From NCBI GenBank assembly GCA_964453605.1, contig CAYVOI010000001.1, forward strand, positions 612,095 to 676,094: a DNA stretch of 64,000 nt, in the 5' to 3' direction. Within the stretch, counting starts at the first letter, position 1. The number at the start of each line of letters is the position of its first letter. The notes under the pieces are model-generated. The model was not told the DNA's origin. It saw nothing but the letters and a program-made list of their open reading frames with translations, and ran no database searches. Shown here piece by piece: positions 1 through 64,000 of the stretch. The translations under genes were made by a program, and so were the position numbers. The stretch is from an uncultured Gammaproteobacteria bacterium. GTDB taxonomy: Bacteria; Patescibacteriota; Patescibacteriia; Veblenbacterales; UBA10138.

Positions 1-297
1 CTTGAGCTTCTCCAACACCTGTTGGTGGGTTTCCTCGGTCACATCACGGAAGCGGAACAGCTCGCCTTGCGTGCCGGTAGGCTGTATCACGACCGTGCCC
101 AAGTTAAGCGGCGCCAGAGCCTGCTGCAGTGTATCAACGGCTGGGCGCGTGCCCTTGAAATCAACTTCCAGTAGGGAGCCGCCGGTAAAGTCGAGTCCAA
201 GCTTAAGGCCCCAGAGCGAGAGGGAGAGAACACCTCCCACAGCCAACAGCCCTGAGAACAGGTACCACCAACCGCGGCGTTGTATCAGACGTACCAT
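1..297 (-). CDS. secF: Protein translocase subunit SecF (N-terminal part; gene continues beyond left edge of window)
   Basis: Reverse-strand translation from the ATG at 295-297 gives MVRLIQRRGWWYLFSGLLAVGG...LKLGLDFTGGSLLEVDF..VIQP, the SecF N-terminus. It starts 3 nt after the secD stop. The listed + ORF 2..304 is its antisense. Confidence 0.7.
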   Translation of the reverse strand, partial: MVRLIQRRGWWYLFSGLLAVGGVLSLSLWGLKLGLDFTGGSLLEVDFKGTRPAVDTLQQALAPLNLGTVVIQPTGTQGELFRFRDVTEETHQQVLEKLK

Positions 298-300
298 ACG

Positions 301-2058
301 TTAGCTTGGGTTAGCTGGAGTGGCTTTAGGTTTAGAGACACCAAACGGGAACCGCCAGGTGGTCACACGGCCCACAGCTACTAACCTAAGCAAGGTGCGG
401 GTAACCGTGATGGCCGAGAACATGCTCACTAAGATACCTAAGATAAGCGTGATAGCAAAACCTTTTACCAAGCTGGTACCAAACCACATCAGCACGAACG
501 CCGTAATAAGGCTCGAGACGTTAGAGTCGCGAATCGACGTCCAAGCACGCTTGAAGCCCTCTTCAATAGCCTGGGTAAGGGGTTTACCAGCCCTAAGCTC
601 TTCACGTAAACGTTCAAAAATAAGTACGTTAGCATCAACCGCCATACCAATGGAGAGTATGTAGCCGGCGATGCCAGCCAGTGACAGCGTAATAGGAATG
701 AGCTTAAAGATGGCAAGTGTCAGCCCTGAGTAGAGTGCCAGCGCACCAACTGCCAGGAGCCCGGGCAAGCGGTAGTAGGCAATCATAAAGAACGCCACCA
801 GCAGAATACCAAGGAGGCCAGCTAGCAAACTCTTCTCCACAGAGGTGCGGCCTAGGGTAGCATCAACCTTCTCCTGTGTCAGCAGCTTCACGGGCACCGG
901 CAGTGCACCAGAGTTTAGGCGCTGGGCCAGCTGCTTAGCCTCGGGCAGGGTAAAGTTACCGGTAATAACCGCGCTACCACCGGTGATAGCCTGCTGAACG
1001 GTGGGGATGCTGATGGGGCTACCATCCAAAAAAATGGCTACGGGCTTGCCTACGTTGCGGGAGGTGATGTCGGCGAACAGCTTTTTACCTTCCTCGTTAA
1101 AAGTCAGGTTCACCTGGGGTAACCCCGTGCGCTGGTCAAACTCCACGGTTGCGCGCGTGAGCTGCTTACCCGAGAGCTGTGTCGTGACCCAGGTGTCAGC
1201 TGTCGGCGGCTTTTGTGTCTTGATCAAAATGTGGCTAGCGCGAACCTCCAGACCGTTAGCACCTTGCCGCTCGCCGGTTTTCTTAATAATGTGGTAACCA
1301 AAGTCGCTCTGCACCAGCTCCGGGTACACCTGGCCAACTTTAAGGGTCCAGACCGCATCCTCAAAGGGTTTTACCATCACGCCTTTACCAAAGAAGCCAA
1401 GGTCACCACCCGCGACCTTGCTGCCCTCATCCTCCGAGTACTGCTTAGCCAGACTAGCAAAGTCCTCGCCGCGCTTGACGCGCGCGAGCAAGCCTTGGGC
1501 TTTCGTTTTAGCCTCAGCGTTGTACTTGTCAGTGGCCGAGGTGTCTGGTGCCGCGGTGCTCTGCTCTTTAAACTCTAAAATCGGAGTTTCACCAATAACC
1601 TTGATGGCCTGCTGTACGTCCGTAACACCCGGCAGTTCTACGATCACGCGGTAGTTCTCGCCAACCTTGTCGGTCTGGACCAGGGTTTCCGCCAAGCCCT
1701 GCGGGTTCACGCGGCGGTCGATAATATCCCTGACCCCTTGAATAGCATCCGCCTGGTCACTGGAGGCTACGTGCGACATGTCAGCTTGGTACACCAGGTG
1801 GCTGCCACCTCTGAGGTCAAGCCCCAACTCAATGTTGTGCTTGGTAAACCATGAGTTACCAGGTACCCAGGTAGGGAGCTTGGGCCAATCAACCAAAAAC
1901 GCTAGCACAGCCAAGAGCAGTATGGCTATACACGAATGCCATACCTTCTTACGTGGTGTCATGTTCCGGAACAGCAGCTTGTAGAGCCCTACAAACGGCC
2001 ACCAAATGAACCCTAGTGCTGAGCTTATCCCCTCCCCGAGTTTGCGGAAAAACGCCAT
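301..2058 (-). CDS. secD: Protein translocase subunit SecD
   Basis: 585 aa with an N-terminal TM, a large periplasmic domain (GLDLRGGSHLVYQAD) and C-terminal multi-TM bundle. It sits immediately upstream of secF. Confidence 0.85.
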   Translation of the reverse strand: MAFFRKLGEGISSALGFIWWPFVGLYKLLFRNMTPRKKVWHSCIAILLLAVLAFLVDWPKLPTWVPGNSWFTKHNIELGLDLRGGSHLVYQADMSHVASSDQADAIQGVRDIIDRRVNPQGLAETLVQTDKVGENYRVIVELPGVTDVQQAIKVIGETPILEFKEQSTAAPDTSATDKYNAEAKTKAQGLLARVKRGEDFASLAKQYSEDEGSKVAGGDLGFFGKGVMVKPFEDAVWTLKVGQVYPELVQSDFGYHIIKKTGERQGANGLEVRASHILIKTQKPPTADTWVTTQLSGKQLTRATVEFDQRTGLPQVNLTFNEEGKKLFADITSRNVGKPVAIFLDGSPISIPTVQQAITGGSAVITGNFTLPEAKQLAQRLNSGALPVPVKLLTQEKVDATLGRTSVEKSLLAGLLGILLVAFFMIAYYRLPGLLAVGALALYSGLTLAIFKLIPITLSLAGIAGYILSIGMAVDANVLIFERLREELRAGKPLTQAIEEGFKRAWTSIRDSNVSSLITAFVLMWFGTSLVKGFAITLILGILVSMFSAITVTRTLLRLVAVGRVTTWRFPFGVSKPKATPANPS

Positions 2059-2164
2059 GGATAGTTCAACCGGTAAACAAAAGCCTGAACGCTCAGGCCA
2101 AACGTAACAAACGTACTATAGCATGGAACCTTGGGGGAGGCAAGACAAGCGGCTGTCTAGCAGC

Positions 2165-3928
2165 TTAGGCAATAAAACCGCCTGCCTGTAGCCCCCACAG
2201 AGTTTTGTACAGGCCACCCTTCTTCTCTATGAGCTCTGCGTGGTTGCCCTCTTCCTGCACCGCGCCATCGCGCACCACCACTATACGGTCGAGTTTCATA
2301 ATGGTTGAGAGCCGGTGGGCAATAACCAACGTGGTCTTTCCGCGCATGAGCGTGGCCAGTGCATCTTGGATAAGCGCCTCGGTTTGCGAATCAAGGCTCG
2401 AGGTGGCCTCGTCGAGCACTAGAATAGGCGCGTTCTTCAGAATGGCCCGGGCGATAGCCACGCGCTGGCGCTCACCACCAGAAAGCTTTACCCCGCGCTC
2501 CCCTACAAATGTCTGGTAGCCCCGGGGTAACTTGCTAATGAATTCATCACAGTGTGCCTGTTTAGCCGCCGCTACCACCTCGGCGTCGGTGGCATCACGC
2601 CGACCGTAGCGAATGTTATCTATGAGTGTACGGTGGAACAGCACTGGATCCTGCGGCACAAAGCTTACCCTCTGGCGGAGTGAATCTTGCGTGACCGAGG
2701 TAACGTTCTGACCATCGATGGTAATTTCACCACTCGTCAGGTCGTAGAACCTAAGTAGCAGTGCAACAAGTGTACTCTTGCCCGCCCCAGACGGCCCAAC
2801 CAAACCTACGTGCTCGCCAGGTGCGAGGCGTAGGGAAAAATTCTTAATTACCTGATGTGAGTCTATGTAGGTAAAGTTGACGCCCGTAAACTCCAGCGCA
2901 CCACGTGGGACTTGGAGGGTGGTGGCGCCGGGTCGGTCTTGCACCTGGTGAGGTTCGTTCAGTATTTCTACCATCTCGGCGGCGTCACCAAAGCGTCGGT
3001 ACATGCGACGAATAACCCGCCCGACACCCCACAGCTGGTCGAACACACGTATGACGTACACCTGCACCAGCACAAAGTCACCTATGGTGACAGCTCCTTG
3101 CCGCCAGAGCCTCAAGGCCGCGTAAAATATGGCAAACTCGAGCAGGACCATGAAGGCTACTTGTACTGCTTCGATGGTGGAGTCAAAGTTCCAGCTCCGA
3201 CGATCGAGCTGGAAGCGCTCCTCGGTGAGCTGACCAAACGCTCGCCGCTCATCGCTGTGCGCCGTGAACAATTTCACGGTCGACTGGTTCATGACAGTAT
3301 CAGCCAGGTAGCCACTCACCGCCGAGTCAGCTTTCGCCGCCACCTCGCTGAACTTAAGCTGCTGCAGTGAGAGGAAGTAGTTTATAGTGAGGTAGAGTAT
3401 AAGCCAACCGCTCAGCAGAGCACCGAGCACGGGGTAGCTCAAGAACAGCACCACCAGTATGAAGCTGAGACGGACCACCGTGCGCAGTATTTCCCACAAA
3501 AACATGTCGGTAATGTCTTCAAACGCGCCCACCAGCCGGCCCACACGTTTCACCAGGGCGCCGACAAAGCGATTGCTGAAGAAACCGAACGAGTGCCGGT
3601 GGAGGTACTCGAAACAGGTATTACTGAGTTCGGCAAAAATCCTCGGCTGGAAAAAGTTGTTCGTGAATGTGGCCACGCGGTACATGAGCCACATCAGCGC
3701 ATTAATGCCAAGAATGACGAACAAAATGTGGGCAAGTTGAGGAACTACCAACGCTCGAGCTAGTTCGGTAGTTGCCAGCACGTCGAAAAAACGCTTGTAG
3801 TAGAGCGGTGTTACCACCTCCAGGGCAGCGCCAATGGTGATGGTTGATACAATCAACCAAAACGCGCCGCGGTAGCGGCGCACGTGCTGCCAGAACAGCT
3901 GGTACGTTTGCTTAGTGATGTGCTTCAT
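2165..3928 (-). CDS. ABC transporter ATP-binding/permease fusion (MsbA-like exporter)
   Basis: 587 aa with six N-terminal TM helices and a C-terminal NBD. Walker A GPSGAGKST, ABC signature LSGGERQR, Walker B ILVLDEATSSLD. Confidence 0.85.
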   Translation of the reverse strand: MKHITKQTYQLFWQHVRRYRGAFWLIVSTITIGAALEVVTPLYYKRFFDVLATTELARALVVPQLAHILFVILGINALMWLMYRVATFTNNFFQPRIFAELSNTCFEYLHRHSFGFFSNRFVGALVKRVGRLVGAFEDITDMFLWEILRTVVRLSFILVVLFLSYPVLGALLSGWLILYLTINYFLSLQQLKFSEVAAKADSAVSGYLADTVMNQSTVKLFTAHSDERRAFGQLTEERFQLDRRSWNFDSTIEAVQVAFMVLLEFAIFYAALRLWRQGAVTIGDFVLVQVYVIRVFDQLWGVGRVIRRMYRRFGDAAEMVEILNEPHQVQDRPGATTLQVPRGALEFTGVNFTYIDSHQVIKNFSLRLAPGEHVGLVGPSGAGKSTLVALLLRFYDLTSGEITIDGQNVTSVTQDSLRQRVSFVPQDPVLFHRTLIDNIRYGRRDATDAEVVAAAKQAHCDEFISKLPRGYQTFVGERGVKLSGGERQRVAIARAILKNAPILVLDEATSSLDSQTEALIQDALATLMRGKTTLVIAHRLSTIMKLDRIVVVRDGAVQEEGNHAELIEKKGGLYKTLWGLQAGGFIA

Positions 3929-3999
3929 GTAACCTCGTATGACGTAAATACAACTCCGCCCTGAGGAGCTACTGTGCCTAACATATACTTAAGACGGAT

Positions 4000-4512
4000 T
4001 TAGCGACGATCCGTTACAGAATTACTCGTACGGCGTGGCCTAGTGGTTACGTACCAGGTGACGTAGGCAATGGTGAGGGCGCTGTAATTCAGAGCCATGA
4101 ACCACGGCTCGGCCCAGGAAAAGCTGTTGACGTGGAAACTCGACAGCGGCCACAGGAACGGGGTGGGGAAAAACGCCGTGCTGTGGGTAAAAATGTCTAT
4201 GCCGATGTGTAAACCCCAAGCACCCAACAGCCATGGCATGCGTTTACCACGAGCGAAATATACGACCACTACCACCGCTACCCACACTACCAAGCTATGC
4301 GTGTAGTTATACAGGTGGTAGACATAGGTCGGTATGCTAAGAAGCTCAGGTTTACCAATTGTGAAAAGTCCCTGAAACAAGCGCTGCACAAAGAACACGC
4401 CAAAACTGGCGAGGTCAGGCGCCACGCCAAAAAACACTGCCCACAGCCGCTGCCGCAGTGGAACTTTCTGGTACACTACTGCTGTCCACAAGCCATGAGC
4501 GAAAATATCCAT
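4000..4512 (-). CDS. Membrane-bound metal-dependent hydrolase-like protein (DUF457/YdjM-like)
   Basis: 170 aa polytopic membrane protein with several His residues (MDIFAHGLWT..). The family assignment is from memory of the DUF457 pattern. Confidence 0.4.
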   Translation of the reverse strand: MDIFAHGLWTAVVYQKVPLRQRLWAVFFGVAPDLASFGVFFVQRLFQGLFTIGKPELLSIPTYVYHLYNYTHSLVVWVAVVVVVYFARGKRMPWLLGAWGLHIGIDIFTHSTAFFPTPFLWPLSSFHVNSFSWAEPWFMALNYSALTIAYVTWYVTTRPRRTSNSVTDRR

Positions 4513-4514
4513 GG

Positions 4515-5300
4515 CTATTTGGACAGAATGAGCGCTAGGTCAATAACGAACAGACCGATGATGGCCCACTCGAGCAGGTTGGCCGTGCGGTCTTGCAGCC
4601 GCTCGATAATAAACTCACTTGAGCGCGCCATAATGTTGAGCTTGCGCTCCAGCGCGGCCGCCCGTGGGCCAATGGAGAACTGCGCACTCATCTCCTGATA
4701 CAGGTTCTGCATCTCAAGGCCACGGTCCCAGAGCACGTCGGGGTCGTCTAGGAGCTGTAAGTTGTAGGCTAGCTCGTGGTGTATAGCGAGCGCTAGCCCG
4801 ACCACCTTCACGAGCTCCCGGCGCCTGAGTACTAACCTACCCTCGCGCGAGAGCTGGTCAACCGACTCTTCGAGCTTACCTAGGGTTCGGTCAATCAAAT
4901 CCTCATAGTACTCCAAACTCACCGAGCGTGACAGCACGGTGGCTACCAGTTTTACCGTGTCGAGCCAAAAGGTTTTGACCGTGGCTTCTTCCGTGCTCGG
5001 GGCAGAGCGCCGAACCCCGACGTAGAGAGTAAAGGTGTCAGTGAACTCGCGGCGGTTGGTGCGCGAGGCGTAAGCTTTCAGCCGCTCGAGCCACTGCCTG
5101 GCCTCATCAGCGGTAAAGTTAAAAAAGACTACCGAGCCGTAGGCAAACACCACCACGTACTTATCCACCCGGCTCGCAACCACGAGCGGGCTGCGCTCAA
5201 CCACCTTCCCCCAGCCCTCGGCCGACGGGCGCAGGGCCGCCAGGTCAAAGCTGGTCGCTACGTCATAGGCTAAAACAGAAATGGAACGCAGCGCTGCCAT
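4515..5300 (-). CDS. DUF155 (Rmd1/YagE-like) family protein
   Basis: 261 aa with a soluble N-domain and one C-terminal TM. The pattern resembles the Rmd1/DUF155 family. It abuts the upstream ORF with a 2-nt gap. Confidence 0.45.
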   Translation of the reverse strand: MAALRSISVLAYDVATSFDLAALRPSAEGWGKVVERSPLVVASRVDKYVVVFAYGSVVFFNFTADEARQWLERLKAYASRTNRREFTDTFTLYVGVRRSAPSTEEATVKTFWLDTVKLVATVLSRSVSLEYYEDLIDRTLGKLEESVDQLSREGRLVLRRRELVKVVGLALAIHHELAYNLQLLDDPDVLWDRGLEMQNLYQEMSAQFSIGPRAAALERKLNIMARSSEFIIERLQDRTANLLEWAIIGLFVIDLALILSK

Positions 5301-5321
5301 AGGCTAGTGCTCTGCTAAAAG

Positions 5322-5528
5322 TTAGTACGCTTCACTGTGTGCTACCAGGTAGTGCCCGGCGCTCTCGCGCGTGAGCACGTAGTGTCTACCCTCGTGGTCC
5401 TGGAACTTGGCACGGTGTTCGAGTTTGGCCTGCTCAAACAAGGCCTCAGCTTCCTGCCCCATACCCTCCAGGTGGTAGAGCCCGTGCTCGTCACCTTCGA
5501 CCATGCGATCTAAAATTTTGAGCTGCAT
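5322..5528 (-). CDS. Small hypothetical protein (68 aa, His/Glu-rich)
   Basis: An ORF in the same orientation within a tightly packed minus-strand gene run. No recognisable motif. Confidence 0.3.
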   Translation of the reverse strand: MQLKILDRMVEGDEHGLYHLEGMGQEAEALFEQAKLEHRAKFQDHEGRHYVLTRESAGHYLVAHSEAY

Positions 5529-5539
5529 ATGCTTAAACG

Positions 5540-6088
5540 TTAGTGGGCACTGCCAGCCGCGGCTTTCTTCCGTGCCTGCTTACGCTCGAGGTAAATAACT
5601 AAGGTGATGAGGAACAGTGCTAAAACCGTTAGAAAAAAGTACCAGGCGGTAATACGGTGGAAGCGGAACAGGTAGAGCGTCACCTCGAACAAAAACTGCA
5701 GACCAAACACAATCGCCACCGTGTTCGACACCCGAAATAGTGCACGCTGCCAGGTGCCGAGGCGCCTGTTTCTGAGGAACAGCATGAGCGCCAAGAAAAA
5801 CACAAACAGCGGCAAGCTGACATAGGAGTGCAGCAGCAGTGAGGTAAAGATGTAGTGCTCCGCCGCACAGCTCTCGCCCCCCAAGGTCGGCAGCAGGCTG
5901 CCCTGGTTACAGCTCTGGTACTGTGGGTTGTAGAGACGGTTCAAATCGTAGAGTCCGCGTTCCCCCAGCGCAATGAGCGTGGCGGCGAGGAGTAGCGCCA
6001 AGAACACGCTCAGCGGCGTCAGGTGGTCTTTGGGTTTACTAAGGTGAGGCGTGTGCTGTACCGGCGGCGCGGTTTGAATGGGTGACAT
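5540..6088 (-). CDS. Integral membrane protein (4-5 TM, paired Cys in first loop)
   Basis: 182 aa with strongly hydrophobic segments and a QSCNQG...GESCAAEHY cysteine pair. A DsbB-like fold is possible but not supported by a CxxC motif. Confidence 0.45.
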   Translation of the reverse strand: MSPIQTAPPVQHTPHLSKPKDHLTPLSVFLALLLAATLIALGERGLYDLNRLYNPQYQSCNQGSLLPTLGGESCAAEHYIFTSLLLHSYVSLPLFVFFLALMLFLRNRRLGTWQRALFRVSNTVAIVFGLQFLFEVTLYLFRFHRITAWYFFLTVLALFLITLVIYLERKQARKKAAAGSAH

Positions 6089-6263
6089 ACAGCTCTAGCA
6101 TAGCGCGGGAGGAGCCTGCGGAGCAAGCTCTTGAAATCTCACAACTGTACAAAGAGGTAGGCCACCGTAGCAACCGTGGCGAGAGGCGGTAACTGGCGCC
6201 ACAGCTAAAATGTACGAGGTGCCCGAGCCATACGCTGAGCCTTGACCTGGTGGAGCCTAGCCC

Positions 6264-6803
6264 CTAGGCAGAAGGTACGCGCTGCTTCCTCATAGTTACC
6301 GTACTGCCCTCAAACTCGACCGTATCAAACGCCCCGCGCATAATGGTAATACCGTAGCCACCCTCGGAGGCAGCGGCGGCCGCCTCCACTGCTGCGGTCG
6401 GACCTGGTGGTACAAAGCCCTGACCCTGATCAGTCACCCGCACAACTATGTGCTCCGAGGTAAGGTCGAGCTGCACGTGCACCTTGAGCTTCCCCCGCTC
6501 ACTTACTTGAGCCGCCGCCAGACGTTGGTGGTAGAGCTGCTCGGCCCCGTGCTGCCGCTTCCCTGGCACCTGCAGGTTGCCATGCACTATGGCATTCGTA
6601 ATAGCTTCATCAATCGCCATGGGCACGTTGCCGAGCTCGTCTTCGGTCCAACCAGCAGCGGCTAGGCGTACGGCGAGCTCACGGCGTACAGCCTCAAGCA
6701 CGCCGGTGGTACTCGGGAATACCCAGTCGTTACCCGTGAGCTTTACCTCCTCACTGCCCGGTGGTTCACCACCCTCACGGTGTTCTGGTCGTGCTCCTAC
6801 CAT
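6264..6803 (-). CDS. Histidine-kinase-like ATPase (anti-sigma regulatory factor / RsbW-SpoIIAB-type Ser/Thr kinase)
   Basis: 179 aa with HATPase_c-like N-box (AIDEAITNAIVHGN), a G-box (TDQGQGF) and GGYGITIM motifs. Confidence 0.55.
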   Translation of the reverse strand: MVGARPEHREGGEPPGSEEVKLTGNDWVFPSTTGVLEAVRRELAVRLAAAGWTEDELGNVPMAIDEAITNAIVHGNLQVPGKRQHGAEQLYHQRLAAAQVSERGKLKVHVQLDLTSEHIVVRVTDQGQGFVPPGPTAAVEAAAAASEGGYGITIMRGAFDTVEFEGSTVTMRKQRVPSA

Positions 6804-6888
6804 AGCGTTGGTATGGGCTTAGCAGCGGCCACCTACCGACCTGGTCGCACGCTAGTCGCCTAGCAACGGCTAAGCCAGCGCTGGTAGC

Positions 6889-7305
6889 TTACTGCCAGAC
6901 GGCCAAGATCATGCCCGCCACCACCAAACTGACGAGCTGGCAGCTGATACCAATAAGGTAAGCAACCTTCGAGCGACCCTCAAACGTAACACTCGAGAGG
7001 TTGGTGGTAACCACAAACCCCAGCCACAGCCACAGCGCTATGAGGGCGCCCTGGGCAGCCGAGTCCAACAGCGCAAAGCTTATGAGCTGCCCGAGCACGT
7101 ACGTTTTAACAAAGGTAGCCAGGAGCTCAAGGCCCATCGCCCTCGGTGCCCCCTGCTTCATGGCCGCCATCTCGGTGTCAGTTTTACCGAGCGACCTCAG
7201 CCACAGCTTGCCAAAGAGTACAGGTGAGTACCACAGCCAGCCAATAGCCATGCTCACCAAAGTCACCACAAATACCGCCACCAGGTTAACGCTCATTGTA
7301 AACAT
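6889..7305 (-). CDS. DUF1761-like small membrane protein
   Basis: 138 aa with 4 TM helices and a LWYSPVLFGKLW motif typical of DUF1761. Confidence 0.45.
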   Translation of the reverse strand: MFTMSVNLVAVFVVTLVSMAIGWLWYSPVLFGKLWLRSLGKTDTEMAAMKQGAPRAMGLELLATFVKTYVLGQLISFALLDSAAQGALIALWLWLGFVVTTNLSSVTFEGRSKVAYLIGISCQLVSLVVAGMILAVWQ

Positions 7306-7799
7306 AGAGCTTAAAGGTTAGGGGTTAAGCTACCAGAAAATGGTACCACCAGGCCCTGGACTGTCAAATAAAAACAAGGGGGCGAGGTCTTCAAATCTCA
7401 CCACCCTTGCACTGTCGACTCGAGAGCAGAGCTGAGGCACTACTCAGCTTTGGTACATACTGCGACGGCCGACAGACCCGAGGCTTAGATTGGAATTGTA
7501 TTACAGGGACACCAGCAGTGGCCAGAGCGATTACGTGGGGAGGTGCACGCATCGCATGTGGGAGCCACTGCTGGGCCCTACACTTTTATCATTTTTTTAA
7601 GTGCTCTTAGTGTAGCCTGGCCATCGCGTTTTGTCAAGCCCTAGTCAAGCTGTCAAGCTTATAGAGTAGTGAACCAGCTCAGCCCGACCGACGGGCACCG
7701 CTCCTATTCATTAGTGGCGGCACTTGACGTACGTAACTCAGGAGCTAAGATGGTGCCCAGAAGACAAACAACTTACCTTAACACACTCATACTAAGGAG

Positions 7800-10745
7800 G
7801 TGCGTATGAAATACGCTTCCCTGCTGTACGCGCTGCTCCTCGTGCACAACCCGTGCCTAGGACAGCCGAACCCCGACATTTCGTACCACAGCTTTACCTG
7901 GTACATGAAGGCCTTTGACGTGCGGGTTGATAGCACGCACAGCTGCGCTGTCCAGGTGTGGTTCCCCAGCAGTTTCGACACTACCATTGCCAACCTGGCG
8001 GCTAGCCTGACCCAAAGGCTCATCGCGCCGTACGCCGCCACCTTTCTCAGCCTGCGGCCCGTGCGCCAGCCCCCACCCCACCAAGGCGAGCTGGTGCGGG
8101 ACGAAACCGGCCAGCCGCGCCAAGCCACGACACCCTGGTGCCCCGAACGGCTCGTCGTCATCCTGTACCCCAATGCGCAGGACTTCAACCAGCAAAAAAT
8201 AATTCGCGACGAAGCCATTCCCCCCGGTGTGGGCGGCTTTACCGAACCGCTACAGGGCATGCGCTGTGCGGTGCCCTACAGCGGCAACCTGTACTGGTTC
8301 TTATGGGCGCTAGCTCACGAGGTACAGCACACCTTCTACTGCCAGTACCTGCCTGCCAGCCACCGGGACGCTGCCGACCTGGACCTGCCCAATGTGTACG
8401 AGCCAGCTAGCCCACCGCTGTGGTTCATTGAGGGGCAAGCTGAATACACGACGGTCAAATACTTTGGCGACAACCAGCGGAGTAGCCGCCTAGCCCAGCT
8501 CAAGGAAGTGAACCTCATCTACACCGCACACCAAAAGCTACCTGCCTTGGATAAATTTGGTAGAAAATTCCTGAACTACAGCGGTGGCTACAGCTTTTTC
8601 TCGTTTGTACCCACGCTGGCGGAAAGCTCGCAGTACATAACCGCCCAACTAGCTCGTGGACGAAACATCGAGGCAGCCTGGGACAGCCTCGGGCGCGAGC
8701 TAGAGGATGACGAGGTAGCCTGGCGAGCACATGAACAGGCCAACGGGTACCAGCTTACCTTAGGCAGTCCAGCCGATAGCCTGCCTGCCCGCGAACTCAA
8801 CCCTAAGCTGAGTTCAATCGGCGGCATTGGTTACGACCGCGACAGCAAGTACGCTGCTTACTTCCACTTCAACGAAACCTACGATCTAGAAGTAGTGGTC
8901 AGAGACCTGGACTCTCACCTGGCCACGGTGCTCGCCCACCAGTACGAAGACAAGTCGCGCTTCTACCGCGTGTCGAACACGCCGGCTGTCTATGGCAATA
9001 CGGTCGCACTGGTGACCTCGCGTGACGGGCACGATGTGCTGGAGCTCTACGGCCTACACACCAATGGCCGCGGGCTCCACGTCACCCACAAACAGGCCTT
9101 CACCATACCCGGCCTGGTGTGGGTGGATAATGTTTCGTTCATCGACAGCGACTCACTGCTGTTTGTGGGCATGGATGCCAGTGGTCAGCGGGATGTGTAC
9201 ACCTGGAACTACGAGAGCCGGCGGCTGCAGCGGCTGACCAACGACCGCTACGACAAGCAGCAGCCGCAGTACCTGCGCGGCGATACCCTGGTTTACCTAG
9301 AAAGCGGCAGCCTGCCTGATCGGCACCACGTTACCCTGCTCACGCCGCAGGGAAAAACCTGGCTCGAGTTTGGCGGCGATACGCTGTCGTTCCCCGACCA
9401 GATCAAGGTCTGCGATGGGAACGTGGCCGTACGCCTGCTGCGGCCGAACGGAAGTTGCTACCTGGTAGTGTGGAACCCGGCCTGGCCACAGGCCTATCGC
9501 TACCGCTTTGGCACCCGGGTAGCTGGTGACTCGTACGTGGCCTTTCCCCTGGTCACGGACATCATCGGCTGGCAGACGGGCACCTTGACGCTGTTGGTAA
9601 AAAGCTCCACCAGCCTGGTCACCGAGCTGGATAGGTGGGAAGAGATACCGCTTGATACTGCCAAACTCGCGGGCCTCGCTGTTACCTACCGACCCAGCGA
9701 GCCGTTTACGTTCAACCGCTCACCAGCCACTACCGAACTCCCCAGCCAGCCGGCGGACCGCACCATGCGCTACCGCACCATTACACGCGACCGCGCCGAG
9801 CTATCGGACGCTACGGGCGAACACGGCATTATGGTGAACCAAGCCCAGCTGTTCTACCTGGGGAACTTCGGGCTCTTCTACAGGCTCGAGGCTGGCTACT
9901 TCGACCGCTCAGGCCGACCCGAGGTAAACACCCTAGCTAGCGCCGGGCATTCCCCCTGGATCAATGGCTCGCTGCTGAGCTCGCGCCGGGAGGATATCAG
10001 CCTGGACAACTGGGCCATTGCCAAACGCCAGTACCTCTACCCGTTGGATCCAGAACAGAGCGTGTGGTGGCAGGGCTCAATCGGGTACTTGGTGCGCACG
10101 TTTGACAACGAGGCTCACCCCTCGACCACTACCCCCATCCTGGGGTTGGGTGCTGGCTACCGCAGTGACGGGGTCTACGGCAACCCATTAGTTGACGTGT
10201 ACCACGGCACCGCCCTGACCCTGGCCCTAGCGGGAACGGTGGGCCAGGTGGCTAGCCAGTACCAGCTGCTCGACGGCAGTGCCAGCCTGAACTTCCGCTG
10301 GTACTGGCAACCGTGGCCGCTCACCGCCTACCTGGCCTGCCAGGTGGCTGGCGGGTTTGCCACCGGGCCGTATGCCACCAACTTCTTCACCCCCGCGCTA
10401 GCACCACAGCCTGGCGTGCTGACGTTCGACTACAACCGCAGCGTTGGTTCACGCCTGGCCGTGGCTGAAGCCGAGTGGCGCCTGCCGGTGGCGCGGCTGT
10501 TCCTTACGCAGTACCGGTTCTGGGAAGCTAGCAATCCACTGCTCGTATTTGTCTCGCTGGGCACGGGCTGGTTCTACGCCGCAGGCGCAGTGGGCAGCCA
10601 AGGCACGCCGCTCCGTTTTACCAGCCGTACCGGTCTGATGGTTGAGCTCAGCCCCTTCTCGGGGGTAGCGGCTCGCTATGAGTACGGCACCACGTTCGGC
10701 CTACCCGGCTGGCAGGGCAGCTGGAACATACGCACCACCTGGTGA
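7800..10745 (+). CDS. Large secreted multidomain protein: signal peptide, MA-clan zinc peptidase-like domain (HExxH...EGxAEY), TolB/PD40-like beta-propeller region, Omp85/surface-antigen-like C-terminal region
   Basis: Strong SD AAGGAGGTG 6 nt upstream of the ATG. Signal peptide MKYASLLYALLLVHNPCLG. LAHEVQHTF followed by FIEGQAEYTTVKY matches the Peptidase_MA_2 pattern. The 981-aa ORF ends ...SWNIRTTW and is followed by a perfect bidirectional terminator. Confidence 0.75.
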   Translation: MRMKYASLLYALLLVHNPCLGQPNPDISYHSFTWYMKAFDVRVDSTHSCAVQVWFPSSFDTTIANLAASLTQRLIAPYAATFLSLRPVRQPPPHQGELVRDETGQPRQATTPWCPERLVVILYPNAQDFNQQKIIRDEAIPPGVGGFTEPLQGMRCAVPYSGNLYWFLWALAHEVQHTFYCQYLPASHRDAADLDLPNVYEPASPPLWFIEGQAEYTTVKYFGDNQRSSRLAQLKEVNLIYTAHQKLPALDKFGRKFLNYSGGYSFFSFVPTLAESSQYITAQLARGRNIEAAWDSLGRELEDDEVAWRAHEQANGYQLTLGSPADSLPARELNPKLSSIGGIGYDRDSKYAAYFHFNETYDLEVVVRDLDSHLATVLAHQYEDKSRFYRVSNTPAVYGNTVALVTSRDGHDVLELYGLHTNGRGLHVTHKQAFTIPGLVWVDNVSFIDSDSLLFVGMDASGQRDVYTWNYESRRLQRLTNDRYDKQQPQYLRGDTLVYLESGSLPDRHHVTLLTPQGKTWLEFGGDTLSFPDQIKVCDGNVAVRLLRPNGSCYLVVWNPAWPQAYRYRFGTRVAGDSYVAFPLVTDIIGWQTGTLTLLVKSSTSLVTELDRWEEIPLDTAKLAGLAVTYRPSEPFTFNRSPATTELPSQPADRTMRYRTITRDRAELSDATGEHGIMVNQAQLFYLGNFGLFYRLEAGYFDRSGRPEVNTLASAGHSPWINGSLLSSRREDISLDNWAIAKRQYLYPLDPEQSVWWQGSIGYLVRTFDNEAHPSTTTPILGLGAGYRSDGVYGNPLVDVYHGTALTLALAGTVGQVASQYQLLDGSASLNFRWYWQPWPLTAYLACQVAGGFATGPYATNFFTPALAPQPGVLTFDYNRSVGSRLAVAEAEWRLPVARLFLTQYRFWEASNPLLVFVSLGTGWFYAAGAVGSQGTPLRFTSRTGLMVELSPFSGVAARYEYGTTFGLPGWQGSWNIRTTW

Positions 10746-10770
10746 TGAATGAAATCCATAAAAAAAATAT

Positions 10771-10808
10771 AATCCTGAAGCTTGATCAGCTTCAGGATTT
10801 TTATTTTA
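10771..10808. terminator. Bidirectional intrinsic terminator (11-bp perfect stem AATCCTGAAGC/GCTTCAGGATT, A-tract before, T-tract after)
   Basis: Seen directly in sequence between the convergent 981-aa gene (+) and msrA (-). Confidence 0.8.
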
Positions 10809-10835
10809 CCTGGCCCTGGCCTGGGCAGGCCACTC

Positions 10836-11390
10836 TCAGGTAGCTTTAAGTAGGTGTGCGTACGTGGCGCGAAACTTGGCAAGCTTTGGACTAATAACTG
10901 CTTGGCAGTACCCAGCGTCGCTATTACGGGCGTAGTAGTTGCGGTGGTACTCCTCAGCTTCGTAAAAATTCTTGAGTGGCTCCACTTTTGTTACAATCGG
11001 CACCCCAAAGTCGCCTGAAGTATTAAGCTCATCAATAAACTCACGTGCAATTCTAGCCTGCTCCTCGCTCATGGTGAGAATTACGGAGCGGTACTGCTCC
11101 CCTACGTCGGCCCCTTGCCTATCAACGGTGGTAGGGTTGTGGGTACCAAAGAACACACCGAGCAAATCACGGTACGAAACCTGGGTCGGGTCAAACTCTA
11201 CCTTGATAACCTCCGCATGACCAGTAGTGCCGTTACACACTTGTTCATACGTCGGGCGCTCTTTCGTGCCGCCAGCGTAGCCTGGCATAACGCTGGTCAC
11301 CCCCTTTACCTGGTTAAACACGGCTTCAGTGCACCAGAAGCACCCACCGCCAAATACTGCTACTTCATATGTTTTACTCATGGCGTCCAT
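10836..11390 (-). CDS. msrA: Peptide methionine sulfoxide reductase MsrA
   Basis: GGGCFWCTEAVF active-site motif. Start probably at an internal Met (MDAMSKTYEVAVFGGGCFW); the listed ORF extends to 11414. Confidence 0.85.
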   Translation of the reverse strand: MDAMSKTYEVAVFGGGCFWCTEAVFNQVKGVTSVMPGYAGGTKERPTYEQVCNGTTGHAEVIKVEFDPTQVSYRDLLGVFFGTHNPTTVDRQGADVGEQYRSVILTMSEEQARIAREFIDELNTSGDFGVPIVTKVEPLKNFYEAEEYHRNYYARNSDAGYCQAVISPKLAKFRATYAHLLKAT

Positions 11391-11468
11391 AAGTTCAGAA
11401 CTATTGTACCACACTTATACTACCACAGGGTCAGCCCTTGCGGGCTGACCCTGTGCCAAAACTGTAGC

Positions 11469-12392
11469 CTACTCAATACTCACCAAGGCTCCACTGTTTG
11501 CATCCACGTACACGCTCTTAAGCTCGAGGCCGCTGGTGCCGGTAACATGCCACACGGCTTTTCCGTTCTTGGTTTCAAGCTTCACCGAGACTGCCACGGT
11601 GATACCACCTTGGTCTTTGGCCACCCGCACAGCTTGCTCGGCGCTCACCTTGGCGGCTGTTTCGCTCTGGCTGCTACCCATGACGTGGATAACACCACTC
11701 GGGGTAACGTCGAGCTTGACCGTGCCGCCGAGCATAAAGTCGGGCTTAGCCTCACCGTTCTCGTCCGTCCCCAGGGTGACATTGGCATCCACGTCGCCCC
11801 CCTCAACCTTAACCGACTCGTCGTCCCCCACTTGCACCTGCGCGCTACTCCGGTTCTCAAGCTTAACCACTGGGGTAATAATGTAGGTACCCTGCCCGGT
11901 CAGGTGGAGCGATTGGTCAACTTTGAAATCTAACAGCACGCTGGATTCTGTATCGGCCTTCACCACCAGCTGACCAACGAGCTTGAGGTCGTTGGAGGGC
12001 AACTTGGCTTCGGTTGTCTCGCTACCTCTTACCACCACTACCTTACTGACGTGGAGCCGCACCTGGTCATAGGTATCGGCCGTAAGGTTAGCATCAGCCA
12101 AGAGCTCAGCCTTGGCCGTTTGCTTGAGGGTGAGTAGGTCAAACGTCCTACTGTTGGTAGAAACCGTCACCCACCCCTGGGTGGCGCTGTGCACCTGAAC
12201 CTTGTCAATGGTGAGGTTGACAGCGGTAACGCCCTGGAGCGAGGCGGCGGCGTCAGTTACCGAAAACACTGCCCTACCCTGTGAGGCACCCTGAACTTCG
12301 TTCTGGTTAGTATTGGTATACACCTGCTGCTGGCTGGTGCAGCTAGCACCAACTAACGGGAGAAGCACAGCGAGTAAAAGTAGCTTCTTCAT
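11469..12392 (-). CDS. Secreted lipoprotein-like protein (DUF4382-like beta-rich)
   Basis: Signal peptide MKKLLLLAVLLPLVGASC with a Cys at the cleavage region, then a beta-strand-rich domain. Confidence 0.5.
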   Translation of the reverse strand: MKKLLLLAVLLPLVGASCTSQQQVYTNTNQNEVQGASQGRAVFSVTDAAASLQGVTAVNLTIDKVQVHSATQGWVTVSTNSRTFDLLTLKQTAKAELLADANLTADTYDQVRLHVSKVVVVRGSETTEAKLPSNDLKLVGQLVVKADTESSVLLDFKVDQSLHLTGQGTYIITPVVKLENRSSAQVQVGDDESVKVEGGDVDANVTLGTDENGEAKPDFMLGGTVKLDVTPSGVIHVMGSSQSETAAKVSAEQAVRVAKDQGGITVAVSVKLETKNGKAVWHVTGTSGLELKSVYVDANSGALVSIE

Positions 12393-12474
12393 AAAAAGTA
12401 GTGGTTAAGAATGCTAAGAAGACCTCGCCTCTCAGCACTAGCTATAACGCTTTTCCAGGAAGCTTGTTTCAGAC

Positions 12475-12948
12475 CTACCTGAGATCTGCCAACTCCTCCA
12501 GCGCCTTTGCAGCGTAGAACCTAATGTTAGCCCTCAGGTCGGCAGACTGCAGGTCGGCACTCGTGAACCACTTCCACTCTTCACTCTGGTCGCCGCGGTA
12601 GGTGACGGTTACCCTATCGGACGTAGCGCGGGCAAAGTACACCAACGTCACGTGTTCGTGAGTTGGGGAAACGCGGTGGCGATTAAGATAGCGGGGCGCT
12701 AGGAGCTCTCGGTAGTTCGGATTGTGTGCTTCACCGGTATTGGGTTGCGTGCCAGCAAGCTCAACGTTCAAACCCACCTCCTCCACTACCTCGCGTACAG
12801 CGGCTTGGTTCGGGTCTTCATCCAGCTCGACGTGCCCACCAACCGATAGCCAGATTTTGTACTTGTCGTGTTTCCGCAGTAGGACTTTATCTTTGTAGAC
12901 AATAAACACTTCCACGGTGAAATCTATGTTCTCATGGATGTGCGGCAT
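12475..12948 (-). CDS. NUDIX hydrolase
   Basis: Nudix box GGHVELDEDPNQAAVREVVEEVGL (Gx5Ex7REVxEExG). Confidence 0.75.
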   Translation of the reverse strand: MPHIHENIDFTVEVFIVYKDKVLLRKHDKYKIWLSVGGHVELDEDPNQAAVREVVEEVGLNVELAGTQPNTGEAHNPNYRELLAPRYLNRHRVSPTHEHVTLVYFARATSDRVTVTYRGDQSEEWKWFTSADLQSADLRANIRFYAAKALEELADLR

Positions 12949-12953
12949 ATGCC

Positions 12954-13586
12954 TTACAAGAACTTGAACGTCTGTATTGCTTCCTCGAAGAGGCCCTGCA
13001 CTTTGACTCGGTCAAACTCCTTTATACCCTGGTCTGGCGAGTAGTTGCCGATGTTAGTAGAGTGGATGGTGTACTCCACGGCGTAGCAGGTGCCATTACG
13101 AACCGTGCGGTAGCTGGTAGTGTCATAAAAATTCCCAGCACCGGCATCGCTTAAGGTAAACTTGGTAAACTCCACACCGTTGATAGAGACCGTGCCCTGC
13201 CGAGTAGCGTACTCCCCTATTCCGCTGGTGCAGGTTGAAACTGCTTGAGCGTTCTTACTCGAACCAACCGTGAGCGCGGCCTCACCAAAATTGGTCATTG
13301 GTGCAAACTCGCGCGGCAGGCCAACTACTAGTTCTAGGAGCCCTGGGGTAGTGGTGCCCTCGCGCCACACTTGCACAAAGCCGATTTCGTTCTGCTTGAG
13401 CGTAAGCTCCTTGGGGTAACTTATAGTGAACGTTTGAGCGGGGTCGCTAAACGATACCAGGTTTTGGTTCACGGGAGCTGGAGTCGGTGCTGATGGTTTC
13501 TGGTTCACCGTAACTACAATAAAGTAGCCCGCCACAACAACAGCGGCCACAGTAATACCAGTTATCCAAGGTAGTGTTTTATTCAT
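12954..13586 (-). CDS. Membrane-anchored/secreted protein with N-terminal MNKTLPW signal-anchor (paralog of 56222..56809)
   Basis: Start assigned to the internal Met: MNKTLPWITGITVAAVVVAGYFIV, then a Pro/Thr linker and a beta-rich domain. Confidence 0.5.
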   Translation of the reverse strand: MNKTLPWITGITVAAVVVAGYFIVVTVNQKPSAPTPAPVNQNLVSFSDPAQTFTISYPKELTLKQNEIGFVQVWREGTTTPGLLELVVGLPREFAPMTNFGEAALTVGSSKNAQAVSTCTSGIGEYATRQGTVSINGVEFTKFTLSDAGAGNFYDTTSYRTVRNGTCYAVEYTIHSTNIGNYSPDQGIKEFDRVKVQGLFEEAIQTFKFL

Positions 13587-13658
13587 AGGTAATACAATTA
13601 TACCACCATACCTCAATCTCACGTATAGTGTTGCACGATTTTAGCCCAAGCCTGTTAA

Positions 13659-13982
13659 TCAAATATCTACTTCAAACCTCCAATCAACTGGCGTTAGGGT
13701 AATAGTGATCGGGTGGCGAAAGTTATTATCCTTTCTCCACTTAGAAAGGGGTTCTTTTATAGCCTCGAATAATTTTTCTCTGTCATTAACCTTACTTGCA
13801 CTCATTTCAACAAAAATTTCTACTGGGGCTACCCCAATTTTTATCCGAGGACTATCGGCGTAGACAAAAACTTCCGAAATTCCGGTAGCGTGCTGAACGA
13901 TTTTAATCACAGCATTAGACAAAGCTACAATTTCTTTGTCTTCAACCTTCTGGTCGTCAAATTTTATGTTTATCATTGGCAT
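13659..13982 (-). CDS. Hypothetical protein, possibly tautomerase-like (N-terminal Met-Pro)
   Basis: 107 aa starting MPMINIKF, in a clearly AT-richer segment. The tautomerase assignment is weak. Confidence 0.3.
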   Translation of the reverse strand: MPMINIKFDDQKVEDKEIVALSNAVIKIVQHATGISEVFVYADSPRIKIGVAPVEIFVEMSASKVNDREKLFEAIKEPLSKWRKDNNFRHPITITLTPVDWRFEVDI

Positions 13983-14019
13983 AGACTACTCAATAATCAT
14001 ATTGCTGACATAGCACTTC

Positions 14020-14562
14020 CTACATTCCTTTCTCGCCCACCGGGCGCTCACCATCAAGGTATAAACATCCCTCTGACCCAACCTTAGCGCTATGCATTAC
14101 CTTTGCAGGAAAAGTTATCTCATCTCCAGGTTTGAGTGTGGAAACCTTACCATTCATAGCGATCTCAATGGACCCCTCAAGTACAACGAGGAGCTGATCA
14201 CCAGGGTGATCATGGTCAGGGAAAAACTCGTTGGGTGGATCATTGTACTCGTTAATTATCGAGAAACCCTCTGCCATCATCCGCTGTTTGATTTGTTCTT
14301 TATTGTCCATGGCACTTCTTATACTTTTTCCCATAACGTAATGGGGCTCATCGGGTAATTCAGAAGGTTCACTTACATTATATTGCTCAAGCACCTTCCG
14401 CCTAGCATCCCACCCTGGTCCTGGTCCTTTTTCCGGCGTGCTATGGGAGTAGTACTGCCGCAGGGTATAACCAGTGTCTACCTTGCGATAGCTAACCCCG
14501 TTGATAACCCTTTCTCCTGCTGCCGCGTTGAATGGCAATTCTTGCTCCATACTACTTCCCAT
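14020..14562 (-). CDS. Cupin domain protein
   Basis: The C-terminal half has cupin motifs (PDHDHPGDQLLVVLEGS...GDEITFPAKVMHSA). AT-rich context. Confidence 0.55.
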   Translation of the reverse strand: MGSSMEQELPFNAAAGERVINGVSYRKVDTGYTLRQYYSHSTPEKGPGPGWDARRKVLEQYNVSEPSELPDEPHYVMGKSIRSAMDNKEQIKQRMMAEGFSIINEYNDPPNEFFPDHDHPGDQLLVVLEGSIEIAMNGKVSTLKPGDEITFPAKVMHSAKVGSEGCLYLDGERPVGEKGM

Positions 14563-14583
14563 AGCACTCTTTAAAAGGCTACA

Positions 14584-15519
14584 TTAATGGGAACCTAAAT
14601 TATTCTTATTTATAAACTTGATAAGTTCATCTGACAACTTATCCTCTTGTTCCTGAAAATCGTGATCACAATTGGTAATCTGACAAGTTTCAGTTCTTGG
14701 ATTTTCCTTCTTCATCAGTTCAAGAGCATCTTTAATTGGAATAACGGTATACTCATGTTTATCGCCAATAACTGCAAGTATTGGAATTTTTATCTTCGAG
14801 TACCCCGGCAATTTCTTTTTATGAAACGGTAATGCGTCATCAAAAGCAGGGTTTGCGTCTGAAAAATTAATATACGAATCAGCAGACTTAGGCATTATAC
14901 CTGCATATGCATCTCTATCTAGGAACAAATCCCCCTTACCTTCTGCAATAAATGTATGAGCCAGTTGTAATGTCTTCTCATAATCTTTAACCAGAACAGG
15001 TTCAGACCCTGGCGAGGTAGCAGGTGCAAGTAAAATAAGCGCGGAAATCTTACCACGGTACTTTCCATGAAGCATGTAGTAAACGACTTTCTCGGTTCCT
15101 AAGCTATGTCCTGAAAGAATGATTTTTTCGTAACCCTCTTTGAGGACAAATTCCACCCATGCGTCAATATCAATTATGCAATCTTCAAATTTCTCAACCG
15201 CCGCACCGTTTCCCTGCCAAGCGTTGTAAACACCTTCGCCCCGATTATTCGTCGACAACATCGATACACCATTTCCTAAAAGATCTTTGGCCAGGACTTC
15301 AATAAAATACTCTTCATAGAAGTTACTCGCTGTGCCGTGAATATGGAGAAAAACGGTTTTGCTTTTGTCGGCACGTAGGTGGAGGGCATGGAGCCAGATG
15401 CCGTCCGACGTTTTTATTCGCTCTATTGGATAATTCATATAATTATCTTTTACCCATATTAACTTTGTGCTCCTCCGTTCCCAAAAACCAACAACGTTTA
15501 TACTTTTCTCCACTCCCAC
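14584..15519 (-). CDS. Alpha/beta hydrolase fold protein (GHSLG nucleophile elbow)
   Basis: 311 aa with GxSxG (ILSGHSLGTEKV). AT-rich context. Confidence 0.6.
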   Translation of the reverse strand: MGVEKSINVVGFWERRSTKLIWVKDNYMNYPIERIKTSDGIWLHALHLRADKSKTVFLHIHGTASNFYEEYFIEVLAKDLLGNGVSMLSTNNRGEGVYNAWQGNGAAVEKFEDCIIDIDAWVEFVLKEGYEKIILSGHSLGTEKVVYYMLHGKYRGKISALILLAPATSPGSEPVLVKDYEKTLQLAHTFIAEGKGDLFLDRDAYAGIMPKSADSYINFSDANPAFDDALPFHKKKLPGYSKIKIPILAVIGDKHEYTVIPIKDALELMKKENPRTETCQITNCDHDFQEQEDKLSDELIKFINKNNLGSH

Positions 15520-15685
15520 CCACGTAGTAGTCCCGCTGAGCGGGACACTACAGGGCTGCGCTGCTTAACCACGGTGGTAGGGCGCATTAATTAAACCACA
15601 CTTCTTATACCCCGCACCAGAACCTATGGTTCGGTACGGGGCTTCGCTACGCTCGCTTCTTATTAGCGACATACTGCTCAACATC

Positions 15686-18406
15686 TTATGCGCCGTGACA
15701 ACGCTTATACTTCTTGCCTGAACCGCACGGGCAGGGGTCGTTGCGGCCGACTTTGTGGCCAGCGGCGTCGCGTGGTTTGGCTGAAGCGTTACCACTGGCG
15801 GATAGTGCCGGGGCGTACACGCTCTTGCCCTCGGCCATGGTCTTGGCTGGGCCTTGCTCTTGCATTTGTAAGCGCGGCGCCTCTTGCTCCTTAACTAAGT
15901 TCTGCACCACTTGGGATTTGTAAATGTTGTAAACCACTTCGTCCTGAATAGCTGCCAAGAGCTCTTTGAACATGCGGTAGCCTTCGCGCTTGTACTCCAC
16001 CAGCGGGTCGCGCTGACCGTAGCCCTGTAGCCCAATGCCACCCCTAAGGTGGTCCATGGTTGTTAAGTGCTTAACCCATAAGTTGTCTATACTCCGAAGC
16101 AGAATGGTTTTCTCGGCCTCGCGCATAATATGCTCGGGGTTTGTAACGCCGATTTTCCGAGCGTCGTTTACGAGCTGGGCTTCCAGCTTGTTGTACGCCC
16201 CACCGGCTAGACCCGTGAGGTAGGTAATTATTTTGGAACGAGCTTTAGCGTCAGCTGAAGCGTCGCCGGCTTCGGCTTCAATATCATCAAGCTTTTTCCG
16301 AAGTTCCTGGGGCACGGGGAACATGGAGTGAGCCACTTCGTAAATTTCCTGCAGGTTCCACTTAGACTCGTCCTCAATTGCGGTGTGAAAGGCAACTACC
16401 TCGGCAATCTCTGCCTCGATCATGCCTATGACCTGCTTTTTCAAAGCCGCGGGGTCGCTCTCAGTATCGCGCAAAATTTGCCGGCGGCGCTCGTAGATAG
16501 CCTCGCGCTGTTTGTTCAACACATCGTCGTACTCCACCAGGTGCTTGCGGATGTCAAAGTTGTTCCCCTCTACCTTTTTCTGCGCGGTGGCAATGGAACG
16601 GCTGACGAGCTTGTTCTCTATCGGTACATCGTCTGGGAGCCCGAGGCGAACCATCATAGCCTTTACACGATCACCCCCGAAAATGCGCATGAGGTCGTCC
16701 TCTAGAGATACAAAGAACTGTGACACACCGGGGTCGCCTTGGCGGCCACTGCGGCCACGGAGCTGGTTGTCGATGCGGCGCGCCTCGTGCCGCTCAGTAC
16801 CGATGACCCTCAGGCCCCCAGCCTTACGCACGAACTCAGCCTCGGCCTCTACGGCCGGGTTGCCGCCGAGTATGATGTCGACACCGCGGCCAGCCATGTT
16901 GGTGGCAATGGTGACCGCGCCTTTGCGGCCTGCCTGGGCGATGATGGCTGCTTCACGCTCGTGGTTTTTGGCGTTCAACAACTCGTGCGGCACGCCTTCG
17001 CGCGTGAGGAGCTCGGAAAGTAACTCGTTCTTCTCAATAGAAATAGTGCCAACCAAAACCGGCTGGCCAGCCTCGTGCGCCTTTTTTACCTCTGCTACTA
17101 CGGCTTGCAGCTTACCAGTTTCGTTCTTGTAGACCCTGTCTGGCAGGTCGGCGCGCACCATGGGGCGGTGAGTCGGAATAGAGACTACTTCCAGCTTATA
17201 AATTTTGAAAAACTCTTCTGCTTCGGTGGCCGCGGTACCAGTCATGCCAGCGAGTTTTTTGTAAAGCCTAAAGTAGTTTTGGAAGGTGATGGTGGCGAGC
17301 GTTAGCGATTCGCGTTGAATTTTAACGTTCTCCTTAGCCTCAATGGCCTGGTGCAAGCCTTCGGAATAGCGGCGGCCGAACATGAGGCGGCCCGTGAACT
17401 CATCTACAATCACTACCTCGTCGTCCCTCACCACGTAGTCACGGTCACGGCGGAACAGCGCCTTGGCTTTGAGCGCCTGCTCCAGATGGTGTACCATTTC
17501 GAACCCGCCCTCCTCGTAAAGGTTTTTTACTCCGAGCCAGCTTTCGGCTTTAGTAATACCCTCGTCCGTAAAGGTTGAGGCTCGCATTTTCTCGTCTACG
17601 TTGTAGTCGGTGTTCTCGACCAAAGTATCTACAAACCGTGCTACGTCGTAGTACTTCTGCACCGCCTCTTCCGCTGGTGCGGAAATAATGAGCGGGGTGC
17701 GGGCTTCGTCAATTAAAATAGAGTCCACCTCGTCCACAATGGCGAAGTGTAGGGGGCGCTGCACCATTTGTTCCTTGCGCCACACCATGTTGTCCCGGAG
17801 GTAGTCAAAGCCAAACTCGTTGTTGGTGCCGTAGGTGATGTCGGCCTGGTAGGCCTCGCGCCGTGGCACGGGGCGGAGGTTAGCAAAGGTGGGGTCGCTG
17901 TGCTGTACGGTGGGGTCGTACAGGTAGGCAGTTTCGTGGTTTATGCAGGCACAGGTCAGGCCTAAGGTCGCGTACACCTTGCCCATCCAAATAGCGTCAC
18001 GCCGTGCCAGGTAGTCGTTCACGGTAACCACGTGCACACCCTTACCCTCCAGCGCGTTAAGGTACACGGCACTCGTCGCAGTTAACGTTTTACCTTCACC
18101 GGTTCTCATTTCAGCAATTTGCCCACGGTGCAGCACCATGCCGCCCACGAGCTGTACGTCAAAGTGCCGCTGGCCTATGGCCCGCCGGGCGCCCTCGCGC
18201 ACGATGGCAAAGGCCTCAGGCAAAAGGTCGTCTAGCGTTTGGCCGTTTGCCAAACGAGTCTTGAGCTCTTGGGTACGAGTTTTAAGAACTTCGTCGCTCA
18301 GCGCTTTGACTTCGCCTTCCAGCTCATTCACACGCGAAACCAGTGGCTGGAGTTTACCAACCACGCGAGCATTTGGGTCGCCAAAAAGTTTGTTCAAAAA
18401 AGACAT
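15686..18406 (-). CDS. secA: Preprotein translocase ATPase SecA
   Basis: 906 aa. N-terminus [16 protein letters not shown]..., DEAD-motor motifs, and a C-terminal zinc finger [14 protein letters not shown]. Confidence 0.95.
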
Positions 18407-18608
18407 GGCAAAGGTATGAAGCAGGACTAACTGTACCAGCGTTTTGCCCTCTTGACAAGCCTGACGCCTGCTGGTAAGGTTTCCACAATTTGGACTACTA
18501 TAAAAAATCTCTTTTACAAAAGCTCAGAGCGTTCAGGCTAGGGTTGTAGAAACCCAGTAACCTGTACGGCACCAGAACAACAAATCCACAACTAGAAGGA
18601 GCTAGACC

Positions 18609-19316
18609 ATGAACCGCCCCCACATTCGTTTGCTCACACTACACGGACTCAGCCAACTCAAGTGGTCTGAGGTTCAACGACAGCTGACGCAAGATGAGAT
18701 CACCTACATGCTACAGACGGCCGGTAACTGGTGGAAACATTCCGGCGATGTCAAGAAACCGCACGCTATGTTACCAGGCGGCTGCACCAACGGCTACATC
18801 AACGTCTTCCAGGCGCTTACCTACACCAACCTGTGTGAGATCTTCGCACACGATCTGTTCCTGCGGCTGCAAGATCAACTCAACGGCCACAAGCCTGCCT
18901 GGGTCATTGGCATTGCGCACTCGGGAGTGCCGCTGGCGCAAAAGGTGGCCGAGCTCTTCGGCTGCCGGTTTGATTACACCCACAAAACCGGCGACGACGG
19001 CCAAAAGTACGACCGTATCAAAATCGCCCCCGACGAGCCGGTACTCTTGGTGGACGAAATCATGGCGCGCGGAACGTCTATGCTCAACAGCAAACACGCC
19101 ATTGAAGCCTACCACCAGTACCCAATCCGGTGGCTCCCCATGGTAGGGGTATTCGTCTACCGTTCCGCCATCCCTAACATTGAGGGCTTGGAAATTGTAA
19201 GCTCTGCCAACTACGATATTCAGTCGTGGTCGCGGCACGAGTGCCCCCTGTGCCAGCAGGGGTCCCTGCGCATACACCCAAAAGAGGGCAACAACTGGGC
19301 GCTCTTGACCCAGTAG
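18609..19316 (+). CDS. Phosphoribosyltransferase (PRT type I, OPRT-like) family protein
   Basis: PRPP-binding loop VLLVDEIMARGTSM preceded by IGIAHSGVPLAQ. Promoter-like TTGACA...TAAGGT and a GAAGGAG RBS lie upstream. It may be pyrE but the N-terminus is atypical. Confidence 0.5.
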   Translation: MNRPHIRLLTLHGLSQLKWSEVQRQLTQDEITYMLQTAGNWWKHSGDVKKPHAMLPGGCTNGYINVFQALTYTNLCEIFAHDLFLRLQDQLNGHKPAWVIGIAHSGVPLAQKVAELFGCRFDYTHKTGDDGQKYDRIKIAPDEPVLLVDEIMARGTSMLNSKHAIEAYHQYPIRWLPMVGVFVYRSAIPNIEGLEIVSSANYDIQSWSRHECPLCQQGSLRIHPKEGNNWALLTQ

Positions 19317-19376
19317 CAGGCAATCGCCTGGCAAACTAGTTTACCAAAATCACAAACCAAAAACTATGAGGACACC

Positions 19377-19892
19377 ATGGAACTTTCATTCATACTGGTC
19401 AGCCTGAACACGGCTACTGTCCAGTTCCTGCGCGAACAGTTTGAAACTTTTCCCCTTACCATCGTGCACAGCTACCAGGCTGCCGTTGAGGCTGTGAAAC
19501 GCGCCGACAACCCCCTGCAAACAGTGCTGCTCACGGAACTGGGTATTCCCCTAACGCCGGGCAGTAAGCCGCACGCCGGTCTCTCGTTCTTGCTGCAGCA
19601 CGTAGCTGCCTACCAAGGTCTTAGGGCGGTCATCATAGGAACCAACGAGTTCCAAAACGGCTCGGTGGCCCAAGCCATGCGCGGGCTCAAGAGTAAAGAG
19701 TTCAACGGACGGTGGTACACGAGCAAGTACACCGTGAGCCCCATGCAGGACGTGGTGACCGAAGTCTACTTCGTGGAACTTTCGCCCCAAGCAGCAGACG
19801 AGGTGATTTCACACCCCATGGCCGTTGACTGGCTCAAGGTAATTGAGCTGTACACGGAGTACAACCAACAGAACAAGCTGGTGGAAACCTAA
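19377..19892 (+). CDS. Hypothetical protein, receiver-like (CheY-fold-like) without canonical phospho-Asp
   Basis: 171 aa. ILVSLN...QTVLLTELGIP...AVIIGTN resembles a REC domain with substituted acidic residues. Weak. Confidence 0.35.
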   Translation: MELSFILVSLNTATVQFLREQFETFPLTIVHSYQAAVEAVKRADNPLQTVLLTELGIPLTPGSKPHAGLSFLLQHVAAYQGLRAVIIGTNEFQNGSVAQAMRGLKSKEFNGRWYTSKYTVSPMQDVVTEVYFVELSPQAADEVISHPMAVDWLKVIELYTEYNQQNKLVET

Positions 19893-19914
19893 ACCATCAG
19901 TCCAGCTCATACTA

Positions 19915-19951
19915 AACAGGCTCTCCCGCAATTCGGAGAGCCTGTTGTTTT
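19915..19951. terminator. Bidirectional intrinsic terminator (12-bp perfect stem AACAGGCTCTCC / GGAGAGCCTGTT + GTTTT)
   Basis: Seen in sequence between convergent genes. Confidence 0.8.
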
Positions 19952-19965
19952 ACCTTAGAACGTAC

Positions 19966-20280
19966 CTAAACCGCCAGCTGAACCACCAGCAGAACAACGG
20001 TGAACAGAGCTAACCAGGAAAGCGTAGTCATGATGAGCTTTACGGCCTCTGCCTTTTTGCCTTCCAGGTACATAAGCACGGGCTTTAAAAAGATGAGGCA
20101 ACCCACCACGCCAGCCGACAGCACGAGCAGGGTGAGCATGGAAATGGGTGCCAACGCGGTGTCGGGCCGATTACCAAAGATATGGTTAGCATTAAAGAGC
20201 AACCCACCTACCACGGTCGTATAGGCGATGACGCCGAGGGCGCTTACGAGTCCGCGACGAACCAAGGACAGGTGTTCCAT
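19966..20280 (-). CDS. Small membrane protein (3 TM)
   Basis: Start set at the internal Met (MEHLSLVRRG...) to avoid overlap with pdaD. Hydrophobic helices. Confidence 0.4.
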   Translation of the reverse strand: MEHLSLVRRGLVSALGVIAYTTVVGGLLFNANHIFGNRPDTALAPISMLTLLVLSAGVVGCLIFLKPVLMYLEGKKAEAVKLIMTTLSWLALFTVVLLVVQLAV

Positions 20281-20299
20281 AGCGGCGACTATAGCATGG

Positions 20300-20848
20300 T
20301 TACTCACCAGGCACAAACACGGCGGCCGCCAGCACGGTAGTCCACAGGCCGTCCTTGTGGCCAATAGCTGACTGGGTAACGTTGGTGGTTTTAATAATCT
20401 TGCCGCTGGCTTTGTAGAGCTGCTCGCGCTCGTCCCAGGCGGCATTGGGGTCAAACTCTAACCCCAAGGTGGTAGCCAGCATGCTGGCGGCTAGGTCTTC
20501 GGCGTACTCACCCGCCTTCTCTTCGGTTTCGCCGAAGGACTTGTGCTCCGATAGGTAGCCGTACTGCGTGCCATCGCTCGGCAAACCTAACCCAACCGCG
20601 GCGGCTATTAAACGATTGGGCTCGTTCGATCGGTTCTGGTAGATAACGGCAAACACCACTTCACCGGGCTTCAGCAGCTCCAAACCTTGGCTGCGGCTGA
20701 TAATTTTACAGCCGGGTGGAAAAATGGACGACACACCAACAATGTTAAACTTCTCGATGCCGGCGTCCCTGAGCGCCATTTCAAACGAGCCTAGCTCTTC
20801 TTTGTGCCGCCCCACACCTTTGGTAAAGAAAACGTACTTGGGAACCAT
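20300..20848 (-). CDS. pdaD: Pyruvoyl-dependent arginine decarboxylase (PdaD/AaxB family)
   Basis: [45 protein letters not shown] matches the PvlArgDC N-terminal region, including the SS self-cleavage site. Confidence 0.6.
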
Positions 20849-20893
20849 TATTCGTCTTGGTTAATGGTAACGCTCTACGGTGAAACCTACGGC

Positions 20894-21235
20894 TCAGGCA
20901 GAGGCTCGCTTGCTGCGCCGCTCACGCCTGAGCTTAGCCTGCTCCCTACCTTTAAGTTTCATGATCTGGCGTTCCAGTTTCGGCACTACCACGTCTATAG
21001 CCGCGTGCATGTCGGCCGCCTTAGCCCCAAGCGCAATGTCCGGCTCCCCCGGAATGTCCAGCCAGACTTCTACACGGTAAATGTTGCCTGACTTTTGGTT
21101 GTGGTCCACGTCAAGCTCCACCCGCGCGCGGGAAATTTTACCCCAGTAGTGCGCCAGCTTGCCTACTTTTTGGGTGACGTAGGTTTTGAGCGACGGCGTG
21201 AGCCTGAAGTCCTTACCTGAGATAATGATGTCCAT
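20894..21235 (-). CDS. hpf: Ribosome hibernation promoting factor (RaiA/HPF, short form)
   Basis: MDIIISGKDFRLTPSLKTYVTQKVGKL...VELDVDHNQKSGNIYRVEV pattern. Start at the internal Met. Confidence 0.8.
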   Translation of the reverse strand: MDIIISGKDFRLTPSLKTYVTQKVGKLAHYWGKISRARVELDVDHNQKSGNIYRVEVWLDIPGEPDIALGAKAADMHAAIDVVVPKLERQIMKLKGREQAKLRRERRSKRASA

Positions 21236-21319
21236 AGCGAGCCTAGTAACTATAGGAAATACTCCCACGCGGTGCAACCCTCCTCGGGCCAGGGAAACCT
21301 GTGGAAAACTGAGTCACGC

Positions 21320-22336
21320 CTAGAAGCCTAAGTACCTGACCTCTTCCTGGAGCTGGAGGCCAAGGTTGTCCCGCGCGGCCTGCTTAATAGCCGAGATCAT
21401 CATCACCACCTGCTCAGCGGTAGCTCCACCGAGGTTTACTAAGTAGTTAGCGTGGTCCACTGATACCTGCACCTGCCCGATGGTTTTACCCTTAAAACTC
21501 AGGCACTTGTCGATGAGCCAGCTCGAGGGTAGCTGGCCACGGGCTATGAACTCTTCCAGCTTGGGCTCGCCCGCAAACTTTTGCCTAACCTCGTCAGGGT
21601 TTGTAATGGGCACGTTGGTGAATATGCAGCCGGAGGAGGGTAGGTGGTAGGGTTGGCCCTTACGCGCTCCGAGGTAGGTTTTTATCAACTCCTGGCTCTT
21701 CAACTTGTCTCCCACCTGAAGTTCCAGCGCCGCACGTAAGATAACATCGCTGTTATGCTTGAACAGCGATTCGCGGTAGGCAAAAACACAGTCAGCTTGT
21801 GGTACGTGGATTACCTTATCCCCGCGACACACCACGACCTCACTTACCCAGTCGCCAATGAACCCGCGTGGTGCGGCGGGCAGGCCGGCGTTGCCGTAGA
21901 TGGCACCGCCCACCGTGCCCGGCACGGCTACCAAAGGCTCCAGGCCAGTGAGGCCAGCGGCCACAGTTTGCTGCACCAGGTACGCCAGCTTCACGCCAGC
22001 CTCAGCTATAACCTGCTGCCCGTTAATGGTGAGCTGGTTACACCTGACCTCTACTACTAACCCCACCACGCCACGGTCGGCCACTAAAACATTTGAGCCG
22101 CCACCTAACATTGTAAGGGGGAGCTGCAGTTCATGCGCCACCTGAATAGCGCGCACGAGCTCTTGGGTGGTCTGCGCGGTAAAGAAGTACTGCGCCGGCC
22201 CACCAATTTTAAAATTGGTGTGCTGAGCCAACGGCTCACCGGCCTTTACCGTTTCGCCTAAATTTTCTTTAAGCTTAGCGTAGAGTGTAGGCATAGAACT
22301 ACTGCTCAGCCTAGACAATACTTCGGCATTAGGCAA
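21320..22336 (-). CDS. murB: UDP-N-acetylenolpyruvoylglucosamine reductase MurB
   Basis: FAD-binding N-domain (FKIGGPAQYF), MurB C-domain, and dcw context. The true start may be the internal Met at about 22294. Confidence 0.85.
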   Translation of the reverse strand: MPNAEVLSRLSSSSMPTLYAKLKENLGETVKAGEPLAQHTNFKIGGPAQYFFTAQTTQELVRAIQVAHELQLPLTMLGGGSNVLVADRGVVGLVVEVRCNQLTINGQQVIAEAGVKLAYLVQQTVAAGLTGLEPLVAVPGTVGGAIYGNAGLPAAPRGFIGDWVSEVVVCRGDKVIHVPQADCVFAYRESLFKHNSDVILRAALELQVGDKLKSQELIKTYLGARKGQPYHLPSSGCIFTNVPITNPDEVRQKFAGEPKLEEFIARGQLPSSWLIDKCLSFKGKTIGQVQVSVDHANYLVNLGGATAEQVVMMISAIKQAARDNLGLQLQEEVRYLGF

Positions 22337-22686
22337 CCCTTGACAAAACTGCTTACCTAAACTATAGTAAGGTGTTACTTAATACATAGACCCTCAACAA
22401 GGTGTTTACCGTGGTACCAGAATTCTCAAGTTCCAGCACGAATCGCAGTCGAATAGGCGAAAAGCGTTAGTTGCGACAGGAGCTGGTATCGCGGTAAGCA
22501 CCTTTTTTAAAAACAAATTTTTCAACCAACATAGAGGGTTACCATGAAGAATTCATATGATCTTGCGCGACCACAGAACTCGCGGCGACCGCTGCTCCTC
22601 ATACCATTGCTGGCGATAGCCAGCATACTTGGCCTTATAGGGCACTTCGTGTTTCACCTATTCTAGGTGCCGAGACCCACATCAAA

Positions 22687-22725
22687 AAGAAAAAACCGAC
22701 CTTGAACCCAAGGCCGGCTTTTTCT
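22687..22725. terminator. Bidirectional intrinsic terminator (A-tract, 9-bp stem CCGACCTTG/CAAGGCCGG with one mismatch, T-tract) directly after murC
   Basis: Seen in sequence. Separates murC from murB inside the dcw cluster. Confidence 0.6.
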
Positions 22726-22744
22726 TTTCTATCAAAACTACATG

Positions 22745-24151
22745 CTAGTGCTCACTGCCGGAAACTGTACCAAACTGCTTGATGAGCGCCTCCCCCACCT
22801 GCCAGACGTCCCCCGCTCCCATGGTTACCACCAAGTCACTGCGGCCGGCTGTGCTGCTCAAGTACTCAGTGGCTTGAGCGATTGAAGGGCAATACGAAGC
22901 TGTGGGTTTGTACTTCTTAATTTCTTCAAGCAGCGCTTCGCTGTCGGCACCTTTGCCCGCGTCGCGCGCCGAGGCATACGTCGGCAGCAGCACTACCTCG
23001 TCGGCCTCCGCAAAGCTCTTGGCAAAATCACTAAGCAGCGCTTGAGTTCTTGAGAACGTGTGGGGCTGGAATACACAGCGAATGTGCTTGTAGGGGTAAA
23101 ACGCTTTAAGCGCTTTCAAGGTCGCTGCAATTTCTGTGGGGTGGTGAGCGTAGTCATCCACCACCGTGACGCCGTTCGTTAGCTTGCCCTTCTGCTCCAG
23201 GCGGCGTGAGGTGCCCTCAAACGAAGCCAGGGCCTGACGGATAACTTCCAAATCAACACCTAAACGGCTCGCACAGGCGACGGCGGCCAAAGCGTTCGCT
23301 ACGTTGTGGCTGCCAATAAGCTTGAGCCAGAAATCACCTTTGAACTCTTCCCCCTGGCGCGCAGAAAAGTGCCAACGGCCTTCGTCGAGCCACATGCGCA
23401 CCATGCGCCAGTTACCGTCTTGCAAACCATAGCTCACAATTTGCTCTGGTTTGAGGCCTGCATCTGCCACCGCGCGTTTAACTCGGGGGTCGTCGTAGCA
23501 GGCCACCACAAAACCATCGGGCGGCAAGCGCTTAAGAAAGCTGACAAAGGCAGCGTAGTAATCGTCAGGGGTGGCAAAAAAGTCAGGGTGGTCCCAGTCG
23601 ATGCTGGTGAGCACCACGGCCTGCGGAGAGAAATACTGAAACTTGTTCTGGTACTCATCAGCCTCAAACACAAACAGGTCCCCGGAACCGGCCAGCGCAT
23701 TCCCCTGCCAGCCCAAGACCTGCGAACCAACCAAGGCTGAGGGGTGAAGCTTAGCTACCTCTAACACGTGAGCTAAAAGCGCCGAGGTAGTAGTTTTGCC
23801 GTGGGAACCTGCGACCGCAATAGCGCGTGTGCCTTGGGTGAGTTGGCCAAGTGCCTCAGGGTAGGTTAGCACCGGCAGTCCTTTAGCCAGGGCGGCCGCT
23901 ACCTCGTGGTGTGTTTCACCGTAGGCCGTGGAGCGGACTACTACATCTATTGGTTTGTCCAGGTGTTTGGCGTCAAATCCATCATAGCACTCCAAGCCTA
24001 CGCGCCGGAGCACCTCGTCGGTAAAAAAGTGTTCATCAGTGTCGCTCCCCCACACCTCGGCGCCGCGCGCTTTAAGGAGTTGGGCAAGCCCCGTCATGCC
24101 AACGCCCTTAAGGCCAATGCAGTACACGCGGCGGGCGCTCTTGATATCCAT
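22745..24151 (-). CDS. murC: UDP-N-acetylmuramate--L-alanine ligase MurC
   Basis: 468 aa Mur ligase with GSHGKTTT P-loop. dcw context. Confidence 0.9.
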   Translation of the reverse strand: MDIKSARRVYCIGLKGVGMTGLAQLLKARGAEVWGSDTDEHFFTDEVLRRVGLECYDGFDAKHLDKPIDVVVRSTAYGETHHEVAAALAKGLPVLTYPEALGQLTQGTRAIAVAGSHGKTTTSALLAHVLEVAKLHPSALVGSQVLGWQGNALAGSGDLFVFEADEYQNKFQYFSPQAVVLTSIDWDHPDFFATPDDYYAAFVSFLKRLPPDGFVVACYDDPRVKRAVADAGLKPEQIVSYGLQDGNWRMVRMWLDEGRWHFSARQGEEFKGDFWLKLIGSHNVANALAAVACASRLGVDLEVIRQALASFEGTSRRLEQKGKLTNGVTVVDDYAHHPTEIAATLKALKAFYPYKHIRCVFQPHTFSRTQALLSDFAKSFAEADEVVLLPTYASARDAGKGADSEALLEEIKKYKPTASYCPSIAQATEYLSSTAGRSDLVVTMGAGDVWQVGEALIKQFGTVSGSEH

Positions 24152-24160
24152 AGGTATACG

Positions 24161-25228
24161 TTAACTTACTTCAATAACACTTCTGACTTCAGCTGCCACT
24201 TGAGCAGCTGCACTGCTCGGGAAGAGCTGCTGGAGCTTTGCGCCGAGCTCAGTGCGACCCTGCAGCGAGCTTAGTAACTCGGTAACGGTAGCAACCAGAA
24301 CCTCAGCGGTCAAGCCTCGCTCCGAGAGTACTGCCGCCGCACCTTTGGTTTGAAGTAAACGTGCATTGTTTTCCTGGTGGCTGGCGAGTATTGGCACCAC
24401 TACAGCGGCACGCGCCAAAGCCCCCAGCTCAGCCAAGGTGCCCATACCAGCGCGGGTTACCACCACGTCGGCCGAGGCTAACACGCTGGCGGTGTCGGTT
24501 GTGAAATCAAATTGGTGGTAACGAGGGTTGGCTGCTGCAGCATGTTCGCCCTTGCCCTGGCCAGTGAGATGAACAACCTGCGCTAGCTTAGTAAGTTCCG
24601 GCACAGCTTGCCCAGTTAGGTGGTTCAGGCTCTCGGCGCCAGTGCCACCGCCGAGAATAGCGACTACCGGCTCAGTGGGCGAAAGTTTAAGCTTCGCTCG
24701 AGCATCGGCCGCAGAGAGGTGATAAAAACTACTGCGTACTGGATTACCGGTGACCACGGTTTTACCTTTGGGGAAGTGCTCCAAGGAAGCTGAAAAGGCA
24801 ACGGTAATTCGGGCAGCGAAGGGTACTAAAATCTTATTCGTTAGGCTGGGCCTGACATCTTGCTGGTGGAGAACCACCGGCACACGCCACAGCCAAGCCG
24901 CCACCCCAACTGGCACACCAACATACCCACCAGCGACGAGTACCGCGTCAGTAGGGTGGTTCACAAACCAAGCCAACGCCTGCACTACCCCTAAAGTAAT
25001 ACGGAACAGATCAGACACGTTCTGCCAGCTCCAGTAGCGCCTGAGCTTACCCGAACTAATAGCTTGAAATGGAATGCCGTACGACTCAACCAGCGCGTGC
25101 TCTGGCCCAGCCTCGGTCCCAAACCACTGTACCTCAAGCTCTGGGGTGTGGCGTTTCAGCTCCTCGACCACCGCCAGCAGTGGAGTAACTGGTCCTAAGG
25201 TGCCGCCGCCGGCGCAAACTACTCTCAT
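24161..25228 (-). CDS. murG: Undecaprenyldiphospho-muramoylpentapeptide beta-N-acetylglucosaminyltransferase MurG
   Basis: 355 aa GT28 with an N-terminal GGGTLGPV motif. Lies between ftsW and murC. Confidence 0.85.
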   Translation of the reverse strand: MRVVCAGGGTLGPVTPLLAVVEELKRHTPELEVQWFGTEAGPEHALVESYGIPFQAISSGKLRRYWSWQNVSDLFRITLGVVQALAWFVNHPTDAVLVAGGYVGVPVGVAAWLWRVPVVLHQQDVRPSLTNKILVPFAARITVAFSASLEHFPKGKTVVTGNPVRSSFYHLSAADARAKLKLSPTEPVVAILGGGTGAESLNHLTGQAVPELTKLAQVVHLTGQGKGEHAAAANPRYHQFDFTTDTASVLASADVVVTRAGMGTLAELGALARAAVVVPILASHQENNARLLQTKGAAAVLSERGLTAEVLVATVTELLSSLQGRTELGAKLQQLFPSSAAAQVAAEVRSVIEVS

Positions 25229-26367
25229 ACGCCTTCAGCCTGAACGGCCTGCCGTGAAATGTTAGTCACCATACCTAGAGCAGCTAAGGTGGTGGCGAGT
25301 GCCGTGCCACCGTAGGAAACAAACGGTAGTGGCACGCCCGTAAGCGGCAACAAGCCAACCATGGAGGCTACGTTGAGGCACGTTTGCCACCCCAACCAAA
25401 CCATAATACCGCAGGCCAGGTAGCGGCCAAAGGCATCGGGCGCGCGTTTGGCAATCCGGAGCCCCCGCCACCAAAAGGCCCCAACCAGCAACAGGAAGAG
25501 CAGGGTAAACACAAACCCAAGCTCTTCGGCGACCACGGCGAAAACCGAATCCCCCGTTACCTCTGGCAGGTACTGGTACTTCTGCCTGGAGTACCCAAGG
25601 CCCAAACCAAACCAGCCGCCGCTGCCCACGGCTAAGAGTGCCTGGTTAATGTGATAGCCAATACCCTGCGGGTCTAGCTCAGGGTTCAGGAACACGGTGA
25701 GGCGCCGAGCTGAGTGAGAAAAAAATTTCACCACCACCCACATGGCAAGTAGCCCTCCGACGCCGAGAGTTACCACCTGGCTCCAACCAGCGCCAGCGAC
25801 TAAGTACGTGCAGAAAACGCTCACCGCCACCACGGACATAGTGCCAAGGTCCGGTTGCAAGGTGATGAGCGCCAACACAGCGCCAACCGTGAGCACGAAT
25901 GGCCAAAACCCGGCTCGCCACTGCCTCAGGCCCTCCTCACCTCTGGCCTCGAGCCAAGCTGCCAGGTAAATAAGCAGCGTAAGCTTTACTACCTCGCTGG
26001 GCTGGAACACAAAACTACCAAAGGCTACCCAACGCCTGGCCCCGCCGTGGCTAAATCCTACGCCCGGCAGAAACACCAGCAGCAGGAGTACCAACGATAC
26101 CGCCAGCGCCAGTGGCGCCCACGGCTTCAGGCGCTGGTAGTTAACCTTACTCAAAATAAGGTAGAGCACTAGGCCGGGTGCCAAACCAAACCAAATCTGG
26201 TGCTTGAGGTAGTAGTAGCTGTCACCAAATTTTTGGAAGGAGACAACGGAAGAGGCCGACGATAGTAAAATGAGCCCCACCACAACCAGAGCGGCAGTAA
26301 GCATAATAAAGACGTAGTCTGGCCGGCCAGAACTGGTGAAGCGCGTAATTGGTGAAGTGCGTGCCAT
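25225..26367 (-). CDS. ftsW: SEDS-family peptidoglycan polymerase FtsW
   Basis: 380 aa polytopic protein with SEDS motifs. Positioned between murD and murG. Confidence 0.8.
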   Translation of the reverse strand: MARTSPITRFTSSGRPDYVFIMLTAALVVVGLILLSSASSVVSFQKFGDSYYYLKHQIWFGLAPGLVLYLILSKVNYQRLKPWAPLALAVSLVLLLLVFLPGVGFSHGGARRWVAFGSFVFQPSEVVKLTLLIYLAAWLEARGEEGLRQWRAGFWPFVLTVGAVLALITLQPDLGTMSVVAVSVFCTYLVAGAGWSQVVTLGVGGLLAMWVVVKFFSHSARRLTVFLNPELDPQGIGYHINQALLAVGSGGWFGLGLGYSRQKYQYLPEVTGDSVFAVVAEELGFVFTLLFLLLVGAFWWRGLRIAKRAPDAFGRYLACGIMVWLGWQTCLNVASMVGLLPLTGVPLPFVSYGGTALATTLAALGMVTNISRQAVQAEGV

Positions 26368-26370
26368 AGC

Positions 26371-27753
26371 TTAGCGTAAACGGCGCACGGCTCTCACAAA
26401 CTGCTCTCCCCGGTCAAACTCGTGCTTAAACACACCAAAACTAGCGGCACCGGGGCTGAGGAGTACAACTCCACGAGGCGGCACAACCTGAGAGGCCAGG
26501 TGAACGGCTTTTGGCATGTTCCGAGCGAGCAGCACCCGGCGGAAGCCCTTGAGCGCGGCCTGGAGTTTCACCGTAGCCGTACCCGGCAGCAGTACCAAGC
26601 AGGCGACCGAGCGGCGGATATCGCGTGCCAGCTCAGTGTAGTCTAAAGACTTATCGGCACCGCCCGCAATCAGCACCACATTCTGACCACTGAAGGCCTC
26701 AAGTGCAGCTTGGGTAGCCACCGGTGCGGTGGCCGTGGTGTCATTGTAGTACCTGACACCGTGCACCTCCGCTACCCACTCTAGCCTGTCGTGTAAACCA
26801 TGGAAGACGCGGACGCCAGCGCGAATTTTGGCAGGCGGCACACCGGCGAGGTAGCCGGCGGTGGCAGCGGCCAGGACGTTAGCGCGGTTGTGCGTGCCCG
26901 CCAGCTTCAGGTCGGAGAGTTGGAATAACTTTACGCGCTTGCGACCATCACGGAAGTAAACTGCATCTTTCTGCACATACGCACCACGGGTAACTGATTT
27001 TGTAACCGAAAACCAGTACACGCGCGAAGGCGCGAGCTTAGCAAACCCACGTGTTACTGGGTTATCGTAGTTTAAAACTACACTATCCTCTGCACGCTGG
27101 TAGCGGAACAGGTTAGCTTTGGCACGAGCGTAGTCCGCCATGTTCCGATAGCGATTCAAATGTTCGGGCAGCACGTTGGTCACCACCGCCAGCGGTAGAC
27201 GCTGGTGGTGTGCCCCCATAACTTCGAGGTGCCAGCTCGAAAGTTCTAAAACCACCGGCGCGGCAGGCGTAAGTTTATCCAGCACATCGAACATCACCTG
27301 GTCGCGAATGTTGCCCGCGACCACAGTTTTTTTATTCCACCGCTTGAGCATTGCCCCAAGCAGCGCTGCGGTGGTGGACTTACCTTTACTCCCCGTCACC
27401 CCTACTACTAAGCGGCTGGGGCAGAGCTTTAAAAACAAACTTGCCTCGTTCTCAATGGGGACACCACGGCGATGAGCTGCCGTAAGGAGCGGCAGCTCTC
27501 GTGGCACACCAGGGTTTTGCATAATGAGATCACACCGGCCAAGGAGCGAGATCGGGTGCCCACCGAAGATGTAGCGAATTGGTAAACCCGTAAGTTGCCG
27601 CCAGCTCTCCCGCAGTTCGCTCCGTGATTTACTATCGCTCACCGTCACACGCGCGCCGTGCCGCGCGAGCCAGCGCGCCACGGCCACCCCACCACCGTGC
27701 AGGCCCAAACCCAACACGAGCACTCGCTTGCCCCTGAGGTCAGAGAGTTCCAT
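26371..27753 (-). CDS. murD: UDP-N-acetylmuramoylalanine--D-glutamate ligase MurD
   Basis: Start set at the internal Met (MELSDLRGKRVLVLGLGLHGGG). GSKGKSTT P-loop. Confidence 0.85.
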   Translation of the reverse strand: MELSDLRGKRVLVLGLGLHGGGVAVARWLARHGARVTVSDSKSRSELRESWRQLTGLPIRYIFGGHPISLLGRCDLIMQNPGVPRELPLLTAAHRRGVPIENEASLFLKLCPSRLVVGVTGSKGKSTTAALLGAMLKRWNKKTVVAGNIRDQVMFDVLDKLTPAAPVVLELSSWHLEVMGAHHQRLPLAVVTNVLPEHLNRYRNMADYARAKANLFRYQRAEDSVVLNYDNPVTRGFAKLAPSRVYWFSVTKSVTRGAYVQKDAVYFRDGRKRVKLFQLSDLKLAGTHNRANVLAAATAGYLAGVPPAKIRAGVRVFHGLHDRLEWVAEVHGVRYYNDTTATAPVATQAALEAFSGQNVVLIAGGADKSLDYTELARDIRRSVACLVLLPGTATVKLQAALKGFRRVLLARNMPKAVHLASQVVPPRGVVLLSPGAASFGVFKHEFDRGEQFVRAVRRLR

Positions 27754-27764
27754 ACGTCCACCAC

Positions 27765-28796
27765 TCAGGTTGCCCGATCCAAGAGCGCAATAATAACACC
27801 CGCCACGCCGGTAACCGCGGAAATAACCCAAAACCGCATCACAATCTTAGGTTCCGGCCAGCCAATAGCTTCCAGGTGGTGGTGAATCGGCGCCGACAGG
27901 AACACCTTTTTGCCGCGGAATCGCTTGGACACGAGCTGGATAATTACGGACAGCGACTCAACTACAAACAGCAGCCCGATAATAGGGAGCAGGAACACGG
28001 TATTGGTAAGGAGCGCCACCATCCCCAACGTAACCCCCAGGGACATAGCACCGGTGTCGCCCATGAAGAAGCGAGCGGGGTTAATGTTAAACCACAGAAA
28101 CGCCAGGAGTGCCCCCACAATGACGCCGCAGAACACGCTCAGGTTATACCGCCCCTGCAGGAAGGCGATGGCAGCGTACGCGGCAAAGGCTGAGAGTAGC
28201 GTGCCGCCTGCCAGACCGTCCAACCCGTCGATCTCATTGACCGAGAACGAGGTGGCCACAATGGTAAAAATGAAAATGGGTACGTACCACCAACCGATGC
28301 TGAAGTTACCTGAGAACGGCACGTGCAGCACATCCCAGCCGAGCTTAGCCGAAAACCACCACGCGCCGACCACCGCAATGGCAGTATAGATGAGAAGCCG
28401 GTGGCGCATGGTGAGCCCGCCACCCTTAGGCCCTAAACCCCGTACGTTGTACCAGTCGTCAACCAAACCAACAATGGCCGAGGCCACCAAGGCACCTAAG
28501 GGAAGTACGGTTTCACCCCGGGTCAAAAAATTGAGGTGCACCACCCCGAGCTGGTCGAGCCAGAAGAAGAGGACTGCCACTACCAGTGTGGTCACCCAGA
28601 CCAAGAGCCCGCCCATGGTTGGCGTGCCGCTCTTGGCCTGGTGGAGCGCGGACATAATAGGTGCACTGGCCGTGTCGCGGATTTTTTTCCCGAGGCGGTA
28701 CTTGAACAGTACGTGCGCCAGGAGCGGCGTCCACGCAATAGCGAGCACGAACGACAGTGTGGTAAGTATGAGTACCTGAGCGGTAGCGTCGACCAT
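27765..28796 (-). CDS. mraY: Phospho-N-acetylmuramoyl-pentapeptide transferase MraY
   Basis: 343 aa with 10 TM helices and a DD...NxxNxxDGxDGL-like motif (NEIDGLDGLAGG). Confidence 0.9.
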   Translation of the reverse strand: MVDATAQVLILTTLSFVLAIAWTPLLAHVLFKYRLGKKIRDTASAPIMSALHQAKSGTPTMGGLLVWVTTLVVAVLFFWLDQLGVVHLNFLTRGETVLPLGALVASAIVGLVDDWYNVRGLGPKGGGLTMRHRLLIYTAIAVVGAWWFSAKLGWDVLHVPFSGNFSIGWWYVPIFIFTIVATSFSVNEIDGLDGLAGGTLLSAFAAYAAIAFLQGRYNLSVFCGVIVGALLAFLWFNINPARFFMGDTGAMSLGVTLGMVALLTNTVFLLPIIGLLFVVESLSVIIQLVSKRFRGKKVFLSAPIHHHLEAIGWPEPKIVMRFWVISAVTGVAGVIIALLDRAT

Positions 28797-28805
28797 AGCT
28801 GAGCC

Positions 28806-29225
28806 TTAGCTATTGAACTGCCGAAGCAGTACCGTGAGCCACAGCCAGCCTGCTCCCACCACCACCGCTGCCCACAGCCAGAAGTACCTCAGAGCCAGCG
28901 TACGTCGCGCTACGGTGTAAGCGCAGGCTACGTTAGCTACCAAGCACACGGTGGCGACGCCGGGAACTAAGAGAAAACCAACGCGGTCAGTGAGCCAGTT
29001 AGTGCCAACGTAAATGGAGTAGCGAAGCCTGAGCGAATTCGCAAACGGTGCCGGGGCAGTGAGCACCACTACCCAGGTAGCCAGTAGGAACAGGCACGAG
29101 AGCACCAGGGGCACCGCCACACCCGGTTGACGCCAAAAGGCTCGCCACGCCTCACGCTGCCACAGAAAGGGTTGACCAAACATACGACTACTGGTGATTG
29201 TAAGCTGCGCCGTACTCCTTGGCAA
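28806..29225 (-). CDS. Small membrane protein (3-4 TM) upstream of mraY
   Basis: 139 aa hydrophobic ORF at the position where murF/ftsL normally sit. Confidence 0.4.
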   Translation of the reverse strand: MPRSTAQLTITSSRMFGQPFLWQREAWRAFWRQPGVAVPLVLSCLFLLATWVVVLTAPAPFANSLRLRYSIYVGTNWLTDRVGFLLVPGVATVCLVANVACAYTVARRTLALRYFWLWAAVVVGAGWLWLTVLLRQFNS

Positions 29226-29257
29226 ACGGTGCCTTCCGTGTATGTTGCCACACAGCG

Positions 29258-29286
29258 CAAACTATGGTATAATAAGCTAACGGACA
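29258..29286 (+). promoter_or_regulatory. Sigma70-like promoter for the pilus operon: TTGCCA-17 bp-TATAAT
   Basis: Near-consensus -35, exact 17-bp spacer, and consensus -10, about 60 nt upstream of pilB. Confidence 0.6.
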
Positions 29287-29344
29287 GAAAAATTCAACCA
29301 CTGTTCCTAAAGACCTCAGGTCTCTCAGGAATTAGCAAACAAAT

Positions 29345-31087
29345 ATGCTCAACCAAAACCACCTTACCCAAGCGCTCCTGGCTACCAAAACCATCTCGAA
29401 CGATGATTTAAAGCAGATCAAGGAAAAGCTAAAGCGGGATCAGGTTAGCCTCGAGGATTACCTCTTGAAGCAACACCTCATAACCGAAGAGGCTCTCTAC
29501 CAAGCCTTGGCACGAGAGCTCAATTTGCCGTTCATCGATCTCAAGAACACGGTCATCCGCAAAGACATCTTGCTGGCTGTCCCTGAACCTATTGCCCAGG
29601 TGCACCAGCTGATCGCCTTCGACCGGGACGACAAAACGGTAAAAATTGCTAGCTGCGACCCGGAAGATCTTCAAACCTTTGAGTTCCTAGAGAAAAAGTT
29701 CGGCAGCAAGCTTATGGTGCACCTCACCACCCCCTCGTCGCTGCGGGAGGTGTTGAAGCAGTACCACAAGAGCCTGCGCGCTGAGTTTGCTGAGCTCACG
29801 AAAGAGGAACCGGGTGGCGAAGGGGAAAACGGTAGCGAGGCCAAGGGGAGCGACCTCAAGCAGCTGGCGACCGACCTGCCGGTAGTTAGGATTGTCGACA
29901 CCCTACTGGAGTACGCCATTTTTGAACGCGCCTCTGACATCCACATCGAGCCTACCGAGACCGACGTGGTGGTACGCTACCGGATTGATGGAGTCTTGCG
30001 GGACGTTATGACCCTACCCAAGAACGTGCAGGCAGGCTTGGTCGCCAGGCTCAAAATTCTCAGTAACCTCAAGCTCGACGAACACCGCCTACCCCAAGAC
30101 GGCCGCTTTAAGATTAAAACCAACGAGTACGAGGTTTCATTCCGCGTCTCCATTATTCCGGTGTTCGACGGCGAAAAAATCGTCATGCGTTTGCTCCAAG
30201 AGTCGAGCCAGGTGCTGACCTTAGAACAGCTGGGGTTCCAAGCCAAACCGCTCGAAATTTTGAAGCGCAGCATCAGTAAGCCCCACGGCATGATACTGGT
30301 CACGGGCCCCACGGGCTCAGGCAAAACCACCACGCTCTACTCAGTCCTCGCCCTGCTCAACACCACCGACGTCAACATCTGCACGGTGGAAGACCCGGTA
30401 GAGTACCGCATGCCGCGCATCAACCAGAGCCAGGTGAACCCCAGAATCGGCTTCACCTTTGCCGCTGGCCTCCGCTCGCTCCTCCGGCAAGACCCCGACA
30501 TAATCATGGTGGGCGAAATCCGTGATGCCGAAACTGCCGAGATTGCCATTCACGCCGCCATGACTGGCCACCTCGTGCTTTCCACCCTCCACACCAACGA
30601 CGCGGTGGGTACGCTCCCTAGGCTCCTCGACATGGGCATTGTTCCCTTTCTGGTCGCCTCCACCACCAACGTCATTGTGGCCCAGCGCCTGGTCAGGAAA
30701 ATCTGCACGAACTGCAAAACGAGCTACCAGCTCAGCAAAAAGAACGTCGATGAGCTCGGGCTTGAGCTCGACCTCAAGGCCCTACTCAAAACCCTAGAGC
30801 GGGAAAAGGTCCTGAATTCCAACCAGTCGCTCGAAACCCTAACCTTCTACCGCGGCAAAGGCTGCAAGCAGTGCAACGACGACGGCTACAAGGGGCGCCT
30901 GGGGATTTACGAGGTCTTCGAGGTGACGCCTGAGGTTTCAGACCTCATCCTGAACCGGGCCTCAAGCCGCGAGCTCAGCAAGGCGGCCCTGGGCCAAGGC
31001 ATGCTCACCATGCTGGAAGACGGCTTTATGAAAGCGGTGAAAGGGATTACGACCTTAGAAGAGGTGTTGCTGGCGGCCAAAGAGTAA
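29345..31087 (+). CDS. pilB: Type IV pilus assembly ATPase PilB (GspE family)
   Basis: 580 aa with GspE_N-like N-domains, Walker A GPTGSGKTT, Asp/His boxes, and a C-terminal tetracysteine (CTNC...CKQC). Confidence 0.9.
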   Translation: MLNQNHLTQALLATKTISNDDLKQIKEKLKRDQVSLEDYLLKQHLITEEALYQALARELNLPFIDLKNTVIRKDILLAVPEPIAQVHQLIAFDRDDKTVKIASCDPEDLQTFEFLEKKFGSKLMVHLTTPSSLREVLKQYHKSLRAEFAELTKEEPGGEGENGSEAKGSDLKQLATDLPVVRIVDTLLEYAIFERASDIHIEPTETDVVVRYRIDGVLRDVMTLPKNVQAGLVARLKILSNLKLDEHRLPQDGRFKIKTNEYEVSFRVSIIPVFDGEKIVMRLLQESSQVLTLEQLGFQAKPLEILKRSISKPHGMILVTGPTGSGKTTTLYSVLALLNTTDVNICTVEDPVEYRMPRINQSQVNPRIGFTFAAGLRSLLRQDPDIIMVGEIRDAETAEIAIHAAMTGHLVLSTLHTNDAVGTLPRLLDMGIVPFLVASTTNVIVAQRLVRKICTNCKTSYQLSKKNVDELGLELDLKALLKTLEREKVLNSNQSLETLTFYRGKGCKQCNDDGYKGRLGIYEVFEVTPEVSDLILNRASSRELSKAALGQGMLTMLEDGFMKAVKGITTLEEVLLAAKE

Positions 31088-31325
31088 ACAAGTATGCCCG
31101 GATATACAACTTCGCTAGCGCTCGCCCCGCACCAGAGCGGAGCACGGTACGGGGCTTCGCCTTTCAACCTCAGTGTGGTACAAGTTGATAGGGAGCAACC
31201 CACTGCGCCCTCTATCCTGCTCTTGGTGCGCGGGCTCGTGACAACCACCAGGTACCATAACCTTATGCTTCGTACACGGACGTTATTCACTAATCATTCG
31301 TTTACCTCCACTCGCGCTTGGGTGG

Positions 31326-32564
31326 TTGAGCGAAGTTGATATACCGGGTATGAAACTCGGCTACACCGCGCGAAACCAAGAGGGGAAACTTGAGCAGGGT
31401 GAGCTGGAGGTTGCCTCAGAACACGATCTGGCTGAAATCCTCCGTGCCCAAGGCTTGGTGCTGACGCACGTTACGGGCGCACCAAGTACCACCCCAGCTC
31501 AACCGCGGCGGTTTGAGTTCACGCTGCAGCGGGTGTCGGTGGTTGACAAAATATTCTTCACCCAAAACCTACAGGTTATGGTGAAGGCCGGGCTACCGCT
31601 CTCGACCGCGCTCAAAACTATTGCCCTGCAAACGGGTAATAAGACGTTCCAGCGCATTCTCCGTAGCGTTTCAGAGCAGGTGGACCGTGGTATAGCCATG
31701 TCCGATGCCCTGGTGCCCTACCCTAAGGTATTCTCCGAGCTCTTTGTGAACATGATTCGGGCCGGTGAAAAAAGCGGTAAATTGGAAGAGGTTTTAGAAC
31801 AGATTGCAACCCAGCTCCGCAAGAGCCACGCCCTGGTCTCCAAGGTACGCGGCGCGCTGACCTACCCCATCATCGTGGTGCTGGCTATGATCGGCATTGG
31901 TACCGGCATGATGGTGTTCGTGGTACCACAGATAACAAGCGTGTTTGAAGAAGTACACGCCACGCTACCCCTGCCAACCAGAATTTTGGTGGCGACCAGC
32001 CACTTCTTGGTCACGCACGGCGTGTGGGTAGCCCTCGGGGTCATTGTGCTGGGGGCTGGTTTTGTGCAGGTTATCCACCTGCCCAAAGGCCGCCGGCTCT
32101 GGCACGGGCTACTGCTCAAGCTCCCCATCGTAAGCCCAATTTTGAAAAAAATAAACCTGGCTAAGTTCTCCCGCACGTTCTCTTCGCTCCTCAAAACTGA
32201 CATCCCCATTGTGCAAGCCTTCCACATTACGGCGAGCACCCTCGGGAACAGCCTCTACCGTGAAGCGGTGGAGGAGGCGGCCGAGCAGGTAAAAAAAGGC
32301 GCCCCCGTTGCCACCATTATACGCACCCACCCCAAGCTCTTCTCGCCGCTCATCACGCAAATGGTAGCGGTGGGCGAAGAAACGGGCACCTTAGACAGCG
32401 TGCTGGACGAGCTGGCGGTGTTCTACGAAGACGACGTCGACCGCACCATGGGTAGCCTGGCCACCATTATCGAACCTGTCCTCATGCTGCTCCTCGGGGC
32501 TGGGGTGGGGGGCATTGCCGTCTCTATCATGCTGCCGCTGTACTCACTGTCCGAAAACTTTTAG
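31326..32564 (+). CDS. pilC: Type IV pilus platform protein PilC (GspF family)
   Basis: Two GspF repeats with 3 TM helices. Follows pilB. Confidence 0.85.
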   Translation: MSEVDIPGMKLGYTARNQEGKLEQGELEVASEHDLAEILRAQGLVLTHVTGAPSTTPAQPRRFEFTLQRVSVVDKIFFTQNLQVMVKAGLPLSTALKTIALQTGNKTFQRILRSVSEQVDRGIAMSDALVPYPKVFSELFVNMIRAGEKSGKLEEVLEQIATQLRKSHALVSKVRGALTYPIIVVLAMIGIGTGMMVFVVPQITSVFEEVHATLPLPTRILVATSHFLVTHGVWVALGVIVLGAGFVQVIHLPKGRRLWHGLLLKLPIVSPILKKINLAKFSRTFSSLLKTDIPIVQAFHITASTLGNSLYREAVEEAAEQVKKGAPVATIIRTHPKLFSPLITQMVAVGEETGTLDSVLDELAVFYEDDVDRTMGSLATIIEPVLMLLLGAGVGGIAVSIMLPLYSLSENF

Positions 32565-32566
32565 CT

Positions 32567-33022
32567 ATGTTACTACATACCGAGCGCGCCGGACTAAGCC
32601 TGCTGGAAATTTTAACCACCGTCGCCATTGTTATCTTGTTGAGCCTCCTCGCTATACCCTACTTTAATTCCAGTAACCAGCACACCAGGCTCAAGGGTGA
32701 TGCCGAAGCACTAACCAGCGACCTCCGGCTCGCCCAACAGCGAACCATCGGGGAACAGGTGACCTACCTGGTCAAACTCTTCGACACTACCCCACCGAAG
32801 TACCAGCTCCTCAAACGCCAGAATGGTACTGATACGCTCATTAAGGAGCGCGCCTTGAGTACCGGCATCAGGTGGCAATCCTTGGGCACCTTTACCAACC
32901 ACGAAGTAGTGTTTACCCCCACCGGCGCGGTCAGCGAGTCGAGCGCTATCGTGCTCGCTAGCTCCGACAACGCGCAAGCGTCGGTTGAAGTTAAACCATC
33001 AGGCTATGTGCGAACCAACTAG
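32567..33022 (+). CDS. Prepilin-type N-terminal cleavage/methylation domain protein (minor pseudopilin, GspH/FimT-like)
   Basis: AGLSLLEILTTVAIVILL class III signal. Confidence 0.7.
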   Translation: MLLHTERAGLSLLEILTTVAIVILLSLLAIPYFNSSNQHTRLKGDAEALTSDLRLAQQRTIGEQVTYLVKLFDTTPPKYQLLKRQNGTDTLIKERALSTGIRWQSLGTFTNHEVVFTPTGAVSESSAIVLASSDNAQASVEVKPSGYVRTN

Positions 33023-33431
33023 AACCAGGCGCGGTTTCAGCCTCATTGAGGGGCTAGTCGCCATCTCCATTATGGCCGTAGCCCTCATTACGGTGCTCGG
33101 GGCGGTACCCACCACGCTCCAGGCCAACAAACACGCCGAACTCGAGAGTTTGGCTTCGGTTTACGCCCGGGCCAAGCTCGAGGGCTTGCTCACCACCTCG
33201 TACGATGAACTTGGTACCGGCACCGTAGAACCGCGCACGGTGCTCTCCAGCGACCCAGCGAACCCAGCATCTAAGCTCTATCGCACCTCAACCGTTACGC
33301 TGCTCGACGCGAACTTCAGCCAGAGCTCAACCGACCAGGGCCTTAAAAAAATTACGGTCACCGTAGACTGGCCCAACCCCCGAGGAACATTAGGCACCTT
33401 GAGCTTCTCGAGCGTGCTCAGCCAGAAGTAG
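33006..33431 (+). CDS. Prepilin-like protein (minor pilin)
   Basis: RRGFSLIEGLVAISIMAV prepilin motif (G-F-S-L-I-E). Confidence 0.65.
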   Translation: MCEPTRTRRGFSLIEGLVAISIMAVALITVLGAVPTTLQANKHAELESLASVYARAKLEGLLTTSYDELGTGTVEPRTVLSSDPANPASKLYRTSTVTLLDANFSQSSTDQGLKKITVTVDWPNPRGTLGTLSFSSVLSQK

Positions 33432-33437
33432 AACCTT

Positions 33438-34019
33438 GTGTACACTTCACGCTACCACCGCCAGCCAACCCGCCAACCTAAGCAGGGCTTTACCTTGGTC
33501 GAAACCGTGGTGGGGATATTCATTGGCCTGCTCGTTATCCTCTCCGCCTACTCTATATTCCAGCTAGCGCTCAGAACCAAACCCAGGCTACAGAACCGAG
33601 CTGAGATTATCCAGAACATGCGAGCAACGTTTGACCGCTTCTCGCGCGAACTCAGGCAAGCCAACATTATTGTAACGACGCTACCAGCCAACGAGATACT
33701 GTTTGAAGACGGCCACGGCAACCTTGATAACACGCCACTACAGTACCTGAGGTACCACCTGGTAGGCTCCGACCTCTACCGCGAGGTCAGCTACTACAGC
33801 TTCCCGGGTAATCCCTCCACCCACGTTAGCTACAACGACACCGATGCTAATGGTAACCTACCCACCAACACCGTAACCGAAGACCGGCTGATCGGCGAGT
33901 ACCTAAGTTCACTGAGCTTCACCACTGACGGCAGTACCATCGCCGTCACCGCCACGCTCTACCTTAACCACGAAACCCTAACCCTCACCACCAATGTCGC
34001 CTCACGCAACCTCAACTAA
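33438..34019 (+). CDS. Prepilin-like protein (minor pilin)
   Basis: KQGFTLVETVVGIFIGLL prepilin motif. Confidence 0.65.
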   Translation: MYTSRYHRQPTRQPKQGFTLVETVVGIFIGLLVILSAYSIFQLALRTKPRLQNRAEIIQNMRATFDRFSRELRQANIIVTTLPANEILFEDGHGNLDNTPLQYLRYHLVGSDLYREVSYYSFPGNPSTHVSYNDTDANGNLPTNTVTEDRLIGEYLSSLSFTTDGSTIAVTATLYLNHETLTLTTNVASRNLN

Positions 34020-35217
34020 CGCTAGGCGCGGGTTTGTGCTGCTCATTGTTTCGGCGATTAGCGCTGCGCTCCTGCTCCTCACCGGCTACCTCTTAGAGCA
34101 AGCTCGGAGCGAGATACGTATAGCCGTAAGCGAGCAGCAGGCCACCACCGCCTACTACCTCGCTGAAGCCGGCTCGAACGAAGCTATCTACAAGCTCAAA
34201 AACGACTCAACCTGGAAATCAAAATTTCTTACGGGGACGTTTACAAACGACAGCTTTACGCACAGCAACCTGTTCGGCGGTACCGGCAGCTACACCGTTA
34301 CTGCGTCGAGTGCTGGTGACGCGCTGGTAGACATAACGGTCACCGCCACCTACAGCGCTGGCGGGCAGCAATCTAAGCGCGTCATCAAGACGCGCTACAC
34401 CCGCGCCACAAACCCAGCCGACACCTGGGGACAGTCTATGTACGGTGGTGATACTTCAACACAGCAGAACGGTAACGTGACGGTGAGCCGCAACTGTACG
34501 GTGAACGGCGGCACCCTGCAAGCCAACCAAAACTTCAAAATCACCAACCACGCTACCCTGACCGTGAACAGCGCCGCAGTTAAGGCCAGCAACAACCTCA
34601 TCGTCAATGGCGGCGGCACCCTCGTGCTTAACAACAGCACCCGAACCGAGGGTGTCGCGAGCGTGGCGATGCCCCAGGTAGACTTTGACTCGAGCTCTGC
34701 CACCTCCCTCAAAAACCGAGCTGACCAAACGTACACCGCTGCCCAGTTCACCGCCCTACCCTCCGGTACCACCCTCAATGGCGTTACCTACGTCAGCGGT
34801 AACGCCACCTGGACGAACAAGAACCTGACTATTAACGGCATCCTAGCAGCGAGCGGTGACATTAGCATCACACTCACCAGCGCCTACACGCTAGCGATAA
34901 ACGATGGCAACGTCGCGAGCGGTGGCTCTGGGCTCTTAGGCAAGAACAACATCACCGCCTCGGTGACCGGCGGCCACCTCACTATTCGTGGCCTGGTCTA
35001 TGCGGTGAAAGACCTAACCGTGACAGCTAAATCCACTCCTACCTTCTCTGTCACCGGTGGGGTGTTAGGGTTCCACCTGTCACTCGGCGACAATGACACC
35101 TCAGGCACCTGCACTATCACCTACGACTCCACGCTAGCTTCGAGCCCCCTTGACCCAGCCCTCAATGGTAACGAGAGCCCCATCATACAAGTAAACCACT
35201 GGGAAGAGGAGTACTAG
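33994..35217 (+). CDS. Large pilin-like / pilus tip-associated protein (Thr/Asn/Ser-rich, beta-helix-like)
   Basis: RRGFVLLIVSAISAALLLL N-terminal anchor resembling a prepilin signal (the +5 Glu is absent). 407 aa T/N/S/G-rich repeats. Confidence 0.5.
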   Translation: MSPHATSTNARRGFVLLIVSAISAALLLLTGYLLEQARSEIRIAVSEQQATTAYYLAEAGSNEAIYKLKNDSTWKSKFLTGTFTNDSFTHSNLFGGTGSYTVTASSAGDALVDITVTATYSAGGQQSKRVIKTRYTRATNPADTWGQSMYGGDTSTQQNGNVTVSRNCTVNGGTLQANQNFKITNHATLTVNSAAVKASNNLIVNGGGTLVLNNSTRTEGVASVAMPQVDFDSSSATSLKNRADQTYTAAQFTALPSGTTLNGVTYVSGNATWTNKNLTINGILAASGDISITLTSAYTLAINDGNVASGGSGLLGKNNITASVTGGHLTIRGLVYAVKDLTVTAKSTPTFSVTGGVLGFHLSLGDNDTSGTCTITYDSTLASSPLDPALNGNESPIIQVNHWEEEY

Positions 35218-35260
35218 AGCTTCACGAATCACCAAAACGCTATGGTATACTGTAGTCACT

Positions 35261-36334
35261 ATGCTGTTTGAACCTCGCTGGGAGTACCTGGGGCTCGACA
35301 TTAGCGACCGGTCCTTAAAGGCGGTACAGCTCAGACGCACGTTCCGGGGCCACCTCGCCCTCAAAGGCTTGGCACATATTGACCTACCGGCTGGTGTCAT
35401 CACCGATGGTGACATCGCCAACGCCGCCCAGTTCGACGACTACCTCCGTCGCCTGCTCACGCACCCACAGGTGGGTACGTTCACCACCACCTACACCGTA
35501 GCCTCACTACCCGAAACCAAAACGTTCATTAAGCTCATCGACATTCCCCCCATGGCCCCCGAAGAAATTGGGGAGGCGGTTCGCTGGGAAGCTGAGCACC
35601 ACATTCCCATACCCATCGAGGAAACCTACTGGGACTGGCAACGTGTGGGGGCTCCAACTGGCAACGCGCGTCTGCCTATTCTCCTCGGCGTGGCGCCCAA
35701 AACGATTGTTGATTCCTACACAGCAGCACTCACCGCGGCTGGGCTCTTCCCCACCGCCTTAGAAATTGAAGCCGTAGCCATTAGCCGGAGCTTGCTGCCG
35801 CTGGCAGAGGTAAAGAGCCCCACCGCCACCATTATCATCGACATCGGCGCCACCCGTACCGGACTCATCCTGCTTGACCAGGGCACCATTCAGTTCACCG
35901 TCTCGCTGCCCCTGTCTGGCCGTAAGATCACCGAAACCATCGCCCAGAGCCTTTCCTTGAGTGAGGGCGAAGCGGAGAAAGCCAAAATCCTCTGCGGGCT
36001 TGACCCCAAAAAGTGCCATGGCTCCATGGCTACTATCCTGCACCAGGTTATGGACGAGCTCTTGGCGCGTATTCGCGACGCCATGAGTTTCTACCAGGAG
36101 CACTTCCCCCATAGCCACACCGTGGGACAGGTGCAGCTCTGCGGCGGCGGCGCCAACTTTAGGGCGATTGACAACTACCTGGCGGGGGAGCTCAAGCTCA
36201 AAATCGTCCGCGGTAACCCCTGGCAAAACCTCGAACCAGCCCGCGCGCCCCTCAAGCCCAGCGAACTCTTGTCGTTCACGACCGCCATAGGCCTGGCGCT
36301 CAGACCCACCAACCTAGCTCCAAACCATGATTAG
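35261..36334 (+). CDS. pilM: Type IV pilus assembly protein PilM (actin-like ATPase)
   Basis: 357 aa with ASKHA-fold pattern. Followed by pilN/pilO. Confidence 0.8.
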   Translation: MLFEPRWEYLGLDISDRSLKAVQLRRTFRGHLALKGLAHIDLPAGVITDGDIANAAQFDDYLRRLLTHPQVGTFTTTYTVASLPETKTFIKLIDIPPMAPEEIGEAVRWEAEHHIPIPIEETYWDWQRVGAPTGNARLPILLGVAPKTIVDSYTAALTAAGLFPTALEIEAVAISRSLLPLAEVKSPTATIIIDIGATRTGLILLDQGTIQFTVSLPLSGRKITETIAQSLSLSEGEAEKAKILCGLDPKKCHGSMATILHQVMDELLARIRDAMSFYQEHFPHSHTVGQVQLCGGGANFRAIDNYLAGELKLKIVRGNPWQNLEPARAPLKPSELLSFTTAIGLALRPTNLAPNHD

Positions 36335-36863
36335 CTTAAACCTCCTCCCACCGGCGCAAAAAGCCAACCTCCGCTACGACCACACCTACCTCTACCTTCG
36401 CTACGTAGTGTCGGTGGTACTGGTTGCTACCGTCGTCATTGCCGGCATACTACTGGGCGCTCGACTGCTGCTGCAAAACCACTACCTCGAGCTCCTGACG
36501 AGCTCTAGCCTGGTGAACGAGCACAACCGCGGCGTCGACCGTGAAATCAGTGATCTCAACCAAAAGCTCAAGCAAGCTAGGACCATTCAAGCCGACTTCG
36601 TCAAGTGGTCGGGAGTACTGGTGAGCTTAGCCCAAACCATTCCCCCCAACGTCCAGATTTCCTACCTCAACATCGAGCAGAACTCTAAGACCGTATCCCT
36701 AAGCGGGGTAGCACAAACCCGCGACGACTACCTCAAGCTCAAGAGCAACCTTGAGGCCCTGCCCTACCTAGCGAACGTTTCAGCGCCGTTCAGTAGCATC
36801 CTCAAGCCCACCAACGTTAAGTTCGACCTCAACGCTCAACTCAACCCTGAGCACCTGCCGTAG
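36327..36863 (+). CDS. pilN: PilN-like bitopic protein
   Basis: N-terminal TM plus a coiled/periplasmic domain. Overlaps the pilM stop. Confidence 0.6.
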   Translation: MISLNLLPPAQKANLRYDHTYLYLRYVVSVVLVATVVIAGILLGARLLLQNHYLELLTSSSLVNEHNRGVDREISDLNQKLKQARTIQADFVKWSGVLVSLAQTIPPNVQISYLNIEQNSKTVSLSGVAQTRDDYLKLKSNLEALPYLANVSAPFSSILKPTNVKFDLNAQLNPEHLP

Positions 36864-36864
36864 T

Positions 36865-37416
36865 ATGCACCTCTCCGCCCGCGCCAAAATGAATGCCTCC
36901 CTAGGCCTCAGCCTGGCGGCGCTGGCTGCCCTGGTAGCGTTTATTATTTGGCCAAGCGTCGACGATATCAAATCCCTGAACCAGGTAATTGAGGGCCAGC
37001 AGGCCGAGCTCGAGCAGCTCTACACCAAGGGCCGCAGTATTAAGCAAACCCTAGAAGAGTACCGGCAGGTGAAACCCACGGTGACCACTCTCAACAACAT
37101 CTACGTCAAGCGCGGCGAAGAACTGAAGCTCATAACAACCCTGGAGCAGGTAGCTCACGACCAGGGGGTCCAGCAAGACCTCACCCAAGCCAGCTCAGGC
37201 GACGAACCCCAGGGGAACACGCTCCAGCTCCAGCTCCACGTCACCGGTACCCTCCCCAAGCTCATTACCTACCTCGGCGCGCTCGAGGCGCTAGACTACT
37301 ACCTCAACATCAACCTGGTCCGCTTGAACACCAACCAGCCGGCCGCTGGCACTGTCACGTCTGGCTCGCCTCAGCTGTCCGCTATTTTCTTAACCACCGC
37401 CTACCTCACACCATGA
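36865..37416 (+). CDS. pilO: PilO-like bitopic protein
   Basis: N-terminal TM with a coiled-coil. Follows pilN. Confidence 0.55.
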   Translation: MHLSARAKMNASLGLSLAALAALVAFIIWPSVDDIKSLNQVIEGQQAELEQLYTKGRSIKQTLEEYRQVKPTVTTLNNIYVKRGEELKLITTLEQVAHDQGVQQDLTQASSGDEPQGNTLQLQLHVTGTLPKLITYLGALEALDYYLNINLVRLNTNQPAAGTVTSGSPQLSAIFLTTAYLTP

Positions 37417-37763
37417 AGCTCACGCTCCACCCCGCACACCTGCCCAAGGTTTCCCTTGGTCGCCTGCTCCGCTGGCTGCCGCTCGCTACCATGGCGCTGC
37501 TGCTCGCCATCTTAGGCTGGTGCCTGGCGTTCCTCTACCAGTACTTCTACCAAACCATCTCTGACGTTAAAGTTGTCCGCACACTGCAGAACCAGGTCAG
37601 CCGAGGACAAATTAACCTGCCGCTCTACCAAGAGGTCTTAGGCAGCTGGCAGAAGAAAAAAGAGTTTAGCCCTGAGCAGGTAGCGGGCTTGCACGACCCC
37701 TTCAGCCCACCCGCCGCAGCCCCGCCCAGCCCTACGCCACCTGCTCCCACCCCTGCTCCCTAA
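37413..37763 (+). CDS. PilP-like small membrane protein with Pro-rich C-terminus
   Basis: Single TM plus a PPAAAPPSPTPPAPTPAP tail. Last gene of the operon. Confidence 0.4.
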   Translation: MKLTLHPAHLPKVSLGRLLRWLPLATMALLLAILGWCLAFLYQYFYQTISDVKVVRTLQNQVSRGQINLPLYQEVLGSWQKKKEFSPEQVAGLHDPFSPPAAAPPSPTPPAPTPAP

Positions 37764-37766
37764 AGC

Positions 37767-37797
37767 AAAAACCATCCCGCCGCGGCGGGATGGTTTT
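37767..37797. terminator. Bidirectional intrinsic terminator (perfect palindrome AAAACCATCCCGCCG/CGGCGGGATGGTTTT)
   Basis: Seen in sequence between the pilus operon (+) and the Nfu gene (-). Confidence 0.85.
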
Positions 37798-37807
37798 ATA
37801 ATTCAAA

Positions 37808-38047
37808 CTAGACCGGCACAACCTCGGTTACTTGGGGCAGGGCTTTCTTGAGCGCCTCTTCCAGGCCGAACTTCAGGGTGATAACCGACATGGCGCAGTG
37901 CTCACACGTGCCTTGGAGAGAAACCAGCACCCGGCCAGTGTCGGGCTCAAAATCTACCAAGCTAATGTGCCCGCCGTGGCCGGTAACGTAGGGCTCGGCC
38001 TCGGCGAGTACTGATTGAATTTTAGATACTACCTCAGTCTGCTCCAT
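37808..38047 (-). CDS. NifU-like Fe-S cluster protein (Nfu-type C-terminal domain)
   Basis: GTCEHCAMS CxxC motif. An extended -10 TGTGGTATACT lies 6 nt before the ATG (MEQTEV), suggesting a leaderless or short-leader mRNA. Confidence 0.7.
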   Translation of the reverse strand: MEQTEVVSKIQSVLAEAEPYVTGHGGHISLVDFEPDTGRVLVSLQGTCEHCAMSVITLKFGLEEALKKALPQVTEVVPV

Positions 38048-38083
38048 AAAGGCAGTATACCACACGAGACGCTTTGTATGCCT

Positions 38084-38788
38084 GGAATAATAAAAGCGTA
38101 GGGGCTCATAAAAAACCCACTACGCTTATGTTGCACCCCCAAACCCATAGGGGGCTTTGTTCGACGAGCCGGCGAGTGCAGTGCCGAACCTCTTGCTGTG
38201 TACAGCAGTTCTGCGTAGTGCTCCTCGGCGGGGGTAATCAGGCCTTGTTACCTGATTTTCTCCAACCCAGCTTCCTCGGCTGGTGCAGCCACTAGGCACC
38301 AACGATGTTGATGTTTGGGTTTTGGTGCCTACCCGTAGGCAGGTGATCCCGGCAAGGCTGCCGTGGGCAAACAACGGATAATGATTGTGGGTGGCGGTGG
38401 TATGGTAATCCTTAAGGCGAAGACCGTCAACAAACGAAAAACCCAGCGGACCGGCGGCGCTGGGGGGGTGTTGTGCGAGCAGGCAGCTCGCTGTTTTGAG
38501 CTTGAGACAAGTACAGAGTGAGCGGGGGGTGGATGCCCCAGACGATAGAAGGTTGGCCTGACGTAGCCGGTAGGCCTTACTGTGTTGATCGTATCGTATT
38601 CTCAGTCTGCTAGCTGTTAAGCTCCCGAAGTGCCATACCCCGATGGCGCTTGCCGCGTAGCTTCCAAACGCGGATTGTGTTGCGTGTGTTACGTGTCGCT
38701 CTGGGCGACGTGCAAGTGCTCGGAAGCTGAGCAGCAGGACCTCGCACTCGGCGAGGATTTTTGTTACCCGCATATAATGGGCAGGTAA
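38084..38788 (-). ncRNA. Candidate large structured ncRNA (about 700 nt) with its own promoter and intrinsic terminator; class unknown
   Basis: Minus-strand TTGACA (38817-38822), 16-bp spacer, TACACT (38795-38800). A minus-strand terminator at 38094-38127 (AAGCGTAG...CTACGCTT) is followed by a U-tract. Many perfect internal hairpins, and the only long ORF (221 aa) has non-protein-like composition. Confidence 0.3.
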
Positions 38789-38852
38789 CACTTGAGTGTA
38801 GGTGATCTGAGCATTTTGTCAAGGGCTAAGCTGTGAATAACCACCAGTAACC

Positions 38853-39602
38853 TCAAAGTTTACCCACAATAATCATTACCTGCGCGCCCTGTGCAACGTC
38901 GCCACCATTCCAATCGTGCACGGCCTGGCTCAAGACGCTCTGCTCGTAGCGGTAGCTTTCGCCGCGCCTGGTGCCCGGGTCATTGGTTATAAACTCGCTG
39001 CCCTGGTAGCCCTTAACGAGCAACATGTGGTACAAGGGCCCCGGCGCTTTGTAGTAAGGGTTACCTAAGCGACGGCCAAGGGCAGGGAGTAGCACCAGCT
39101 GCCGAGACGCCAGAGCAGTGCGCATAGCAGCCGCATCGTAGGGCACTACCTTGGCGCTGAGATGGTAGTAGTTTTTCAGAATGCCTGCCACCTCGGCTGC
39201 CGTGGTGTCCTCAAAAAACCCCAGGTGCTCTTTCTCCCAAGCCACCAGCTTCACAATTTCCTGGTCAGCGTAGGCGGGGTCAAGCTCGAGCGTTTTGTTG
39301 CCCTTAAAAAATTCAGCGGCCATGAGCATGCTGGCCTCTTCACAAGCGTCCTGGTACGGCTCGGCCCAGTTGGCAAACGGCGCCTGGGGCGTAAACGGCA
39401 CGGGCAGCACCACAATGCTGTGGGGCGGTTGAGTTGGAGTTGGGGCAGGGGCCTTAGGCGCAGTAGTAGGTACCGGGGCTGGGGCGGGCGCATTCACCGG
39501 CGGCGGCTGCAGCACAAGGTGTGGAGACTCAGCCTCAGCACAACCCAAGCCAACCAATGACAACCCGAGGACTACCAGACTAAGTTTTTCAAACCTCAAC
39601 AT
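38853..39602 (-). CDS. Secreted C39-like (Peptidase_C39_2) papain-fold domain protein with Pro/Ala-rich linker
   Basis: Start at the internal Met (MLRFEKLSLVVLGLSLVGLGCA signal). QAPFANWAEPYQDACEEASMLMAAEF resembles the C39_2 catalytic Cys region. Confidence 0.55.
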   Translation of the reverse strand: MLRFEKLSLVVLGLSLVGLGCAEAESPHLVLQPPPVNAPAPAPVPTTAPKAPAPTPTQPPHSIVVLPVPFTPQAPFANWAEPYQDACEEASMLMAAEFFKGNKTLELDPAYADQEIVKLVAWEKEHLGFFEDTTAAEVAGILKNYYHLSAKVVPYDAAAMRTALASRQLVLLPALGRRLGNPYYKAPGPLYHMLLVKGYQGSEFITNDPGTRRGESYRYEQSVLSQAVHDWNGGDVAQGAQVMIIVGKL

Positions 39603-39711
39603 ACACCTATGGTAGCGTCGGCGCTCTGGTAGCGCAAACCTGACCCTTGACGAGGTTAACACCATACCCTATACTAAACGACGTTGTTCCCTACTCGTTT
39701 CTAGACTACTT

Positions 39712-39996
39712 ATGGCACATACAAAGGCCGGTGGCTCCACAGCCCTGGGGCGCGATTCCGAAAGCAAGCGCTTAGGCGTTAAGCTTTTTGCTGGCCAATT
39801 TGCTAAAGCTGGCATGGTCATTGTCCGCCAGCGCGGTACCAAGTTCTTCCCTGGGCTTGGGGTTAAGAAGGGCGGGGACGATACCCTATTCGCTGCGACA
39901 AGCGGCGTGGTGCAGTTCCTCAAGAAGTGGCGCCGGGGCTACAACGGCAAGCTCAAACTCGCGAAGGTGGTTACAGTAGTTCCTCAGGAGAAGTAA
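39712..39996 (+). CDS. rpmA: 50S ribosomal protein L27 (with unusual C-terminal extension)
   Basis: [30 protein letters not shown]... canonical L27 N-terminus. 94 aa. Confidence 0.9.
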
Positions 39997-40026
39997 TCTG
40001 TTTAGTTTTATAGTTGAAATACAAAG

Positions 40027-40050
40027 AGGCGCCCACCAGGCGCCCTTTTC
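40027..40050 (+). terminator. Intrinsic terminator after rpmA (GGCGCC-CACCA-GGCGCC + CTTTTCGTT)
   Basis: Self-complementary GGCGCC arms followed by a T-tract. Confidence 0.55.
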
Positions 40051-40060
40051 GTTATCCTAC

Positions 40061-40092
40061 CATTTACCCTTTCGCGCGAAAGGGTAAATGGT
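40061..40092. repeat. 32-bp perfect palindrome CCATTTACCCTTTCGCG/CGAAAGGGTAAATGG
   Basis: Seen in sequence. No U-tract follows, so it is more likely a protein-binding site or structured element than a terminator. Confidence 0.6.
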
Positions 40093-40165
40093 TAAAATAT
40101 TAACGACAAGCTCGCGAAGGTGGTAACGGTCGTAGCACAGGAGAAATAAATTAGAATCTAAAATC

Positions 40166-40200
40166 GTCCGCCTATACGGCGGACGATTTTGTATAATAAA
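40166..40200. terminator. Bidirectional intrinsic terminator (13-bp stem AAAATCGTCCGCC/GGCGGACGATTTT)
   Basis: Follows the stop of the minus-strand gene 40207..40605. Confidence 0.7.
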
Positions 40201-40206
40201 CAGAGC

Positions 40207-40605
40207 TTACTTCTGGTCTGCTAACTCTAGGGACTCTACGCCGTACTCAAACGTGCCGCGCTCGAACTGGACCACTATAGGATACCTGTTCCCTGGATAA
40301 ACACCGTCGAGCGCCTCGTTGTAACCAACCACCTGTCCAACTTCAGGGTTATCAATCATTCTCACGGATGCTCCAGGAATAAAACCCGCGGCGCGGGCTC
40401 GGTCTACAGCGGCTTTCGTATTCTCTGCAGTATTACCTTGTTTTAGCTCTTTAGCCAAACGAAGCAGTTTCTCTAGGTCTTCAGGGTTCTGCGGCAGATG
40501 TTCAACCCCTAAACCAATCCCGGGATTCCTGTATTCCTTACTTGGCATAAGAATGAAGTAAAGTGTAAGTGCCTTTAACGTACTACAACTATTCCGAAAA
40601 ATCAA
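40207..40605 (-). CDS. Hypothetical protein (AT-rich module, gene 3)
   Basis: 132 aa. Overlaps the upstream gene by 4 nt (ATGA). No recognisable motif. Confidence 0.4.
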   Translation of the reverse strand: MIFRNSCSTLKALTLYFILMPSKEYRNPGIGLGVEHLPQNPEDLEKLLRLAKELKQGNTAENTKAAVDRARAAGFIPGASVRMIDNPEVGQVVGYNEALDGVYPGNRYPIVVQFERGTFEYGVESLELADQK

Positions 40606-41279
40606 TCCTTTAACTTACGGTACCTTTCAAAAAACTGCCTCTTAACCCGACGGCTCACTTCGTCTACCACTTTAGCGCGTTTGGAAACCGGCGTGCGGCG
40701 GAGCAGTCTAATTTTTTCCACCGCGGCCCGTTTGAGCTGGGCTCGCCAGCGCTTGTCTTTGAGCGCTAACAAACTATATGCCAGATCCTCTCGCTCAAGC
40801 GCTACACGATTTTTACTGTAGCGTAAAGGTGAGCCATCAAACTCCACACCCATCACCTTAGCCTTGGCGCCAAAAATTTTCCGCGCTAGTGCTTTCATCT
40901 TTTGCTCGCGGCTACGCTCGCAAAAGTAGAGCATTCTGCTTTTCCCTACCATGCGCTTTACAGCCAGCATGTTCTCTAGTGCCGAAAGCTCCCTAACGCA
41001 AGGCTTAATCTTCCAGCTGTTACTCAGCCCCAAACCTCGCACTCGCGGTTGCAACCACTTAGTAATCTCCCCTGCCTCGGTCCGGCGGTAGGGTGCGAAC
41101 AAATCCGTCGGCCCACCGACGGGCATAATGGTCAGCGATTGTTTGCGATACCCCTCCCACAAATAGTTAAACACCTGCACCAGGTAGGCGTGGTACCCAA
41201 GGTCGGTAAAAATATCTCTCGGCACGCCGTAACCGTTGACGGCAGCAAATAATTTTTTCATACACTGAAATCGTATCAA
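40602..41279 (-). CDS. Hypothetical protein with highly basic C-terminal half (AT-rich module, gene 2)
   Basis: 225 aa. K/R-rich C-terminal 90 aa suggests nucleic-acid binding. 3-nt gap to the upstream gene. Confidence 0.45.
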   Translation of the reverse strand: MIRFQCMKKLFAAVNGYGVPRDIFTDLGYHAYLVQVFNYLWEGYRKQSLTIMPVGGPTDLFAPYRRTEAGEITKWLQPRVRGLGLSNSWKIKPCVRELSALENMLAVKRMVGKSRMLYFCERSREQKMKALARKIFGAKAKVMGVEFDGSPLRYSKNRVALEREDLAYSLLALKDKRWRAQLKRAAVEKIRLLRRTPVSKRAKVVDEVSRRVKRQFFERYRKLKD

Positions 41280-41282
41280 AAG

Positions 41283-41726
41283 TCAAATGTCATGCTTCAA
41301 CACTTCCACAGCTTCGCCTAAAATATCCAGGTCTTTTTTCTTCTCCTCGCGGGGTAACATTGAATACCGCTCACGCTGCTCTGAAGATGCAGTGGCAGAA
41401 TTACGATCAAGCCAAAAATCGTGAATTAAATAAAGCACATCTCTCAACTTTTCTATGGCCACCTTAGCGGATGCCACATTCTCCTCTCTCCAGTCTCGTG
41501 GTAAATCTACAAAATTGGTATTTGCAATGTCCAGCTCAGTCTGACCGCCGTGAGCAGCAATCCACTCCTCGTCATTCGTGGATTTAATACGTTTCTCATA
41601 AATACCATCCTTATCTTTTCGCCGCTCTCGCCAATTCTCGTGCATGCCCGACGCAAGCTCTTCAATTAATTTTGTCATGGCTGCCTCGCGCTGGCGCTCC
41701 GGTGAGTTAGTATATGATTCTGACAT
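41283..41726 (-). CDS. RyR (ryanodine-receptor) domain-like protein (AT-rich module, gene 1)
   Basis: HENWRERRKDKDGIY...NFVDLPRDWREENVASAKVAIEKL resembles the bacterial/phage RyR domain pattern (HExW...R..GW.YG...LvpY.eLpe.eK..dR). Confidence 0.45.
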   Translation of the reverse strand: MSESYTNSPERQREAAMTKLIEELASGMHENWRERRKDKDGIYEKRIKSTNDEEWIAAHGGQTELDIANTNFVDLPRDWREENVASAKVAIEKLRDVLYLIHDFWLDRNSATASSEQRERYSMLPREEKKKDLDILGEAVEVLKHDI

Positions 41727-41747
41727 ATTCTTGATGAAAAATATTAG

Positions 41748-43872
<2,125 letters not shown>

Positions 43873-43876
43873 AGAG

Positions 43877-45151
43877 CTAGCGCGTCAGGAGCTCGAGCGC
43901 GCGCTCGAGCTGGGGGTCTAACCCCTTGTCCGCATCTTCTTTGGTGAGCTTGACCTCGATGTCGGGCGTGAGCCCATTCTTGTCAATCGAGCGACCTTTG
44001 GGCGTAAACCACTTAGCAATGGTGAGCTTGACCTCAGAACCGTCTCCGAACTGCTGAATGTCTTGCACCGAGCCCTTGCCAAAGGTCTGCTCACCCACCA
44101 CGGTGGCAAGCTTGTAGTCCTGGAGCGCACCGGTGACTATTTCCGAGGCCGAGGCCGAGCCTTGGTTCACCAGCACCACCGTAGGCACACCAGCCAGGTC
44201 CCCGGGCCCAACGCTCTGGTGAGCGGTAAACTGCGGTGGCTGGCCCTGCTCTTTCACAATCACACCTTTACCTACCCAGTGGCTGGAGAGCGCAATGGCT
44301 TGGCTCAGGTACCCTCCGGGGTCGTTCCGTAAGTCGAGCACAATACCTTTGGGGGCCCTGCCCACCAGCGCGGCCCACTGTTCCCTAAACTTGACGTCAG
44401 TGTCTTCGGCAAAGTGCACCACCCTGAGGTAAGCCACCTGGCCGCGGCCTTCAGGCAGCGGCTTGAGCTCACCCCTAACGGCGGGGACGTCAATACGGGC
44501 ACGCGTAAGCTCAATAACTTTTGGCTCACTCTCGCCTGCCCGCTCGATTACGAGCGTGACCTTAGTGCCGTGGGGTCCACGAATGAGCGAGACGGCGTAG
44601 TCCACGGCGATGCCGGTGGTGTCGAGCTTATCAATGGCTACAATCCTGTCCCCGGCCCTCAAGCCCGCTCGCTCGGCCGGCGTACCAGGGAGCGGCGCAA
44701 TGACCGTGAGGTGCCCTTCCTTAATACCAATTTCCGCGCCAATGCCTTCGAACTTGCCCTCGAGCTCTTGGGCAAAGCTCTTGGCCGTTTCGGGATCCAT
44801 GAACACCGAGTAGGGGTCCCCTAAGCCCCCGACCATACCCTGCAGCGCGCCGTAGAACAGCTTGGTGTCGGGCACTGGGTGCTCAAGGTAGTTATCGTGC
44901 ACGTAGTCCCAGACTTTCCAGAACAGTGAGAAGTCGACGTCTTTGGTGAGGTAGGCGGGTAGCGGCTGGTTGGTGTTGGTGAGGTGGCCCGACACGCTAC
45001 TGCCTGGTGTGCTCTGTACCGTGGCCCCCCCGAGCCAACCCAAAGCAAAACTCAAGATAACAAAAATCGCCACCAGGGTGGCGGGCACAACCCGCTGTGC
45101 GCGGGCTTTCGTAAACGGACTGGGAAGCGGGGTCAGTGGTGAGAAGTTCAT
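43877..45151 (-). CDS. Carboxyl-terminal processing protease (S41, CtpA-like) with PDZ domain
   Basis: PDZ (GDRIVAIDK), S41 catalytic region (VVLVNQGSASASEIVTGALQD), and an N-terminal membrane anchor. Confidence 0.8.
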   Translation of the reverse strand: MNFSPLTPLPSPFTKARAQRVVPATLVAIFVILSFALGWLGGATVQSTPGSSVSGHLTNTNQPLPAYLTKDVDFSLFWKVWDYVHDNYLEHPVPDTKLFYGALQGMVGGLGDPYSVFMDPETAKSFAQELEGKFEGIGAEIGIKEGHLTVIAPLPGTPAERAGLRAGDRIVAIDKLDTTGIAVDYAVSLIRGPHGTKVTLVIERAGESEPKVIELTRARIDVPAVRGELKPLPEGRGQVAYLRVVHFAEDTDVKFREQWAALVGRAPKGIVLDLRNDPGGYLSQAIALSSHWVGKGVIVKEQGQPPQFTAHQSVGPGDLAGVPTVVLVNQGSASASEIVTGALQDYKLATVVGEQTFGKGSVQDIQQFGDGSEVKLTIAKWFTPKGRSIDKNGLTPDIEVKLTKEDADKGLDPQLERALELLTR

Positions 45152-45231
45152 GGCCAAACAAAAAATACCTGGCACTGAGTGTAGCACGCCCTGGAGCTCA
45201 CGGTCAAAAACGGGGCCTCGGAGCCTCCCCT

Positions 45232-46482
45232 CTACTCTCGCCGGAGGTGTGCCCCCACCGCCCGCAGGCGCTTATCCAGGTGCTCGTAGCCCCTATCCAC
45301 CAGTTCTACGTCGTGGATCACGGTTTCACCCTGGGCCATAAGCCCAGCGATGATGAGCGTGGCACCGGCCCGAAGGTCAAAGGAACGTATCTCGCGGCCG
45401 TAGAGCGGGGTCGGGCCGGTAATAACCACGCGGTGTGGGTCAGCCACTACGGCATTGGCGCCCATCGTAATCAGCTCGGCAATGTGGTTGAGCCTGCCCT
45501 CATACAAAGGATCGTGGATCAGTGAGGTGCCGCTCGCCTGCGTGGCGAGTAGGCTGAACGGCGCCTGCAGGTCTGTAGGAAACCCGGGGTAGGGTAGCGC
45601 CTGCAGCTTGAATGGTTTGAGCTGACGGCTAGCGCTAACGTTCAACCTATCGCCTGTTAGCGTATAGTGAACGCCGACCTCTTTGAGCTTGAGAAGTACA
45701 AGCTTCAAGTGTTCCGGCACTACCGGCCCAATCGTAAGCTCGCCGCGCGAAACAGCCGCCAGCACGGCCCAGGTGCCAGCCTCTGTACTGTCAGGAATTA
45801 CGTGGTGCGTGGCACCGTGGAGCGAAGCCACACCTTGAATCTCCAGGTGGTGTGTGCCCACGCCGCTGATTTTGGCACCCATGGAACTCAGGAACACACA
45901 CAGATCAGCCACGTGGGGCTCAGCCGCTGCTACATCAATTGTGGTAGTGCCGGGCGTTAACACTGCTGCCATGAGCACGTTCTCGGTGGCCGTGACAGAA
46001 AACTCCGGCAGCGTCACGGCCGCCCCTCGCCGGTTCGGCCAGCTCAAGCTGTACCCCTCACCGGCTGGTTCAACCCTCACGCCGAGCTGGCGAAAGCCCT
46101 CCAGGTGGGCTGACAGTGGCCGGTTGCCGATAATGCAGCCGCCTGGCTCAGGCAGGTGCACTTGCCCCAGGCGCGCCAGCAGGGGCCCAAACAACAGCAC
46201 GGACGAGCGCATGCTCTTTACCGGCTGCTCGCCCAAAGCTTTGAGGGTCACGGACTGGGCCTTAAGCCGCACGGTGTGACCCTCTCGCACAACGCTCACG
46301 CCCAGCTCGCGGAGAAGTTCGAGCATGCGCTCGACATCTGAAATCTCGGGCACGTTCTCAACCACACACTCGTCGGTCGTCAGCAAGCAGGCCGCGAGTA
46401 TGGGCGTAGCCGCGTTCTTTGAACCCGGCACCGTGACCTCACCCCGGAGGCTCCGGCCACCTTCTACCACGAGCTTCGCCAT
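45232..46482 (-). CDS. murA: UDP-N-acetylglucosamine 1-carboxyvinyltransferase MurA
   Basis: MAKLVVEGGRSLRGEVTVPGSKNAA N-terminus; EPSP-synthase fold, 416 aa. Confidence 0.9.
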   Translation of the reverse strand: MAKLVVEGGRSLRGEVTVPGSKNAATPILAACLLTTDECVVENVPEISDVERMLELLRELGVSVVREGHTVRLKAQSVTLKALGEQPVKSMRSSVLLFGPLLARLGQVHLPEPGGCIIGNRPLSAHLEGFRQLGVRVEPAGEGYSLSWPNRRGAAVTLPEFSVTATENVLMAAVLTPGTTTIDVAAAEPHVADLCVFLSSMGAKISGVGTHHLEIQGVASLHGATHHVIPDSTEAGTWAVLAAVSRGELTIGPVVPEHLKLVLLKLKEVGVHYTLTGDRLNVSASRQLKPFKLQALPYPGFPTDLQAPFSLLATQASGTSLIHDPLYEGRLNHIAELITMGANAVVADPHRVVITGPTPLYGREIRSFDLRAGATLIIAGLMAQGETVIHDVELVDRGYEHLDKRLRAVGAHLRRE

Positions 46483-46552
46483 GGTACACTGGATTAGTCT
46501 TAAGCTAGCTCAGTGTAGCTAAACCAACGTCACCTCGCAAGGCAGACCACCT

Positions 46553-47917
46553 ATGAACCTCCGGCTCCGGCGCATCATCTACCTCAGCTTTTTCGCTGTC
46601 TTCTTCGCCGCGGCCGGCGGACTGCTCTTCTACGTCCAGGGCTACCGCTACAACCCCTTGAAGGGCAAGGTGGTGCGCACCGGCGCCATTGTGGTGGATT
46701 CAAACCCGGCCGGAGCCAATGTCACCTTGGCTGGCGCCGCTCAGGGAGACGCTACACCAACCTCGCTGCAGTCGCTGCAGCCAGCCGACTACGAGGTTGG
46801 TGTAGAGCTGCCGGGCTTTCAACCCTGGCGTAAAACGCTGTCGGTTAAACCATCGCTCGTTACCTTTACCGGCACGGTCCACCTCTGGCCCGAAACGTCA
46901 GCCGGCCTACGGCTCACGAGCGGAGCCGTAACCACCACGCTCCTCTCCCCCACCGGTGAAAACCTCCTGGCCTACGTACCCCAAGGTCTTAACTCCGGCT
47001 TGTGGCTCTACAACCTGAGCACAGGCCAGGGCAGCCTCCTCACGCGGCTTGGCGGTAGTACGGTAACTGCGCTCGAGTGGCACCCGAGTGGCCAAGACCT
47101 CCTGCTCGGCGTAACTACAGGTAGCAGCACCCGTTACCAAACCTTTAGCCTAACCAGCCGTACCTGGGAAGAGGCTAGCTGGGACGAGGACGTTACCCCG
47201 CAAACAGCGCACTGGGGTGACGACGAAAACACGCTCCTGGTGTACTCCAACCAGGCGCTGTACCAGTACAGCCGCCACCTGAGCACGCTCCGGCTGCTGT
47301 GGCGTGCCAACCTTATCGACTTCCGTGTGCACGACGGGCTGGTGTTCGGCCTGGTACAGCACGGTAGCAGCAGCCCCGAGCTCAAAGTGCTCGACCTGTC
47401 AAGCCTGCAGAACGTGCCCCTGGGCGAGGCCCCGGTGCTGTCAACGAACCTCAAGTTTCTCGAGGCACGCAGTGGCTGGCTGCCACTCTACGACCAAGAC
47501 CGCCACTCACTCTACCTCTTGCACTCACCGCTCACCGAAACCGTGCCCATCCGCAAGCTACCAGAGGTTACTGGCCTGGACTGGTCAGCCGATGGCTTGC
47601 GACTACTCCTGACTAACAACTTCGAGCTCTGGCAGTACGACGTCACCGCCGACAGCTTAAACCTGACCTTACGGGTGAGCACACCCCTTACCCAAGGCCG
47701 CCTGGTGGGCCGAGAACCGTACGCAGTCGTGGCTACGGCCGGTCAGGTGTGGGCCGTTGAGTTTGACTCACGCGGGCTGCAGCAACGCTGGCTCCTCAGC
47801 GACTACGGGAAAGAGGCGGTTCAGGACGTCTTCCTGGACCCACGGGGAGAAAACCTCACGGTTAAACTGGCGAGTGGCCTTAGGCGCCTGAGCCTAACCT
47901 CGGCCGGCCGTAACTGA
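46553..47917 (+). CDS. PEGA domain-containing membrane-anchored protein with beta-propeller-like C-terminal region
   Basis: N-terminal TM, then IVVDSNPAGANVTLAGAAQGDATPTSL..LQPADYEVGVELPGFQPW, a PEGA pattern, followed by TolB-like repeats. Confidence 0.6.
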   Translation: MNLRLRRIIYLSFFAVFFAAAGGLLFYVQGYRYNPLKGKVVRTGAIVVDSNPAGANVTLAGAAQGDATPTSLQSLQPADYEVGVELPGFQPWRKTLSVKPSLVTFTGTVHLWPETSAGLRLTSGAVTTTLLSPTGENLLAYVPQGLNSGLWLYNLSTGQGSLLTRLGGSTVTALEWHPSGQDLLLGVTTGSSTRYQTFSLTSRTWEEASWDEDVTPQTAHWGDDENTLLVYSNQALYQYSRHLSTLRLLWRANLIDFRVHDGLVFGLVQHGSSSPELKVLDLSSLQNVPLGEAPVLSTNLKFLEARSGWLPLYDQDRHSLYLLHSPLTETVPIRKLPEVTGLDWSADGLRLLLTNNFELWQYDVTADSLNLTLRVSTPLTQGRLVGREPYAVVATAGQVWAVEFDSRGLQQRWLLSDYGKEAVQDVFLDPRGENLTVKLASGLRRLSLTSAGRN

Positions 47918-48631
47918 AGCCGCCGTCCGCGCGGCTAGCAGGTTAGCTTTGAGCAGCGAGTCGAACGTGCCCGCGTCGGTCCACTCACCACTCAGCTTGG
48001 TGTAGTGCAGGGTGCCTGCCACCACGTAAGCGTTGTTGACGTCGGTAATTTCTAGCTCGCCGCGGGCAGAAGGCTTTAAACTTTTTATAATTTCAAACAC
48101 GTGAGCATCATAGAGGTAGAGCCCAGTAACCGCTAGGTTGCTCACTGAAGTTTTTGGCTTTTCTACAATCTTGACCACCTTGTCACCCGCCAGCTCAGCT
48201 ACTCCGAATCGCTCAGGGTCGGGCACCTGCTTCAGGAACACATGGGCACCCTCCGGTTTTTGTGCAAATGTTTGAATAGCCTGGCTAAGGTCGTCCTCGT
48301 AAATATTATCACCTAAAATTGCGGCCACAGCCTCACCATCGACAAAGCCCTCTGCTAGCCCCAGGGCCTGGGCAATACCCCCCGCCTCGTCCTGCAGCTC
48401 GTATGCTAGGCGCACGCCAAACTCCTTGCCACTACCCAGGAGATGCAAGAAATGGCCAGCGTGCTCAGGGCCAGACACAATCATGATCTCGGTAATGCCC
48501 GCATCCACCAACGTCTGCAGCGGGTAGTAGATCATGGGTTTGTTATACACCGGCAGCAGGTGCTTGTTGGTGACGTTGGTGATGGGCCTAAGCCTCGTCC
48601 CTAAGCCACCGGCCAAAATAACGCCTTTCAT
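47894..48631 (-). CDS. rfbA: Glucose-1-phosphate thymidylyltransferase RfbA/RmlA
   Basis: MKGVILAGGLGTRLRPIT...NKPMIYYPL canonical RmlA N-terminus. Start at the internal Met. Confidence 0.85.
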   Translation of the reverse strand: MKGVILAGGLGTRLRPITNVTNKHLLPVYNKPMIYYPLQTLVDAGITEIMIVSGPEHAGHFLHLLGSGKEFGVRLAYELQDEAGGIAQALGLAEGFVDGEAVAAILGDNIYEDDLSQAIQTFAQKPEGAHVFLKQVPDPERFGVAELAGDKVVKIVEKPKTSVSNLAVTGLYLYDAHVFEIIKSLKPSARGELEITDVNNAYVVAGTLHYTKLSGEWTDAGTFDSLLKANLLAARTAASVTAGRG

Positions 48632-48638
48632 AAGATTA

Positions 48639-49565
48639 TCATTTTTCGGCATTGCCTGCTTCCTGGGCTACACGATGCAAAACTTCTATGAGATGATTAT
48701 CACGAAATAGAGTCTCTATCTGTTTATCTAGTGTATCACCTACGGTGCCCTCACCAAAGGGAATCTCAAATTTGCTGCCGTACCGCTCCTGGTAGTAGTT
48801 CATATAGTTCATAAGGAGGTACTTTTTTTCTTCCTCAATAGATTTCGGTAGGTACTTTTGTTGGCTGCTATCGACAACGCTATGGGCGGCATCATTCGCC
48901 TGTGTCTCAAGCCATCGTACAGTTTCAGCTCCTGTAAAAAATTCTTCAAGATAGAGGTTTACTGGCGTCGAAAGGTCGGGGTAACGTATAAACCCTAACG
49001 TGTCATTAGCATTCTGAGCACGTTCTTGGGCCATATGCCTAGCGTGCATACCTTCGTGGTAAGGCGTACTCACTTTAGCCTCTTGTAGCGTGTCAGCTGG
49101 TCCGTAAAAGATATAGACAGTATCCCTCCCAAGGTTAAACCGCGTGCGAGCGCCGGCTGGTCTAGCGGAACCTGCAAAGGTGAGTGCGGCCACCTTTCCA
49201 AAGAGAGCTTCAAACAGAGCTTGATCTGCTTCGCTTAAATTTTTCCTTTCATCTTCTAGACTTCCCACAACGACAGGGATTTTTAGATCGTCAAATTTAG
49301 GATAGAAGCGTTCATAGCCACTATACCGCTTCTGTGTTTCGGCTGTACGATAGCTAACCTTGTGAGAAGGCGATTCTTTGGCTGTTTCAAGTTCTTGGCC
49401 AAAACCGGGGTGTGTGGCGACAAACTCCATAAAAGCACCAAGTGCTGCCAAGCCGCAGTACTTAGCAGTCCTGGTGAACTTTTCGCGCCATTCGTATCCT
49501 CTTCCACTACCCTGGTGCTCTTGCGACTGTAGCGGCTCCGGCAGGTGATGTTCTAGTGACTCCAT
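48639..49565 (-). CDS. Hypothetical protein with HExxH motif (possible zinc metallohydrolase), AT-rich insert within rfb cluster
   Basis: 308 aa. YHEGMHARHM with a downstream LEEFF Glu. Nucleotide composition is visibly AT-richer than the flanking rfbA/rfbD. Confidence 0.45.
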   Translation of the reverse strand: MESLEHHLPEPLQSQEHQGSGRGYEWREKFTRTAKYCGLAALGAFMEFVATHPGFGQELETAKESPSHKVSYRTAETQKRYSGYERFYPKFDDLKIPVVVGSLEDERKNLSEADQALFEALFGKVAALTFAGSARPAGARTRFNLGRDTVYIFYGPADTLQEAKVSTPYHEGMHARHMAQERAQNANDTLGFIRYPDLSTPVNLYLEEFFTGAETVRWLETQANDAAHSVVDSSQQKYLPKSIEEEKKYLLMNYMNYYQERYGSKFEIPFGEGTVGDTLDKQIETLFRDNHLIEVLHRVAQEAGNAEK

Positions 49566-49582
49566 AACGGCTCTACCTTAAC

Positions 49583-50419
49583 CTAAGCAAGGTAATCACG
49601 CAACGCCTCTTGCCAACTGCGAAGCTGTGGGAACTTGGTGTTAAGTAGCACAGCGTTCTTGGGACGCTGGGCGCGGGTGGGGTACTCGGCAGAAGAAATA
49701 GGCCTGAGTGGCGTGGTAACGCCTTTAAGCCTGAAGGCCTCTTTCGCCACGTCGTACCAACTAGCCACACCTTCGTTCACCAAGTGGTACACGCCTGGCG
49801 CCAGCTCACTGCCCAACAGCCTCACCACCGCGTGGGCTAAATCTTTTGTGGATGTCGGCTTGCCAAACTGATCACTCACCACCCTAACCTCAGGTTTCTC
49901 AGCTGCTAGTTTTAGCACGGTGTCCACAAAGTTCATCCCCCGCGGCTTGCCGCGCTGTGGTGCATGGCCGTAGAGCCAGGAACTGCGCACTACATAGCCA
50001 TGCACGTAATTAATTACGTAATTCTCGCCCGCCAATTTTGATTCGCCGTACACGCTCAACGGGTGGGCGGCGGCGTTTTCGGCGTAGCCTTTGGAGCTTG
50101 TGCCATCGAACACATACTCTGTAGAAAAGTGTACCAACTTTGCGCCCGCGGCTTTGGCCGCCTCAAGCATGTAGCCTACGGCGTCGGCGTTAAGCTGAAA
50201 CGCTAGTTCACGCGCACCCTCCGCGCCGTCCACGTCCGTATACCCCGTGGCATTAATAACTACCTCAGGCTTAAGCTTGGTAAGCTTAGCTGCTACAGCC
50301 TCACGATTGGTAACATCAAGCTCCTCACGGTCGAGGCAAGTAAGCTCTGCTCCGCCCGCAAACGCAGCAGCTAGGTCAGTACCCAGCATGCCACGCGAAC
50401 CTAAAATAGCAACGCGCAT
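49583..50419 (-). CDS. rfbD: dTDP-4-dehydrorhamnose reductase RfbD/RmlD
   Basis: MRVAILGSRGMLGTDL Rossmann N-terminus, STEYVFDG, and YGESKLAGE (YxxxK). Confidence 0.8.
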   Translation of the reverse strand: MRVAILGSRGMLGTDLAAAFAGGAELTCLDREELDVTNREAVAAKLTKLKPEVVINATGYTDVDGAEGARELAFQLNADAVGYMLEAAKAAGAKLVHFSTEYVFDGTSSKGYAENAAAHPLSVYGESKLAGENYVINYVHGYVVRSSWLYGHAPQRGKPRGMNFVDTVLKLAAEKPEVRVVSDQFGKPTSTKDLAHAVVRLLGSELAPGVYHLVNEGVASWYDVAKEAFRLKGVTTPLRPISSAEYPTRAQRPKNAVLLNTKFPQLRSWQEALRDYLA

Positions 50420-50421
50420 AA

Positions 50422-50826
50422 CTAAGCCTGCCTAGCCAAAACTTTTTGAAACTCCTCGTAGTCCTGAATGTAATCAGCACGCGAGGAGTCGAAGTTGGTG
50501 GAGGACAGCGCCACTACAACCGTATTCGGCTGCCATGATTTAAAATGGTGCCAGACGTAGGCAGGTACGTAGATAGCATCACCCTGCGCCATGGGCACGT
50601 CCCTGAGGCCCGAGCCGTCGTCTATCTCAGCCACGCAAGCGCCCGCAAAACAAATAAAGCACTCTTCCTCAACTTTGTGGCAGTGCGAGCCAGTTGGCTT
50701 TTTGCCGTCAACAATGGCGTACACACGCTTCACCACGAAGCTCAGGTACTCTTTGAGCTCCAGCGGAATTAACGAAATTCTGTCGTCGGTGTGTATGGGC
50801 AGTTTAAAGCGCTTAAACATTTGCAT
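50422..50826 (-). CDS. FdtA/WxcM-like cupin (dTDP-4-keto-6-deoxyglucose 3,4-ketoisomerase-like); divergent RmlC not excluded
   Basis: 134 aa. VKRVYAIVDGKKPTGSHCHKVEEECFICFAGACVAEIDDGSG...AIYVPAYVWHHFKSW...DYIQDYEEF closely parallels the FdtA pattern (RVYYIFD..RGFHAHK...LDDG...VWHEMHDF...DYIRQYDNF). Too short for a typical RmlC. Confidence 0.55.
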   Translation of the reverse strand: MQMFKRFKLPIHTDDRISLIPLELKEYLSFVVKRVYAIVDGKKPTGSHCHKVEEECFICFAGACVAEIDDGSGLRDVPMAQGDAIYVPAYVWHHFKSWQPNTVVVALSSTNFDSSRADYIQDYEEFQKVLARQA

Positions 50827-50843
50827 AGCGTGTGCTGAAGACC

Positions 50844-53800
50844 TTAGTTTTGCTCTGGTTCGCCCTCCTCGTACTCGTCATCATATTCATCAGACATTTC
50901 ACCCACAAAAATTACATTATCTCCCTCACACTCCACCTTGCTATAACCAGTACGCCTTCCAACTATAGCTGAATCAATGTGATATTGGGTTAGCCAAGCG
51001 CCTGGCATAGAAACCCGGTACCCCCCTTTTGGCTGCACAGATAAAAATGCGACCAATGCATCAGTTATGGATTTTTCATCTGCTCCCGGAGCTTCTACCA
51101 CCTGCTTTACCGTCACCTCATCCCAGGCCTCGGATTCCTCCCGCTCAAAATCAAGTGCCGCCATCATTAACACTGGTTTGCCAGCTAGGCTGATTTGAGT
51201 GGTCCTGTTTTCGGCCTCAAAAATAGGATCATTATCTTCGTCACGACTTAAAACCCGTTCACAGGGGGCCAGCTCTTTGGCCAAGGCTTCACACTGTTCA
51301 TTAGTCAGAGCATAGTTAGCCATCAGCTGCGCGCGTAAAACGCTATCTGGTTGCAGCATGGCTGGCGTCACAAATCCCAAACGCGGCCGTACACCCTCAG
51401 CTTTATTGCCGACTGGCTCGCGCAAGCGGATAACCGTATCATGAATAAAACAATCGCTATACTCAAGTTCGCCCTCAACAGGCTGATACTCATTGCGTAC
51501 TAATTCGCCCATCTCACGCACCAGTTCCCTATCATCATTGAAGCTCGTGCCCATAATGATATTTTTATCAGGCCAACACTGCGCAACAGCTTGGCGGTAT
51601 AGCTTGGCAATGTCGGGCACTAGATTTTCATAGGTATGAGCCACCTCGATATTATCCATAGCCAGCGTATCCCAGCCTCGCTTTGATTTACCTTTGCCGC
51701 TTTTACGCGCCGCCACCAGCACCGACTGTGCCACAATTTGTTCAACACCGTCTCGCGAGAGCGACACAGTAAAGTAAGCTGTATCTGAGCGGTACATGTA
51801 ATCGTAATTTTTCTCATCGCCATAAGGCATGCAGCAGTTCGTGGCGTCGCCACAAACTATGCCCCGCGGGTCGGACTTGGCGTGCACGCGCGCTACCAAC
51901 GTATCCCCGGTGGCGATACCGCGGCTTTGCAATATGTTTTCTACCTGCTGGGCCAGCTCCGGGTATTTGTCAAAATAAACATCAGGCTTGGCAAAAAATT
52001 CCTTAACCGCCGCCTGACCGCCTGGCTCATGCTGCTGCACCAGCTGTTCTACTTGCCGGTAGAGTTCGGTGGCGTTGCCGAGCAGCCTGGTTTTTCTGGC
52101 CAACCCTAAGTATTCATCTAAAACCTGCTCGGCATAGTCAGCCGCTCGTTCTCTGAATTCTATAGGCGACTCTGGTGGCCGCTGCGCAATAACCTCGCCA
52201 GCACCACCTTTACCTTCAGCCAAGCCGGCCAAATGCCGAAGCACCGGATCGGTCGGCAGACCACCGCCTAGCCGTTCGCGCGCCAACAGGCCAGCCAGCT
52301 TTTCGTACAATGGCACCAAATGTTCAAAGCGCAACTGAATCTTCTGCGCCGGTGAAGCTTCAGCGTAGCCGGGCAGTCGCTCAATCAAACTGGCCAGCCG
52401 CTTGCCTACGCCGGCTTTGTCCTCGGTTACTTCAAAACCGTTACCCTTAACAAGCTTGAGCGAATCCAAATAGCGCGCATGCGTTTTTTTTAAATTAATA
52501 AGCTCTACGTCATCCTTAGGCTTGCGGTACACCGTGGCAAAATTCTCGCGCAAGCGCTGTTCCTCTGCCGCCACCACCGCCTGTTGCACGCGCATAACCG
52601 CCGGGCCCAGCTCCTTATGAATTTGCCCCACGGCACCCTGAAGCTTTTGCAACTCACGCGAACCTAGCGCCCCTTGTAGCACTCTGCCCAGGGGCGTGAT
52701 TCTACTAACTAAATCAGGTATCGGCTGTATGAGTGCTTTTTCATCCAGCGCATCACGATTTTCCAATAAACGTATAAGAGCGCTATTTGGCTCAGACAAA
52801 TCTGCCGCCAGCTGCTCGGTGTTACCCACCGTGTCAAGAATACTGATTATTTTTCCTTTGACTTGCTCTGCTATGCCTGGGGGAAATGTAAAATTGCGCT
52901 TTATAAGAATACAAATGCGACTAAAATCCCTTAACGTTCCAGGCGCGCGGTCTGAGCCAAATTCAGCCAAGCGCACTGCCGCATACGTGGGAGCAAAACT
53001 GGCTAAACGCTCCGCTTCTTCGGGGTTAGCGATCGAGCCCACCAAAGCTTTAAACGCTTCAGGGGCCCCGGCGTATTCGCTAACTAGCTTAGGCATGAAC
53101 TGCAGCGCGTCGTGAGTGGTAGTGCCGCTACGGCAGGCACTTTCCAAGTACTTATTGGCCGCCGCGGTATCGCCTGCCAGGCCACTCACTAAGCTATCGT
53201 ACCAGCCAGCCACGTCCGCCGGCCACACCTGCTCGCGGCAGTGCTTATAAAACTCGTTCAGGCCGACCTGGCCTTGCTTGCCGGCGAATTTTTTAGCGGT
53301 TGGCTCATCTGCCAACGCATTCACCTCGTACACGGCCGGAAGTTCAAGTAGCAACTTATGTATTGGATCAGTAAAACTTGCTTGGGTTAGCCCAAGCGCC
53401 TGAGCCGCCCGCCTCACCCCATTGTATGGCACACTTGCAACCACCGAACTACGTTCGGCCTCAGGCAGGGGGAAGCGCTTAAGGAGTTTGCCGGCTCCTT
53501 CATAAAAGTCAGAGCTGTCGAGGATCTTAATAAGCCTTTGTTTGACAGCGGCTTGGACTTCTGCTTCAGGCAGGGGGAAGTGGCCAAGGAGTTGGGCGGC
53601 TTTTTCATAATTGTAATGGTCGGCAGCAAGGAGCTCGACAAGCCTTTGTTTGACAGCGGCTTGGACTTCTGCTTCAGGCAGGGGGAAGTGGCCAAGGAGT
53701 TGGGCGGCTTTTTCATAATTGTAATGGTCGGCAGCAAGGAGCTCGACAAGCCTTTGTTTGACAGCGGCTTGGACTTCTGCTTCAGGCAGGGGGAAGCGCT

Positions 53801-54911
53801 TAAGGAGTTGAGCAGCGGCATCAAGTTTACCCACAGTAAGGTCCAGGATAAGCCCTTGTTTGGTGGCGGCGTGGATGTCGGGTGATTGCAGTTCGGCCGG
53901 AGGCAGGGGGAAGTGGTCAAGGAGTTTGTCGACTTCTTCATAATTGTAAAGGCTGGCAGCAAGGAGCTCGACAAGCCTTTGTTTGACAGCGGCTTGGATG
54001 TCGGGTGATTGCAGTTCAGCCTCAGGCAGGGGTAAGTCGCCAAGGAGTTGGGCGGCGGTATCAGGGTTACCCCTGGTAAGGCAACTGATAAGCCCTTGTT
54101 TGGTGGCGGCGTGGATGTCGGGTGATTGCAGTTCGGCCGGAGGCAGAGGGAAACGCTCAAGGAGTTGGGCAGCATGATATCTAAAGCCATTACTCAGGAT
54201 CTTGATAAGGCTTTGTTTGACAAGGGCGTGGATGTCGGGTGATTGCAGTTCGGCCGGAGGCAGAGGGAAACGCTCAAGGAGTTGGTCAGCGGCATCATGG
54301 TTACCCACGGTAAGGCACTGGATAAGCCTTTGTTTGACAGCGGCTTGGATGTCGGGTGATTGCAGTTCAGCCGGAGGCAGAGGGAAACGCTGAATAAAGA
54401 GTTGGGCACCAAAATCAGGGTAATATCTAAGGCGCTCGATAAGCACTTGTTTGGTGGCGGCTTGGACTTCTGCCTCAGGCAGGGGGAAGCGCTTAAGGAG
54501 TTTGCCGGCTCCTTCATAAAAGTCAGAGCTGTCGAGGATCTTAATAAGCCTTTGTTTGACAGCGGCTTGGACTTCTGCTTCAGGCAGGGGGAAGTGGCCA
54601 AGGAGTCGGACAGCGGCATCGGGGCTATATCTAAGGATCTCGATAAGCCCTTGTTTGGTGGCGGCTTGGATGTCAGGTGATTGCAGTTCAGCCTCAGGCA
54701 GGGGGAAGTGGTCAAGGAGTCGGACAGCTGCACCAGAGTCACCCCTGGTAAGCAAATTAATAATATCTTCTCTGTTTCGGTTATATGCACTAGCTTTATC
54801 AAAAGCAACATCGGCCGTGGCCTGCTTTTCCTGCTCCGGCAGCGCCGAAAAGCGTTCCTGGTTTTCTGCTTTGGTAAAATCAAATTCCTGATGTTCCCCT
54901 GGCTCGGGCAT
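50844..54911 (-). CDS. Giant repeat protein (1355 aa): about 12 tandem 36-40-aa alpha-helical repeats (..FPLPEAE[VL]Q..A.KQ.LI..L..) plus about 830-aa C-terminal domain of unknown function with an acidic tail
   Basis: Uninterrupted ORF with no signal peptide. The repeat region is encoded by near-identical 108-bp DNA tandem repeats. The C-terminal region contains a CGDATNCCMPYG motif. Several listed ORFs in other frames (53414..54190, 54194..54883, 53538..53885 etc.) are artefacts of the repeats. Confidence 0.7.
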   Translation of the reverse strand: MPEPGEHQEFDFTKAENQERFSALPEQEKQATADVAFDKASAYNRNREDIINLLTRGDSGAAVRLLDHFPLPEAELQSPDIQAATKQGLIEILRYSPDAAVRLLGHFPLPEAEVQAAVKQRLIKILDSSDFYEGAGKLLKRFPLPEAEVQAATKQVLIERLRYYPDFGAQLFIQRFPLPPAELQSPDIQAAVKQRLIQCLTVGNHDAADQLLERFPLPPAELQSPDIHALVKQSLIKILSNGFRYHAAQLLERFPLPPAELQSPDIHAATKQGLISCLTRGNPDTAAQLLGDLPLPEAELQSPDIQAAVKQRLVELLAASLYNYEEVDKLLDHFPLPPAELQSPDIHAATKQGLILDLTVGKLDAAAQLLKRFPLPEAEVQAAVKQRLVELLAADHYNYEKAAQLLGHFPLPEAEVQAAVKQRLVELLAADHYNYEKAAQLLGHFPLPEAEVQAAVKQRLIKILDSSDFYEGAGKLLKRFPLPEAERSSVVASVPYNGVRRAAQALGLTQASFTDPIHKLLLELPAVYEVNALADEPTAKKFAGKQGQVGLNEFYKHCREQVWPADVAGWYDSLVSGLAGDTAAANKYLESACRSGTTTHDALQFMPKLVSEYAGAPEAFKALVGSIANPEEAERLASFAPTYAAVRLAEFGSDRAPGTLRDFSRICILIKRNFTFPPGIAEQVKGKIISILDTVGNTEQLAADLSEPNSALIRLLENRDALDEKALIQPIPDLVSRITPLGRVLQGALGSRELQKLQGAVGQIHKELGPAVMRVQQAVVAAEEQRLRENFATVYRKPKDDVELINLKKTHARYLDSLKLVKGNGFEVTEDKAGVGKRLASLIERLPGYAEASPAQKIQLRFEHLVPLYEKLAGLLARERLGGGLPTDPVLRHLAGLAEGKGGAGEVIAQRPPESPIEFRERAADYAEQVLDEYLGLARKTRLLGNATELYRQVEQLVQQHEPGGQAAVKEFFAKPDVYFDKYPELAQQVENILQSRGIATGDTLVARVHAKSDPRGIVCGDATNCCMPYGDEKNYDYMYRSDTAYFTVSLSRDGVEQIVAQSVLVAARKSGKGKSKRGWDTLAMDNIEVAHTYENLVPDIAKLYRQAVAQCWPDKNIIMGTSFNDDRELVREMGELVRNEYQPVEGELEYSDCFIHDTVIRLREPVGNKAEGVRPRLGFVTPAMLQPDSVLRAQLMANYALTNEQCEALAKELAPCERVLSRDEDNDPIFEAENRTTQISLAGKPVLMMAALDFEREESEAWDEVTVKQVVEAPGADEKSITDALVAFLSVQPKGGYRVSMPGAWLTQYHIDSAIVGRRTGYSKVECEGDNVIFVGEMSDEYDDEYEEGEPEQN
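53410..54760. repeat. Intragenic tandem repeat array, unit 108 bp (some units 114-120 bp), about 12 copies, several consecutive copies identical
   Basis: TGACAGC anchors at 53543, 53651 and 53759 (period 108). Identical blocks cctttgtttgacagcggcttggacttctgcttcaggcagggggaagtggccaaggagttgggcggctttttcataattgtaatggtcggcagcaaggagctcgacaag are repeated. Confidence 0.85.
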
Positions 54912-54914
54912 AAG

Positions 54915-55919
54915 CTAAGTTAGATGTGGGTTAATAGCTGCCTGGCGCGCCTCAATATGTTTTACCCAGCCTTGGTGCTCGCGGTACCACTGAACGGTTT
55001 CGGGGATAGCAGTTTCAAACTTGTACTGCGGAGCCCAGCCAAGCTCGTGTGAAATTTTCGAGGCGTCTATGGCATAGCGCCTGTCGTGCCCTGGCCGGTC
55101 GGAAACGAAAGTAATGAGCGACTCTGGTTTCCCCAGCTCGCGCAAAATAATTTTGGCAATGTCGAGGTTGGAGCGTTCGTTGTTGCCGCCGATGTTGTAG
55201 ACCTCCCCTGGCACGCCTTTGTGCAGCATGAGGTCTATGGCGCTACAGTGGTCGCGAACAAAGAGCCAGTCCCGCACGTTCTGCCCATCGCCGTAGAGGG
55301 GCAGGGGTTGGTCTTTGAGCGCGCGAAAAATGAAAAACGGAATCAGCTTTTCCGGGAACTGGTACGGGCCGTAGTTGTTGGAACAGTGCGACACTACCAC
55401 CGGCGTGCCGTAGGTAGCGTGGGCGGCTCGGCAGAGCAAATCGCCCCCGGCTTTGGCTGCAGCATAGGGTGCGTTAGGCTGGAACGGGGTGCTTTCGGTG
55501 AACTGCGTGGGCTGCCCCAGCTCCAGGGAGCCATACACCTCGTCAGTTGAAATCTGCACCATTTTTTTAACCGAGTACTTGCGCACGGCGTCAAGCAAGG
55601 TCTGCACCCCGAGCGTATTGGTGAGCACAAAGTCGCGGGCCCCTAGGTGAATGCTACGGTCCACGTGCGTTTCCGCCGCAAAGTTCACCACACCGTCAAA
55701 GCCCTGCTTAAACAGCTCGTCCACCGCCGCCTGGGCAGCGACATCACCCTGCACAAAGTGGTAGTGCGGGTTAGCCTCAAGGTCCCGCAAGTTCTCCAAG
55801 TTCCCGGCGTAGGTAAGCTTATCAAAATTTGTAACCTCGTAGTCAGGGTGCTCCCCGAGTACGTGGTGAATAAAGTTGGAGCCTATGAACCCAGCTCCGC
55901 CCGTAACCAACAGTTTCAT
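54915..55919 (-). CDS. rfbB: dTDP-glucose 4,6-dehydratase RfbB/RmlB
   Basis: MKLLVTGGAGFIGSNF Rossmann motif, YAAAKAGGD (YxxxK). 334 aa. Confidence 0.9.
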   Translation of the reverse strand: MKLLVTGGAGFIGSNFIHHVLGEHPDYEVTNFDKLTYAGNLENLRDLEANPHYHFVQGDVAAQAAVDELFKQGFDGVVNFAAETHVDRSIHLGARDFVLTNTLGVQTLLDAVRKYSVKKMVQISTDEVYGSLELGQPTQFTESTPFQPNAPYAAAKAGGDLLCRAAHATYGTPVVVSHCSNNYGPYQFPEKLIPFFIFRALKDQPLPLYGDGQNVRDWLFVRDHCSAIDLMLHKGVPGEVYNIGGNNERSNLDIAKIILRELGKPESLITFVSDRPGHDRRYAIDASKISHELGWAPQYKFETAIPETVQWYREHQGWVKHIEARQAAINPHLT

Positions 55920-55922
55920 GCG

Positions 55923-56216
55923 CTAGTCTGCGTTAGCCTGTGATCGGGGGTGCGCGGCCCAGTAGGCTTTGGCCTCCTGCTCCATTTTTTCGTGGCGGGT
56001 GTAGAAGTCAGGAAATTCATTAAGATGCGCCCAAGCAATTTTACCCATGACAAGTTCATCGTCGTTCGTCACATTGGTCCGTGGGTCGTTACTCCCGTGG
56101 TCAGACTCAGCTTCCAGGCCCATACGGAACTCTTCTACGTTCACCTCATCCCAGGGTATGTTTAAGACATTTCCAATGCGTTTAGCATCGGCAGTGGTAA
56201 ACGTTCGGTATGGCAT
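55923..56216 (-). CDS. Hypothetical small acidic protein
   Basis: 97 aa, 3-nt gap to rfbB. No motif recognised. Confidence 0.4.
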   Translation of the reverse strand: MPYRTFTTADAKRIGNVLNIPWDEVNVEEFRMGLEAESDHGSNDPRTNVTNDDELVMGKIAWAHLNEFPDFYTRHEKMEQEAKAYWAAHPRSQANAD

Positions 56217-56221
56217 AGTGG

Positions 56222-56809
56222 TTAGTACCCTACCCCACCCTGTATGCCACCAGTGGAGCCAGGGTTTCGGGTTGGCATGGTCCCTTGGGGCGCGGCAGCA
56301 CCAGCGCTCATGAACTCAACGCTACTGGGCAGGTTAAACTTCGACTGATCCACCAGCCAGCCGCTGCACTGGTAGTTAATTTTCTTGTCCGCACTTACCC
56401 CGGGCTGGCTGGGCGGCGCCTGGGTAGTGCCCGTGAGCGACATCATAAACCCAGTTGGCATGCCATCCACCCAAACGTAAGCCCGGTTGTCGAGCACAAT
56501 GGTGTGGCTCACCGTGGTGTGCAGCGTATCAGTAGTGGTGGAGTCAGCGCGCAACCTGCCCGTTCCAACGTACACCGTTCCTTGGGTGGTGACGTTGTTG
56601 GTGGTGTCAGAGAAGGTGCACTGCTGTGCCACACCCGCGGCGAGCAACTCTTTCATGGAGTGGCCGGTCTCTCCTGAGGTTTGACCAGTAGTTGTTGGTT
56701 GGTTGGCAGCTGGACTGGGCTGGCTCGGGGCCTTGCCCATGGTGAAGTACAGTACTAAGGCGCCAAGCACAGCTACGCCCGCTATAACCCACGGTAGTGT
56801 TTTGTTCAT
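56222..56809 (-). CDS. Membrane-anchored/secreted protein with N-terminal MNKTLPW signal-anchor (paralog of 12954..13586)
   Basis: MNKTLPWVIAGVAVLGALVLYFTM, then a Pro/Thr-rich linker and a T/G-rich domain. Confidence 0.5.
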   Translation of the reverse strand: MNKTLPWVIAGVAVLGALVLYFTMGKAPSQPSPAANQPTTTGQTSGETGHSMKELLAAGVAQQCTFSDTTNNVTTQGTVYVGTGRLRADSTTTDTLHTTVSHTIVLDNRAYVWVDGMPTGFMMSLTGTTQAPPSQPGVSADKKINYQCSGWLVDQSKFNLPSSVEFMSAGAAAPQGTMPTRNPGSTGGIQGGVGY

Positions 56810-56866
56810 AGGAGTTACATTAAGGATACTTTGTTAAGTATAGAAGATCCTCGGGCCCAAGGCGAA

Positions 56867-57664
56867 CTAGAGCGCCAGCCAGAGTAGAACGAGGAGGCCT
56901 AAGGCTATGCGATAGTACCCAAACGGTGTGAAGCTACGGTGTTGAATGTAGCCCATAAACTTTCGCACCACGGCAAGCGCGGTAAAGAACGTCACCGCAA
57001 ACCCCAGCACCAGGAACGCTGCCTCACTACCAGTCATAGTTAACCCGTGCTTGAGGATGCTGTAAGCCGAGGCAGCGGCTATAGTCGGGACTGCCAGGTA
57101 GAACGAAAACTCAACCGCCACAGGCCGCGAGGCACCTAAGAGCATAGCTCCAACTATAGTTGCTGCCGAGCGAGATGTGCCGGGAATAAGTGCCAAGCAC
57201 TGCACCAAACCAATACAGAACGCCGTACCCAGGCTAACGTCAGCTACCGTACCAACCGTAGCTCGTGGCCGCCTGCGCTCTACCAGCACCAGCACCACAC
57301 CGCCGAGGAAGAGCGCTGCGCCCACCACCAGCGGGTTGAACAGCTTGGCCTCAACCTTAGTGCCAAACAGTGCACCGAACACAATAGCAGGCAGCACCCC
57401 GACCAACGTTTTCCCCCACAGGCTAAAGGTAGATCGCCGGTGCGCCTCCCCCTGGCCAAACGGCCACAACTTACCCCAGAAGTACACAACCACAGCCAGC
57501 ACCGCCCCGAGCTGTATCACCACGTCAAAGAGCTTGGTGAACTGGGGCGAAAATGAGAACCACTGGTTTACGAGTATGAGGTGTCCGGTCGAGGAAATGG
57601 GCAAGAACTCGGTCACCCCCTCCGCCAGACCTAAGATGACTGAGGTAACAAGCTGGTGGAGCAT
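56867..57664 (-). CDS. uppP: Undecaprenyl-diphosphate phosphatase UppP/BacA
   Basis: 265 aa with 8 TM helices and conserved GLAEGVTEFLPISSTGH and PGTSRSAATI motifs. Confidence 0.85.
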   Translation of the reverse strand: MLHQLVTSVILGLAEGVTEFLPISSTGHLILVNQWFSFSPQFTKLFDVVIQLGAVLAVVVYFWGKLWPFGQGEAHRRSTFSLWGKTLVGVLPAIVFGALFGTKVEAKLFNPLVVGAALFLGGVVLVLVERRRPRATVGTVADVSLGTAFCIGLVQCLALIPGTSRSAATIVGAMLLGASRPVAVEFSFYLAVPTIAAASAYSILKHGLTMTGSEAAFLVLGFAVTFFTALAVVRKFMGYIQHRSFTPFGYYRIALGLLVLLWLAL

Positions 57665-57723
57665 ACGCTACGTTGACAGGAGTAGGTTTACAAATCTACC
57701 ACGCCTTACCTAAGACCGTACAG

Positions 57724-58173
57724 CTAATTGGGCGGCAGCTGGGTAAGCTTGCCACCCGTCACCACGAAGTGCGAGCTCACCCCCACACTTGGGCTTGTGG
57801 TCATAGGCTCGGCTGCCCTACGGTCGGCGTAGTTCACGGTGATAACACCTCCGGAAATTGCCGTGGTCTGTGGGGCTATGCGGTCCCCTAAGAAAACGCT
57901 GTTAGTAACTTGGTACCCTCCGGATGTTTTGAGGGCGGCGGCCACGTAGAAAAAGGTGCCACTACCGCCGCCATCTTCAGTCACCAAAAACGCGGCATCG
58001 GGCACGCCATCACCATTCAAATCCCCTTCGGCCTCGTTTCCAAAGTAATGTAGGACAGTTTTATCTACCACCTGCGGCGGCTTTACTACCAAAGTACCCT
58101 GCAGACCCATGAGCAGGGCGGCTATGACTATGCCCCAAAATGCCATGGTGACGGCAAAAATGAAGAGCTTCAT
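57724..58173 (-). CDS. Secreted hypothetical protein (Gly/Asp-rich, calcium-binding-like loop DLNGDGVPD)
   Basis: Signal peptide MKLFIFAVTMAFWGIVIAALLMG. 149 aa. Confidence 0.45.
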   Translation of the reverse strand: MKLFIFAVTMAFWGIVIAALLMGLQGTLVVKPPQVVDKTVLHYFGNEAEGDLNGDGVPDAAFLVTEDGGGSGTFFYVAAALKTSGGYQVTNSVFLGDRIAPQTTAISGGVITVNYADRRAAEPMTTSPSVGVSSHFVVTGGKLTQLPPN

Positions 58174-58194
58174 GGCTAAGAACAGTTAGGAGAA

Positions 58195-58506
58195 CTAGAC
58201 CCGAATGTCTATAGAACAGTCTACCATATCCCCCGCCGCTATACCCTCCACTTTCCGCACCTTAGCTTTAAGCGGCAAGAGGTAAGCTTTAGTTTTGTTG
58301 TCAGGGAAAATGGAGGTGTCCCAGGTCGTTTTACCAATCTGCACCCTGACCGGCAGCGACCCCCAGCCGTGGGCTACGCCACCAAACAACGTTTTGATTT
58401 GCCGCGACTGTTTAAGCGGTACGGAAATAAAATGCCACCCCGCCATACCTGGGTACAGCCACACCTTGGCGCGAAACTTGTACGTGGTAGCGCTGGTTGG
58501 TGACAT
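58195..58506 (-). CDS. DUF1905 domain protein
   Basis: YKFRAKVWLYPGMAGWHFISVP pattern typical of DUF1905. Confidence 0.5.
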   Translation of the reverse strand: MSPTSATTYKFRAKVWLYPGMAGWHFISVPLKQSRQIKTLFGGVAHGWGSLPVRVQIGKTTWDTSIFPDNKTKAYLLPLKAKVRKVEGIAAGDMVDCSIDIRV

Positions 58507-58530
58507 AGCGTTATGGTGGTTATTCTACCA

Positions 58531-58695
58531 TTCGCGCGAATAAGGGATAGGCTAAGGGGACCAACGATCGCGGCAAACCGGGCCTTGCCTTTATTCCAAT
58601 GTTCTTAGGAACATTGGAATTGTTAACTGGGGCTGGTGCATACCCTATATATTAACAATTGATAACCATACTGTCACTAGTTAACAATTGTTAAC
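58531..58695. promoter_or_regulatory. Cluster of palindromes in AT-rich intergenic region: TTCGCGCGAA (58531-40), 11-4-11 hairpin TTCCAATGTTC-TTAG-GAACATTGGAA (58594-58619), and three GTTAACAATTG-type sites including the 16-bp perfect palindrome GTTAACAATTGTTAAC (58680-95)
   Basis: Seen directly. Located upstream of the DUF1905 gene start and downstream of the HIT gene. Confidence 0.5.
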
Positions 58696-58793
58696 TATCA
58701 TAGTGAAGCTGTTGATACTCACTCTGCCGTCGCTAGGCTTACGTCCCTACCTGCCAGCCGCTTAAGTACTTCAGTCGCGTGAGCTGGAAATAC

Positions 58794-59207
58794 CTAGCCC
58801 TTCACCGCGGCGCGGATGCGCTTCGCTGTCTCATCCATCTCGTTACCTTGGTAATCCTTAGCAGCCCAGAGCTGTAAACCGTCCTTAGGTTTCCGGGGGA
58901 TGAGGTGAACGTGCGTGTGGAAGATAACCTGGCCAGCGGCTGGGCCGCTGTTGAGCCCCAGGTTAAAGCCGGCTGCTCCGGTGGCCTGCATAACTGCCGG
59001 GGCGAGCTTTTGCACCAGCTGGTAAAGCTTACCTACCACCTCGGGCGGGGTCAGCTCAAACCGATCGTAGTGAGCTTTAGGAATGACGAGCGTGTGGCCC
59101 GGGTTTACCGGCTGGATGTCGAGGAACGCTACAAAGTCCTGGTCCTCGTAGACCTTGACAGCTGGAATGTGGTTCTCAACTATCTTACAGAAAATGCAGT
59201 CGGGCAT
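58794..59207 (-). CDS. HIT family hydrolase
   Basis: Histidine triad HTHVHLIPR. 137 aa. Confidence 0.8.
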   Translation of the reverse strand: MPDCIFCKIVENHIPAVKVYEDQDFVAFLDIQPVNPGHTLVIPKAHYDRFELTPPEVVGKLYQLVQKLAPAVMQATGAAGFNLGLNSGPAAGQVIFHTHVHLIPRKPKDGLQLWAAKDYQGNEMDETAKRIRAAVKG

Positions 59208-59211
59208 AGTG

Positions 59212-59577
59212 CTAGGTTATGGCGCTGGTGCTGCGGGCTACCGCCAGCACACCAACAAGCACGACGAACGGCGCCCACCAGCGCCAGGGGGTAAAGACTG
59301 AAAGCGCCACGGCAGTTGCTACCACTAGTATAGCAAAGGTGAGGCCAGGGGCATACGGCGGCTTACCGGGCTGCGCTGGCCGCTCGGCTACCGTCCAGGC
59401 GGCCAGGAACGATGCCAAGAGGAAGTTGAGGTTTAGGTACCAGACAGCGGCTCCTGGCCGCCAGAGCTCAAGTGTCATGAGGCAGAGCCAACTGAAGCCT
59501 AAGCCCACTGCCAGGTGAGCTAGCAGTTGGCGAACGTTTTTGACGTAGTGGTGCTCGAGCAATGTAATGAGCTTCAT
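59212..59577 (-). CDS. Small membrane protein (4 TM)
   Basis: 121 aa hydrophobic. Overlaps the upstream gene by 4 nt. Confidence 0.4.
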   Translation of the reverse strand: MKLITLLEHHYVKNVRQLLAHLAVGLGFSWLCLMTLELWRPGAAVWYLNLNFLLASFLAAWTVAERPAQPGKPPYAPGLTFAILVVATAVALSVFTPWRWWAPFVVLVGVLAVARSTSAIT

Positions 59578-60083
59578 AGACCGCCAAAGCTAAATGGTGC
59601 TCGCTGCACTTTAACACTAGCCCCGGTTACCACCACACTACCCGGCTCCCACGGCGAGGCTGACAGCACCAGACGCACCGTGTGCCGCGGCAGGAGGTAC
59701 GGGAAGTCGGTCATCGTGAGGTGGTAGGTGTGTGTATCGGCGGTGCTGGATTCCTGGAGTGGCGGGAAAACGAGCTTAAAGTCCTGGCTCTGCTGCACTG
59801 CCAGCCTGAGCGGGTTTGACCTCGACGTTGTCTGCAGGTCGAGCGTGAGCGCAACCGCACGCGGCGGCAGGTGGATATCCACGTAAACCGGCTGCTCAAG
59901 AAGGGCTATGCCCTGCGGCTGCCGCGCTACCCGCGAAGCTGGCTGAAGCACGTTAAAGTAGGGCGTCTCTCGGGTAAAGTCCGTGCTGCTAACCAGCTCA
60001 GCCGTACTAAAGAACACCTGCCATAGGGCAAGGCCTACCACACACAGGGGAATAAACCAGCGCAGGTGCCAGAAGTACTTCAT
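59574..60083 (-). CDS. Bitopic membrane protein, extracytoplasmic domain; likely accessory to the upstream glycosyltransferase
   Basis: N-terminal TM (WFIPLCVVGLALWQVFF). 4-nt ATGA overlaps on both sides indicate translational coupling. Confidence 0.4.
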   Translation of the reverse strand: MKYFWHLRWFIPLCVVGLALWQVFFSTAELVSSTDFTRETPYFNVLQPASRVARQPQGIALLEQPVYVDIHLPPRAVALTLDLQTTSRSNPLRLAVQQSQDFKLVFPPLQESSTADTHTYHLTMTDFPYLLPRHTVRLVLSASPWEPGSVVVTGASVKVQRAPFSFGGL

Positions 60084-61681
60084 GGGGAGCTTAAGCTAAA
60101 GCGGTACAGGCTGTGGTCAGCAAAACCGTAGGCGACCGGCGTAAGGCGCACGTGGTAGGGCGCGAGCTGTGTCTGGTTCACAGTGGCAAGATCCTGGGGG
60201 CGCCAGGTAGGGTGAAAACTGTAGACCGGCATACTGCGGTGGAGAAGTTCGGCCACGGTAGGGAGTGCCACCTCGCGCGGGGTAGCTTGCATAACACTGC
60301 GCTCTGGCCAGAAAAACTTATCGGTGAGCTCAGTCACAATAACACTGGAGGGTTCAGTAAGCTGCTGCACCGCTTGGCTCGTGGCCTCAAAGCGAATAAT
60401 GTTGCGGCGCACTTGGAGCAACCCTTCCGTGCTGTTCCCTAAAACAAGCTGGGCAGATACCAGAGCGTAAGCCAGAACTACCACCGGCACCAGCGTTCGC
60501 CACCAGTGCTGCCGAAGCAGGCGCTCGAGCCAAAGCGCTCCCGGCACCAAGAGGAGCGCCGCTACAGGGAGCCAGTAGCGCATGTACGAGGTACCGAGCG
60601 TAACAGCCGCGGGGTCAGGGTTATCGTGAAACCGCCAACTACCATAGAGTACTAAGAGCCAGCCCACGCTGACAGCAGAACCAAGGAGCCAGCCGCGCTG
60701 CTCACGGGTGAACTTTGGCCACCACCTGACCGCCGAGACCACACCGAGTGTGGCGAGCACTGCCCACCACCAGGTGAGTCCACCTAGGTAACGGCTGACT
60801 GTGGACCATATAGCTCTAGGGTGAAAACCGAACGGCAGCACCAGCTGTGCCCAGAGTGACCCCGAGGGCCCCACTTGCCCCAAGGGTAGCGCGAGGTCAG
60901 CTTGGTAGCCAACTGAAAACGGCTGACCGTAGATGTAGTAGTTAGTTATGAACACCGGAGTAAACGCTAAGAACGCCCCAAGCACAAACGTGGCGAGCTT
61001 TCGCCAGGAAACTTTGTAACCAGCGCTCGCCACCCACACCACCATAGCGGCGCTCATCCAAAATGCTTCCGAGCTCCTGAACGCTACCGCCAAGCCCCAG
61101 GCCAGACCGCCGAGGAGGTAGTACGGCGTGCGGCCAGATTTTAGAGCTCTAAGCACCAGCCACCATGAGGCCAGGAGCATGTCAAAAAACAATGCGTTGT
61201 GGTAAAAACTTCGTGCGTGGTAGTACCAGTACGACGGCGTGAACGCCAAAAGCAGCAGCGCTAGGGCTGCCGCCCGCCGGCCAAAGAGCTCCCTGAGCAC
61301 TAGGTAGAAACAGGTGAGGCCCAAAGCTGCCCCGAGCGGGGTAACATAGGGCAGCGTGCTGGCGCCAAACACTCTACCGACCAAACCCGCTATGAGCGGC
61401 AGACCTAAAAAGCTCGAGGGTATCAACGCGTTACCTACCACTGTGGTGCTCCTCGGGTGTACCAGGTTTTGTATTCCTGAAAAGGCAACTGGTTGCGGTG
61501 CAGCAAGTGGCACGCCTTGGGTAACCCGAGATGCAAAGTAAGCGTTGGCAGCCTCGTCGGGCGAGTTAAAGCGGGCTGGCAAACCCCACGTAAAACTACT
61601 GTAGAGCAGGGCGGCCGCCAACGACACCCCCATGACGCTCATGAACTCCAGCTGCTTTCCGCCCCAGGCGTGAACACGCAT
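60080..61681 (-). CDS. GT-C / glycosyltransferase family 39-like (ArnT/PMT-like) polytopic membrane glycosyltransferase
   Basis: 533 aa with about 11 TM helices and periplasmic loops with Asp/Glu near the N-terminus (NSPDEAANAY). Architecture is typical of undecaprenyl-phosphate-sugar dependent GT-C enzymes. Confidence 0.6.
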   Translation of the reverse strand: MRVHAWGGKQLEFMSVMGVSLAAALLYSSFTWGLPARFNSPDEAANAYFASRVTQGVPLAAPQPVAFSGIQNLVHPRSTTVVGNALIPSSFLGLPLIAGLVGRVFGASTLPYVTPLGAALGLTCFYLVLRELFGRRAAALALLLLAFTPSYWYYHARSFYHNALFFDMLLASWWLVLRALKSGRTPYYLLGGLAWGLAVAFRSSEAFWMSAAMVVWVASAGYKVSWRKLATFVLGAFLAFTPVFITNYYIYGQPFSVGYQADLALPLGQVGPSGSLWAQLVLPFGFHPRAIWSTVSRYLGGLTWWWAVLATLGVVSAVRWWPKFTREQRGWLLGSAVSVGWLLVLYGSWRFHDNPDPAAVTLGTSYMRYWLPVAALLLVPGALWLERLLRQHWWRTLVPVVVLAYALVSAQLVLGNSTEGLLQVRRNIIRFEATSQAVQQLTEPSSVIVTELTDKFFWPERSVMQATPREVALPTVAELLHRSMPVYSFHPTWRPQDLATVNQTQLAPYHVRLTPVAYGFADHSLYRFSLSSP

Positions 61682-61743
61682 ATGCTATAGTATAGCAAGG
61701 ATTGCTGAAGTGGGCTGCACAAAAACAAACCCGCCGGACATAC

Positions 61744-62310
61744 TCACGGCGGGCCGTAGGTGAACCCTGGTACCGGGGCAAAAATGTAGCCCTGGATTTG
61801 TTTGGTTTTGACATCGGCAAACTGGCACTGGCCACGAATTTTTTTACCCCCTAGTACAGGGGGTAACCAGTAGCGATCAGCCGGCCACATGCTGTTATAC
61901 GGTACCTCAGTAAAGCCAAACCAATGAGCCTGCACTATGTCTGAGCTATCAGCCGGAGTGCCCTGCCAGTGCCGGAGGATGAACGTATGCACCTGCTGAC
62001 TCCACCTGGGGTTACCGGTAAAAGCATAATCAATGACTGCGACACGTTCCAGGTCCCCGAGCTGGGCCACTACACCACTCTCTTGGGTGAGCACGCGGAG
62101 CGCCGACGCTTCGATGGTTACGCCAAGTTCGGCTTTACCGCCGTAACCGTTCCAGATGCCACAGCCAAAGGTTGATTTCATGTGCCGTACTAGGAGCACG
62201 TTGGTTCCTCGGACCAAAAAACATAAGGTCGTGGCGTACACCGTACCTCCTTGTGTTGTTGTACATGTACAATGTGCCCACAGCTTACCGCCACAGCGTG
62301 TAGCTGTCAA
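61744..62310 (-). CDS. NUDIX hydrolase (degenerate Nudix box)
   Basis: VLLVRHMKSTFGCGIWNGYGGKAELGVTIEASALRVLTQESGV approximates Gx5Ex7REUxEExGU. Confidence 0.5.
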   Translation of the reverse strand: MTATRCGGKLWAHCTCTTTQGGTVYATTLCFLVRGTNVLLVRHMKSTFGCGIWNGYGGKAELGVTIEASALRVLTQESGVVAQLGDLERVAVIDYAFTGNPRWSQQVHTFILRHWQGTPADSSDIVQAHWFGFTEVPYNSMWPADRYWLPPVLGGKKIRGQCQFADVKTKQIQGYIFAPVPGFTYGPP

Positions 62311-62347
62311 CAGTGCTCGTGGTCACGAGGTGCTACAATAGTGGTAT

Positions 62348-64000
62348 ATGCCCCTCCCAGCTCTGGCTACCCTCGCCGTACTGCTCATTGGCCTAAACCA
62401 AAGCGGCTGGCAATCTGACGTTTTAGGCACAGCGCTTGGGATTTTTTATCTTGCAGTCACAGGATACCTGGTGGGTGGGCGCCTGGCGCCCAAAGCAGGC
62501 AACGTCGCACAGCGCATAGCTTGGGGCGTGATAGCAACACTTGCCACCATTGGTGTGCTTGGTACAGCCATGTTCTACCTGCACAGCTTTACGGGGCTCG
62601 CTGGCCTGGTGCTGCTCGCCGTACTGCCGTGGTTTGGCCGGACCGCACCCGACCAGCCTGAACACAAAACACTAACGGCCACCAGAGCACATAAACGGCG
62701 ACAGGGTGTAGTGGTTGCTACGTACCTGGCGCTCGTAGCCTCGACCTGGTACCTAGTTTCAACTGGCGCCACCGTGGAGGCTATCCGCACACCCTGGGAA
62801 TCGGTGCCCCCGCTGGCCGTACTCTGCTATGGCCTAACTGCAGCGAGCGCCCTGGCGGTGAGCTTCTACCTCCGTAACCCACTGTGGCTTGCTCCCTTCT
62901 ATCTCCTCTCTTTGGGGCTGCTGCCGCTCGTGTACCCTTTAGGCTTTGGCTTTGACCCCTTCATCCATCAAGCCTCAGAAAAACTTTTGACCCTGAGCGG
63001 CACTATTACCCCCAAGCCGCTGTACTACCTCGGGCAGTACACTATCGTCACCACGCTGTCGCAAGTTTTACACCTGCCTATAGCAGTCGTTGATACCTGG
63101 GTTTTGCCACTACTCGCTAGCCTGAGCCTGCCCTTGGGGCTTGAGCTGTTGACTTCTGCTTGGCGGTTAGAGAAACCTTGGCGTAACTGGTTGTTACTGC
63201 TGCCACTCGCCTTTGCCTTGAGCAGCTTTACCTACACCACGCCACAAGGCCTCAGCAACCTGTGGGCGCTACTAACGCTGATACTCTTAGCCGCACGTCT
63301 CTCAGGCGCAAACGTGCCACGGCTCCTGCTCTGGCTGCTGGCTGGTGCCACTGCAGCTACCCACCCGCTCACTGGGCTCCCCACCTTAGGCGTGCTAGCG
63401 TTGGCCTGGGCTGTGTTCGAAATACCAGCTGGAACTCCATGGCGCACCAAAGCCATACTGGGCGCGGCGGCAACCACGGCGCTCATAGTACCAGCTTCGT
63501 TTTTAATTTTTGGCTGGCTGAAGCCCGGACCCGCCAGCCTGAAATTAAACTATGACATGCTTGGAAGCTTGAGAGGTTTAGGCGAGGCTATTGCCTCCCA
63601 CCTGCCGTTCCTACCTCAGTTCGTAAACCTGCCAGACGTAGTCTACCTATGGGGCAGGCCACTGACGCTGACCTTTCTGCTCTTGGCGGCCTCAGGGTAC
63701 TACTCAGCGCGGCGGGACGTGCCTAAGCTACAGCTGTTTGGTTACGCTGGGGCGCTGCTGGCGGCCGGGTACCTGGTTTTAAAACTTGCGGCGCAGTTCC
63801 CAGGGCTGCCGGCCTATGAACAAGATTTCTACACCGTGAGGCTGTGGGATCTAGCCCTTATGAGCCTGTGGCCGCTCGCCTTGATCGGCGGCTACCAAGT
63901 TATGCGCTGGCTGTGGCAAAAACTCAGCATTCCATTGTCGTTCGTGGTGGCAGGCGCGCTCGTGCTCACCGCCAGCTTCTACCTCACCTACCCGCGGGTA
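62348..64000 (+). CDS. Large polytopic integral membrane protein (partial; continues past right edge), possibly GT-C-like
   Basis: ATG at 62348, open frame of 551 codons to the window end with no stop (not in the supplied track, presumably because it is unterminated). At least 12 hydrophobic helices (MPLPALATLAVLLIGL...). Confidence 0.5.
   Translation, partial: MPLPALATLAVLLIGLNQSGWQSDVLGTALGIFYLAVTGYLVGGRLAPKAGNVAQRIAWGVIATLATIGVLGTAMFYLHSFTGLAGLVLLAVLPWFGRTAPDQPEHKTLTATRAHKRRQGVVVATYLALVASTWYLVSTGATVEAIRTPWESVPPLAVLCYGLTAASALAVSFYLRNPLWLAPFYLLSLGLLPLVYPLGFGFDPFIHQASEKLLTLSGTITPKPLYYLGQYTIVTTLSQVLHLPIAVVDTWVLPLLASLSLPLGLELLTSAWRLEKPWRNWLLLLPLAFALSSFTYTTPQGLSNLWALLTLILLAARLSGANVPRLLLWLLAGATAATHPLTGLPTLGVLALAWAVFEIPAGTPWRTKAILGAAATTALIVPASFLIFGWLKPGPASLKLNYDMLGSLRGLGEAIASHLPFLPQFVNLPDVVYLWGRPLTLTFLLLAASGYYSARRDVPKLQLFGYAGALLAAGYLVLKLAAQFPGLPAYEQDFYTVRLWDLALMSLWPLALIGGYQVMRWLWQKLSIPLSFVVAGALVLTASFYLTYPRV

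Follow-up and report, generated by a model that had tools for sequence, protein, structure and literature searches.

The window, a 64,000-nucleotide stretch of DNA, carries an open reading frame at 7800..10745 on its plus strand that contains the peptides quoted in an earlier note on this DNA, namely LAHEVQHTF (aa 171-179), FIEGQAEYTTVKY (209-221), DGHDVLELYG / DVYTWNYESRRLQRLTND, GSRLAVAEAEWRLPV, LVFVSLGTGWFYAAG and TGLMVELSPFSGVAARYEYG. The reading frame of the 981-aa gene proposed in that note stands, but its start does not: the GTG at 7800 falls within the Shine-Dalgarno sequence, and the ATG at 7806 is likely the start codon of the peptidase-barrel gene. Translation from this ATG gives a protein of 979 aa, the length of database entry P0001, and in the ortholog at locus L081 AAGGAG precedes the ATG by an equal distance. 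Residue numbers throughout follow the 981-aa ORF numbering. The N-terminus (MKYASLLYALLLVHNPCLG followed by Q) resembles a Sec signal peptide, as previously proposed, and its cleavage position aligns with the ...A-Q(R/F)(N/G) junction of relatives. A lipoprotein signal was rejected because a lipobox is absent and Cys19 is not conserved. A ribosome binding site and a terminator of its own make the gene a stand-alone unit (Table 1). Upstream of it, the three GTCAAGC repeats described before were recovered at 7633, 7644 and 7652. Because the heptamer is not enriched in the whole window (17 matches vs 10.8 expected), it is notable for its local clustering only, and in L081, L082 and L084 the upstream regions of the orthologs show no conservation of the repeat; the triplet may be an operator.

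Table 1. Features of the peptidase-barrel gene and its surroundings (positions are those of the window)
Feature	Position	Strand	Basis or remark
Three direct GTCAAGC copies	7633..7658	+	spacing 11 and 8 nt; ~150 bp before start
Sigma-70-like promoter candidate TTGACG-16-TAAGAT	7724..7751	+	consensus match only, 9/12
Shine-Dalgarno AAGGAGGTG	7794..7802	+	includes GTG called as start by ORF finder
Coding sequence, 979 aa + stop codon	7806..10745	+	start moved from 7800
Sec-type signal peptide, predicted cleavage after G21 (CLG/Q)	7806..7862	+	sequence reading and alignment with relatives
MA(E) gluzincin peptidase domain, about aa 30-320	7887..8759	+	predicted structure and motifs
TolB/PD40-like beta-propeller, about aa 340-640	8817..9719	+	second half low-confidence in model
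Omp85-type 16-stranded beta-barrel, about aa 655-981	9762..10742	+	predicted structure; L6-like loop; ends W981
Bidirectional intrinsic terminator, 12-bp stem, T-runs on both strands	10771..10799	.	between gene and convergent msrA
msrA	10836-11414	minus	convergent with peptidase-barrel gene
Type IV pilus genes PilB, PilC, GspH-like pseudopilin, PilM, PilN	29345-37416		

The N-terminal domain was modelled with a thermolysin-like (zincin) catalytic fold. In the predicted structure, H173-E174-x-x-H177 lies on one helix (164-183) and E211 of E-G-x-A-E on another (207-222), and an invariant G-F-T-E149 strand runs upstream of HExxH. The H173, E174, H177 and E211 columns are invariant both in 27 family members and in 17 members of a Patescibacteria (CPR) clade to which the query belongs. 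The fold, the two ligand helices and their invariant residues agree with the MA-clan zinc peptidase read from the sequence earlier, and we regard the domain as a predicted zinc metallopeptidase with an intact HExxH...E site. PF13485 (Peptidase_MA_2) did not match the query, for which the best peptidase match in Pfam was Peptidase_M9 (E 0.11); one CPR-clade member matched PF13485 at E 0.0055, and the diderm relative P0005 passed it with 58.6 bits vs a cut-off of 32.4. The catalytic domains of M9 collagenase and M1 aminopeptidase are 12-14% identical to the query peptidase. The collagen-binding and activator domains of M9 collagenase are absent from the query protein, and the GAMEN motif of M1 aminopeptidase is replaced by G-F-T-E.

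The central region was modelled as a six-bladed TolB-like propeller that precedes the barrel in the place of POTRA domains. Computation thus upheld the PD40/TolB-like repeats as a propeller of the TolB/PD40 type, and a direct profile search of the query against TolB gave a sub-threshold match (E 0.0027). A POTRA domain in the linker between propeller and barrel was rejected because no search detected one; a scan of the POTRA Pfam models against the query and those relatives that were scanned returned no match. The WD40-Omp85 and noNterm subfamilies are likewise without POTRA (PMC4104836).

The C-terminal region, which had been called Omp85-like, was modelled as a POTRA-less 16-stranded barrel, with the highest prediction confidence in the protein (pLDDT 87). 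A long, structured L6-like loop (aa 856-884) would lie between strand 11 (844-855) and strand 12 (885-903). The protein ends in ...WNIRTTW, so its terminal residue (W981) is aromatic as reported, and 15 of the 17 CPR-clade members end in W, Y or F. Searches of Pfam, NCBIfam and PDB sequences with the query gave sub-threshold matches only (including DUF5735 and a pilus-assembly chain at E 0.38). When the Peptidase_MA_2, PD40 and Omp85 models were applied as the earlier note had proposed, the query stayed below threshold whereas diderm relatives passed all three. For the barrel, PF01103 (Omp85) matched neither the query nor any of the 16-17 CPR-clade members even at E<=1, and the diderm relative P0017 passed the Pfam model at 51.8 bits vs a cut-off of 24. 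A CPR barrel profile retrieved nothing relevant from PDB sequences. Alignment of the CPR clade with diderm relatives by hhalign scored 98.9% (E 1.5e-17), and an FCB barrel HMM built without the query matched CPR orthologs at 2e-12, 5e-8 and 1.7e-4. Because no curated model or PDB sequence search recognises the query domains, the barrel call rests on predicted structure and transitive homology. Strand dyad hydrophobicity was significant when averaged over the family, where 47 of 5000 shuffles equalled or exceeded the observation (p~0.009), but not for the query alone (1546 of 5000), in a single-sequence test corrected for choosing the more hydrophobic face.

Among the BamA, Sam50 and TamA barrels, whose sequence identity to the query barrel is 9-16%, the best structural match was BamA of Deinococcus radiodurans (8xnb). 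In canonical Omp85 proteins, the Arg of VRGY in L6 and the Asp of FxDxG in beta13 lock loop 6. BamA has POTRA domains, R-G-F/Y in L6 and F-x-D-x-G in beta13, whereas the query has no POTRA domains, P-G-V and F-x-A-x-G. The (V/I)RG(F/Y) motif of L6 is absent, with P871-G872-V873 as the query triplet and L-Y-R-x-P-G-F as the CPR-clade consensus; R888-G889 is invariant at this site in the diderm relatives. In the hhalign register, beta13 of the query reads F925-Y-A927-A-G929, which keeps the Phe and Gly and has Ala for Asp; the Asp position is Tyr in the CPR-clade consensus, and F951-D953-G955 is invariant in the diderm relatives. Loss of the Arg/Asp lock suggests a barrel that no longer performs BamA-like gating, and comparison with BamA, Sam50 and TamA gave no evidence for an insertase function of the query barrel.

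The combination of parts had been thought an unusual architecture, but it is that of the "WD40-Omp85" subfamily defined in 2014 (PMC4104836), and it is widespread in diderm phyla. The accessible part of the original paper describes members as a BamA-BamB-like fusion (Heinz and Lithgow 2014, PMC4104836) and does not mention a peptidase domain. We found no experimental study of any WD40-Omp85 member in the literature. The diderm members compared here (P0002-P0030 and loci L001-L080, from the FCB group, Acidobacteriota and Gemmatimonadota) are homologous to the query along its whole length and have an identical order of parts: signal peptide, MA peptidase, TolB-like propeller and POTRA-less Omp85 barrel. 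BLASTP aligned the query with P0005 over aa 117-489 at 2e-15 and over aa 758-943 at 1e-6. The query was aligned with 26 relatives, with which it has invariant motifs in common, and HExxH, E-G-x-A-E, G-F-T-E and the beta12 E-x-R-x-P are invariant in the diderm proteins and the CPR clade alike. By homology and domain order, then, the query is a member of the WD40-Omp85 subfamily, and the predicted structure indicates that the three-domain reading (MA(E) peptidase, TolB/PD40 propeller and POTRA-less 16-stranded Omp85 barrel) is correct.

The CPR clade nevertheless differs from the diderm WD40-Omp85 proteins in several respects. Identity between the two is only about 18-24%, the VRGY/FxDxG Arg/Asp pair is missing, the propeller region is shorter or degenerate, an insert at aa 87-115 is specific to the clade, curated HMMs do not match, and the host lineage is monoderm according to reports. 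The close relatives in this clade were recovered by exhaustive phmmer only, and a word-index homolog search returned none of them. The family is rare: about 21 clusters matched at E<=1e-30 in a set of 1.84 billion representatives, and a metagenome scan with a two-sequence pattern returned one locus. In a neighbour-joining (NJ) tree, the CPR clade was monophyletic at 100/100 and fell outside every sampled diderm group, at 18% identity to the diderm sequences. Because the clade sits on a long branch attached at the midpoint root, the tree is indecisive between ancient horizontal transfer and vertical descent. Judging from the alignment, the clade is long diverged and has been maintained by selection, with invariant catalytic residues and with conservation of the barrel, of the aromatic last residue and of the hydrophobic dyad pattern.

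The source organism is most probably a Patescibacterium (CPR), as gene content and sequence relatives indirectly indicate. Orthologs come from contigs with a Patescibacteria label, of which one derives from a 0.1 um filter fraction of groundwater, and the window shares secA, a NUDIX gene, an L9-S41 protease and pilus genes with four independent ortholog contigs. The secA and NUDIX genes are common to the CPR-clade loci, SecA being about 50% identical. Among window ORFs of at least 150 aa, no match was found to the secretin, Bam, Lpt, Lol or Tol-Pal families, in accordance with the earlier observation that the pilus locus is without a secretin. Similarly, we found no BAM, Lpt, Lol or secretin genes in ~115 kb of CPR sequence and no second Omp85-like ORF in the window and L081-L085.

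We favour, with a probability of roughly 55%, a reading in which the gene product is a Sec-exported, envelope-anchored predicted zinc metallopeptidase of the WD40-Omp85 subfamily. The barrel would serve as a membrane anchor, not as a translocator, and the N-terminal enzyme and propeller would be oriented towards the cell, in the wall or a periplasm-like zone. To our knowledge, this orientation of the N-terminal part holds for all Omp85 proteins whose topology is known, PlpD among them. In tricorn, DPP-IV and prolyl-oligopeptidase, a propeller restricts access to the active site, and the propeller of the query may similarly limit access to peptides or unfolded chains. Substrates of the protein could then be polypeptides that are exported, misfolded or scavenged, to be trimmed or degraded at the envelope. 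A functional parallel is offered by BepA, a zinc metalloprotease, and BamB, a beta-propeller, which serve envelope-protein quality control at an Omp85 barrel. While BepA, BamB and BamA are separate proteins, the query would hold three comparable elements in one polypeptide. This is a functional analogy only, as BepA (an M48 protease with TPR repeats) and BamB (an eight-bladed lipoprotein) are not homologous to the query domains.

The comparison with PlpD (patatin-Omp85, type Vd) made in the earlier note holds in that a hydrolytic enzyme is likewise fused N-terminally to an Omp85 barrel. It no longer supports a surface-displayed passenger, however, because the enzyme domain of PlpD is periplasmic (PMC11116518), which is the topology we infer for the query protein. 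The passengers are not homologous: a patatin lipase with one POTRA domain in PlpD, a predicted zinc peptidase with a propeller, and without POTRA, in the query. Profile searches gave no patatin or POTRA match in the query, and its N-terminal fold is predicted to be a zincin.

It is also conceivable, though in our view unlikely, that the Patescibacteria lineage is not a simple monoderm and that an outer lipid layer, present or kept from a diderm ancestor, houses the protein. As perhaps the sole Omp85 member of its lineage, the protein may then be a minimal insertase or an anchor. A 16-stranded barrel conserved across a deep clade together with its dyad pattern and aromatic last residue would be expected under this reading, and the CPR clade is not nested in the sampled diderm groups of the NJ tree. 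The last bacterial common ancestor is inferred to have been diderm, and the outer membrane to have been lost on the stem of CPR and Chloroflexota (PMC12329446; PMC10160955). However, CPR cells are reported to be without an outer membrane (PMC7906910, PMC12857230), none was seen by cryo-TEM of groundwater ultra-small cells (PMC7906910), and CPR lack LPS and fatty-acid synthesis (PMC10221324). The absence of a secretin from the pilus locus and the loss of the L6 and beta13 lock residues of canonical insertases argue in the same direction. Moreover, the family is rare and its derived three-domain architecture is shared with FCB bacteria, so horizontal acquisition fits better than a relic.

Horizontal acquisition could also have left a barrel that is not membrane-embedded. 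The C-terminal domain of a gene from a diderm would then persist as a folded module (e.g. for wall or S-layer attachment) behind a functional peptidase and propeller. Such a leftover, which we think rather improbable, would fit the missing Arg/Asp lock, the failure of the Pfam Omp85 model to match, the non-significant hydrophobic alternation in the single sequence and the reported monoderm state of the host lineage. But the barrel is predicted well (pLDDT 87), all 16 strands and the L6-like loop have been kept, as have the aromatic last residue and a significant family-level dyad pattern, and a closed barrel with a hydrophobic outer surface is not expected to be soluble.

We give still less credence to a factor for the interaction of an epibiont with its host, in which the exported barrel would insert into a Gram-negative host's outer membrane or dock on it, with the peptidase active at the contact zone, in nutrient acquisition or envelope remodelling. 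CPR cells do attach to Gram-negative hosts and rely on host lipids (PMC7906910), and the CPR cell has no recognised membrane able to hold the barrel. The end of the type IV pilus operon lies ~140 bp from the ortholog in L081 and the operon is 19 kb away in the window, but this linkage is weak because secA, not pilus genes, adjoins the ortholog in two other loci. No toxin, adhesin or secretion-system signal was detected. Furthermore, we know of no monomeric 16-stranded Omp85 barrel that inserts from outside a cell, and known Omp85 barrels are assembled by BAM from the periplasmic side. Although the nearest annotated relatives beyond the clade all come from diderm phyla, a binning or assembly contaminant from a diderm is effectively refuted by the position of the gene in the interior of a contiguous window of an 876-kb contig, a GC content like that of its neighbours, the gene context shared with the four independent ortholog contigs, and the monophyly of a clade only 18% identical to diderm sequences.

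Omp85 proteins are treated as signature markers of the outer membrane and are used to infer whether an uncultured lineage has one membrane or two and to reconstruct outer-membrane loss. The three-part architecture is already known from Gram-negative phyla; here it occurs in a very divergent Patescibacteria (CPR) clade, with a conserved Omp85-type barrel that is invisible to standard HMM annotation. It is possible but doubtful that a functional, membrane-embedded barrel of the Omp85 family has been kept in a deep Patescibacteria (CPR) lineage. If true, supposedly monoderm ultra-small bacteria would have an unrecognised outer lipid layer, perhaps a diderm relic, or else would put a barrel of the outer-membrane type into a foreign (host) or other non-canonical membrane; either would provide a first molecular handle on CPR envelope architecture and the diderm-to-monoderm transition. 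If the barrel is in an outer membrane, some CPR envelopes differ from what is assumed; if it is not, divergent, repurposed barrels can mislead marker-based inference of envelopes. The predicted envelope peptidase, with its site intact, occurs in organisms that must scavenge amino acids. In diderm phyla, the uncharacterised WD40-Omp85 subfamily carries a conserved and apparently active zinc peptidase, which suggests that WD40-Omp85 proteins are single-chain units of protease, propeller and barrel for envelope proteolysis.

The query gene (7800..10745, +) is present in the window and encodes all of the peptides quoted in the earlier note. GTG 7800 is part of a strong Shine-Dalgarno sequence (AAGGAGGTG, 7794-7802), which makes ATG 7806 the probable start and gives a 979-aa product identical to P0001, the sole database copy; residue numbers here follow the 981-aa ORF. 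The N-terminus fits a predicted Sec signal peptide, and in alignments its CLG/Q mature N-terminus is in register with the ...A/Q junction of relatives. The gene is a stand-alone unit (see table). Three GTCAAGC copies reported upstream of it are real, and these repeats showed no conservation upstream of orthologs. A perfect 11-nt inverted repeat (CCAGCAGTGGC ... GCCACTGCTGG, 41-nt loop, 7512-7574) occupies part of the divergent intergenic region (490 bp) that precedes the gene. Zero matches to Rfam families were found across the whole window.

Features of the window and of three contig loci (L081, L082, L084) carrying orthologs of the query
Feature	Sequence	Position	Strand	Remarks
SecD-type protein (SecD_1st, SecDF_P1_head, SecD_SecF_C)	window	301-2058	-	PPIC-type rotamase domain inserted, aa 171-261
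Promoter-like site	window	7724-7751		upstream of query gene
Bidirectional terminator hairpin, 12-bp	window	10771-10799		between query gene and convergent msrA
Pyruvoyl-dependent arginine decarboxylase	window	20300-20848	-	PvlArgDC, E 1e-61; enzyme type better known from archaea
Type IV pilus operon	window	29345-37416	+	PilB, PilC, GspH-like pseudopilin, PilM, PilN; also ORFs of 193 and 407 aa (before PilM, PilN) and 183 aa (after) without family match
454-aa protein	window	46553-47917	+	N-terminal PEGA domain, then weak beta-propeller signal
RmlA-like	window	47894-48652		dTDP-rhamnose-type sugar-nucleotide gene flanking 1,355-aa ORF
RmlD-like	window	49583-50419		as RmlA-like
1,355-aa ORF	window	50844-54911	-	no Pfam match
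Dehydratase	window	54915-55919		as RmlA-like
Integrase or transposase-like protein, C-terminal end	L081	1-190		upstream of ortholog (...RPHQALGSLTP...)
Peptidase-Omp85 gene and pilus operon	L081	303-9730		closest ortholog's contig; gene convergent with operon (PilB, PilC, three small ORFs, 622-aa ORF), ~140 bp from its end
Ortholog divergent to adjoining secA	L082	7241-13051		Patescibacteria assembly; genes 80-200 bp apart
Ortholog divergent to adjoining secA	L084	6858-13120		second Patescibacteria assembly; genes 80-200 bp apart

Searches of Pfam, NCBIfam and PDB sequences with the query returned no significant match, the sub-threshold ones being to Peptidase_M9 (E 0.11) and TolB (E 0.0027). 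Because these curated libraries were silent, domain calls were made via relatives and predicted structure. A word-index search retrieved nine proteins of about 1,000-1,080 aa with 22-24% identity, and BLASTP against diderm relatives aligned both ends of the query (aa 117-489, 2e-15; aa 758-943, 1e-6). These relatives exceed the Pfam cut-offs for Peptidase_MA_2 and PD40, and many also exceed that for Omp85 (PF01103); one of them, P0017, reaches 51.8 bits against the Omp85 model (cut-off 24; profile positions 53-321 of 325). Against PDB sequences, the diderm-family profile matched TolB (E 1e-29), Fusobacterium BamA (E 2.7e-7), the M9 collagenase catalytic domain (E 2.9e-4), and also tricorn, DPP-IV and S9 enzymes. 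The barrel profile of the Patescibacteria (CPR) clade aligned with the barrel part of a diderm-family profile built without the query at an hhalign probability of 98.9% (E 1.5e-17, 299 columns), and a diderm barrel-only HMM matched CPR orthologs at 2e-12, 5e-8 and 1.7e-4. The earlier reading of three domains is thus borne out by profile alignments, the relatives' Pfam matches and the predicted structure, and the C-terminus does not model as a soluble sandwich. A proline-/glutamine-rich insert (PVRQPPPHQGELVRDETGQPRQATTPWCP, window 8058-8144, aa 87-115), modelled at low AF2 confidence, follows the first beta-alpha unit and precedes the catalytic core; variable in form, it is confined to the CPR clade.

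The earlier note had considered this architecture unusual. However, the architecture is already known, though uncharacterised: in the passages of PMC4104836 on the subfamily, Heinz and Lithgow (2014) named it 'WD40-Omp85', counted it among ten Omp85/TpsB subfamilies and compared it with a fusion of BamA and BamB. Those passages make no mention of a peptidase domain, and in the searched literature the term occurs in a single further paper. From a scan of species-representative genomes, relatives are encoded at at least 500 loci in Bacteroidota, Ignavibacteria, Chlorobiota, Gemmatimonadota, Zixibacteria, Eisenbacteria, KSB1, WOR-3, Glassbacteria, Delongbacteria and Acidobacteriota, with a full-length ORF in 39 of the 40 loci processed. 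Their source annotations are generic ('PD40 domain-containing protein', 'peptidase MA family metallohydrolase', 'Tol biopolymer transport system component').

When 1.84 billion cluster representatives were searched exhaustively with phmmer, 296 matched at E<=1e-3, of which 21 reached E<=1e-30. Among the matches are the protein P0036, 42% identical to the query end to end, and about 20 clusters that align over nearly the whole query at 25-33% identity. Only two members carry a phylum-level name, MEK7465322.1 and MEK7630190.1 ('hypothetical protein [Patescibacteria group bacterium]'), on contigs of assemblies GCA_964365955.1 and GCA_964362295.1, in both of which the gene adjoins a divergent secA; one Patescibacteria copy comes from the 0.1 um filter fraction of Hainich groundwater. 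In a neighbor-joining tree of 55 sequences the CPR proteins form a single clade (bootstrap 100/100; query subclade 97/100), whose members share a mean identity of 27% with one another and 18% with the diderm set. Its branch attaches at the midpoint root, nested within no sampled diderm group, a placement that appears compatible with ancient transfer and vertical descent alike.

Gene neighbourhoods are partly shared. The window holds secA (15686-18406) and a NUDIX gene (12475-12948) within 8 kb, rearranged in orientation relative to L082 and L084; in L084 a NUDIX gene lies downstream of secA. SecA is 49-50% identical between the window and the ortholog loci, and the window also shares the L9-S41 protease adjacency with them. 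PilB and PilC of the operon adjoining the L081 ortholog are 44% and 37% identical to those of the window. The window has expected CPR features: a longest contig of 876 kb, a mur/ftsW cluster, SecA, SecD with an inserted PPIase, and PilB/C/M/N, with no secretin detected anywhere in it and no match to an outer-membrane biogenesis family among its ORFs of at least 150 aa. The window is itself very probably of CPR origin. By its domain content, the SecD-PPIC fusion would join a translocon subunit to a folding catalyst. The 1,355-aa ORF may encode a large surface or glycosylation-related protein, and the PEGA protein is probably another envelope protein.

No variation is seen at H173, E174, H177 or E211 in either a 27-sequence family alignment or a 17-sequence CPR alignment, and T148-E149 of the upstream G-F-T-E strand is fixed or almost fixed, so that the peptidase is probably active. 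Because E215 varies within the CPR clade, the third zinc ligand is likely to be E211. In the diderm relatives both Omp85 hallmarks are invariant, VRGY (R888-G889) and F951-x-D953-x-G955. The query has P871-G872-V873 as its L6 triplet (CPR-clade consensus L-Y-R-x-P-G-F) and F925-x-A927-x-G929 as its beta13 motif (Tyr in the clade consensus). In BamA the L6 Arg and beta13 Asp interact, keeping L6 inside the barrel. Loss of both partners in the CPR clade argues against conserved BamA-like gating. In many diderm members two conserved cysteines flank L6 (consensus VRGYxxxxxxCxxxxxxxCxD), which suggests a loop-6 disulfide; the pair is absent from the CPR clade.

Computational predictions show an export signal, an intact gluzincin site, a propeller and a closed-barrel fold, and we propose that the barrel would serve as an anchor. 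To our knowledge, all Omp85 proteins of known topology have the domains preceding the barrel on the cell-facing side. With an even number of strands, these domains and the C-terminus share one side. The peptidase and propeller would thus sit on the cell-facing side, as does the periplasmic lipase domain of PlpD (PMC11116518). On the model of tricorn, DPP-IV and S9 enzymes, the propeller would probably limit active-site access to peptides or unfolded chains, and the protein's substrates in the envelope would be exported, misfolded or scavenged polypeptides. BepA with BamB at BamA may be a looser functional likeness to this domain combination.

CPR cells are described as having a surface layer and no outer membrane, which reconstructions infer was lost on the stem lineage of CPR and Chloroflexota (PMC12329446, PMC10160955); it is therefore not obvious where a conserved barrel whose outer face is hydrophobic would reside. 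Under our working explanation the barrel would be an anchor in an unspecified lipid layer belonging to the cell's own envelope. We also considered a lineage with a genuinely diderm-like envelope. Insertion of the barrel into a host outer membrane was likewise considered, as was a barrel that is a non-membrane relic. Each of the four readings is compatible with the ~115 kb of CPR sequence inspected, in which no second Omp85-like ORF was found. Alternating hydrophobicity of the predicted strands is significant as a clade average (1.42 versus 0.96 +/- 0.19; 47 of 5000 shuffles reach the observed value) and not significant for the query alone, and the last residue is W, Y or F in 15 of the 17 clade members. 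In the searched literature, Omp85 is tied to Patescibacteria by incidental mentions alone. Within a known Omp85 subfamily, the query group is a strongly diverged clade, altered in its motifs and invisible to annotation, and its interest, raised by the earlier remark on an outer membrane, is that an Omp85-type clade is kept in supposedly monoderm bacteria.

What the first reader, a model, noticed from the sequence alone, without database searches (positions are those of the whole stretch)
38084..38822. About 700-nt region without convincing coding sequence, carrying its own near-consensus promoter and intrinsic terminator: candidate large structured ncRNA
Between the C39-like peptidase gene and the Nfu gene (both on the minus strand) lies 787 bp whose only long ORF (221 aa, minus) translates to an R/S/T/G/H-rich sequence with no hydrophobic periodicity. 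On the minus strand there is TTGACA, 16 bp, TACACT (38822-38795), and at the far end a strong terminator (AAGCGTAG...CTACGCTT plus inner GGG/CCC, 38094-38127) followed by a U-tract, just before the Nfu promoter. The interval is dense in perfect hairpins: GGCACCAA/TTGGTGCC, GCCTAC/GTAGGC, GCGAGC/GCTCGC, CCTCGC/GCGAGG, and a 9-bp 5' hairpin GUUACCUGC.../...GCGGGUAAC. I could not match RNase P, tmRNA or 6S consensus. A short stretch (GGTGGATGCCCC...CGATAGAAGG) faintly resembles the 23S 5' end, but this is insufficient.
Basis: partly seen in the sequence, partly recalled or inferred. Interest (0 to 1): 0.65.

Follow-up and report, generated by a model that had tools for sequence, protein, structure and literature searches.

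The report
Variable non-coding RNA insert after peptidase gene
The 800-base gap is real, non-coding DNA with stable predicted RNA folds that only some related Patescibacteria carry at this spot; part of it is conserved in one other genome, so it is probably a small, previously undescribed RNA gene of unknown role, not one large 700-nt RNA.

Summary
There are 805 nt (787 to an upstream GTG) between the C39-like peptidase and NifU. The gap carries a near-consensus promoter, a strong terminator and many hairpins, and has no Rfam match.

The 221-aa ORF does not look coding. Its codon score is about 3.8 sd below real genes, GC1/2/3 is flat, and it has no homologue in 5.8 G or 1.84 G proteins. It is not conserved in relatives.

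- **A variable insert.** Six relatives with the same gene order have peptidase and NifU 0-94 nt apart. Three others have gene-free gaps of 794, 854 and 531 nt.
- **An ancestral terminator.** The terminator is also present in a relative without the insert. The extra DNA sits between the peptidase stop codon and that terminator.
- **Partial homology.** Only the downstream half (38440-38160) has a homologue, in L014 (nhmmer E=1e-6). The match covers a promoter-like site and a ~70-nt core that is 82% identical, against 45% at four-fold sites. The core has indels of 2 and 4 nt and two compensatory pairs.
- **An orphan upstream half.** It has its own promoter, ends in a terminator-like hairpin, and has no homologue.

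Best reading: two tandem sRNA-type units, the second belonging to a tiny new RNA family. Function is unknown, and transcription is inferred, not shown.

The parts
38795..38822 (-). Promoter-like site P1 (TTGACA-16-TACACT), 30 nt after the peptidase stop codon
   Evidence: 10/12 match. No homologue of this half in any relative.
38431..38790 (-). Unit 1: orphan, stably folding ~350-nt segment. It has a 5' hairpin at 38790-38762 and ends in the hairpin CCCAGCG/CGCUGGG (38464-38442) plus UUUUUCGUUUG (38441-38431).
   Evidence: z=-3.54; z=-3.68 without the last hairpin. The terminator-like hairpin itself is no more stable than shuffles. There is no similarity to L014 or L026.
38402..38430 (-). Promoter-like site P2 (TTGACG-17-TACCAT). 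It is conserved in L014 3741-3770 (TTGACA-17-TAGGTT), where it is the first element after the peptidase stop.
   Evidence: 9/12; alignments.
38085..38398 (-). Unit 2: ~310-nt candidate RNA, homologous over 38440-38160 to L014 3730-4031
   Evidence: nhmmer E=1e-6 and 2e-5. Smith-Waterman score 46 against a shuffle maximum of 28. z=-4.14 with the terminator and -2.12 without it.
38227..38295 (-). Conserved core CUAGUGGCUGCACCAGCCGAGGAAGCUGGGUUGGAGAAAAUCAGGUAACAAGGCCUGAUUACCCCCGCC. Hairpin Pa is 38283-38279/38271-38267 with loop CGAGGAA. UUGGAGAAAA is single-stranded. Hairpin Pb is 38257-38250/38243-38236.
   Evidence: Alignment A3 is 82% identical, against 45% at four-fold sites of the flanking genes. 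All 11 pairs are kept; 2 are compensatory and 1 is changed on one side. Indels are 2 and 4 nt.
38293..38331 (-). 10-bp perfect hairpin with a 19-nt A/C-rich loop, just 5' of the core. L014 has a different hairpin at the same place.
   Evidence: I7.
38084..38127 (-). Intrinsic terminator (AAGCGUAGUGGG...CCCCUACGCUU plus UUUAUUAUU). It is homologous to terminators in L014, L026 and L016.
   Evidence: -24.7 kcal/mol, z=-3.66; GCGYAG/CURCGC stem and T-run aligned in four genomes.
38126..38791 (-). 221-aa ORF, judged not to be a gene
   Evidence: It crosses the internal hairpin/U-tract and P2. No ORF was called in the gaps of L014, L026 or the P0005 contig.
38047..38064 (-). NifU promoter of extended -10 type (TGTGGTATACT). 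The -10 ends 6 nt before the ATG at 38047, so the mRNA is probably leaderless. This marks the downstream border of the insert.
   Evidence: The same motif follows the peptidase stop directly in L009/L010 and precedes NifU in L014 and L016.

Best explanation
The interval is lineage-variable non-coding DNA. It lies between the stop codon of the C39-like peptidase gene and that gene's ancestral intrinsic terminator.

In this genome it most likely holds two tandem, independently transcribed sRNA-type units on the minus strand.
- Unit 1: P1 at 38822-38795, RNA about 38788-38432. It is an orphan sequence.
- Unit 2: P2 at 38430-38402, RNA about 38395-38085. It ends at the shared terminator and belongs to a small, undescribed RNA family whose other known member is in metagenomic contig L014.

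The constrained part of unit 2 is a ~70-nt core. It has two hairpins, one with a CGAGGAA loop, around a single-stranded UUGGAGAAAA. I infer that unit 2 acts as a free RNA, by binding a protein or by base-pairing, in the manner of sRNAs that arise in a 3' UTR from their own promoter and share the mRNA's terminator.

Shown: non-coding character, homology, constraint on the core, variable presence, shared terminator. Inferred: transcription, the two-unit division, and any function.
For: - **Non-coding.** The ORF's codon score is -0.16, against 0.27+-0.12 for 48 genes of the window. GC1/2/3 is .58/.58/.56 against .60/.42/.66. It has no homologue in 5.8 G proteins, none in the other five frames, and none in 1.84 G representatives apart from repeat-protein artefacts.
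- **Insert.** Peptidase and NifU are 22, 10 and 1 nt apart or overlapping in L009/10, L011/12, L013, L015 and L025, and 94 nt apart in L016. The gaps are gene-free and measure 794 nt in L014, 854 nt on the P0005 contig and 531 nt in L026.
- **Homology and constraint.** nhmmer gives E=1e-6. The core is 82% identical, against 45% at 135 four-fold sites. Indels are 2 and 4 nt. All 11 core pairs are kept, with 2 compensatory.
- **Strand.** The window gives z=-4.4 (minus) against -2.2 (plus). L014 gives -6.2 (sense) against -2.0 (antisense).
- **Signals.** P1 and P2 are, and P2 aligns with TTGACA in L014. L026 has TTGACA-17-TAAGAT right after its peptidase stop. The terminator is homologous in four genomes.
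- **No known family.** Rfam gives nothing for the window, L014 or L026.
Against: - There are no expression data.
- Only two sequences share the core, so the covariation is not significant (115/500 shuffles reach it).
- Unit 2 without its terminator folds only modestly better than shuffles (z=-2.1). Two of 34 control windows fold as well as the whole interval.
- The internal terminator-like hairpin is no more stable than shuffles. L014's -10 hexamer is poor (TAGGTT) and failed the scan.
- A 230-codon open stretch is rare in dinucleotide shuffles (p about 0.002) and remains unexplained.
- Unit 1 and the whole L026 gap have no homologues. Much of this DNA may therefore be unconstrained filler.
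Confidence: 0.5

Rival explanations
1. Mostly non-functional filler. This intergenic spot tolerates insertions and turns over fast. The promoter-like hexamers and hairpins would be incidental, and the shared core a relic of common descent or of a transfer, with no role of its own.
For: Presence is patchy across the peptidase tree. Unit 1, L026's gap and L014's 3' 450 nt are mutually unrelated. A second variable spot lies nearby, between pyrG and L27. L014 carries a 19-nt copy of 16S rRNA, which looks like captured filler.
Against: The core is 82% identical while four-fold sites are at 45%. A conserved core beside diverged flanks points to selection; a recent transfer would leave the whole insert similar. 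All three gaps that could be read fold better than shuffles on the sense strand: z=-4.4, -6.2 and -3.3. In a ~0.88-Mb genome, 800 nt of junk is unusual.
Confidence: 0.25
2. A cis-acting RNA. Either it is a long 3' UTR of the peptidase mRNA, or it is a leader/attenuator in which the conserved core controls read-through of the terminator into NifU.
For: The DNA lies between the peptidase stop and that gene's ancestral terminator. In the window, CACUACGC (38220-38213), just 3' of the core, is perfectly complementary to the 5' arm of the terminator, GCGUAGUG at 38125-38118 (I19). In L014, CUGCGCC inside the core is complementary to the terminator arm GGCGCAG (sequences). These could be antiterminators.
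Against: NifU keeps its own extended -10, apparently leaderless promoter downstream of the terminator in every genome, with or without the insert. The two candidate antiterminator segments are not at homologous positions. In L014 about 450 nt separate the core from the terminator. No Shine-Dalgarno sequence precedes the NifU ATG for a read-through transcript.
Confidence: 0.13
3. The 215-221-aa ORF is a real orphan protein, basic and rich in Ser, Thr and Arg, expressed from P1 and ending before the terminator.
For: An open stretch of 230 codons occurs in only 0.2% of dinucleotide shuffles. The promoter and terminator bracket the ORF exactly. A gene caller called it.
Against: The codon score is about 3.8 sd below real genes and the GC2 fraction is 0.575. 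There is no homologue. The homologous DNA in L014 has stops in all frames and indels of 2 and 4 nt. No ORF was called in the sister contig's 854-nt gap. No Shine-Dalgarno sequence precedes either start, and the ATG sits in the 5' hairpin.
Confidence: 0.06
4. A very divergent copy of a known RNA (RNase P, tmRNA, 6S, a group I or II intron, OLE/ROOL/GOLLD/raiA/HEARO) or a non-autonomous mobile element.
For: GAGGAA(AA)GUC in L014 recalls the RNase P motif GAGGAAAGUCC (from memory). Introns are common in Patescibacteria (PMC13011429).
Against: No Rfam hit at E<=10 in the window interval or in L014. Covariation favours a local hairpin where RNase P would need a long-range P4 helix. A housekeeping RNA would not be absent from close relatives at this site and non-homologous in L026. 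There are no terminal inverted repeats, target duplications or second copies in 64 kb.
Confidence: 0.04

Closest known systems
3' UTR-derived sRNAs with their own promoter that share the terminator of the upstream mRNA (e.g. MicL, DapZ in enterobacteria; from my own knowledge)
   Same: It lies on the same strand directly after a coding gene. A promoter-like site sits at or after the end of that gene. It ends at the terminator that also serves the upstream gene. That terminator is homologous in relatives without the insert.
   Different: The size is 310-720 nt, against roughly 80-300 nt. There is no sequence relation, no known chaperone or target, and no expression data. The region varies between relatives, whereas those sRNAs are conserved 3' UTRs.
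Large orphan structured bacterial RNAs (OLE, ROOL, GOLLD, raiA, HEARO)
   Same: It is a long gene-free interval with stable predicted structure and its own transcription signals, found by inspection of intergenic DNA.
   Different: No Rfam model matches. Those families are widespread, with hundreds of covarying members. Here only ~280 nt is shared by two genomes, and the interval seems to split into two units.
Bacterial RNase P RNA
   Same: L014 has the motif GAGGAA(AA)GUC, and unit 2 is about 310 nt long.
   Different: There is no cmscan hit at E<=10. The motif sits in the loop of a local hairpin supported by a compensatory change. No P4 3' strand is present. The element is absent from close relatives at this locus.

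Membership tests
Any Rfam 15 family (RNase P, tmRNA, 6S, SRP, group I/II introns, OLE, ROOL, GOLLD, raiA, HEARO, riboswitches) | Covariance-model score at or above the family's gathering threshold | tested here: not met
   There are 0 hits in the whole window. At E<=10 there are only terminator-driven junk matches, 0 hits in L014's gap and junk in L026. ARAGORN finds no tRNA or tmRNA.
Protein-coding gene (the 221-aa ORF) | Codon usage and positional GC like the genome's genes | tested here: not met
   The score is -0.163 against 0.273+-0.115 (minimum -0.03). GC1/2/3 is .58/.58/.56 against .60/.42/.66.
Protein-coding gene (the 221-aa ORF) | Homologues, or an ORF kept open in related DNA | tested here: not met
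   Only the ORF itself is found. The other hits are repeat-protein artefacts. L014's homologous DNA has stops in all frames and indels of 2 and 4 nt. No gene was called in the other three gaps.
Protein-coding gene (the 221-aa ORF) | ORF longer than chance | tested here: met
   The open stretch is 230 codons, against 111+-28 in 3000 dinucleotide shuffles, p=0.002. This is unexplained.
3' UTR-derived sRNA with own promoter | Lies downstream of a coding gene on the same strand and ends at that gene's terminator | tested here: met
   The terminator stem GCGYAG/CURCGC and T-run align in the window, L014, L026 and the insert-free L016.
3' UTR-derived sRNA with own promoter | Functional internal promoter and a discrete transcript | not testable with these tools
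   Only consensus matches are available: P1 10/12 and P2 9/12. P2's -35 and the T, A and T of its -10 are conserved in L014.
Conserved structured RNA (generic) | Base pairs maintained by compensatory substitutions beyond what phylogeny gives | tested here: inconclusive
   All 11 of 11 pairs are kept, 2 compensatory and 1 one-sided, but with two sequences 115 of 500 shuffles do as well. Sliding the 3' partners drops pairing to 5-55%.
Riboswitch / terminator-antiterminator leader of NifU | Conserved aptamer joined to an expression platform that controls the only route to expression of the downstream gene | tested here: not met
   Candidate antiterminator complementarities exist (I19; L014 sequence). 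However, NifU has its own promoter after the terminator in all genomes, and in L014 the core lies 450 nt from the terminator.
MITE / IS-derived or repeated palindromic element | Terminal inverted repeats, target-site duplication, multiple copies | tested here: not met
   No terminal repeats or duplications appear at the borders. There is no second copy in the 64-kb window or in 14 related loci. The rest of the genome was not available.
CsrB/RsmZ-type protein sponge | Many GGA motifs, enriched over expectation | tested here: not met
   GGA counts are 2, 4, 15 and 7, against shuffle means of 3.1, 4.0, 11.7 and 6.9. No CsrA-like gene is found in the DNA held.

The most novel reading that the evidence does not exclude
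The stretch after the C39-like peptidase gene in Kerfeldbacteria-like Patescibacteria may be a nursery for independently transcribed, fast-evolving structured RNAs. Unit 2 and L014 would form a family whose constrained core displays Shine-Dalgarno-like purine tracts (a CGAGGAA loop and single-stranded UUGGAGAAAA). One member has acquired an exact copy of the 16S rRNA 790-loop hairpin. Such an RNA could mimic ribosomal RNA and act on the translation apparatus, for example on 30S subunits, IF3 or an rRNA-directed enzyme.
Probability: 0.07. Interest if true: 0.7.

Novelty: new member of a known kind. Interest (0 to 1): 0.35.

Why it matters
Patescibacteria have very small genomes and almost no characterised regulatory RNAs. 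A gene-free 0.5-0.85 kb interval that recurs at one locus is therefore worth noting, especially with part of it under clear sequence constraint and no match in Rfam. If transcribed, unit 2 and its L014 relative would define a new RNA family in this phylum.

The practical lesson is that the apparent single 700-nt RNA with its own terminator is a composite. It consists of an orphan segment and a conserved segment, both placed in front of a terminator that pre-dates them. With two members and no expression data, this is a lead, not a discovery.

Tried and rejected
- **Protein homology of the ORF.** Only the ORF itself was found. The full HMMER scan added P0122 and P0123, which are tandem-repeat surface proteins. 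Many weak repeat matches add up there, at 22% identity per repeat. Rejected.
- **Search of the other five reading frames as one chimeric query.** This was meant to catch ORFs called in homologous DNA. It found nothing at E<=1.
- **Genome contigs and metagenome-contig scans with the peptidase.** The only relatives found were at most 49% identical, and those examined (L001, L002) lacked the synteny.
- **Phage and plasmid BLAST.** Nothing relevant.
- **Three viral contigs pattern scans from the conserved core.** Six hits without flanking similarity, which I take as chance, and then none.
- **Covariance model R1 from the two homologues.** It found no third member in the window or 14 loci.
- **rRNA-derived patchwork.** Against the E. 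coli rrn operon the window shows only chance-level 10-15-mers. Only L014's 19-mer is significant.
- **Circular permutation or similarity of unit 1 to L014's 3' domain, and unit 1 to unit 2.** Not significant.
- **CsrA sponge.** GGA is not enriched.
- **Small precursor peptides for the C39-like peptidase.** No credible or conserved small ORFs in the three gaps.
- **RNase P.** Rejected.
- **Literature search for structured RNAs of Patescibacteria.** It returned only intron papers.

Full report
**1. What is there.**
On the minus strand the C39-like peptidase ORF (39665-38853; Pfam PF13529, weak) is followed by a gene-free interval. After it comes NifU (PF01106). NifU starts at ATG 38047, as called on the identical Logan contig L003, or at GTG 38065. 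The gap is therefore 805 or 787 nt.

- TTGACA-16-TACACT at 38822-38795.
- A strong hairpin plus U-tract at 38127-38084 (-24.7 kcal/mol, z=-3.7).
- The listed perfect hairpins.

The minus strand folds 4.4 sd better than 150 dinucleotide shuffles; the plus strand folds 2.2 sd better. Thirty-four control windows of the same length average -0.86+-1.5, but two of them reach -4.1 and -6.4. Folding energy is therefore suggestive, not decisive. Rfam 15 gives nothing at gathering thresholds anywhere in the 64 kb, and only terminator-driven junk at E<=10. ARAGORN finds nothing.

**2. Is the 221-aa ORF a gene?**
Four results say no.
- Its codon log-odds score is -0.16, against 0.27+-0.12 for 48 genes of the window (minimum -0.03). 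Its GC1/2/3 is flat (.58/.58/.56, against .60/.42/.66).
- It has no homologue among 5.8 G proteins except itself.
- The other five frames also hit nothing.
- A full HMMER scan of 1.84 G representatives adds only two tandem-repeat surface proteins. Their many weak repeat matches add up, at 22% identity per repeat.

One point speaks for coding and stays unexplained. A 230-codon open stretch occurs in only 0.2% of shuffles.

**3. The comparative picture.**
The organism is a Patescibacterium. Its closest peptidase homologues are about 55-66% identical. Those that carry a name are labelled Kerfeldbacteria, Veblenbacteria or 'Patescibacteria group'.

The gene order L27 / peptidase / NifU / pilO-N-M is conserved.
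- In L009/L010, L011/L012, L013, L015 and L025, peptidase and NifU are 22, 10 and 1 nt apart or overlap.
- In L016 they are 94 nt apart. The gene caller missed NifU there; tblastn finds it at 2962-3198.
- Three other genomes have large gene-free gaps at exactly this place: L014 with 794 nt, the contig of P0005 with 854 nt but no DNA available, and L026 with 531 nt.

In a neighbour-joining tree of the peptidases, the window groups with P0005. L014's P0009 groups with P0004, and L026's P0021 stands alone. Presence is therefore patchy. In L009 the NifU promoter TGTGGTATACT follows the peptidase stop directly. The same motif sits at 38064-38054 in the window, and this fixes the downstream border of the insert.

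**4. What is conserved.**
nhmmer aligns window 38440-38160 with L014 3730-4031 (E=1e-6, and 2e-5 in the reciprocal search). In Smith-Waterman shuffle tests only this pair of segments is significant. Unit 1 matches nothing, and the two halves of the window interval do not match each other.

The alignment starts at a promoter-like site. In the window this is TTGACG-17-TACCAT (38430-38402). In L014 it is TTGACA-17-TAGGTT, where it is the first element after the peptidase stop.

The alignment peaks in a ~70-nt core (38295-27) that is 82% identical. Four-fold degenerate sites of NifU, the peptidase and L27 are only 45% identical between the same two genomes (135 sites). The core is therefore under constraint. 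Its indels are 2 and 4 nt, which excludes a conserved reading frame, and L014 has stops in all frames there.

Two hairpins can be drawn in both sequences. All 11 pairs are kept, with two compensatory changes (A-U/G-C and U-A/C-G) and one G-C/G-U. Sliding the partners destroys the pairing. With two sequences, however, 115 of 500 column shuffles do as well.

L014's gap folds at z=-6.2 on the sense strand and -2.0 on the antisense strand. L026's folds at z=-3.3. A covariance model built from the two homologues finds no third copy in the window or 14 loci.

**5. The terminator is older than the insert.**
The stem GCGYAG...CURCGC and the T-run align in the window, L014, L026 and the insert-free L016. 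The U-A/C-G difference is itself compensatory. The variable DNA thus lies between the peptidase stop codon and the terminator that ends the peptidase unit. The element does not bring its own terminator.

**6. Anatomy in the window.**
Upstream of P2 lies a hairpin CCCAGCG/CGCUGGG (38464-38442) followed by UUUUUCGUUUG. Its T-run aligns with the T-rich stretch before L014's promoter. The interval therefore reads as follows:
- P1.
- Unit 1 of ~350 nt (z=-3.5 to -3.7).
- A terminator-like hairpin.
- P2.
- Unit 2 of ~310 nt (z=-4.1 with the terminator and -2.1 without it).
- The ancestral terminator.
- The NifU promoter.

The internal hairpin is weak evidence by itself (z=-0.1). The split rests mainly on the conservation of P2 and on the fact that homology begins there. 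L026 also begins with a 10/12 promoter match right after the stop codon. By eye it has a hairpin plus T-run near 4025-4070.

**7. Interpretation.**
I favour two tandem sRNA-type units (confidence 0.5). The second would be a member of a very small new RNA family. The arrangement resembles 3' UTR-derived sRNAs that have their own promoter and share the mRNA's terminator; that comparison comes from my own knowledge. Function is not determined.

Three ideas were tested and dropped:
- CsrA sponge: GGA is not enriched.
- RNase P: no CM hit, and the GAGGAA motif lies in a covarying local hairpin loop.
- Precursor peptides for the peptidase: no credible small ORFs.

The rivals are:
- Largely unconstrained filler at an insertion-tolerant site (0.25).
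- A cis-acting 3' UTR or attenuator (0.13). An 8-nt segment at 38220-38213 is complementary to the terminator's 5' arm, and L014 has an analogous 7-mer. However, NifU has its own promoter after the terminator in every genome.
- An orphan protein (0.06).
- A diverged known RNA or a mobile element (0.04).

**8. Limits.**
Homologues could afterwards be reached only through exact-protein look-ups, and all twelve of those were used. The sister contig's DNA could not be fetched. The rest of the 876-kb genome was not available. No expression data exist in the tools.

**Verdict.**
The feature is real and non-coding, and part of it is conserved and new to Rfam. Interest 0.35.

Noticed in passing
L014 3860-3878: AACAGGATTAGATACCCTG is an exact 19-nt copy of the universally conserved 16S rRNA helix-24/790-loop sequence (E. 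coli rrsH, E=0.001 in a 5.7-kb search). In L014's RNA it is predicted to form the same apical hairpin, ACAGG-AUUAGAUAC-CCUGU. The window has an unrelated 10-bp hairpin at the equivalent place.
   Followed up: partly
window 38047-38064; L009 4820-4841; L014 4495-4517; L016 2945-2964: NifU is preceded in all these genomes by an extended -10 promoter (TGnTATACT) that ends 6-7 nt before the ATG, with no Shine-Dalgarno sequence. This suggests a conserved leaderless NifU mRNA in this clade.
   Followed up: partly
window 38126-38815: A 230-codon stretch without stop codons lies in a sequence that otherwise fails every coding test. It is rare in dinucleotide shuffles (p about 0.002) and unexplained.
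   Followed up: yes
L026 3826-4356: A third genome has a 531-nt gene-free gap at the same locus. It has TTGACA-17-TAAGAT right after the peptidase stop and folds at z=-3.3. Apart from the shared terminator it has no sequence similarity to the window or to L014.
   Followed up: partly
window 40207-41726: Three adjacent minus-strand ORFs (132, 225 and 147 aa) have no Pfam match and a GC of 0.44-0.50, against about 0.57 around them. They sit between L27 and CTP synthase, which are adjacent in several relatives. Other relatives carry different genes there: a TSP3 repeat protein in L011, a metallo-beta-lactamase/Apyc1-like protein in L026, and a pilin in L025. This is a second variable spot next to the first.
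   Followed up: partly
window 43300-44011, plus strand: This stretch is antisense to the L9 gene and the end of the S41 peptidase gene. It folds far better than shuffles: z=-6.4 with 30 shuffles and -4.0 with 20. The sense strand gives -2.5.
   Followed up: partly
window 58507-58793: This 287-nt gene-free gap holds three copies of the palindrome TTAACAATTGTTAA(C) or its half-site within about 100 nt, which looks like an operator array. A 712-nt window over it folds at z=-4.1 on the minus strand.
   Followed up: no
L016 2781-3198: The deposited gene call is a 125-aa antisense ORF. The real NifU gene (2962-3198, plus strand, 57% identical to the window's) was missed.
   Followed up: yes
window 1-64000: The whole 64 kb contains no tRNA, no tmRNA, and no Rfam family at gathering threshold.
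   Followed up: no
L008 4814-4955: In the Kerfeldbacteria MAG GCA_016217875.1 the contig ends 142 nt after the peptidase stop. No NifU start appears, and the tail has no similarity to any of the other gaps. This genome may carry yet another insert, or the break may be an assembly break at a repeat.
   Followed up: partly

Follow-up and report, generated by a model that had tools for sequence, protein, structure and literature searches.

Genomic organisation of the pyrG-rpmA interval

Three open reading frames on the minus strand, all pointing in the same direction (41283-41726, 40602-41279 and 40207-40605), were found between pyrG and rpmA in the window, which is the whole stretch of 64,000 nucleotides that was analysed. 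This arrangement is as claimed in the original prediction, and precomputed Pfam matches identified the flanking genes as pyrG (CTP_synth_N/GATase) and rpmA (Ribosomal_L27). pyrG (41748-43415, minus strand) codes for a CTP synthase; both CTP_synth_N and GATase were detected on the called product of 555 amino acids, which shares 89% amino-acid identity with PyrG of the nearest relative, the genome L002. It is the upstream gene of a minus-strand unit with the order rplI-pyrG-ORF1-ORF2-ORF3. rpmA (39712-39996, plus strand) codes for ribosomal protein L27, is convergent with the three ORFs and its product is 98% identical to the L002 copy.

ORF1 (41283-41726, minus strand) codes for a protein of 147 amino acids. 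For the other two genes, later start codons are preferred, judging by both the deposited gene calls and the N-terminal ends of homologues. With these, ORF2 starts at ATG 41261 (40602-41261, minus strand, 219 amino acids) and ORF3 at ATG 40548 (40207-40548, minus strand, 113 amino acids; homologues begin with MNKEY..), leaving gaps of 21 nt between pyrG and ORF1, 21 nt between ORF1 and ORF2 and 53 nt between ORF2 and ORF3. The junctions of 3 and -4 nt described before require that translation starts at the TTG codons furthest upstream, and the letters that had been read as an ATGA overlap are actually TTGA. Translational coupling, which depends on the TTG starts, is not supported; the homologue-backed starts give the gaps of 21 and 53 nt. 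A terminator scan did not find a terminator-like site between pyrG and ORF1, and ORF1, ORF2 and ORF3 are probably a compact, co-transcribed group without overlap that stops at a hairpin terminator. That the three ORFs are spurious was ruled out, because homologues exist for all of them and the structural models of ORF2 and ORF3 are confident; they are real genes.

The segment had been described as AT-richer than its surroundings and, indeed, 40207-41726 has a GC content of 0.488, whereas all sliding windows of 1520 nt average 0.556 (sd 0.035; z = -1.94; 26th lowest among 625 windows). The low GC is due to ORF1 (GC 0.458, GC3 0.463) and ORF3 (0.482 and 0.470, respectively), and ORF2 (0.514 and 0.591) deviates from the gene mean by no more than ~1 sd. 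In the whole window, neither Rfam at gathering score nor ARAGORN gave a match, a scan of 37900-40300 with Rfam by E-value gave matches at chance level only, and Pfam searches with the other AT-rich genes of the window and with the genes at the corresponding position in L002 revealed nothing relevant to the locus.

ORF1 is a predicted tandem RyR-type protein

The presence of an RyR-domain pattern in ORF1, as originally predicted, holds at the level of profiles but is weak by Pfam. PF02026 matched ORF1 with an E-value of 0.029 and 15.1 bits, which is below the gathering threshold of 27.4 bits; ten of the 11 homologues that make up the family were matched at E <= 1 (best 5e-5), all below the cutoff. 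A profile of the ORF1 family detected 6uhi (3.6e-7), 6uag (4.3e-4) and 3nrt (6.7e-4) by hmmsearch among PDB sequences, and the match falls in two pieces, an N-terminal HE.W helix and a C-terminal LPxEEKxxD helix. Invariant across the family are H29-x2-W32, D66-I-A-N-T70, E82-N83 and H102-x2-W105; D132 is nearly invariant. Judged from these profiles, ORF1 is a divergent, putative tandem RyR/R12-like (RyDEP-like) domain protein with a two-repeat architecture.

RyR-domain proteins were recently demonstrated by experiment to be phage anti-Thoeris factors, and RyDEP binds or cleaves 2'/3'cADPR via the residues H75/W78/K116-D117 (PMC13232231). Examples of the RyDEP/RyR (R12) family, PF02026, are gp78 of the mycobacteriophage DyoEdafos and the "putative ryanodine receptor" of Bacteroides thetaiotaomicron (3NRT, 6UAG). 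Alignment of the ORF1 family (20 sequences) with the RyDEP family (7 phage sequences) by hhalign gave a probability of 81.9% and an E-value of 1.1e-5 over 68 columns and paired H102/W105/K131-D132 of ORF1 with H75/W78/K116-D117 of RyDEP; the comparison with the single gp78 sequence was insignificant, so that significance was reached only with the RyDEP family alignment. Among the 20 sequences H102 and W105, aligned to H75 and W78, are invariant and D132, aligned to D117, is nearly so. ORF1 is thus homologous to the phage RyDEP family at the level of profiles, with H-x2-W and K-D retained in the alignment. Further similarities are the same size class (~140 amino acids), a four-helix plan deduced from the alignments, the position of H-x2-W on the helix aligned to H75/W78, the LP-x-EE/Q-K-x-K-D motif aligned to the K116-D117 helix, and a helix-1 motif, A...HE.(W/N)R, that is similar to that of RyDEP homologues. 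Like the phage members, ORF1-like domains are associated with NAD/ADP-ribose enzymes.

There are also clear differences to RyDEP. In the repeat of ORF1 that aligns to the catalytic unit, the GWxYG...K-T-H-P loop including the phosphate-contacting H100 is deleted, the H-x2-W motif is invariant in both halves of the protein, and the family has a segment of its own, VDIANT...LP.DW.EEN. Moreover, RyDEP is a phage early gene in a NARP1 operon, whereas ORF1 is a chromosomal gene that keeps its place downstream of housekeeping genes in CPR bacteria; in the window it is neither phage-encoded nor in a NARP1 (NAD-salvage) neighbourhood but located behind pyrG. Inspection by eye showed a near-invariant H59 in the corresponding loop of repeat one, and there N83 would take the position of D117. 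ORF1 would form a four-helix pocket that binds an adenine/ADP-ribose-type nucleotide; candidate ligands are ADPR, one of the cyclic isomers of ADPR or a molecule derived from NAD, which ORF1 may sequester or hydrolyse.

A homologue of ORF1 is located directly behind pyrG in L002 as well (68% identity), which suggests that ORF1 was inherited, and is conserved, within the lineage; since L002 is the sole close relative with long flanks, this is a statement about two genomes, the one studied here and L002. ORF1 is under purifying selection (pN 0.196 and pS 0.80 against the L002 orthologue). Conservation of synteny, which had been named as an observation that would speak against a horizontally acquired module, is found for ORF1, and the L002 orthologue is AT-rich, too (GC ~0.41 vs 0.55). 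In other CPR lineages the homologues are located behind iPGM, as in two Falkowbacteria-like genomes, or behind unrelated genes, and not behind pyrG. More distant relatives are encoded on nine IMG/VR contigs, where the domain is part of giant polyvalent-type proteins. In-frame fusions of the ORF1-like domain were found with an ADP-ribosyltransferase domain (L033, L034 and L039), with a NUDIX domain (L039) and with a 2H phosphoesterase (L035). A tblastn search of GenBank phage genomes with ORF1 gave only chance matches to Enterococcus tail proteins. A tentative reading, which we regard as possible but not probable, is that ORF1 may represent a clade of cellular RyDEP-like proteins with tandem RyR domains, maintained by vertical descent, that bind or hydrolyse an ADP-ribose-derived signal, as stand-alone proteins in Patescibacteria and as a ligand-sensing domain in giant polyvalent proteins on actinobacterial and other viral contigs, together with ADP-ribosyltransferase, NUDIX and 2H phosphoesterase.

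ORF2 is a DUF218/YdcF-like protein with a basic C-terminal extension

ORF2 (42 homologues) has a divergent DUF218/YdcF-like Rossmann-type domain in residues 1-140 and, in residues 150-218, three long helices of basic character. The AF2 model (pLDDT 94.3, pTM 0.90) has a Rossmann-like alpha/beta core with five parallel strands, and the modelled fold is of the YdcF alpha/beta type. The best matches among viral structures (BFVD) were with DUF218 proteins and with a member of the YdcF family (E 2e-5, TMt 0.65). PF02698 matched two of 30 members of the ORF2 family, both divergent ones (best E 4.7e-7); ORF2 of the window itself had no Pfam match. Foldseek searches of the PDB with the ORF2 model retrieved only generic HUP/Rossmann and NadD/USP-like matches with E > 1e-3, hmmsearch against PDB sequences gave one spurious uL3 match only, and the ORF2 structure searches of P0051 gave no match. 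ORF2 is strongly basic (pI 10.5). The basic C-terminal part proposed before is borne out, with a net charge of +15 in the last 79 residues; the N-terminal domain is basic, too.

The DUF218/YdcF family (PF02698) includes E. coli YdcF, SanA, ElyC and YgjQ. YdcF is cytoplasmic and binds S-adenosylmethionine, and a Thr/His/Glu triad was proposed for SanA (PMC12176290). ORF2 does not have a membrane anchor and is therefore cytoplasmic, like YdcF. It differs from DUF218 proteins in family-specific motifs (NGYGVP, PYRRTEAGE, ALENML, YFCExTR and FDGSxxRY), in the additional C-terminal extension of ~80 residues that forms the three basic helices and in its distribution, since the family is restricted to Patescibacteria and no relative was found in IMG/VR. 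By eye, the ORF2 family has RTEAGE, (T/S)ALEN and CExTR where DUF218 has sEA, nTxeN and TSxxHxxRA; from this difference in motifs, the SanA triad is seemingly not fully conserved in ORF2 and its His may be replaced. Being cytoplasmic and highly basic, ORF2 is unlikely to act in envelope biogenesis in the way of SanA or ElyC.

The 25 ORF2 loci in GTDB genomes belong to Uhr-, Magasanik-, Kerfeld-, Andersen- and Kuenenbacteria. The gene is widely conserved, looks single-copy and is located in housekeeping neighbourhoods; homologues were found between Tag and RluD-like genes, and no neighbour is conserved across the lineages. This distribution bears on the idea that the locus is a nucleotide-metabolism operon in which ORF1 and ORF2 are accessory or regulatory partners of CTP synthase whose place behind pyrG is selected. 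The adjacency of pyrG and ORF1, with a gap of 21-25 nt, is kept in two genomes, in the Magasanikbacteria genome L023 the ORF2 homologue is found two genes downstream of rplI-pyrG, and both ORF1 and ORF2 have nucleotide-binding-type folds or motifs. However, pyrG is not near 24 of the 25 ORF2 loci, ORF2 is missing from the position behind ORF1 in L002 and the ORF1 homologues elsewhere in CPR bacteria do not follow pyrG. We consider such an operon to be improbable.

ORF3 belongs to an undescribed family of small proteins

ORF3 is a small acidic protein (pI 5.0) of an undescribed small-protein family. The AF2 model (pLDDT 89) shows two helices in the N-terminal part, and five strands form an SH3-like barrel at the C-terminus. 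ORF3 had been called unassignable, which was half right: a word-indexed search found only ORF3 itself, but an exhaustive HMMER search recovered 58 representative clusters at E <= 1e-3, 20 of them at <= 1e-10. Since the family has at least 58 clusters, ORF3 is not an orphan. No match was found to Pfam and PHROG families. According to Foldseek, the C-terminal 55 residues are closest to the SH3-like barrels of PsaE, KOW and CPH (target-normalised TM ~0.6), but all matches to SH3-like proteins (PsaE, KOW, CPH, Tudor-type) had E > 1e-3 and there is no kinship in sequence. The N-terminal helical hairpin is specific to the family, as is the motif GF.PGA.V....E.G.V.GYN....G.YPG.RYP..V.F.RG.FEY. Homologues of ORF3 are encoded behind mreB or between ComEC and TraG-like genes, and one relative was found on a phage-like contig with a PHROG polymerase.

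The three gene families do not form a module

ORF1, ORF2 and ORF3 had been interpreted as one three-gene module. Co-occurrence of the families was analysed by tblastn and profile HMMs over 87 fetched loci. The ORF2 family accounts for 27 of them, the ORF1 family for 17, of which 8 are cellular and 9 viral, and the ORF3 family for 5. Nowhere in ~45 independent loci beyond the window and its own Logan copy were two or more of the families present. The module is therefore not sustained: the trio consists of three unrelated families that are together only in the genome of the window, and it is a chance neighbourhood and not a system.

ORF2 and ORF3 are adjacent and of opposite charge (pI 10.5 and 5.0), they arrived in the locus together, and relatives of ORF3 occur in mobile-looking contexts, that is, on the phage-like contig and beside the TraG-like gene. 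These features would fit a toxin-antitoxin-like or addiction pair of a basic and an acidic protein that moves as a unit. But within 6 kb of the 27 ORF2-family loci there was no ORF3-family gene and the reverse search was likewise empty, ORF2 is a widely conserved gene that looks single-copy and has housekeeping neighbours, and neither protein had a PADLOC match. The pair was rejected because the two families never co-occur; its probability is minimal.

The segment had also been suspected to be a phage-derived defence or anti-defence cassette acquired horizontally as one piece; ORF1 could then, for instance, be an anti-Thoeris RyDEP with ORF2 and ORF3 as partners. The homology of ORF1 to the RyDEP family, which counters Thoeris (PMC13232231), would agree with this, as would the occurrence of ORF1-like domains in nine IMG/VR contigs, the ORF3 relative on a phage-like contig, and the low GC, compactness and common direction of the genes. 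The link to phages thus stands as far as ORF1-like domains and one relative of ORF3 are concerned, but none of the three proteins had a match in PHROGs. PADLOC-DB v2 (E <= 0.1) gave no match for any of them either, and their homologues are found among housekeeping genes. In addition, no pair of the three families co-occurs elsewhere, ORF2 has no IMG/VR relative, and ORF1 is under purifying selection and holds a constant place downstream of housekeeping genes in several CPR lineages (pyrG in this genome and in L002, iPGM in the two Falkowbacteria-like genomes). In the Pfam-annotated calls of the flanks (~10 kb towards pyrG and ~6 kb towards rpmA) no integrase, phage structural or defence gene was found. 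As an account of the module, the cassette is largely refuted and very unlikely. A prophage or integrative element was dismissed, since an integrase is lacking and the sole att-like repeat is the relic of rpmA, with its two copies 153 nt apart.

ORF2 and ORF3 occupy a replaceable slot next to rpmA

In L002, the order of genes is ctpA-rplI-pyrG-ORF1 homologue, followed by a membrane protein of 234/237 amino acids, a gene for 184 amino acids on the opposite strand and rpmA. These two slot genes are unrelated to ORF2 and ORF3, which are both absent from the syntenic slot of this one relative. Homology at the DNA level to L002 extends from 46896 to 41308 and starts again from 39999. A metagenome scan for close relatives with rplI retrieved only L9 proteins of ~30% identity, and an exact look-up of the L27 protein retrieved the same sample only. 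The slot is bounded exactly by the stop codons of ORF1 and rpmA, and ORF2 and ORF3 are its replaceable filler.

Four features were found between rpmA and ORF3. rpmA has its own terminator-like hairpin (40028-40044, plus strand; 6 GC pairs, then CTTTTCGTTA; -14.6 kcal/mol, z -3.4). It is followed by a perfect palindrome of 34 nt (40059-40092; inverted repeat I3, 100% complementary; -22.8 kcal/mol, z -6.4), which is unique in the window, is located between the rpmA terminator and the relic and is a possible junction feature. The relic itself (40107-40149, plus strand; direct repeat D1) derives from the 3' end of a second, foreign rpmA and is 81% identical to 39954-39996; seven of the eight differences are at third codon positions (P = 0.0026) and, counted from the alignment, it is about equally different from rpmA of the window and of L002. 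By eye, the homology may reach ~40095 with a gap of 6 nt. The fourth feature is a bidirectional terminator-like hairpin (40164-40194; inverted repeat I2, stem of 13-14 bp) flanked by an A-run and a U-run. The strong bidirectional terminator that was said to bound the ORFs is thereby confirmed for either strand (-22.5 and -22.6 kcal/mol; z -5.1 and -5.9); it ends the minus-strand unit and, on the plus strand, follows the rpmA relic.

The following scenario would account for these observations. The locus would be the end of the transcription unit that starts with rplI-pyrG, in a Patescibacteria/CPR genome of small size (876-kb contig), and a block of ORF2 and ORF3 would have come into it by recombination from a related genome, where it also adjoined rpmA. 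The event would have left behind, as a scar, the 3' end of a foreign rpmA in truncated form, together with the bidirectional terminator that belongs to it, and the donor would have had an rpmA ending in ...GTGGTAACGGTCGTAGCACAGGAGAAATAA, then the hairpin of 40164-40194 and then ORF3-ORF2. As to the direction of the transfer, gain here as opposed to replacement in L002, the relic points to gain; this and the nature of the donor we infer from sequence. The adjacency of the relic to rpmA is supported by the L002 synteny, yet a mis-join is possible, because two independent contigs of the same sequencing run end inside the 34-nt palindrome. Of the horizontal acquisition that had been predicted for the whole segment, the part concerning ORF2 and ORF3 thus stands, as they are absent from the L002 slot and have the rpmA relic at their edge, and the part concerning the syntenic ORF1 does not. 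Taken as a whole, it is likely that the locus combines a lineage-conserved RyDEP-like ORF1 with an unrelated ORF2-ORF3 block that was swapped into the slot by recombination, and that it is not a system.

Hotspots bounded by conserved core genes are known, in which homology of the flanks mediates the exchange of islands. The slot described here resembles them in having identical flanks (pyrG-ORF1 and rpmA) around unrelated cargo in two close relatives and a relic of a foreign allele of a flanking gene, rpmA. It differs from them in its tiny size, ~1.3-1.5 kb with two genes, and in having no integrase or mobile-element gene and a cargo without recognisable defence function.

Implications for Patescibacteria and for the RyR-domain family

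Because the triad is a chance neighbourhood, it is of no consequence as a "cassette". The locus is a clean, small case, from a reduced CPR genome, of cargo that was replaced between two conserved core genes; the scar of the rpmA 3' end, with substitutions that are almost all synonymous, is datable and records an exchange, homologous or illegitimate, among related Patescibacteria. ORF1, on the other hand, is a compact and chromosomally fixed relative of the RyDEP/RyR family, which itself was only recently tied to cyclic ADP-ribose immune signals, and its CPR clade and the viral fusions with ADP-ribosyltransferase, NUDIX and 2H phosphoesterase are testable candidates for a role of RyR domains outside of phages. 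If the tentative reading of ORF1 as a cellular RyDEP-like protein were true, the anti-Thoeris activity of phages would be extended to regulators of NAD/ADPR signalling that ultra-small episymbiotic bacteria, as hosts, encode themselves, and the RyR-like domain would be a general ADPR-sensor module in polyvalent proteins.

Gene arrangement and composition between pyrG and rpmA

Three co-directional genes are indeed located on the minus strand between pyrG and rpmA: ORF1 (41283-41726, 147 aa, ATG start), ORF2 (40602-41279 in its longest form, 225 aa, TTG start) and ORF3 (40207-40605 in its longest form, 132 aa, TTG start). pyrG and rplI lie upstream on the same strand and rpmA, on the plus strand, is convergent with the three genes. 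The junctions of 3 and -4 nt described in the original prediction exist for the longest ORFs only, and the four bases shared by ORF2 and ORF3 are TTGA instead of ATGA. Homologues favoured other starts: for ORF2 the ATG at 41261, since the family proteins start 6-8 residues ahead of an invariant NGYGVP, and for ORF3 the ATG at 40548, where MPSKEYRNPG matches the N-terminus MNKEY.PFG of its relatives; the products called in the deposited annotation have 219 and 113 aa, respectively. The 147-aa form of ORF1 (deposited call, 131 aa) is supported by the N-terminus M.E.Y.N, which is conserved in the orthologue of L002, a locus from a JGI metagenome and the closest relative available. With homologue-supported starts the gaps amount to 21 nt (pyrG-ORF1), 21 nt (ORF1-ORF2) and 53 nt (ORF2-ORF3), and the proposed translational coupling by overlap is not supported. 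A scan revealed no terminator-like sites between pyrG, ORF1, ORF2 and ORF3, and the compactly arranged ORF1-ORF2-ORF3 are probably co-transcribed.

The segment 40207-41726 is AT-richer than its flanks, as had been noticed, but the anomaly is moderate: its GC content is 0.488, compared to a mean of 0.556 (sd 0.035) over all 1520-nt windows of the stretch (z = -1.94). GC and GC3 were 0.458 and 0.463 for ORF1, 0.514 and 0.591 for ORF2 and 0.482 and 0.470 for ORF3, with 0.559 ± 0.046 and 0.648 ± 0.089 for all genes. The most AT-rich part of the window is found elsewhere, at 13300-15500 (GC about 0.41 vs 0.556), where a 107-aa protein without Pfam match, a cupin (14020-14562) and an alpha/beta-hydrolase (14584-15519) are encoded; as a candidate for recently acquired foreign DNA, this region is preferable to the ORF1-ORF3 segment.

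History of the locus

L002 shares the gene order ctpA-rplI-pyrG-ORF1 homologue with the window, with protein identities of 84% (CtpA), 72% (RplI), 89% (PyrG) and 68% (ORF1); RpmA is 98% identical. Past its ORF1 homologue, L002 encodes an unrelated membrane protein of 234/237 aa and a 184-aa protein on the opposite strand, followed by rpmA. DNA homology extends from 46896 to 41308, ending 25 nt before the ORF1 stop, and picks up again at 39999, just beyond the rpmA stop; the stop codons of ORF1 and rpmA are thus the exact limits of the variable slot. In L002, too, ORF1 is AT-rich (GC about 0.41 vs 0.55) and differs between the two loci with a pN of 0.196 and a pS of 0.80. Synteny, shared AT-richness and pN < pS thus argue that ORF1 is an old resident of the lineage and not a recent arrival, and the horizontal acquisition suggested for all three genes is supported for ORF2 and ORF3, a laterally replaced filler, but not for ORF1.

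Between rpmA and ORF3, four elements follow each other: the rpmA terminator (40028-40044), a perfect 34-nt palindrome that is unique in the window (40059-40092, -22.8 kcal/mol), a relic of another rpmA 3' end, stop codon included (40107-40149, possibly from about 40095; 43 nt, 81% identity, 13 residues in translation) and a hairpin at 40164-40194. The latter has a folding energy of -22.5 kcal/mol on both strands (z -5.1 and -5.9) and is flanked by runs of A and U on each side, which makes the strong bidirectional terminator assumed here plausible. The relic sits 153 nt from the matching 3' end of the real rpmA. Local duplication and decay was considered as its origin and ruled out, since 7 of the 8 differences to rpmA are at third codon positions (P = 0.0026) and, by our own count from the alignment, the relic is about equally different from the rpmA of the window and that of L002; its source was therefore a different, foreign functional allele. 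The relic marks the border of the variable slot as a scar of recombination and, in the simplest reading, the block of rpmA tail, terminator, ORF3 and ORF2 would have been imported from a related genome with the same arrangement. Two independently assembled Logan contigs from one sequencing run, L001 and L078, terminate within the palindrome, so that the join from rpmA to ORF3 rests on their short palindromic overlap of 25 nt, although it is supported by the synteny with L002.

Two further differences to L002 were observed. A 308-aa gene at 48639-49565 (GC 0.475, no Pfam match) lies between genes for an RmlD-like epimerase and an NTP-transferase, which are adjacent in L002, and has the appearance of a strain-specific insertion within a cluster of sugar-nucleotide genes. 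About 790 nt between the genes for a NifU-like protein and a C39-like peptidase (38066-38852) contain a sole ORF of 221 aa with odd composition and matched no Rfam family; for a stretch of about 380 nt (38050-38430), L002 has no equivalent. An RNA not described so far or a gene in decay could explain this region. Over the full 64 kb (1-64000), neither tRNA genes nor Rfam families at gathering score were detected.

Co-occurrence of the three families

Co-occurrence was tested by tblastn and with profile HMMs for each family over all fetched loci (27 of the ORF2 family, 8 cellular and 9 viral ones of the ORF1 family and 5 of the ORF3 family). Apart from the window and the Logan copy of it, no locus contained two of the three families, and neighbour clustering revealed no conserved neighbour of ORF2. 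ORF1, ORF2 and ORF3 are real proteins of three unrelated families and the triad is not a module. The homologues are found among housekeeping genes: ORF1 homologues lie behind iPGM in two Falkowbacteria-like genomes and behind an unknown gene in a third, and ORF2 homologues are flanked by Tag and pseudouridine synthase genes. In a Magasanikbacteria locus (L023, UBA11699, about 1387-6642), an ORF2-family gene is located two genes downstream of rplI-pyrG; this echo of the window's arrangement, seen in a distant lineage and in 1 of 25 GTDB loci, may be due to chance. ORF1, ORF2 and ORF3 matched neither PADLOC defence-system HMMs nor PHROGs. Housekeeping contexts, missing co-occurrence and the lack of such matches all speak against a phage-derived or defence/anti-defence cassette.

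ORF2 and ORF3

ORF2 has 42 homologues (30-60% identity), every one from uncultured bacteria; relatives in IMG/VR were not found. The 25 loci in GTDB species genomes carry the titles Uhr-, Magasanik-, Kerfeld-, Andersen- or Kuenenbacteria or "Patescibacteria group", some of them evidently mislabelled. In the AF2 model, which is of very high confidence (pLDDT 94.3, pTM 0.90), residues 1-140 form a Rossmann-like core of five strands, and three long helices come after it. Solved structures gave generic HUP-class matches only; among viral predicted structures, the best matches were a member of the YdcF family (E 2e-5, target-normalised TM 0.65) and DUF218 proteins, and two divergent family members matched PF02698 (best E 4.7e-7). 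We therefore assign ORF2 to the DUF218/YdcF-like proteins as a divergent, cytoplasmic member that probably acts as an enzyme or regulator and binds nucleotides or SAM. The protein is very basic (pI 10.5, net charge of +15 over the last 79 residues) and, judged from the basic helical tail, may associate with nucleic acid or the ribosome.

ORF3 had been called unassignable and, indeed, no Pfam or PHROG family matched it and a word-indexed search returned only ORF3 itself, but exhaustive HMMER placed it in a family of its own: 58 representative clusters matched, including 20 at E <= 1e-10. The family has a common C-terminal block, GF.PGA.V....E.G.V.GYN....G.YPG.RYP..V.F.RG.FEY. The model (pLDDT 89) consists of two helices and a five-stranded SH3-like barrel, which PsaE, KOW and CPH barrels resemble only weakly; ORF3 would be a small SH3-like adaptor. 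Homologues were found directly after mreB (2 nt) in one MAG, between ComEC/DUF8128 and a TraG-like ATPase in another contig and in a run of small same-strand genes on a third, which encodes a PHROG polymerase and looks phage-like. These three ORF3-family genes are those of L086 (6001-6318), L087 (6001-6345) and L079 (3793-4164). This is a mobile small-protein family without a name.

ORF1 is a RyR-like protein related to RyDEP

The 11 homologues of ORF1 (39-68% identity) stem mostly from Patescibacteria MAGs, e.g. Falkowbacteria, and some from Nocardia. Pfam RyR (PF02026) matched 10 of 11 family members, all below cutoff; the family profile matched the solved structures 6uhi (3.6e-7), 6uag (4.3e-4) and 3nrt, which are bacterial "putative ryanodine receptor" and RyR repeat structures. 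The RyR-like domain originally recognised in ORF1 is thus borne out at profile level. RyDEP proteins, phage RyR-domain proteins of defence evasion, bind or cleave 2'/3'cADPR through H75, W78, H100 and D117 (PMC13232231). A broadened ORF1 family (20 sequences) was compared with an alignment of mycobacteriophage DyoEdafos gp78 and six phage relatives, and the profiles matched with 81.9% probability (E 1.1e-5), pairing H102/W105/K131-D132 of ORF1 with H75/W78/K116-D117. Three of the four named residues are kept, but the aligned ORF1 repeat lacks the GWxYG...HP loop that carries H100. Another invariant H-x2-W (H29/W32) is located in the first half of ORF1, together with an H59 that is nearly invariant, and the protein is predicted from the alignments to be a compact tandem of two RyR half-units with four helices in total.

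In viral IMG/VR contigs, ORF1-like domains are found in frame beside ADP-ribosyltransferase domains (L034, E 1e-24; L033, 2e-15; L039, 3e-33), in L039 also with a NUDIX domain, and L035 has a 2H phosphoesterase. The ORFs that contain such RyR-type domains are very long, 447 to about 2480 aa (L033, L034, L035, L039 and L040). The terms 'RyR' and 'ryanodine' are absent from the polyvalent-protein survey (PMC5512222) and the NAD-ADPr virus survey (PMC9503650). RyDEP homology and domain fusions are two independent lines that point to a tie of ORF1 to NAD/ADP-ribose chemistry, and a ligand of the adenine/ADP-ribose type is therefore proposed. From sequence comparison, we consider it an evenly balanced question whether ORF1 binds such a nucleotide; that the ligand would be a cyclic-ADPR-type signal, sequestered or cleaved by ORF1, appears rather unlikely.

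In sum, the original prediction is confirmed in part, but there is no support for its reading as a cassette. In this CPR genome, an RyR-like gene conserved in the lineage and a laterally replaced filler of two genes together make up a compact operon tail of an ordinary kind. What is new are only divergent members of known or unnamed families; ORF1, being both RyDEP-like and cellular, is the lead of greatest interest.
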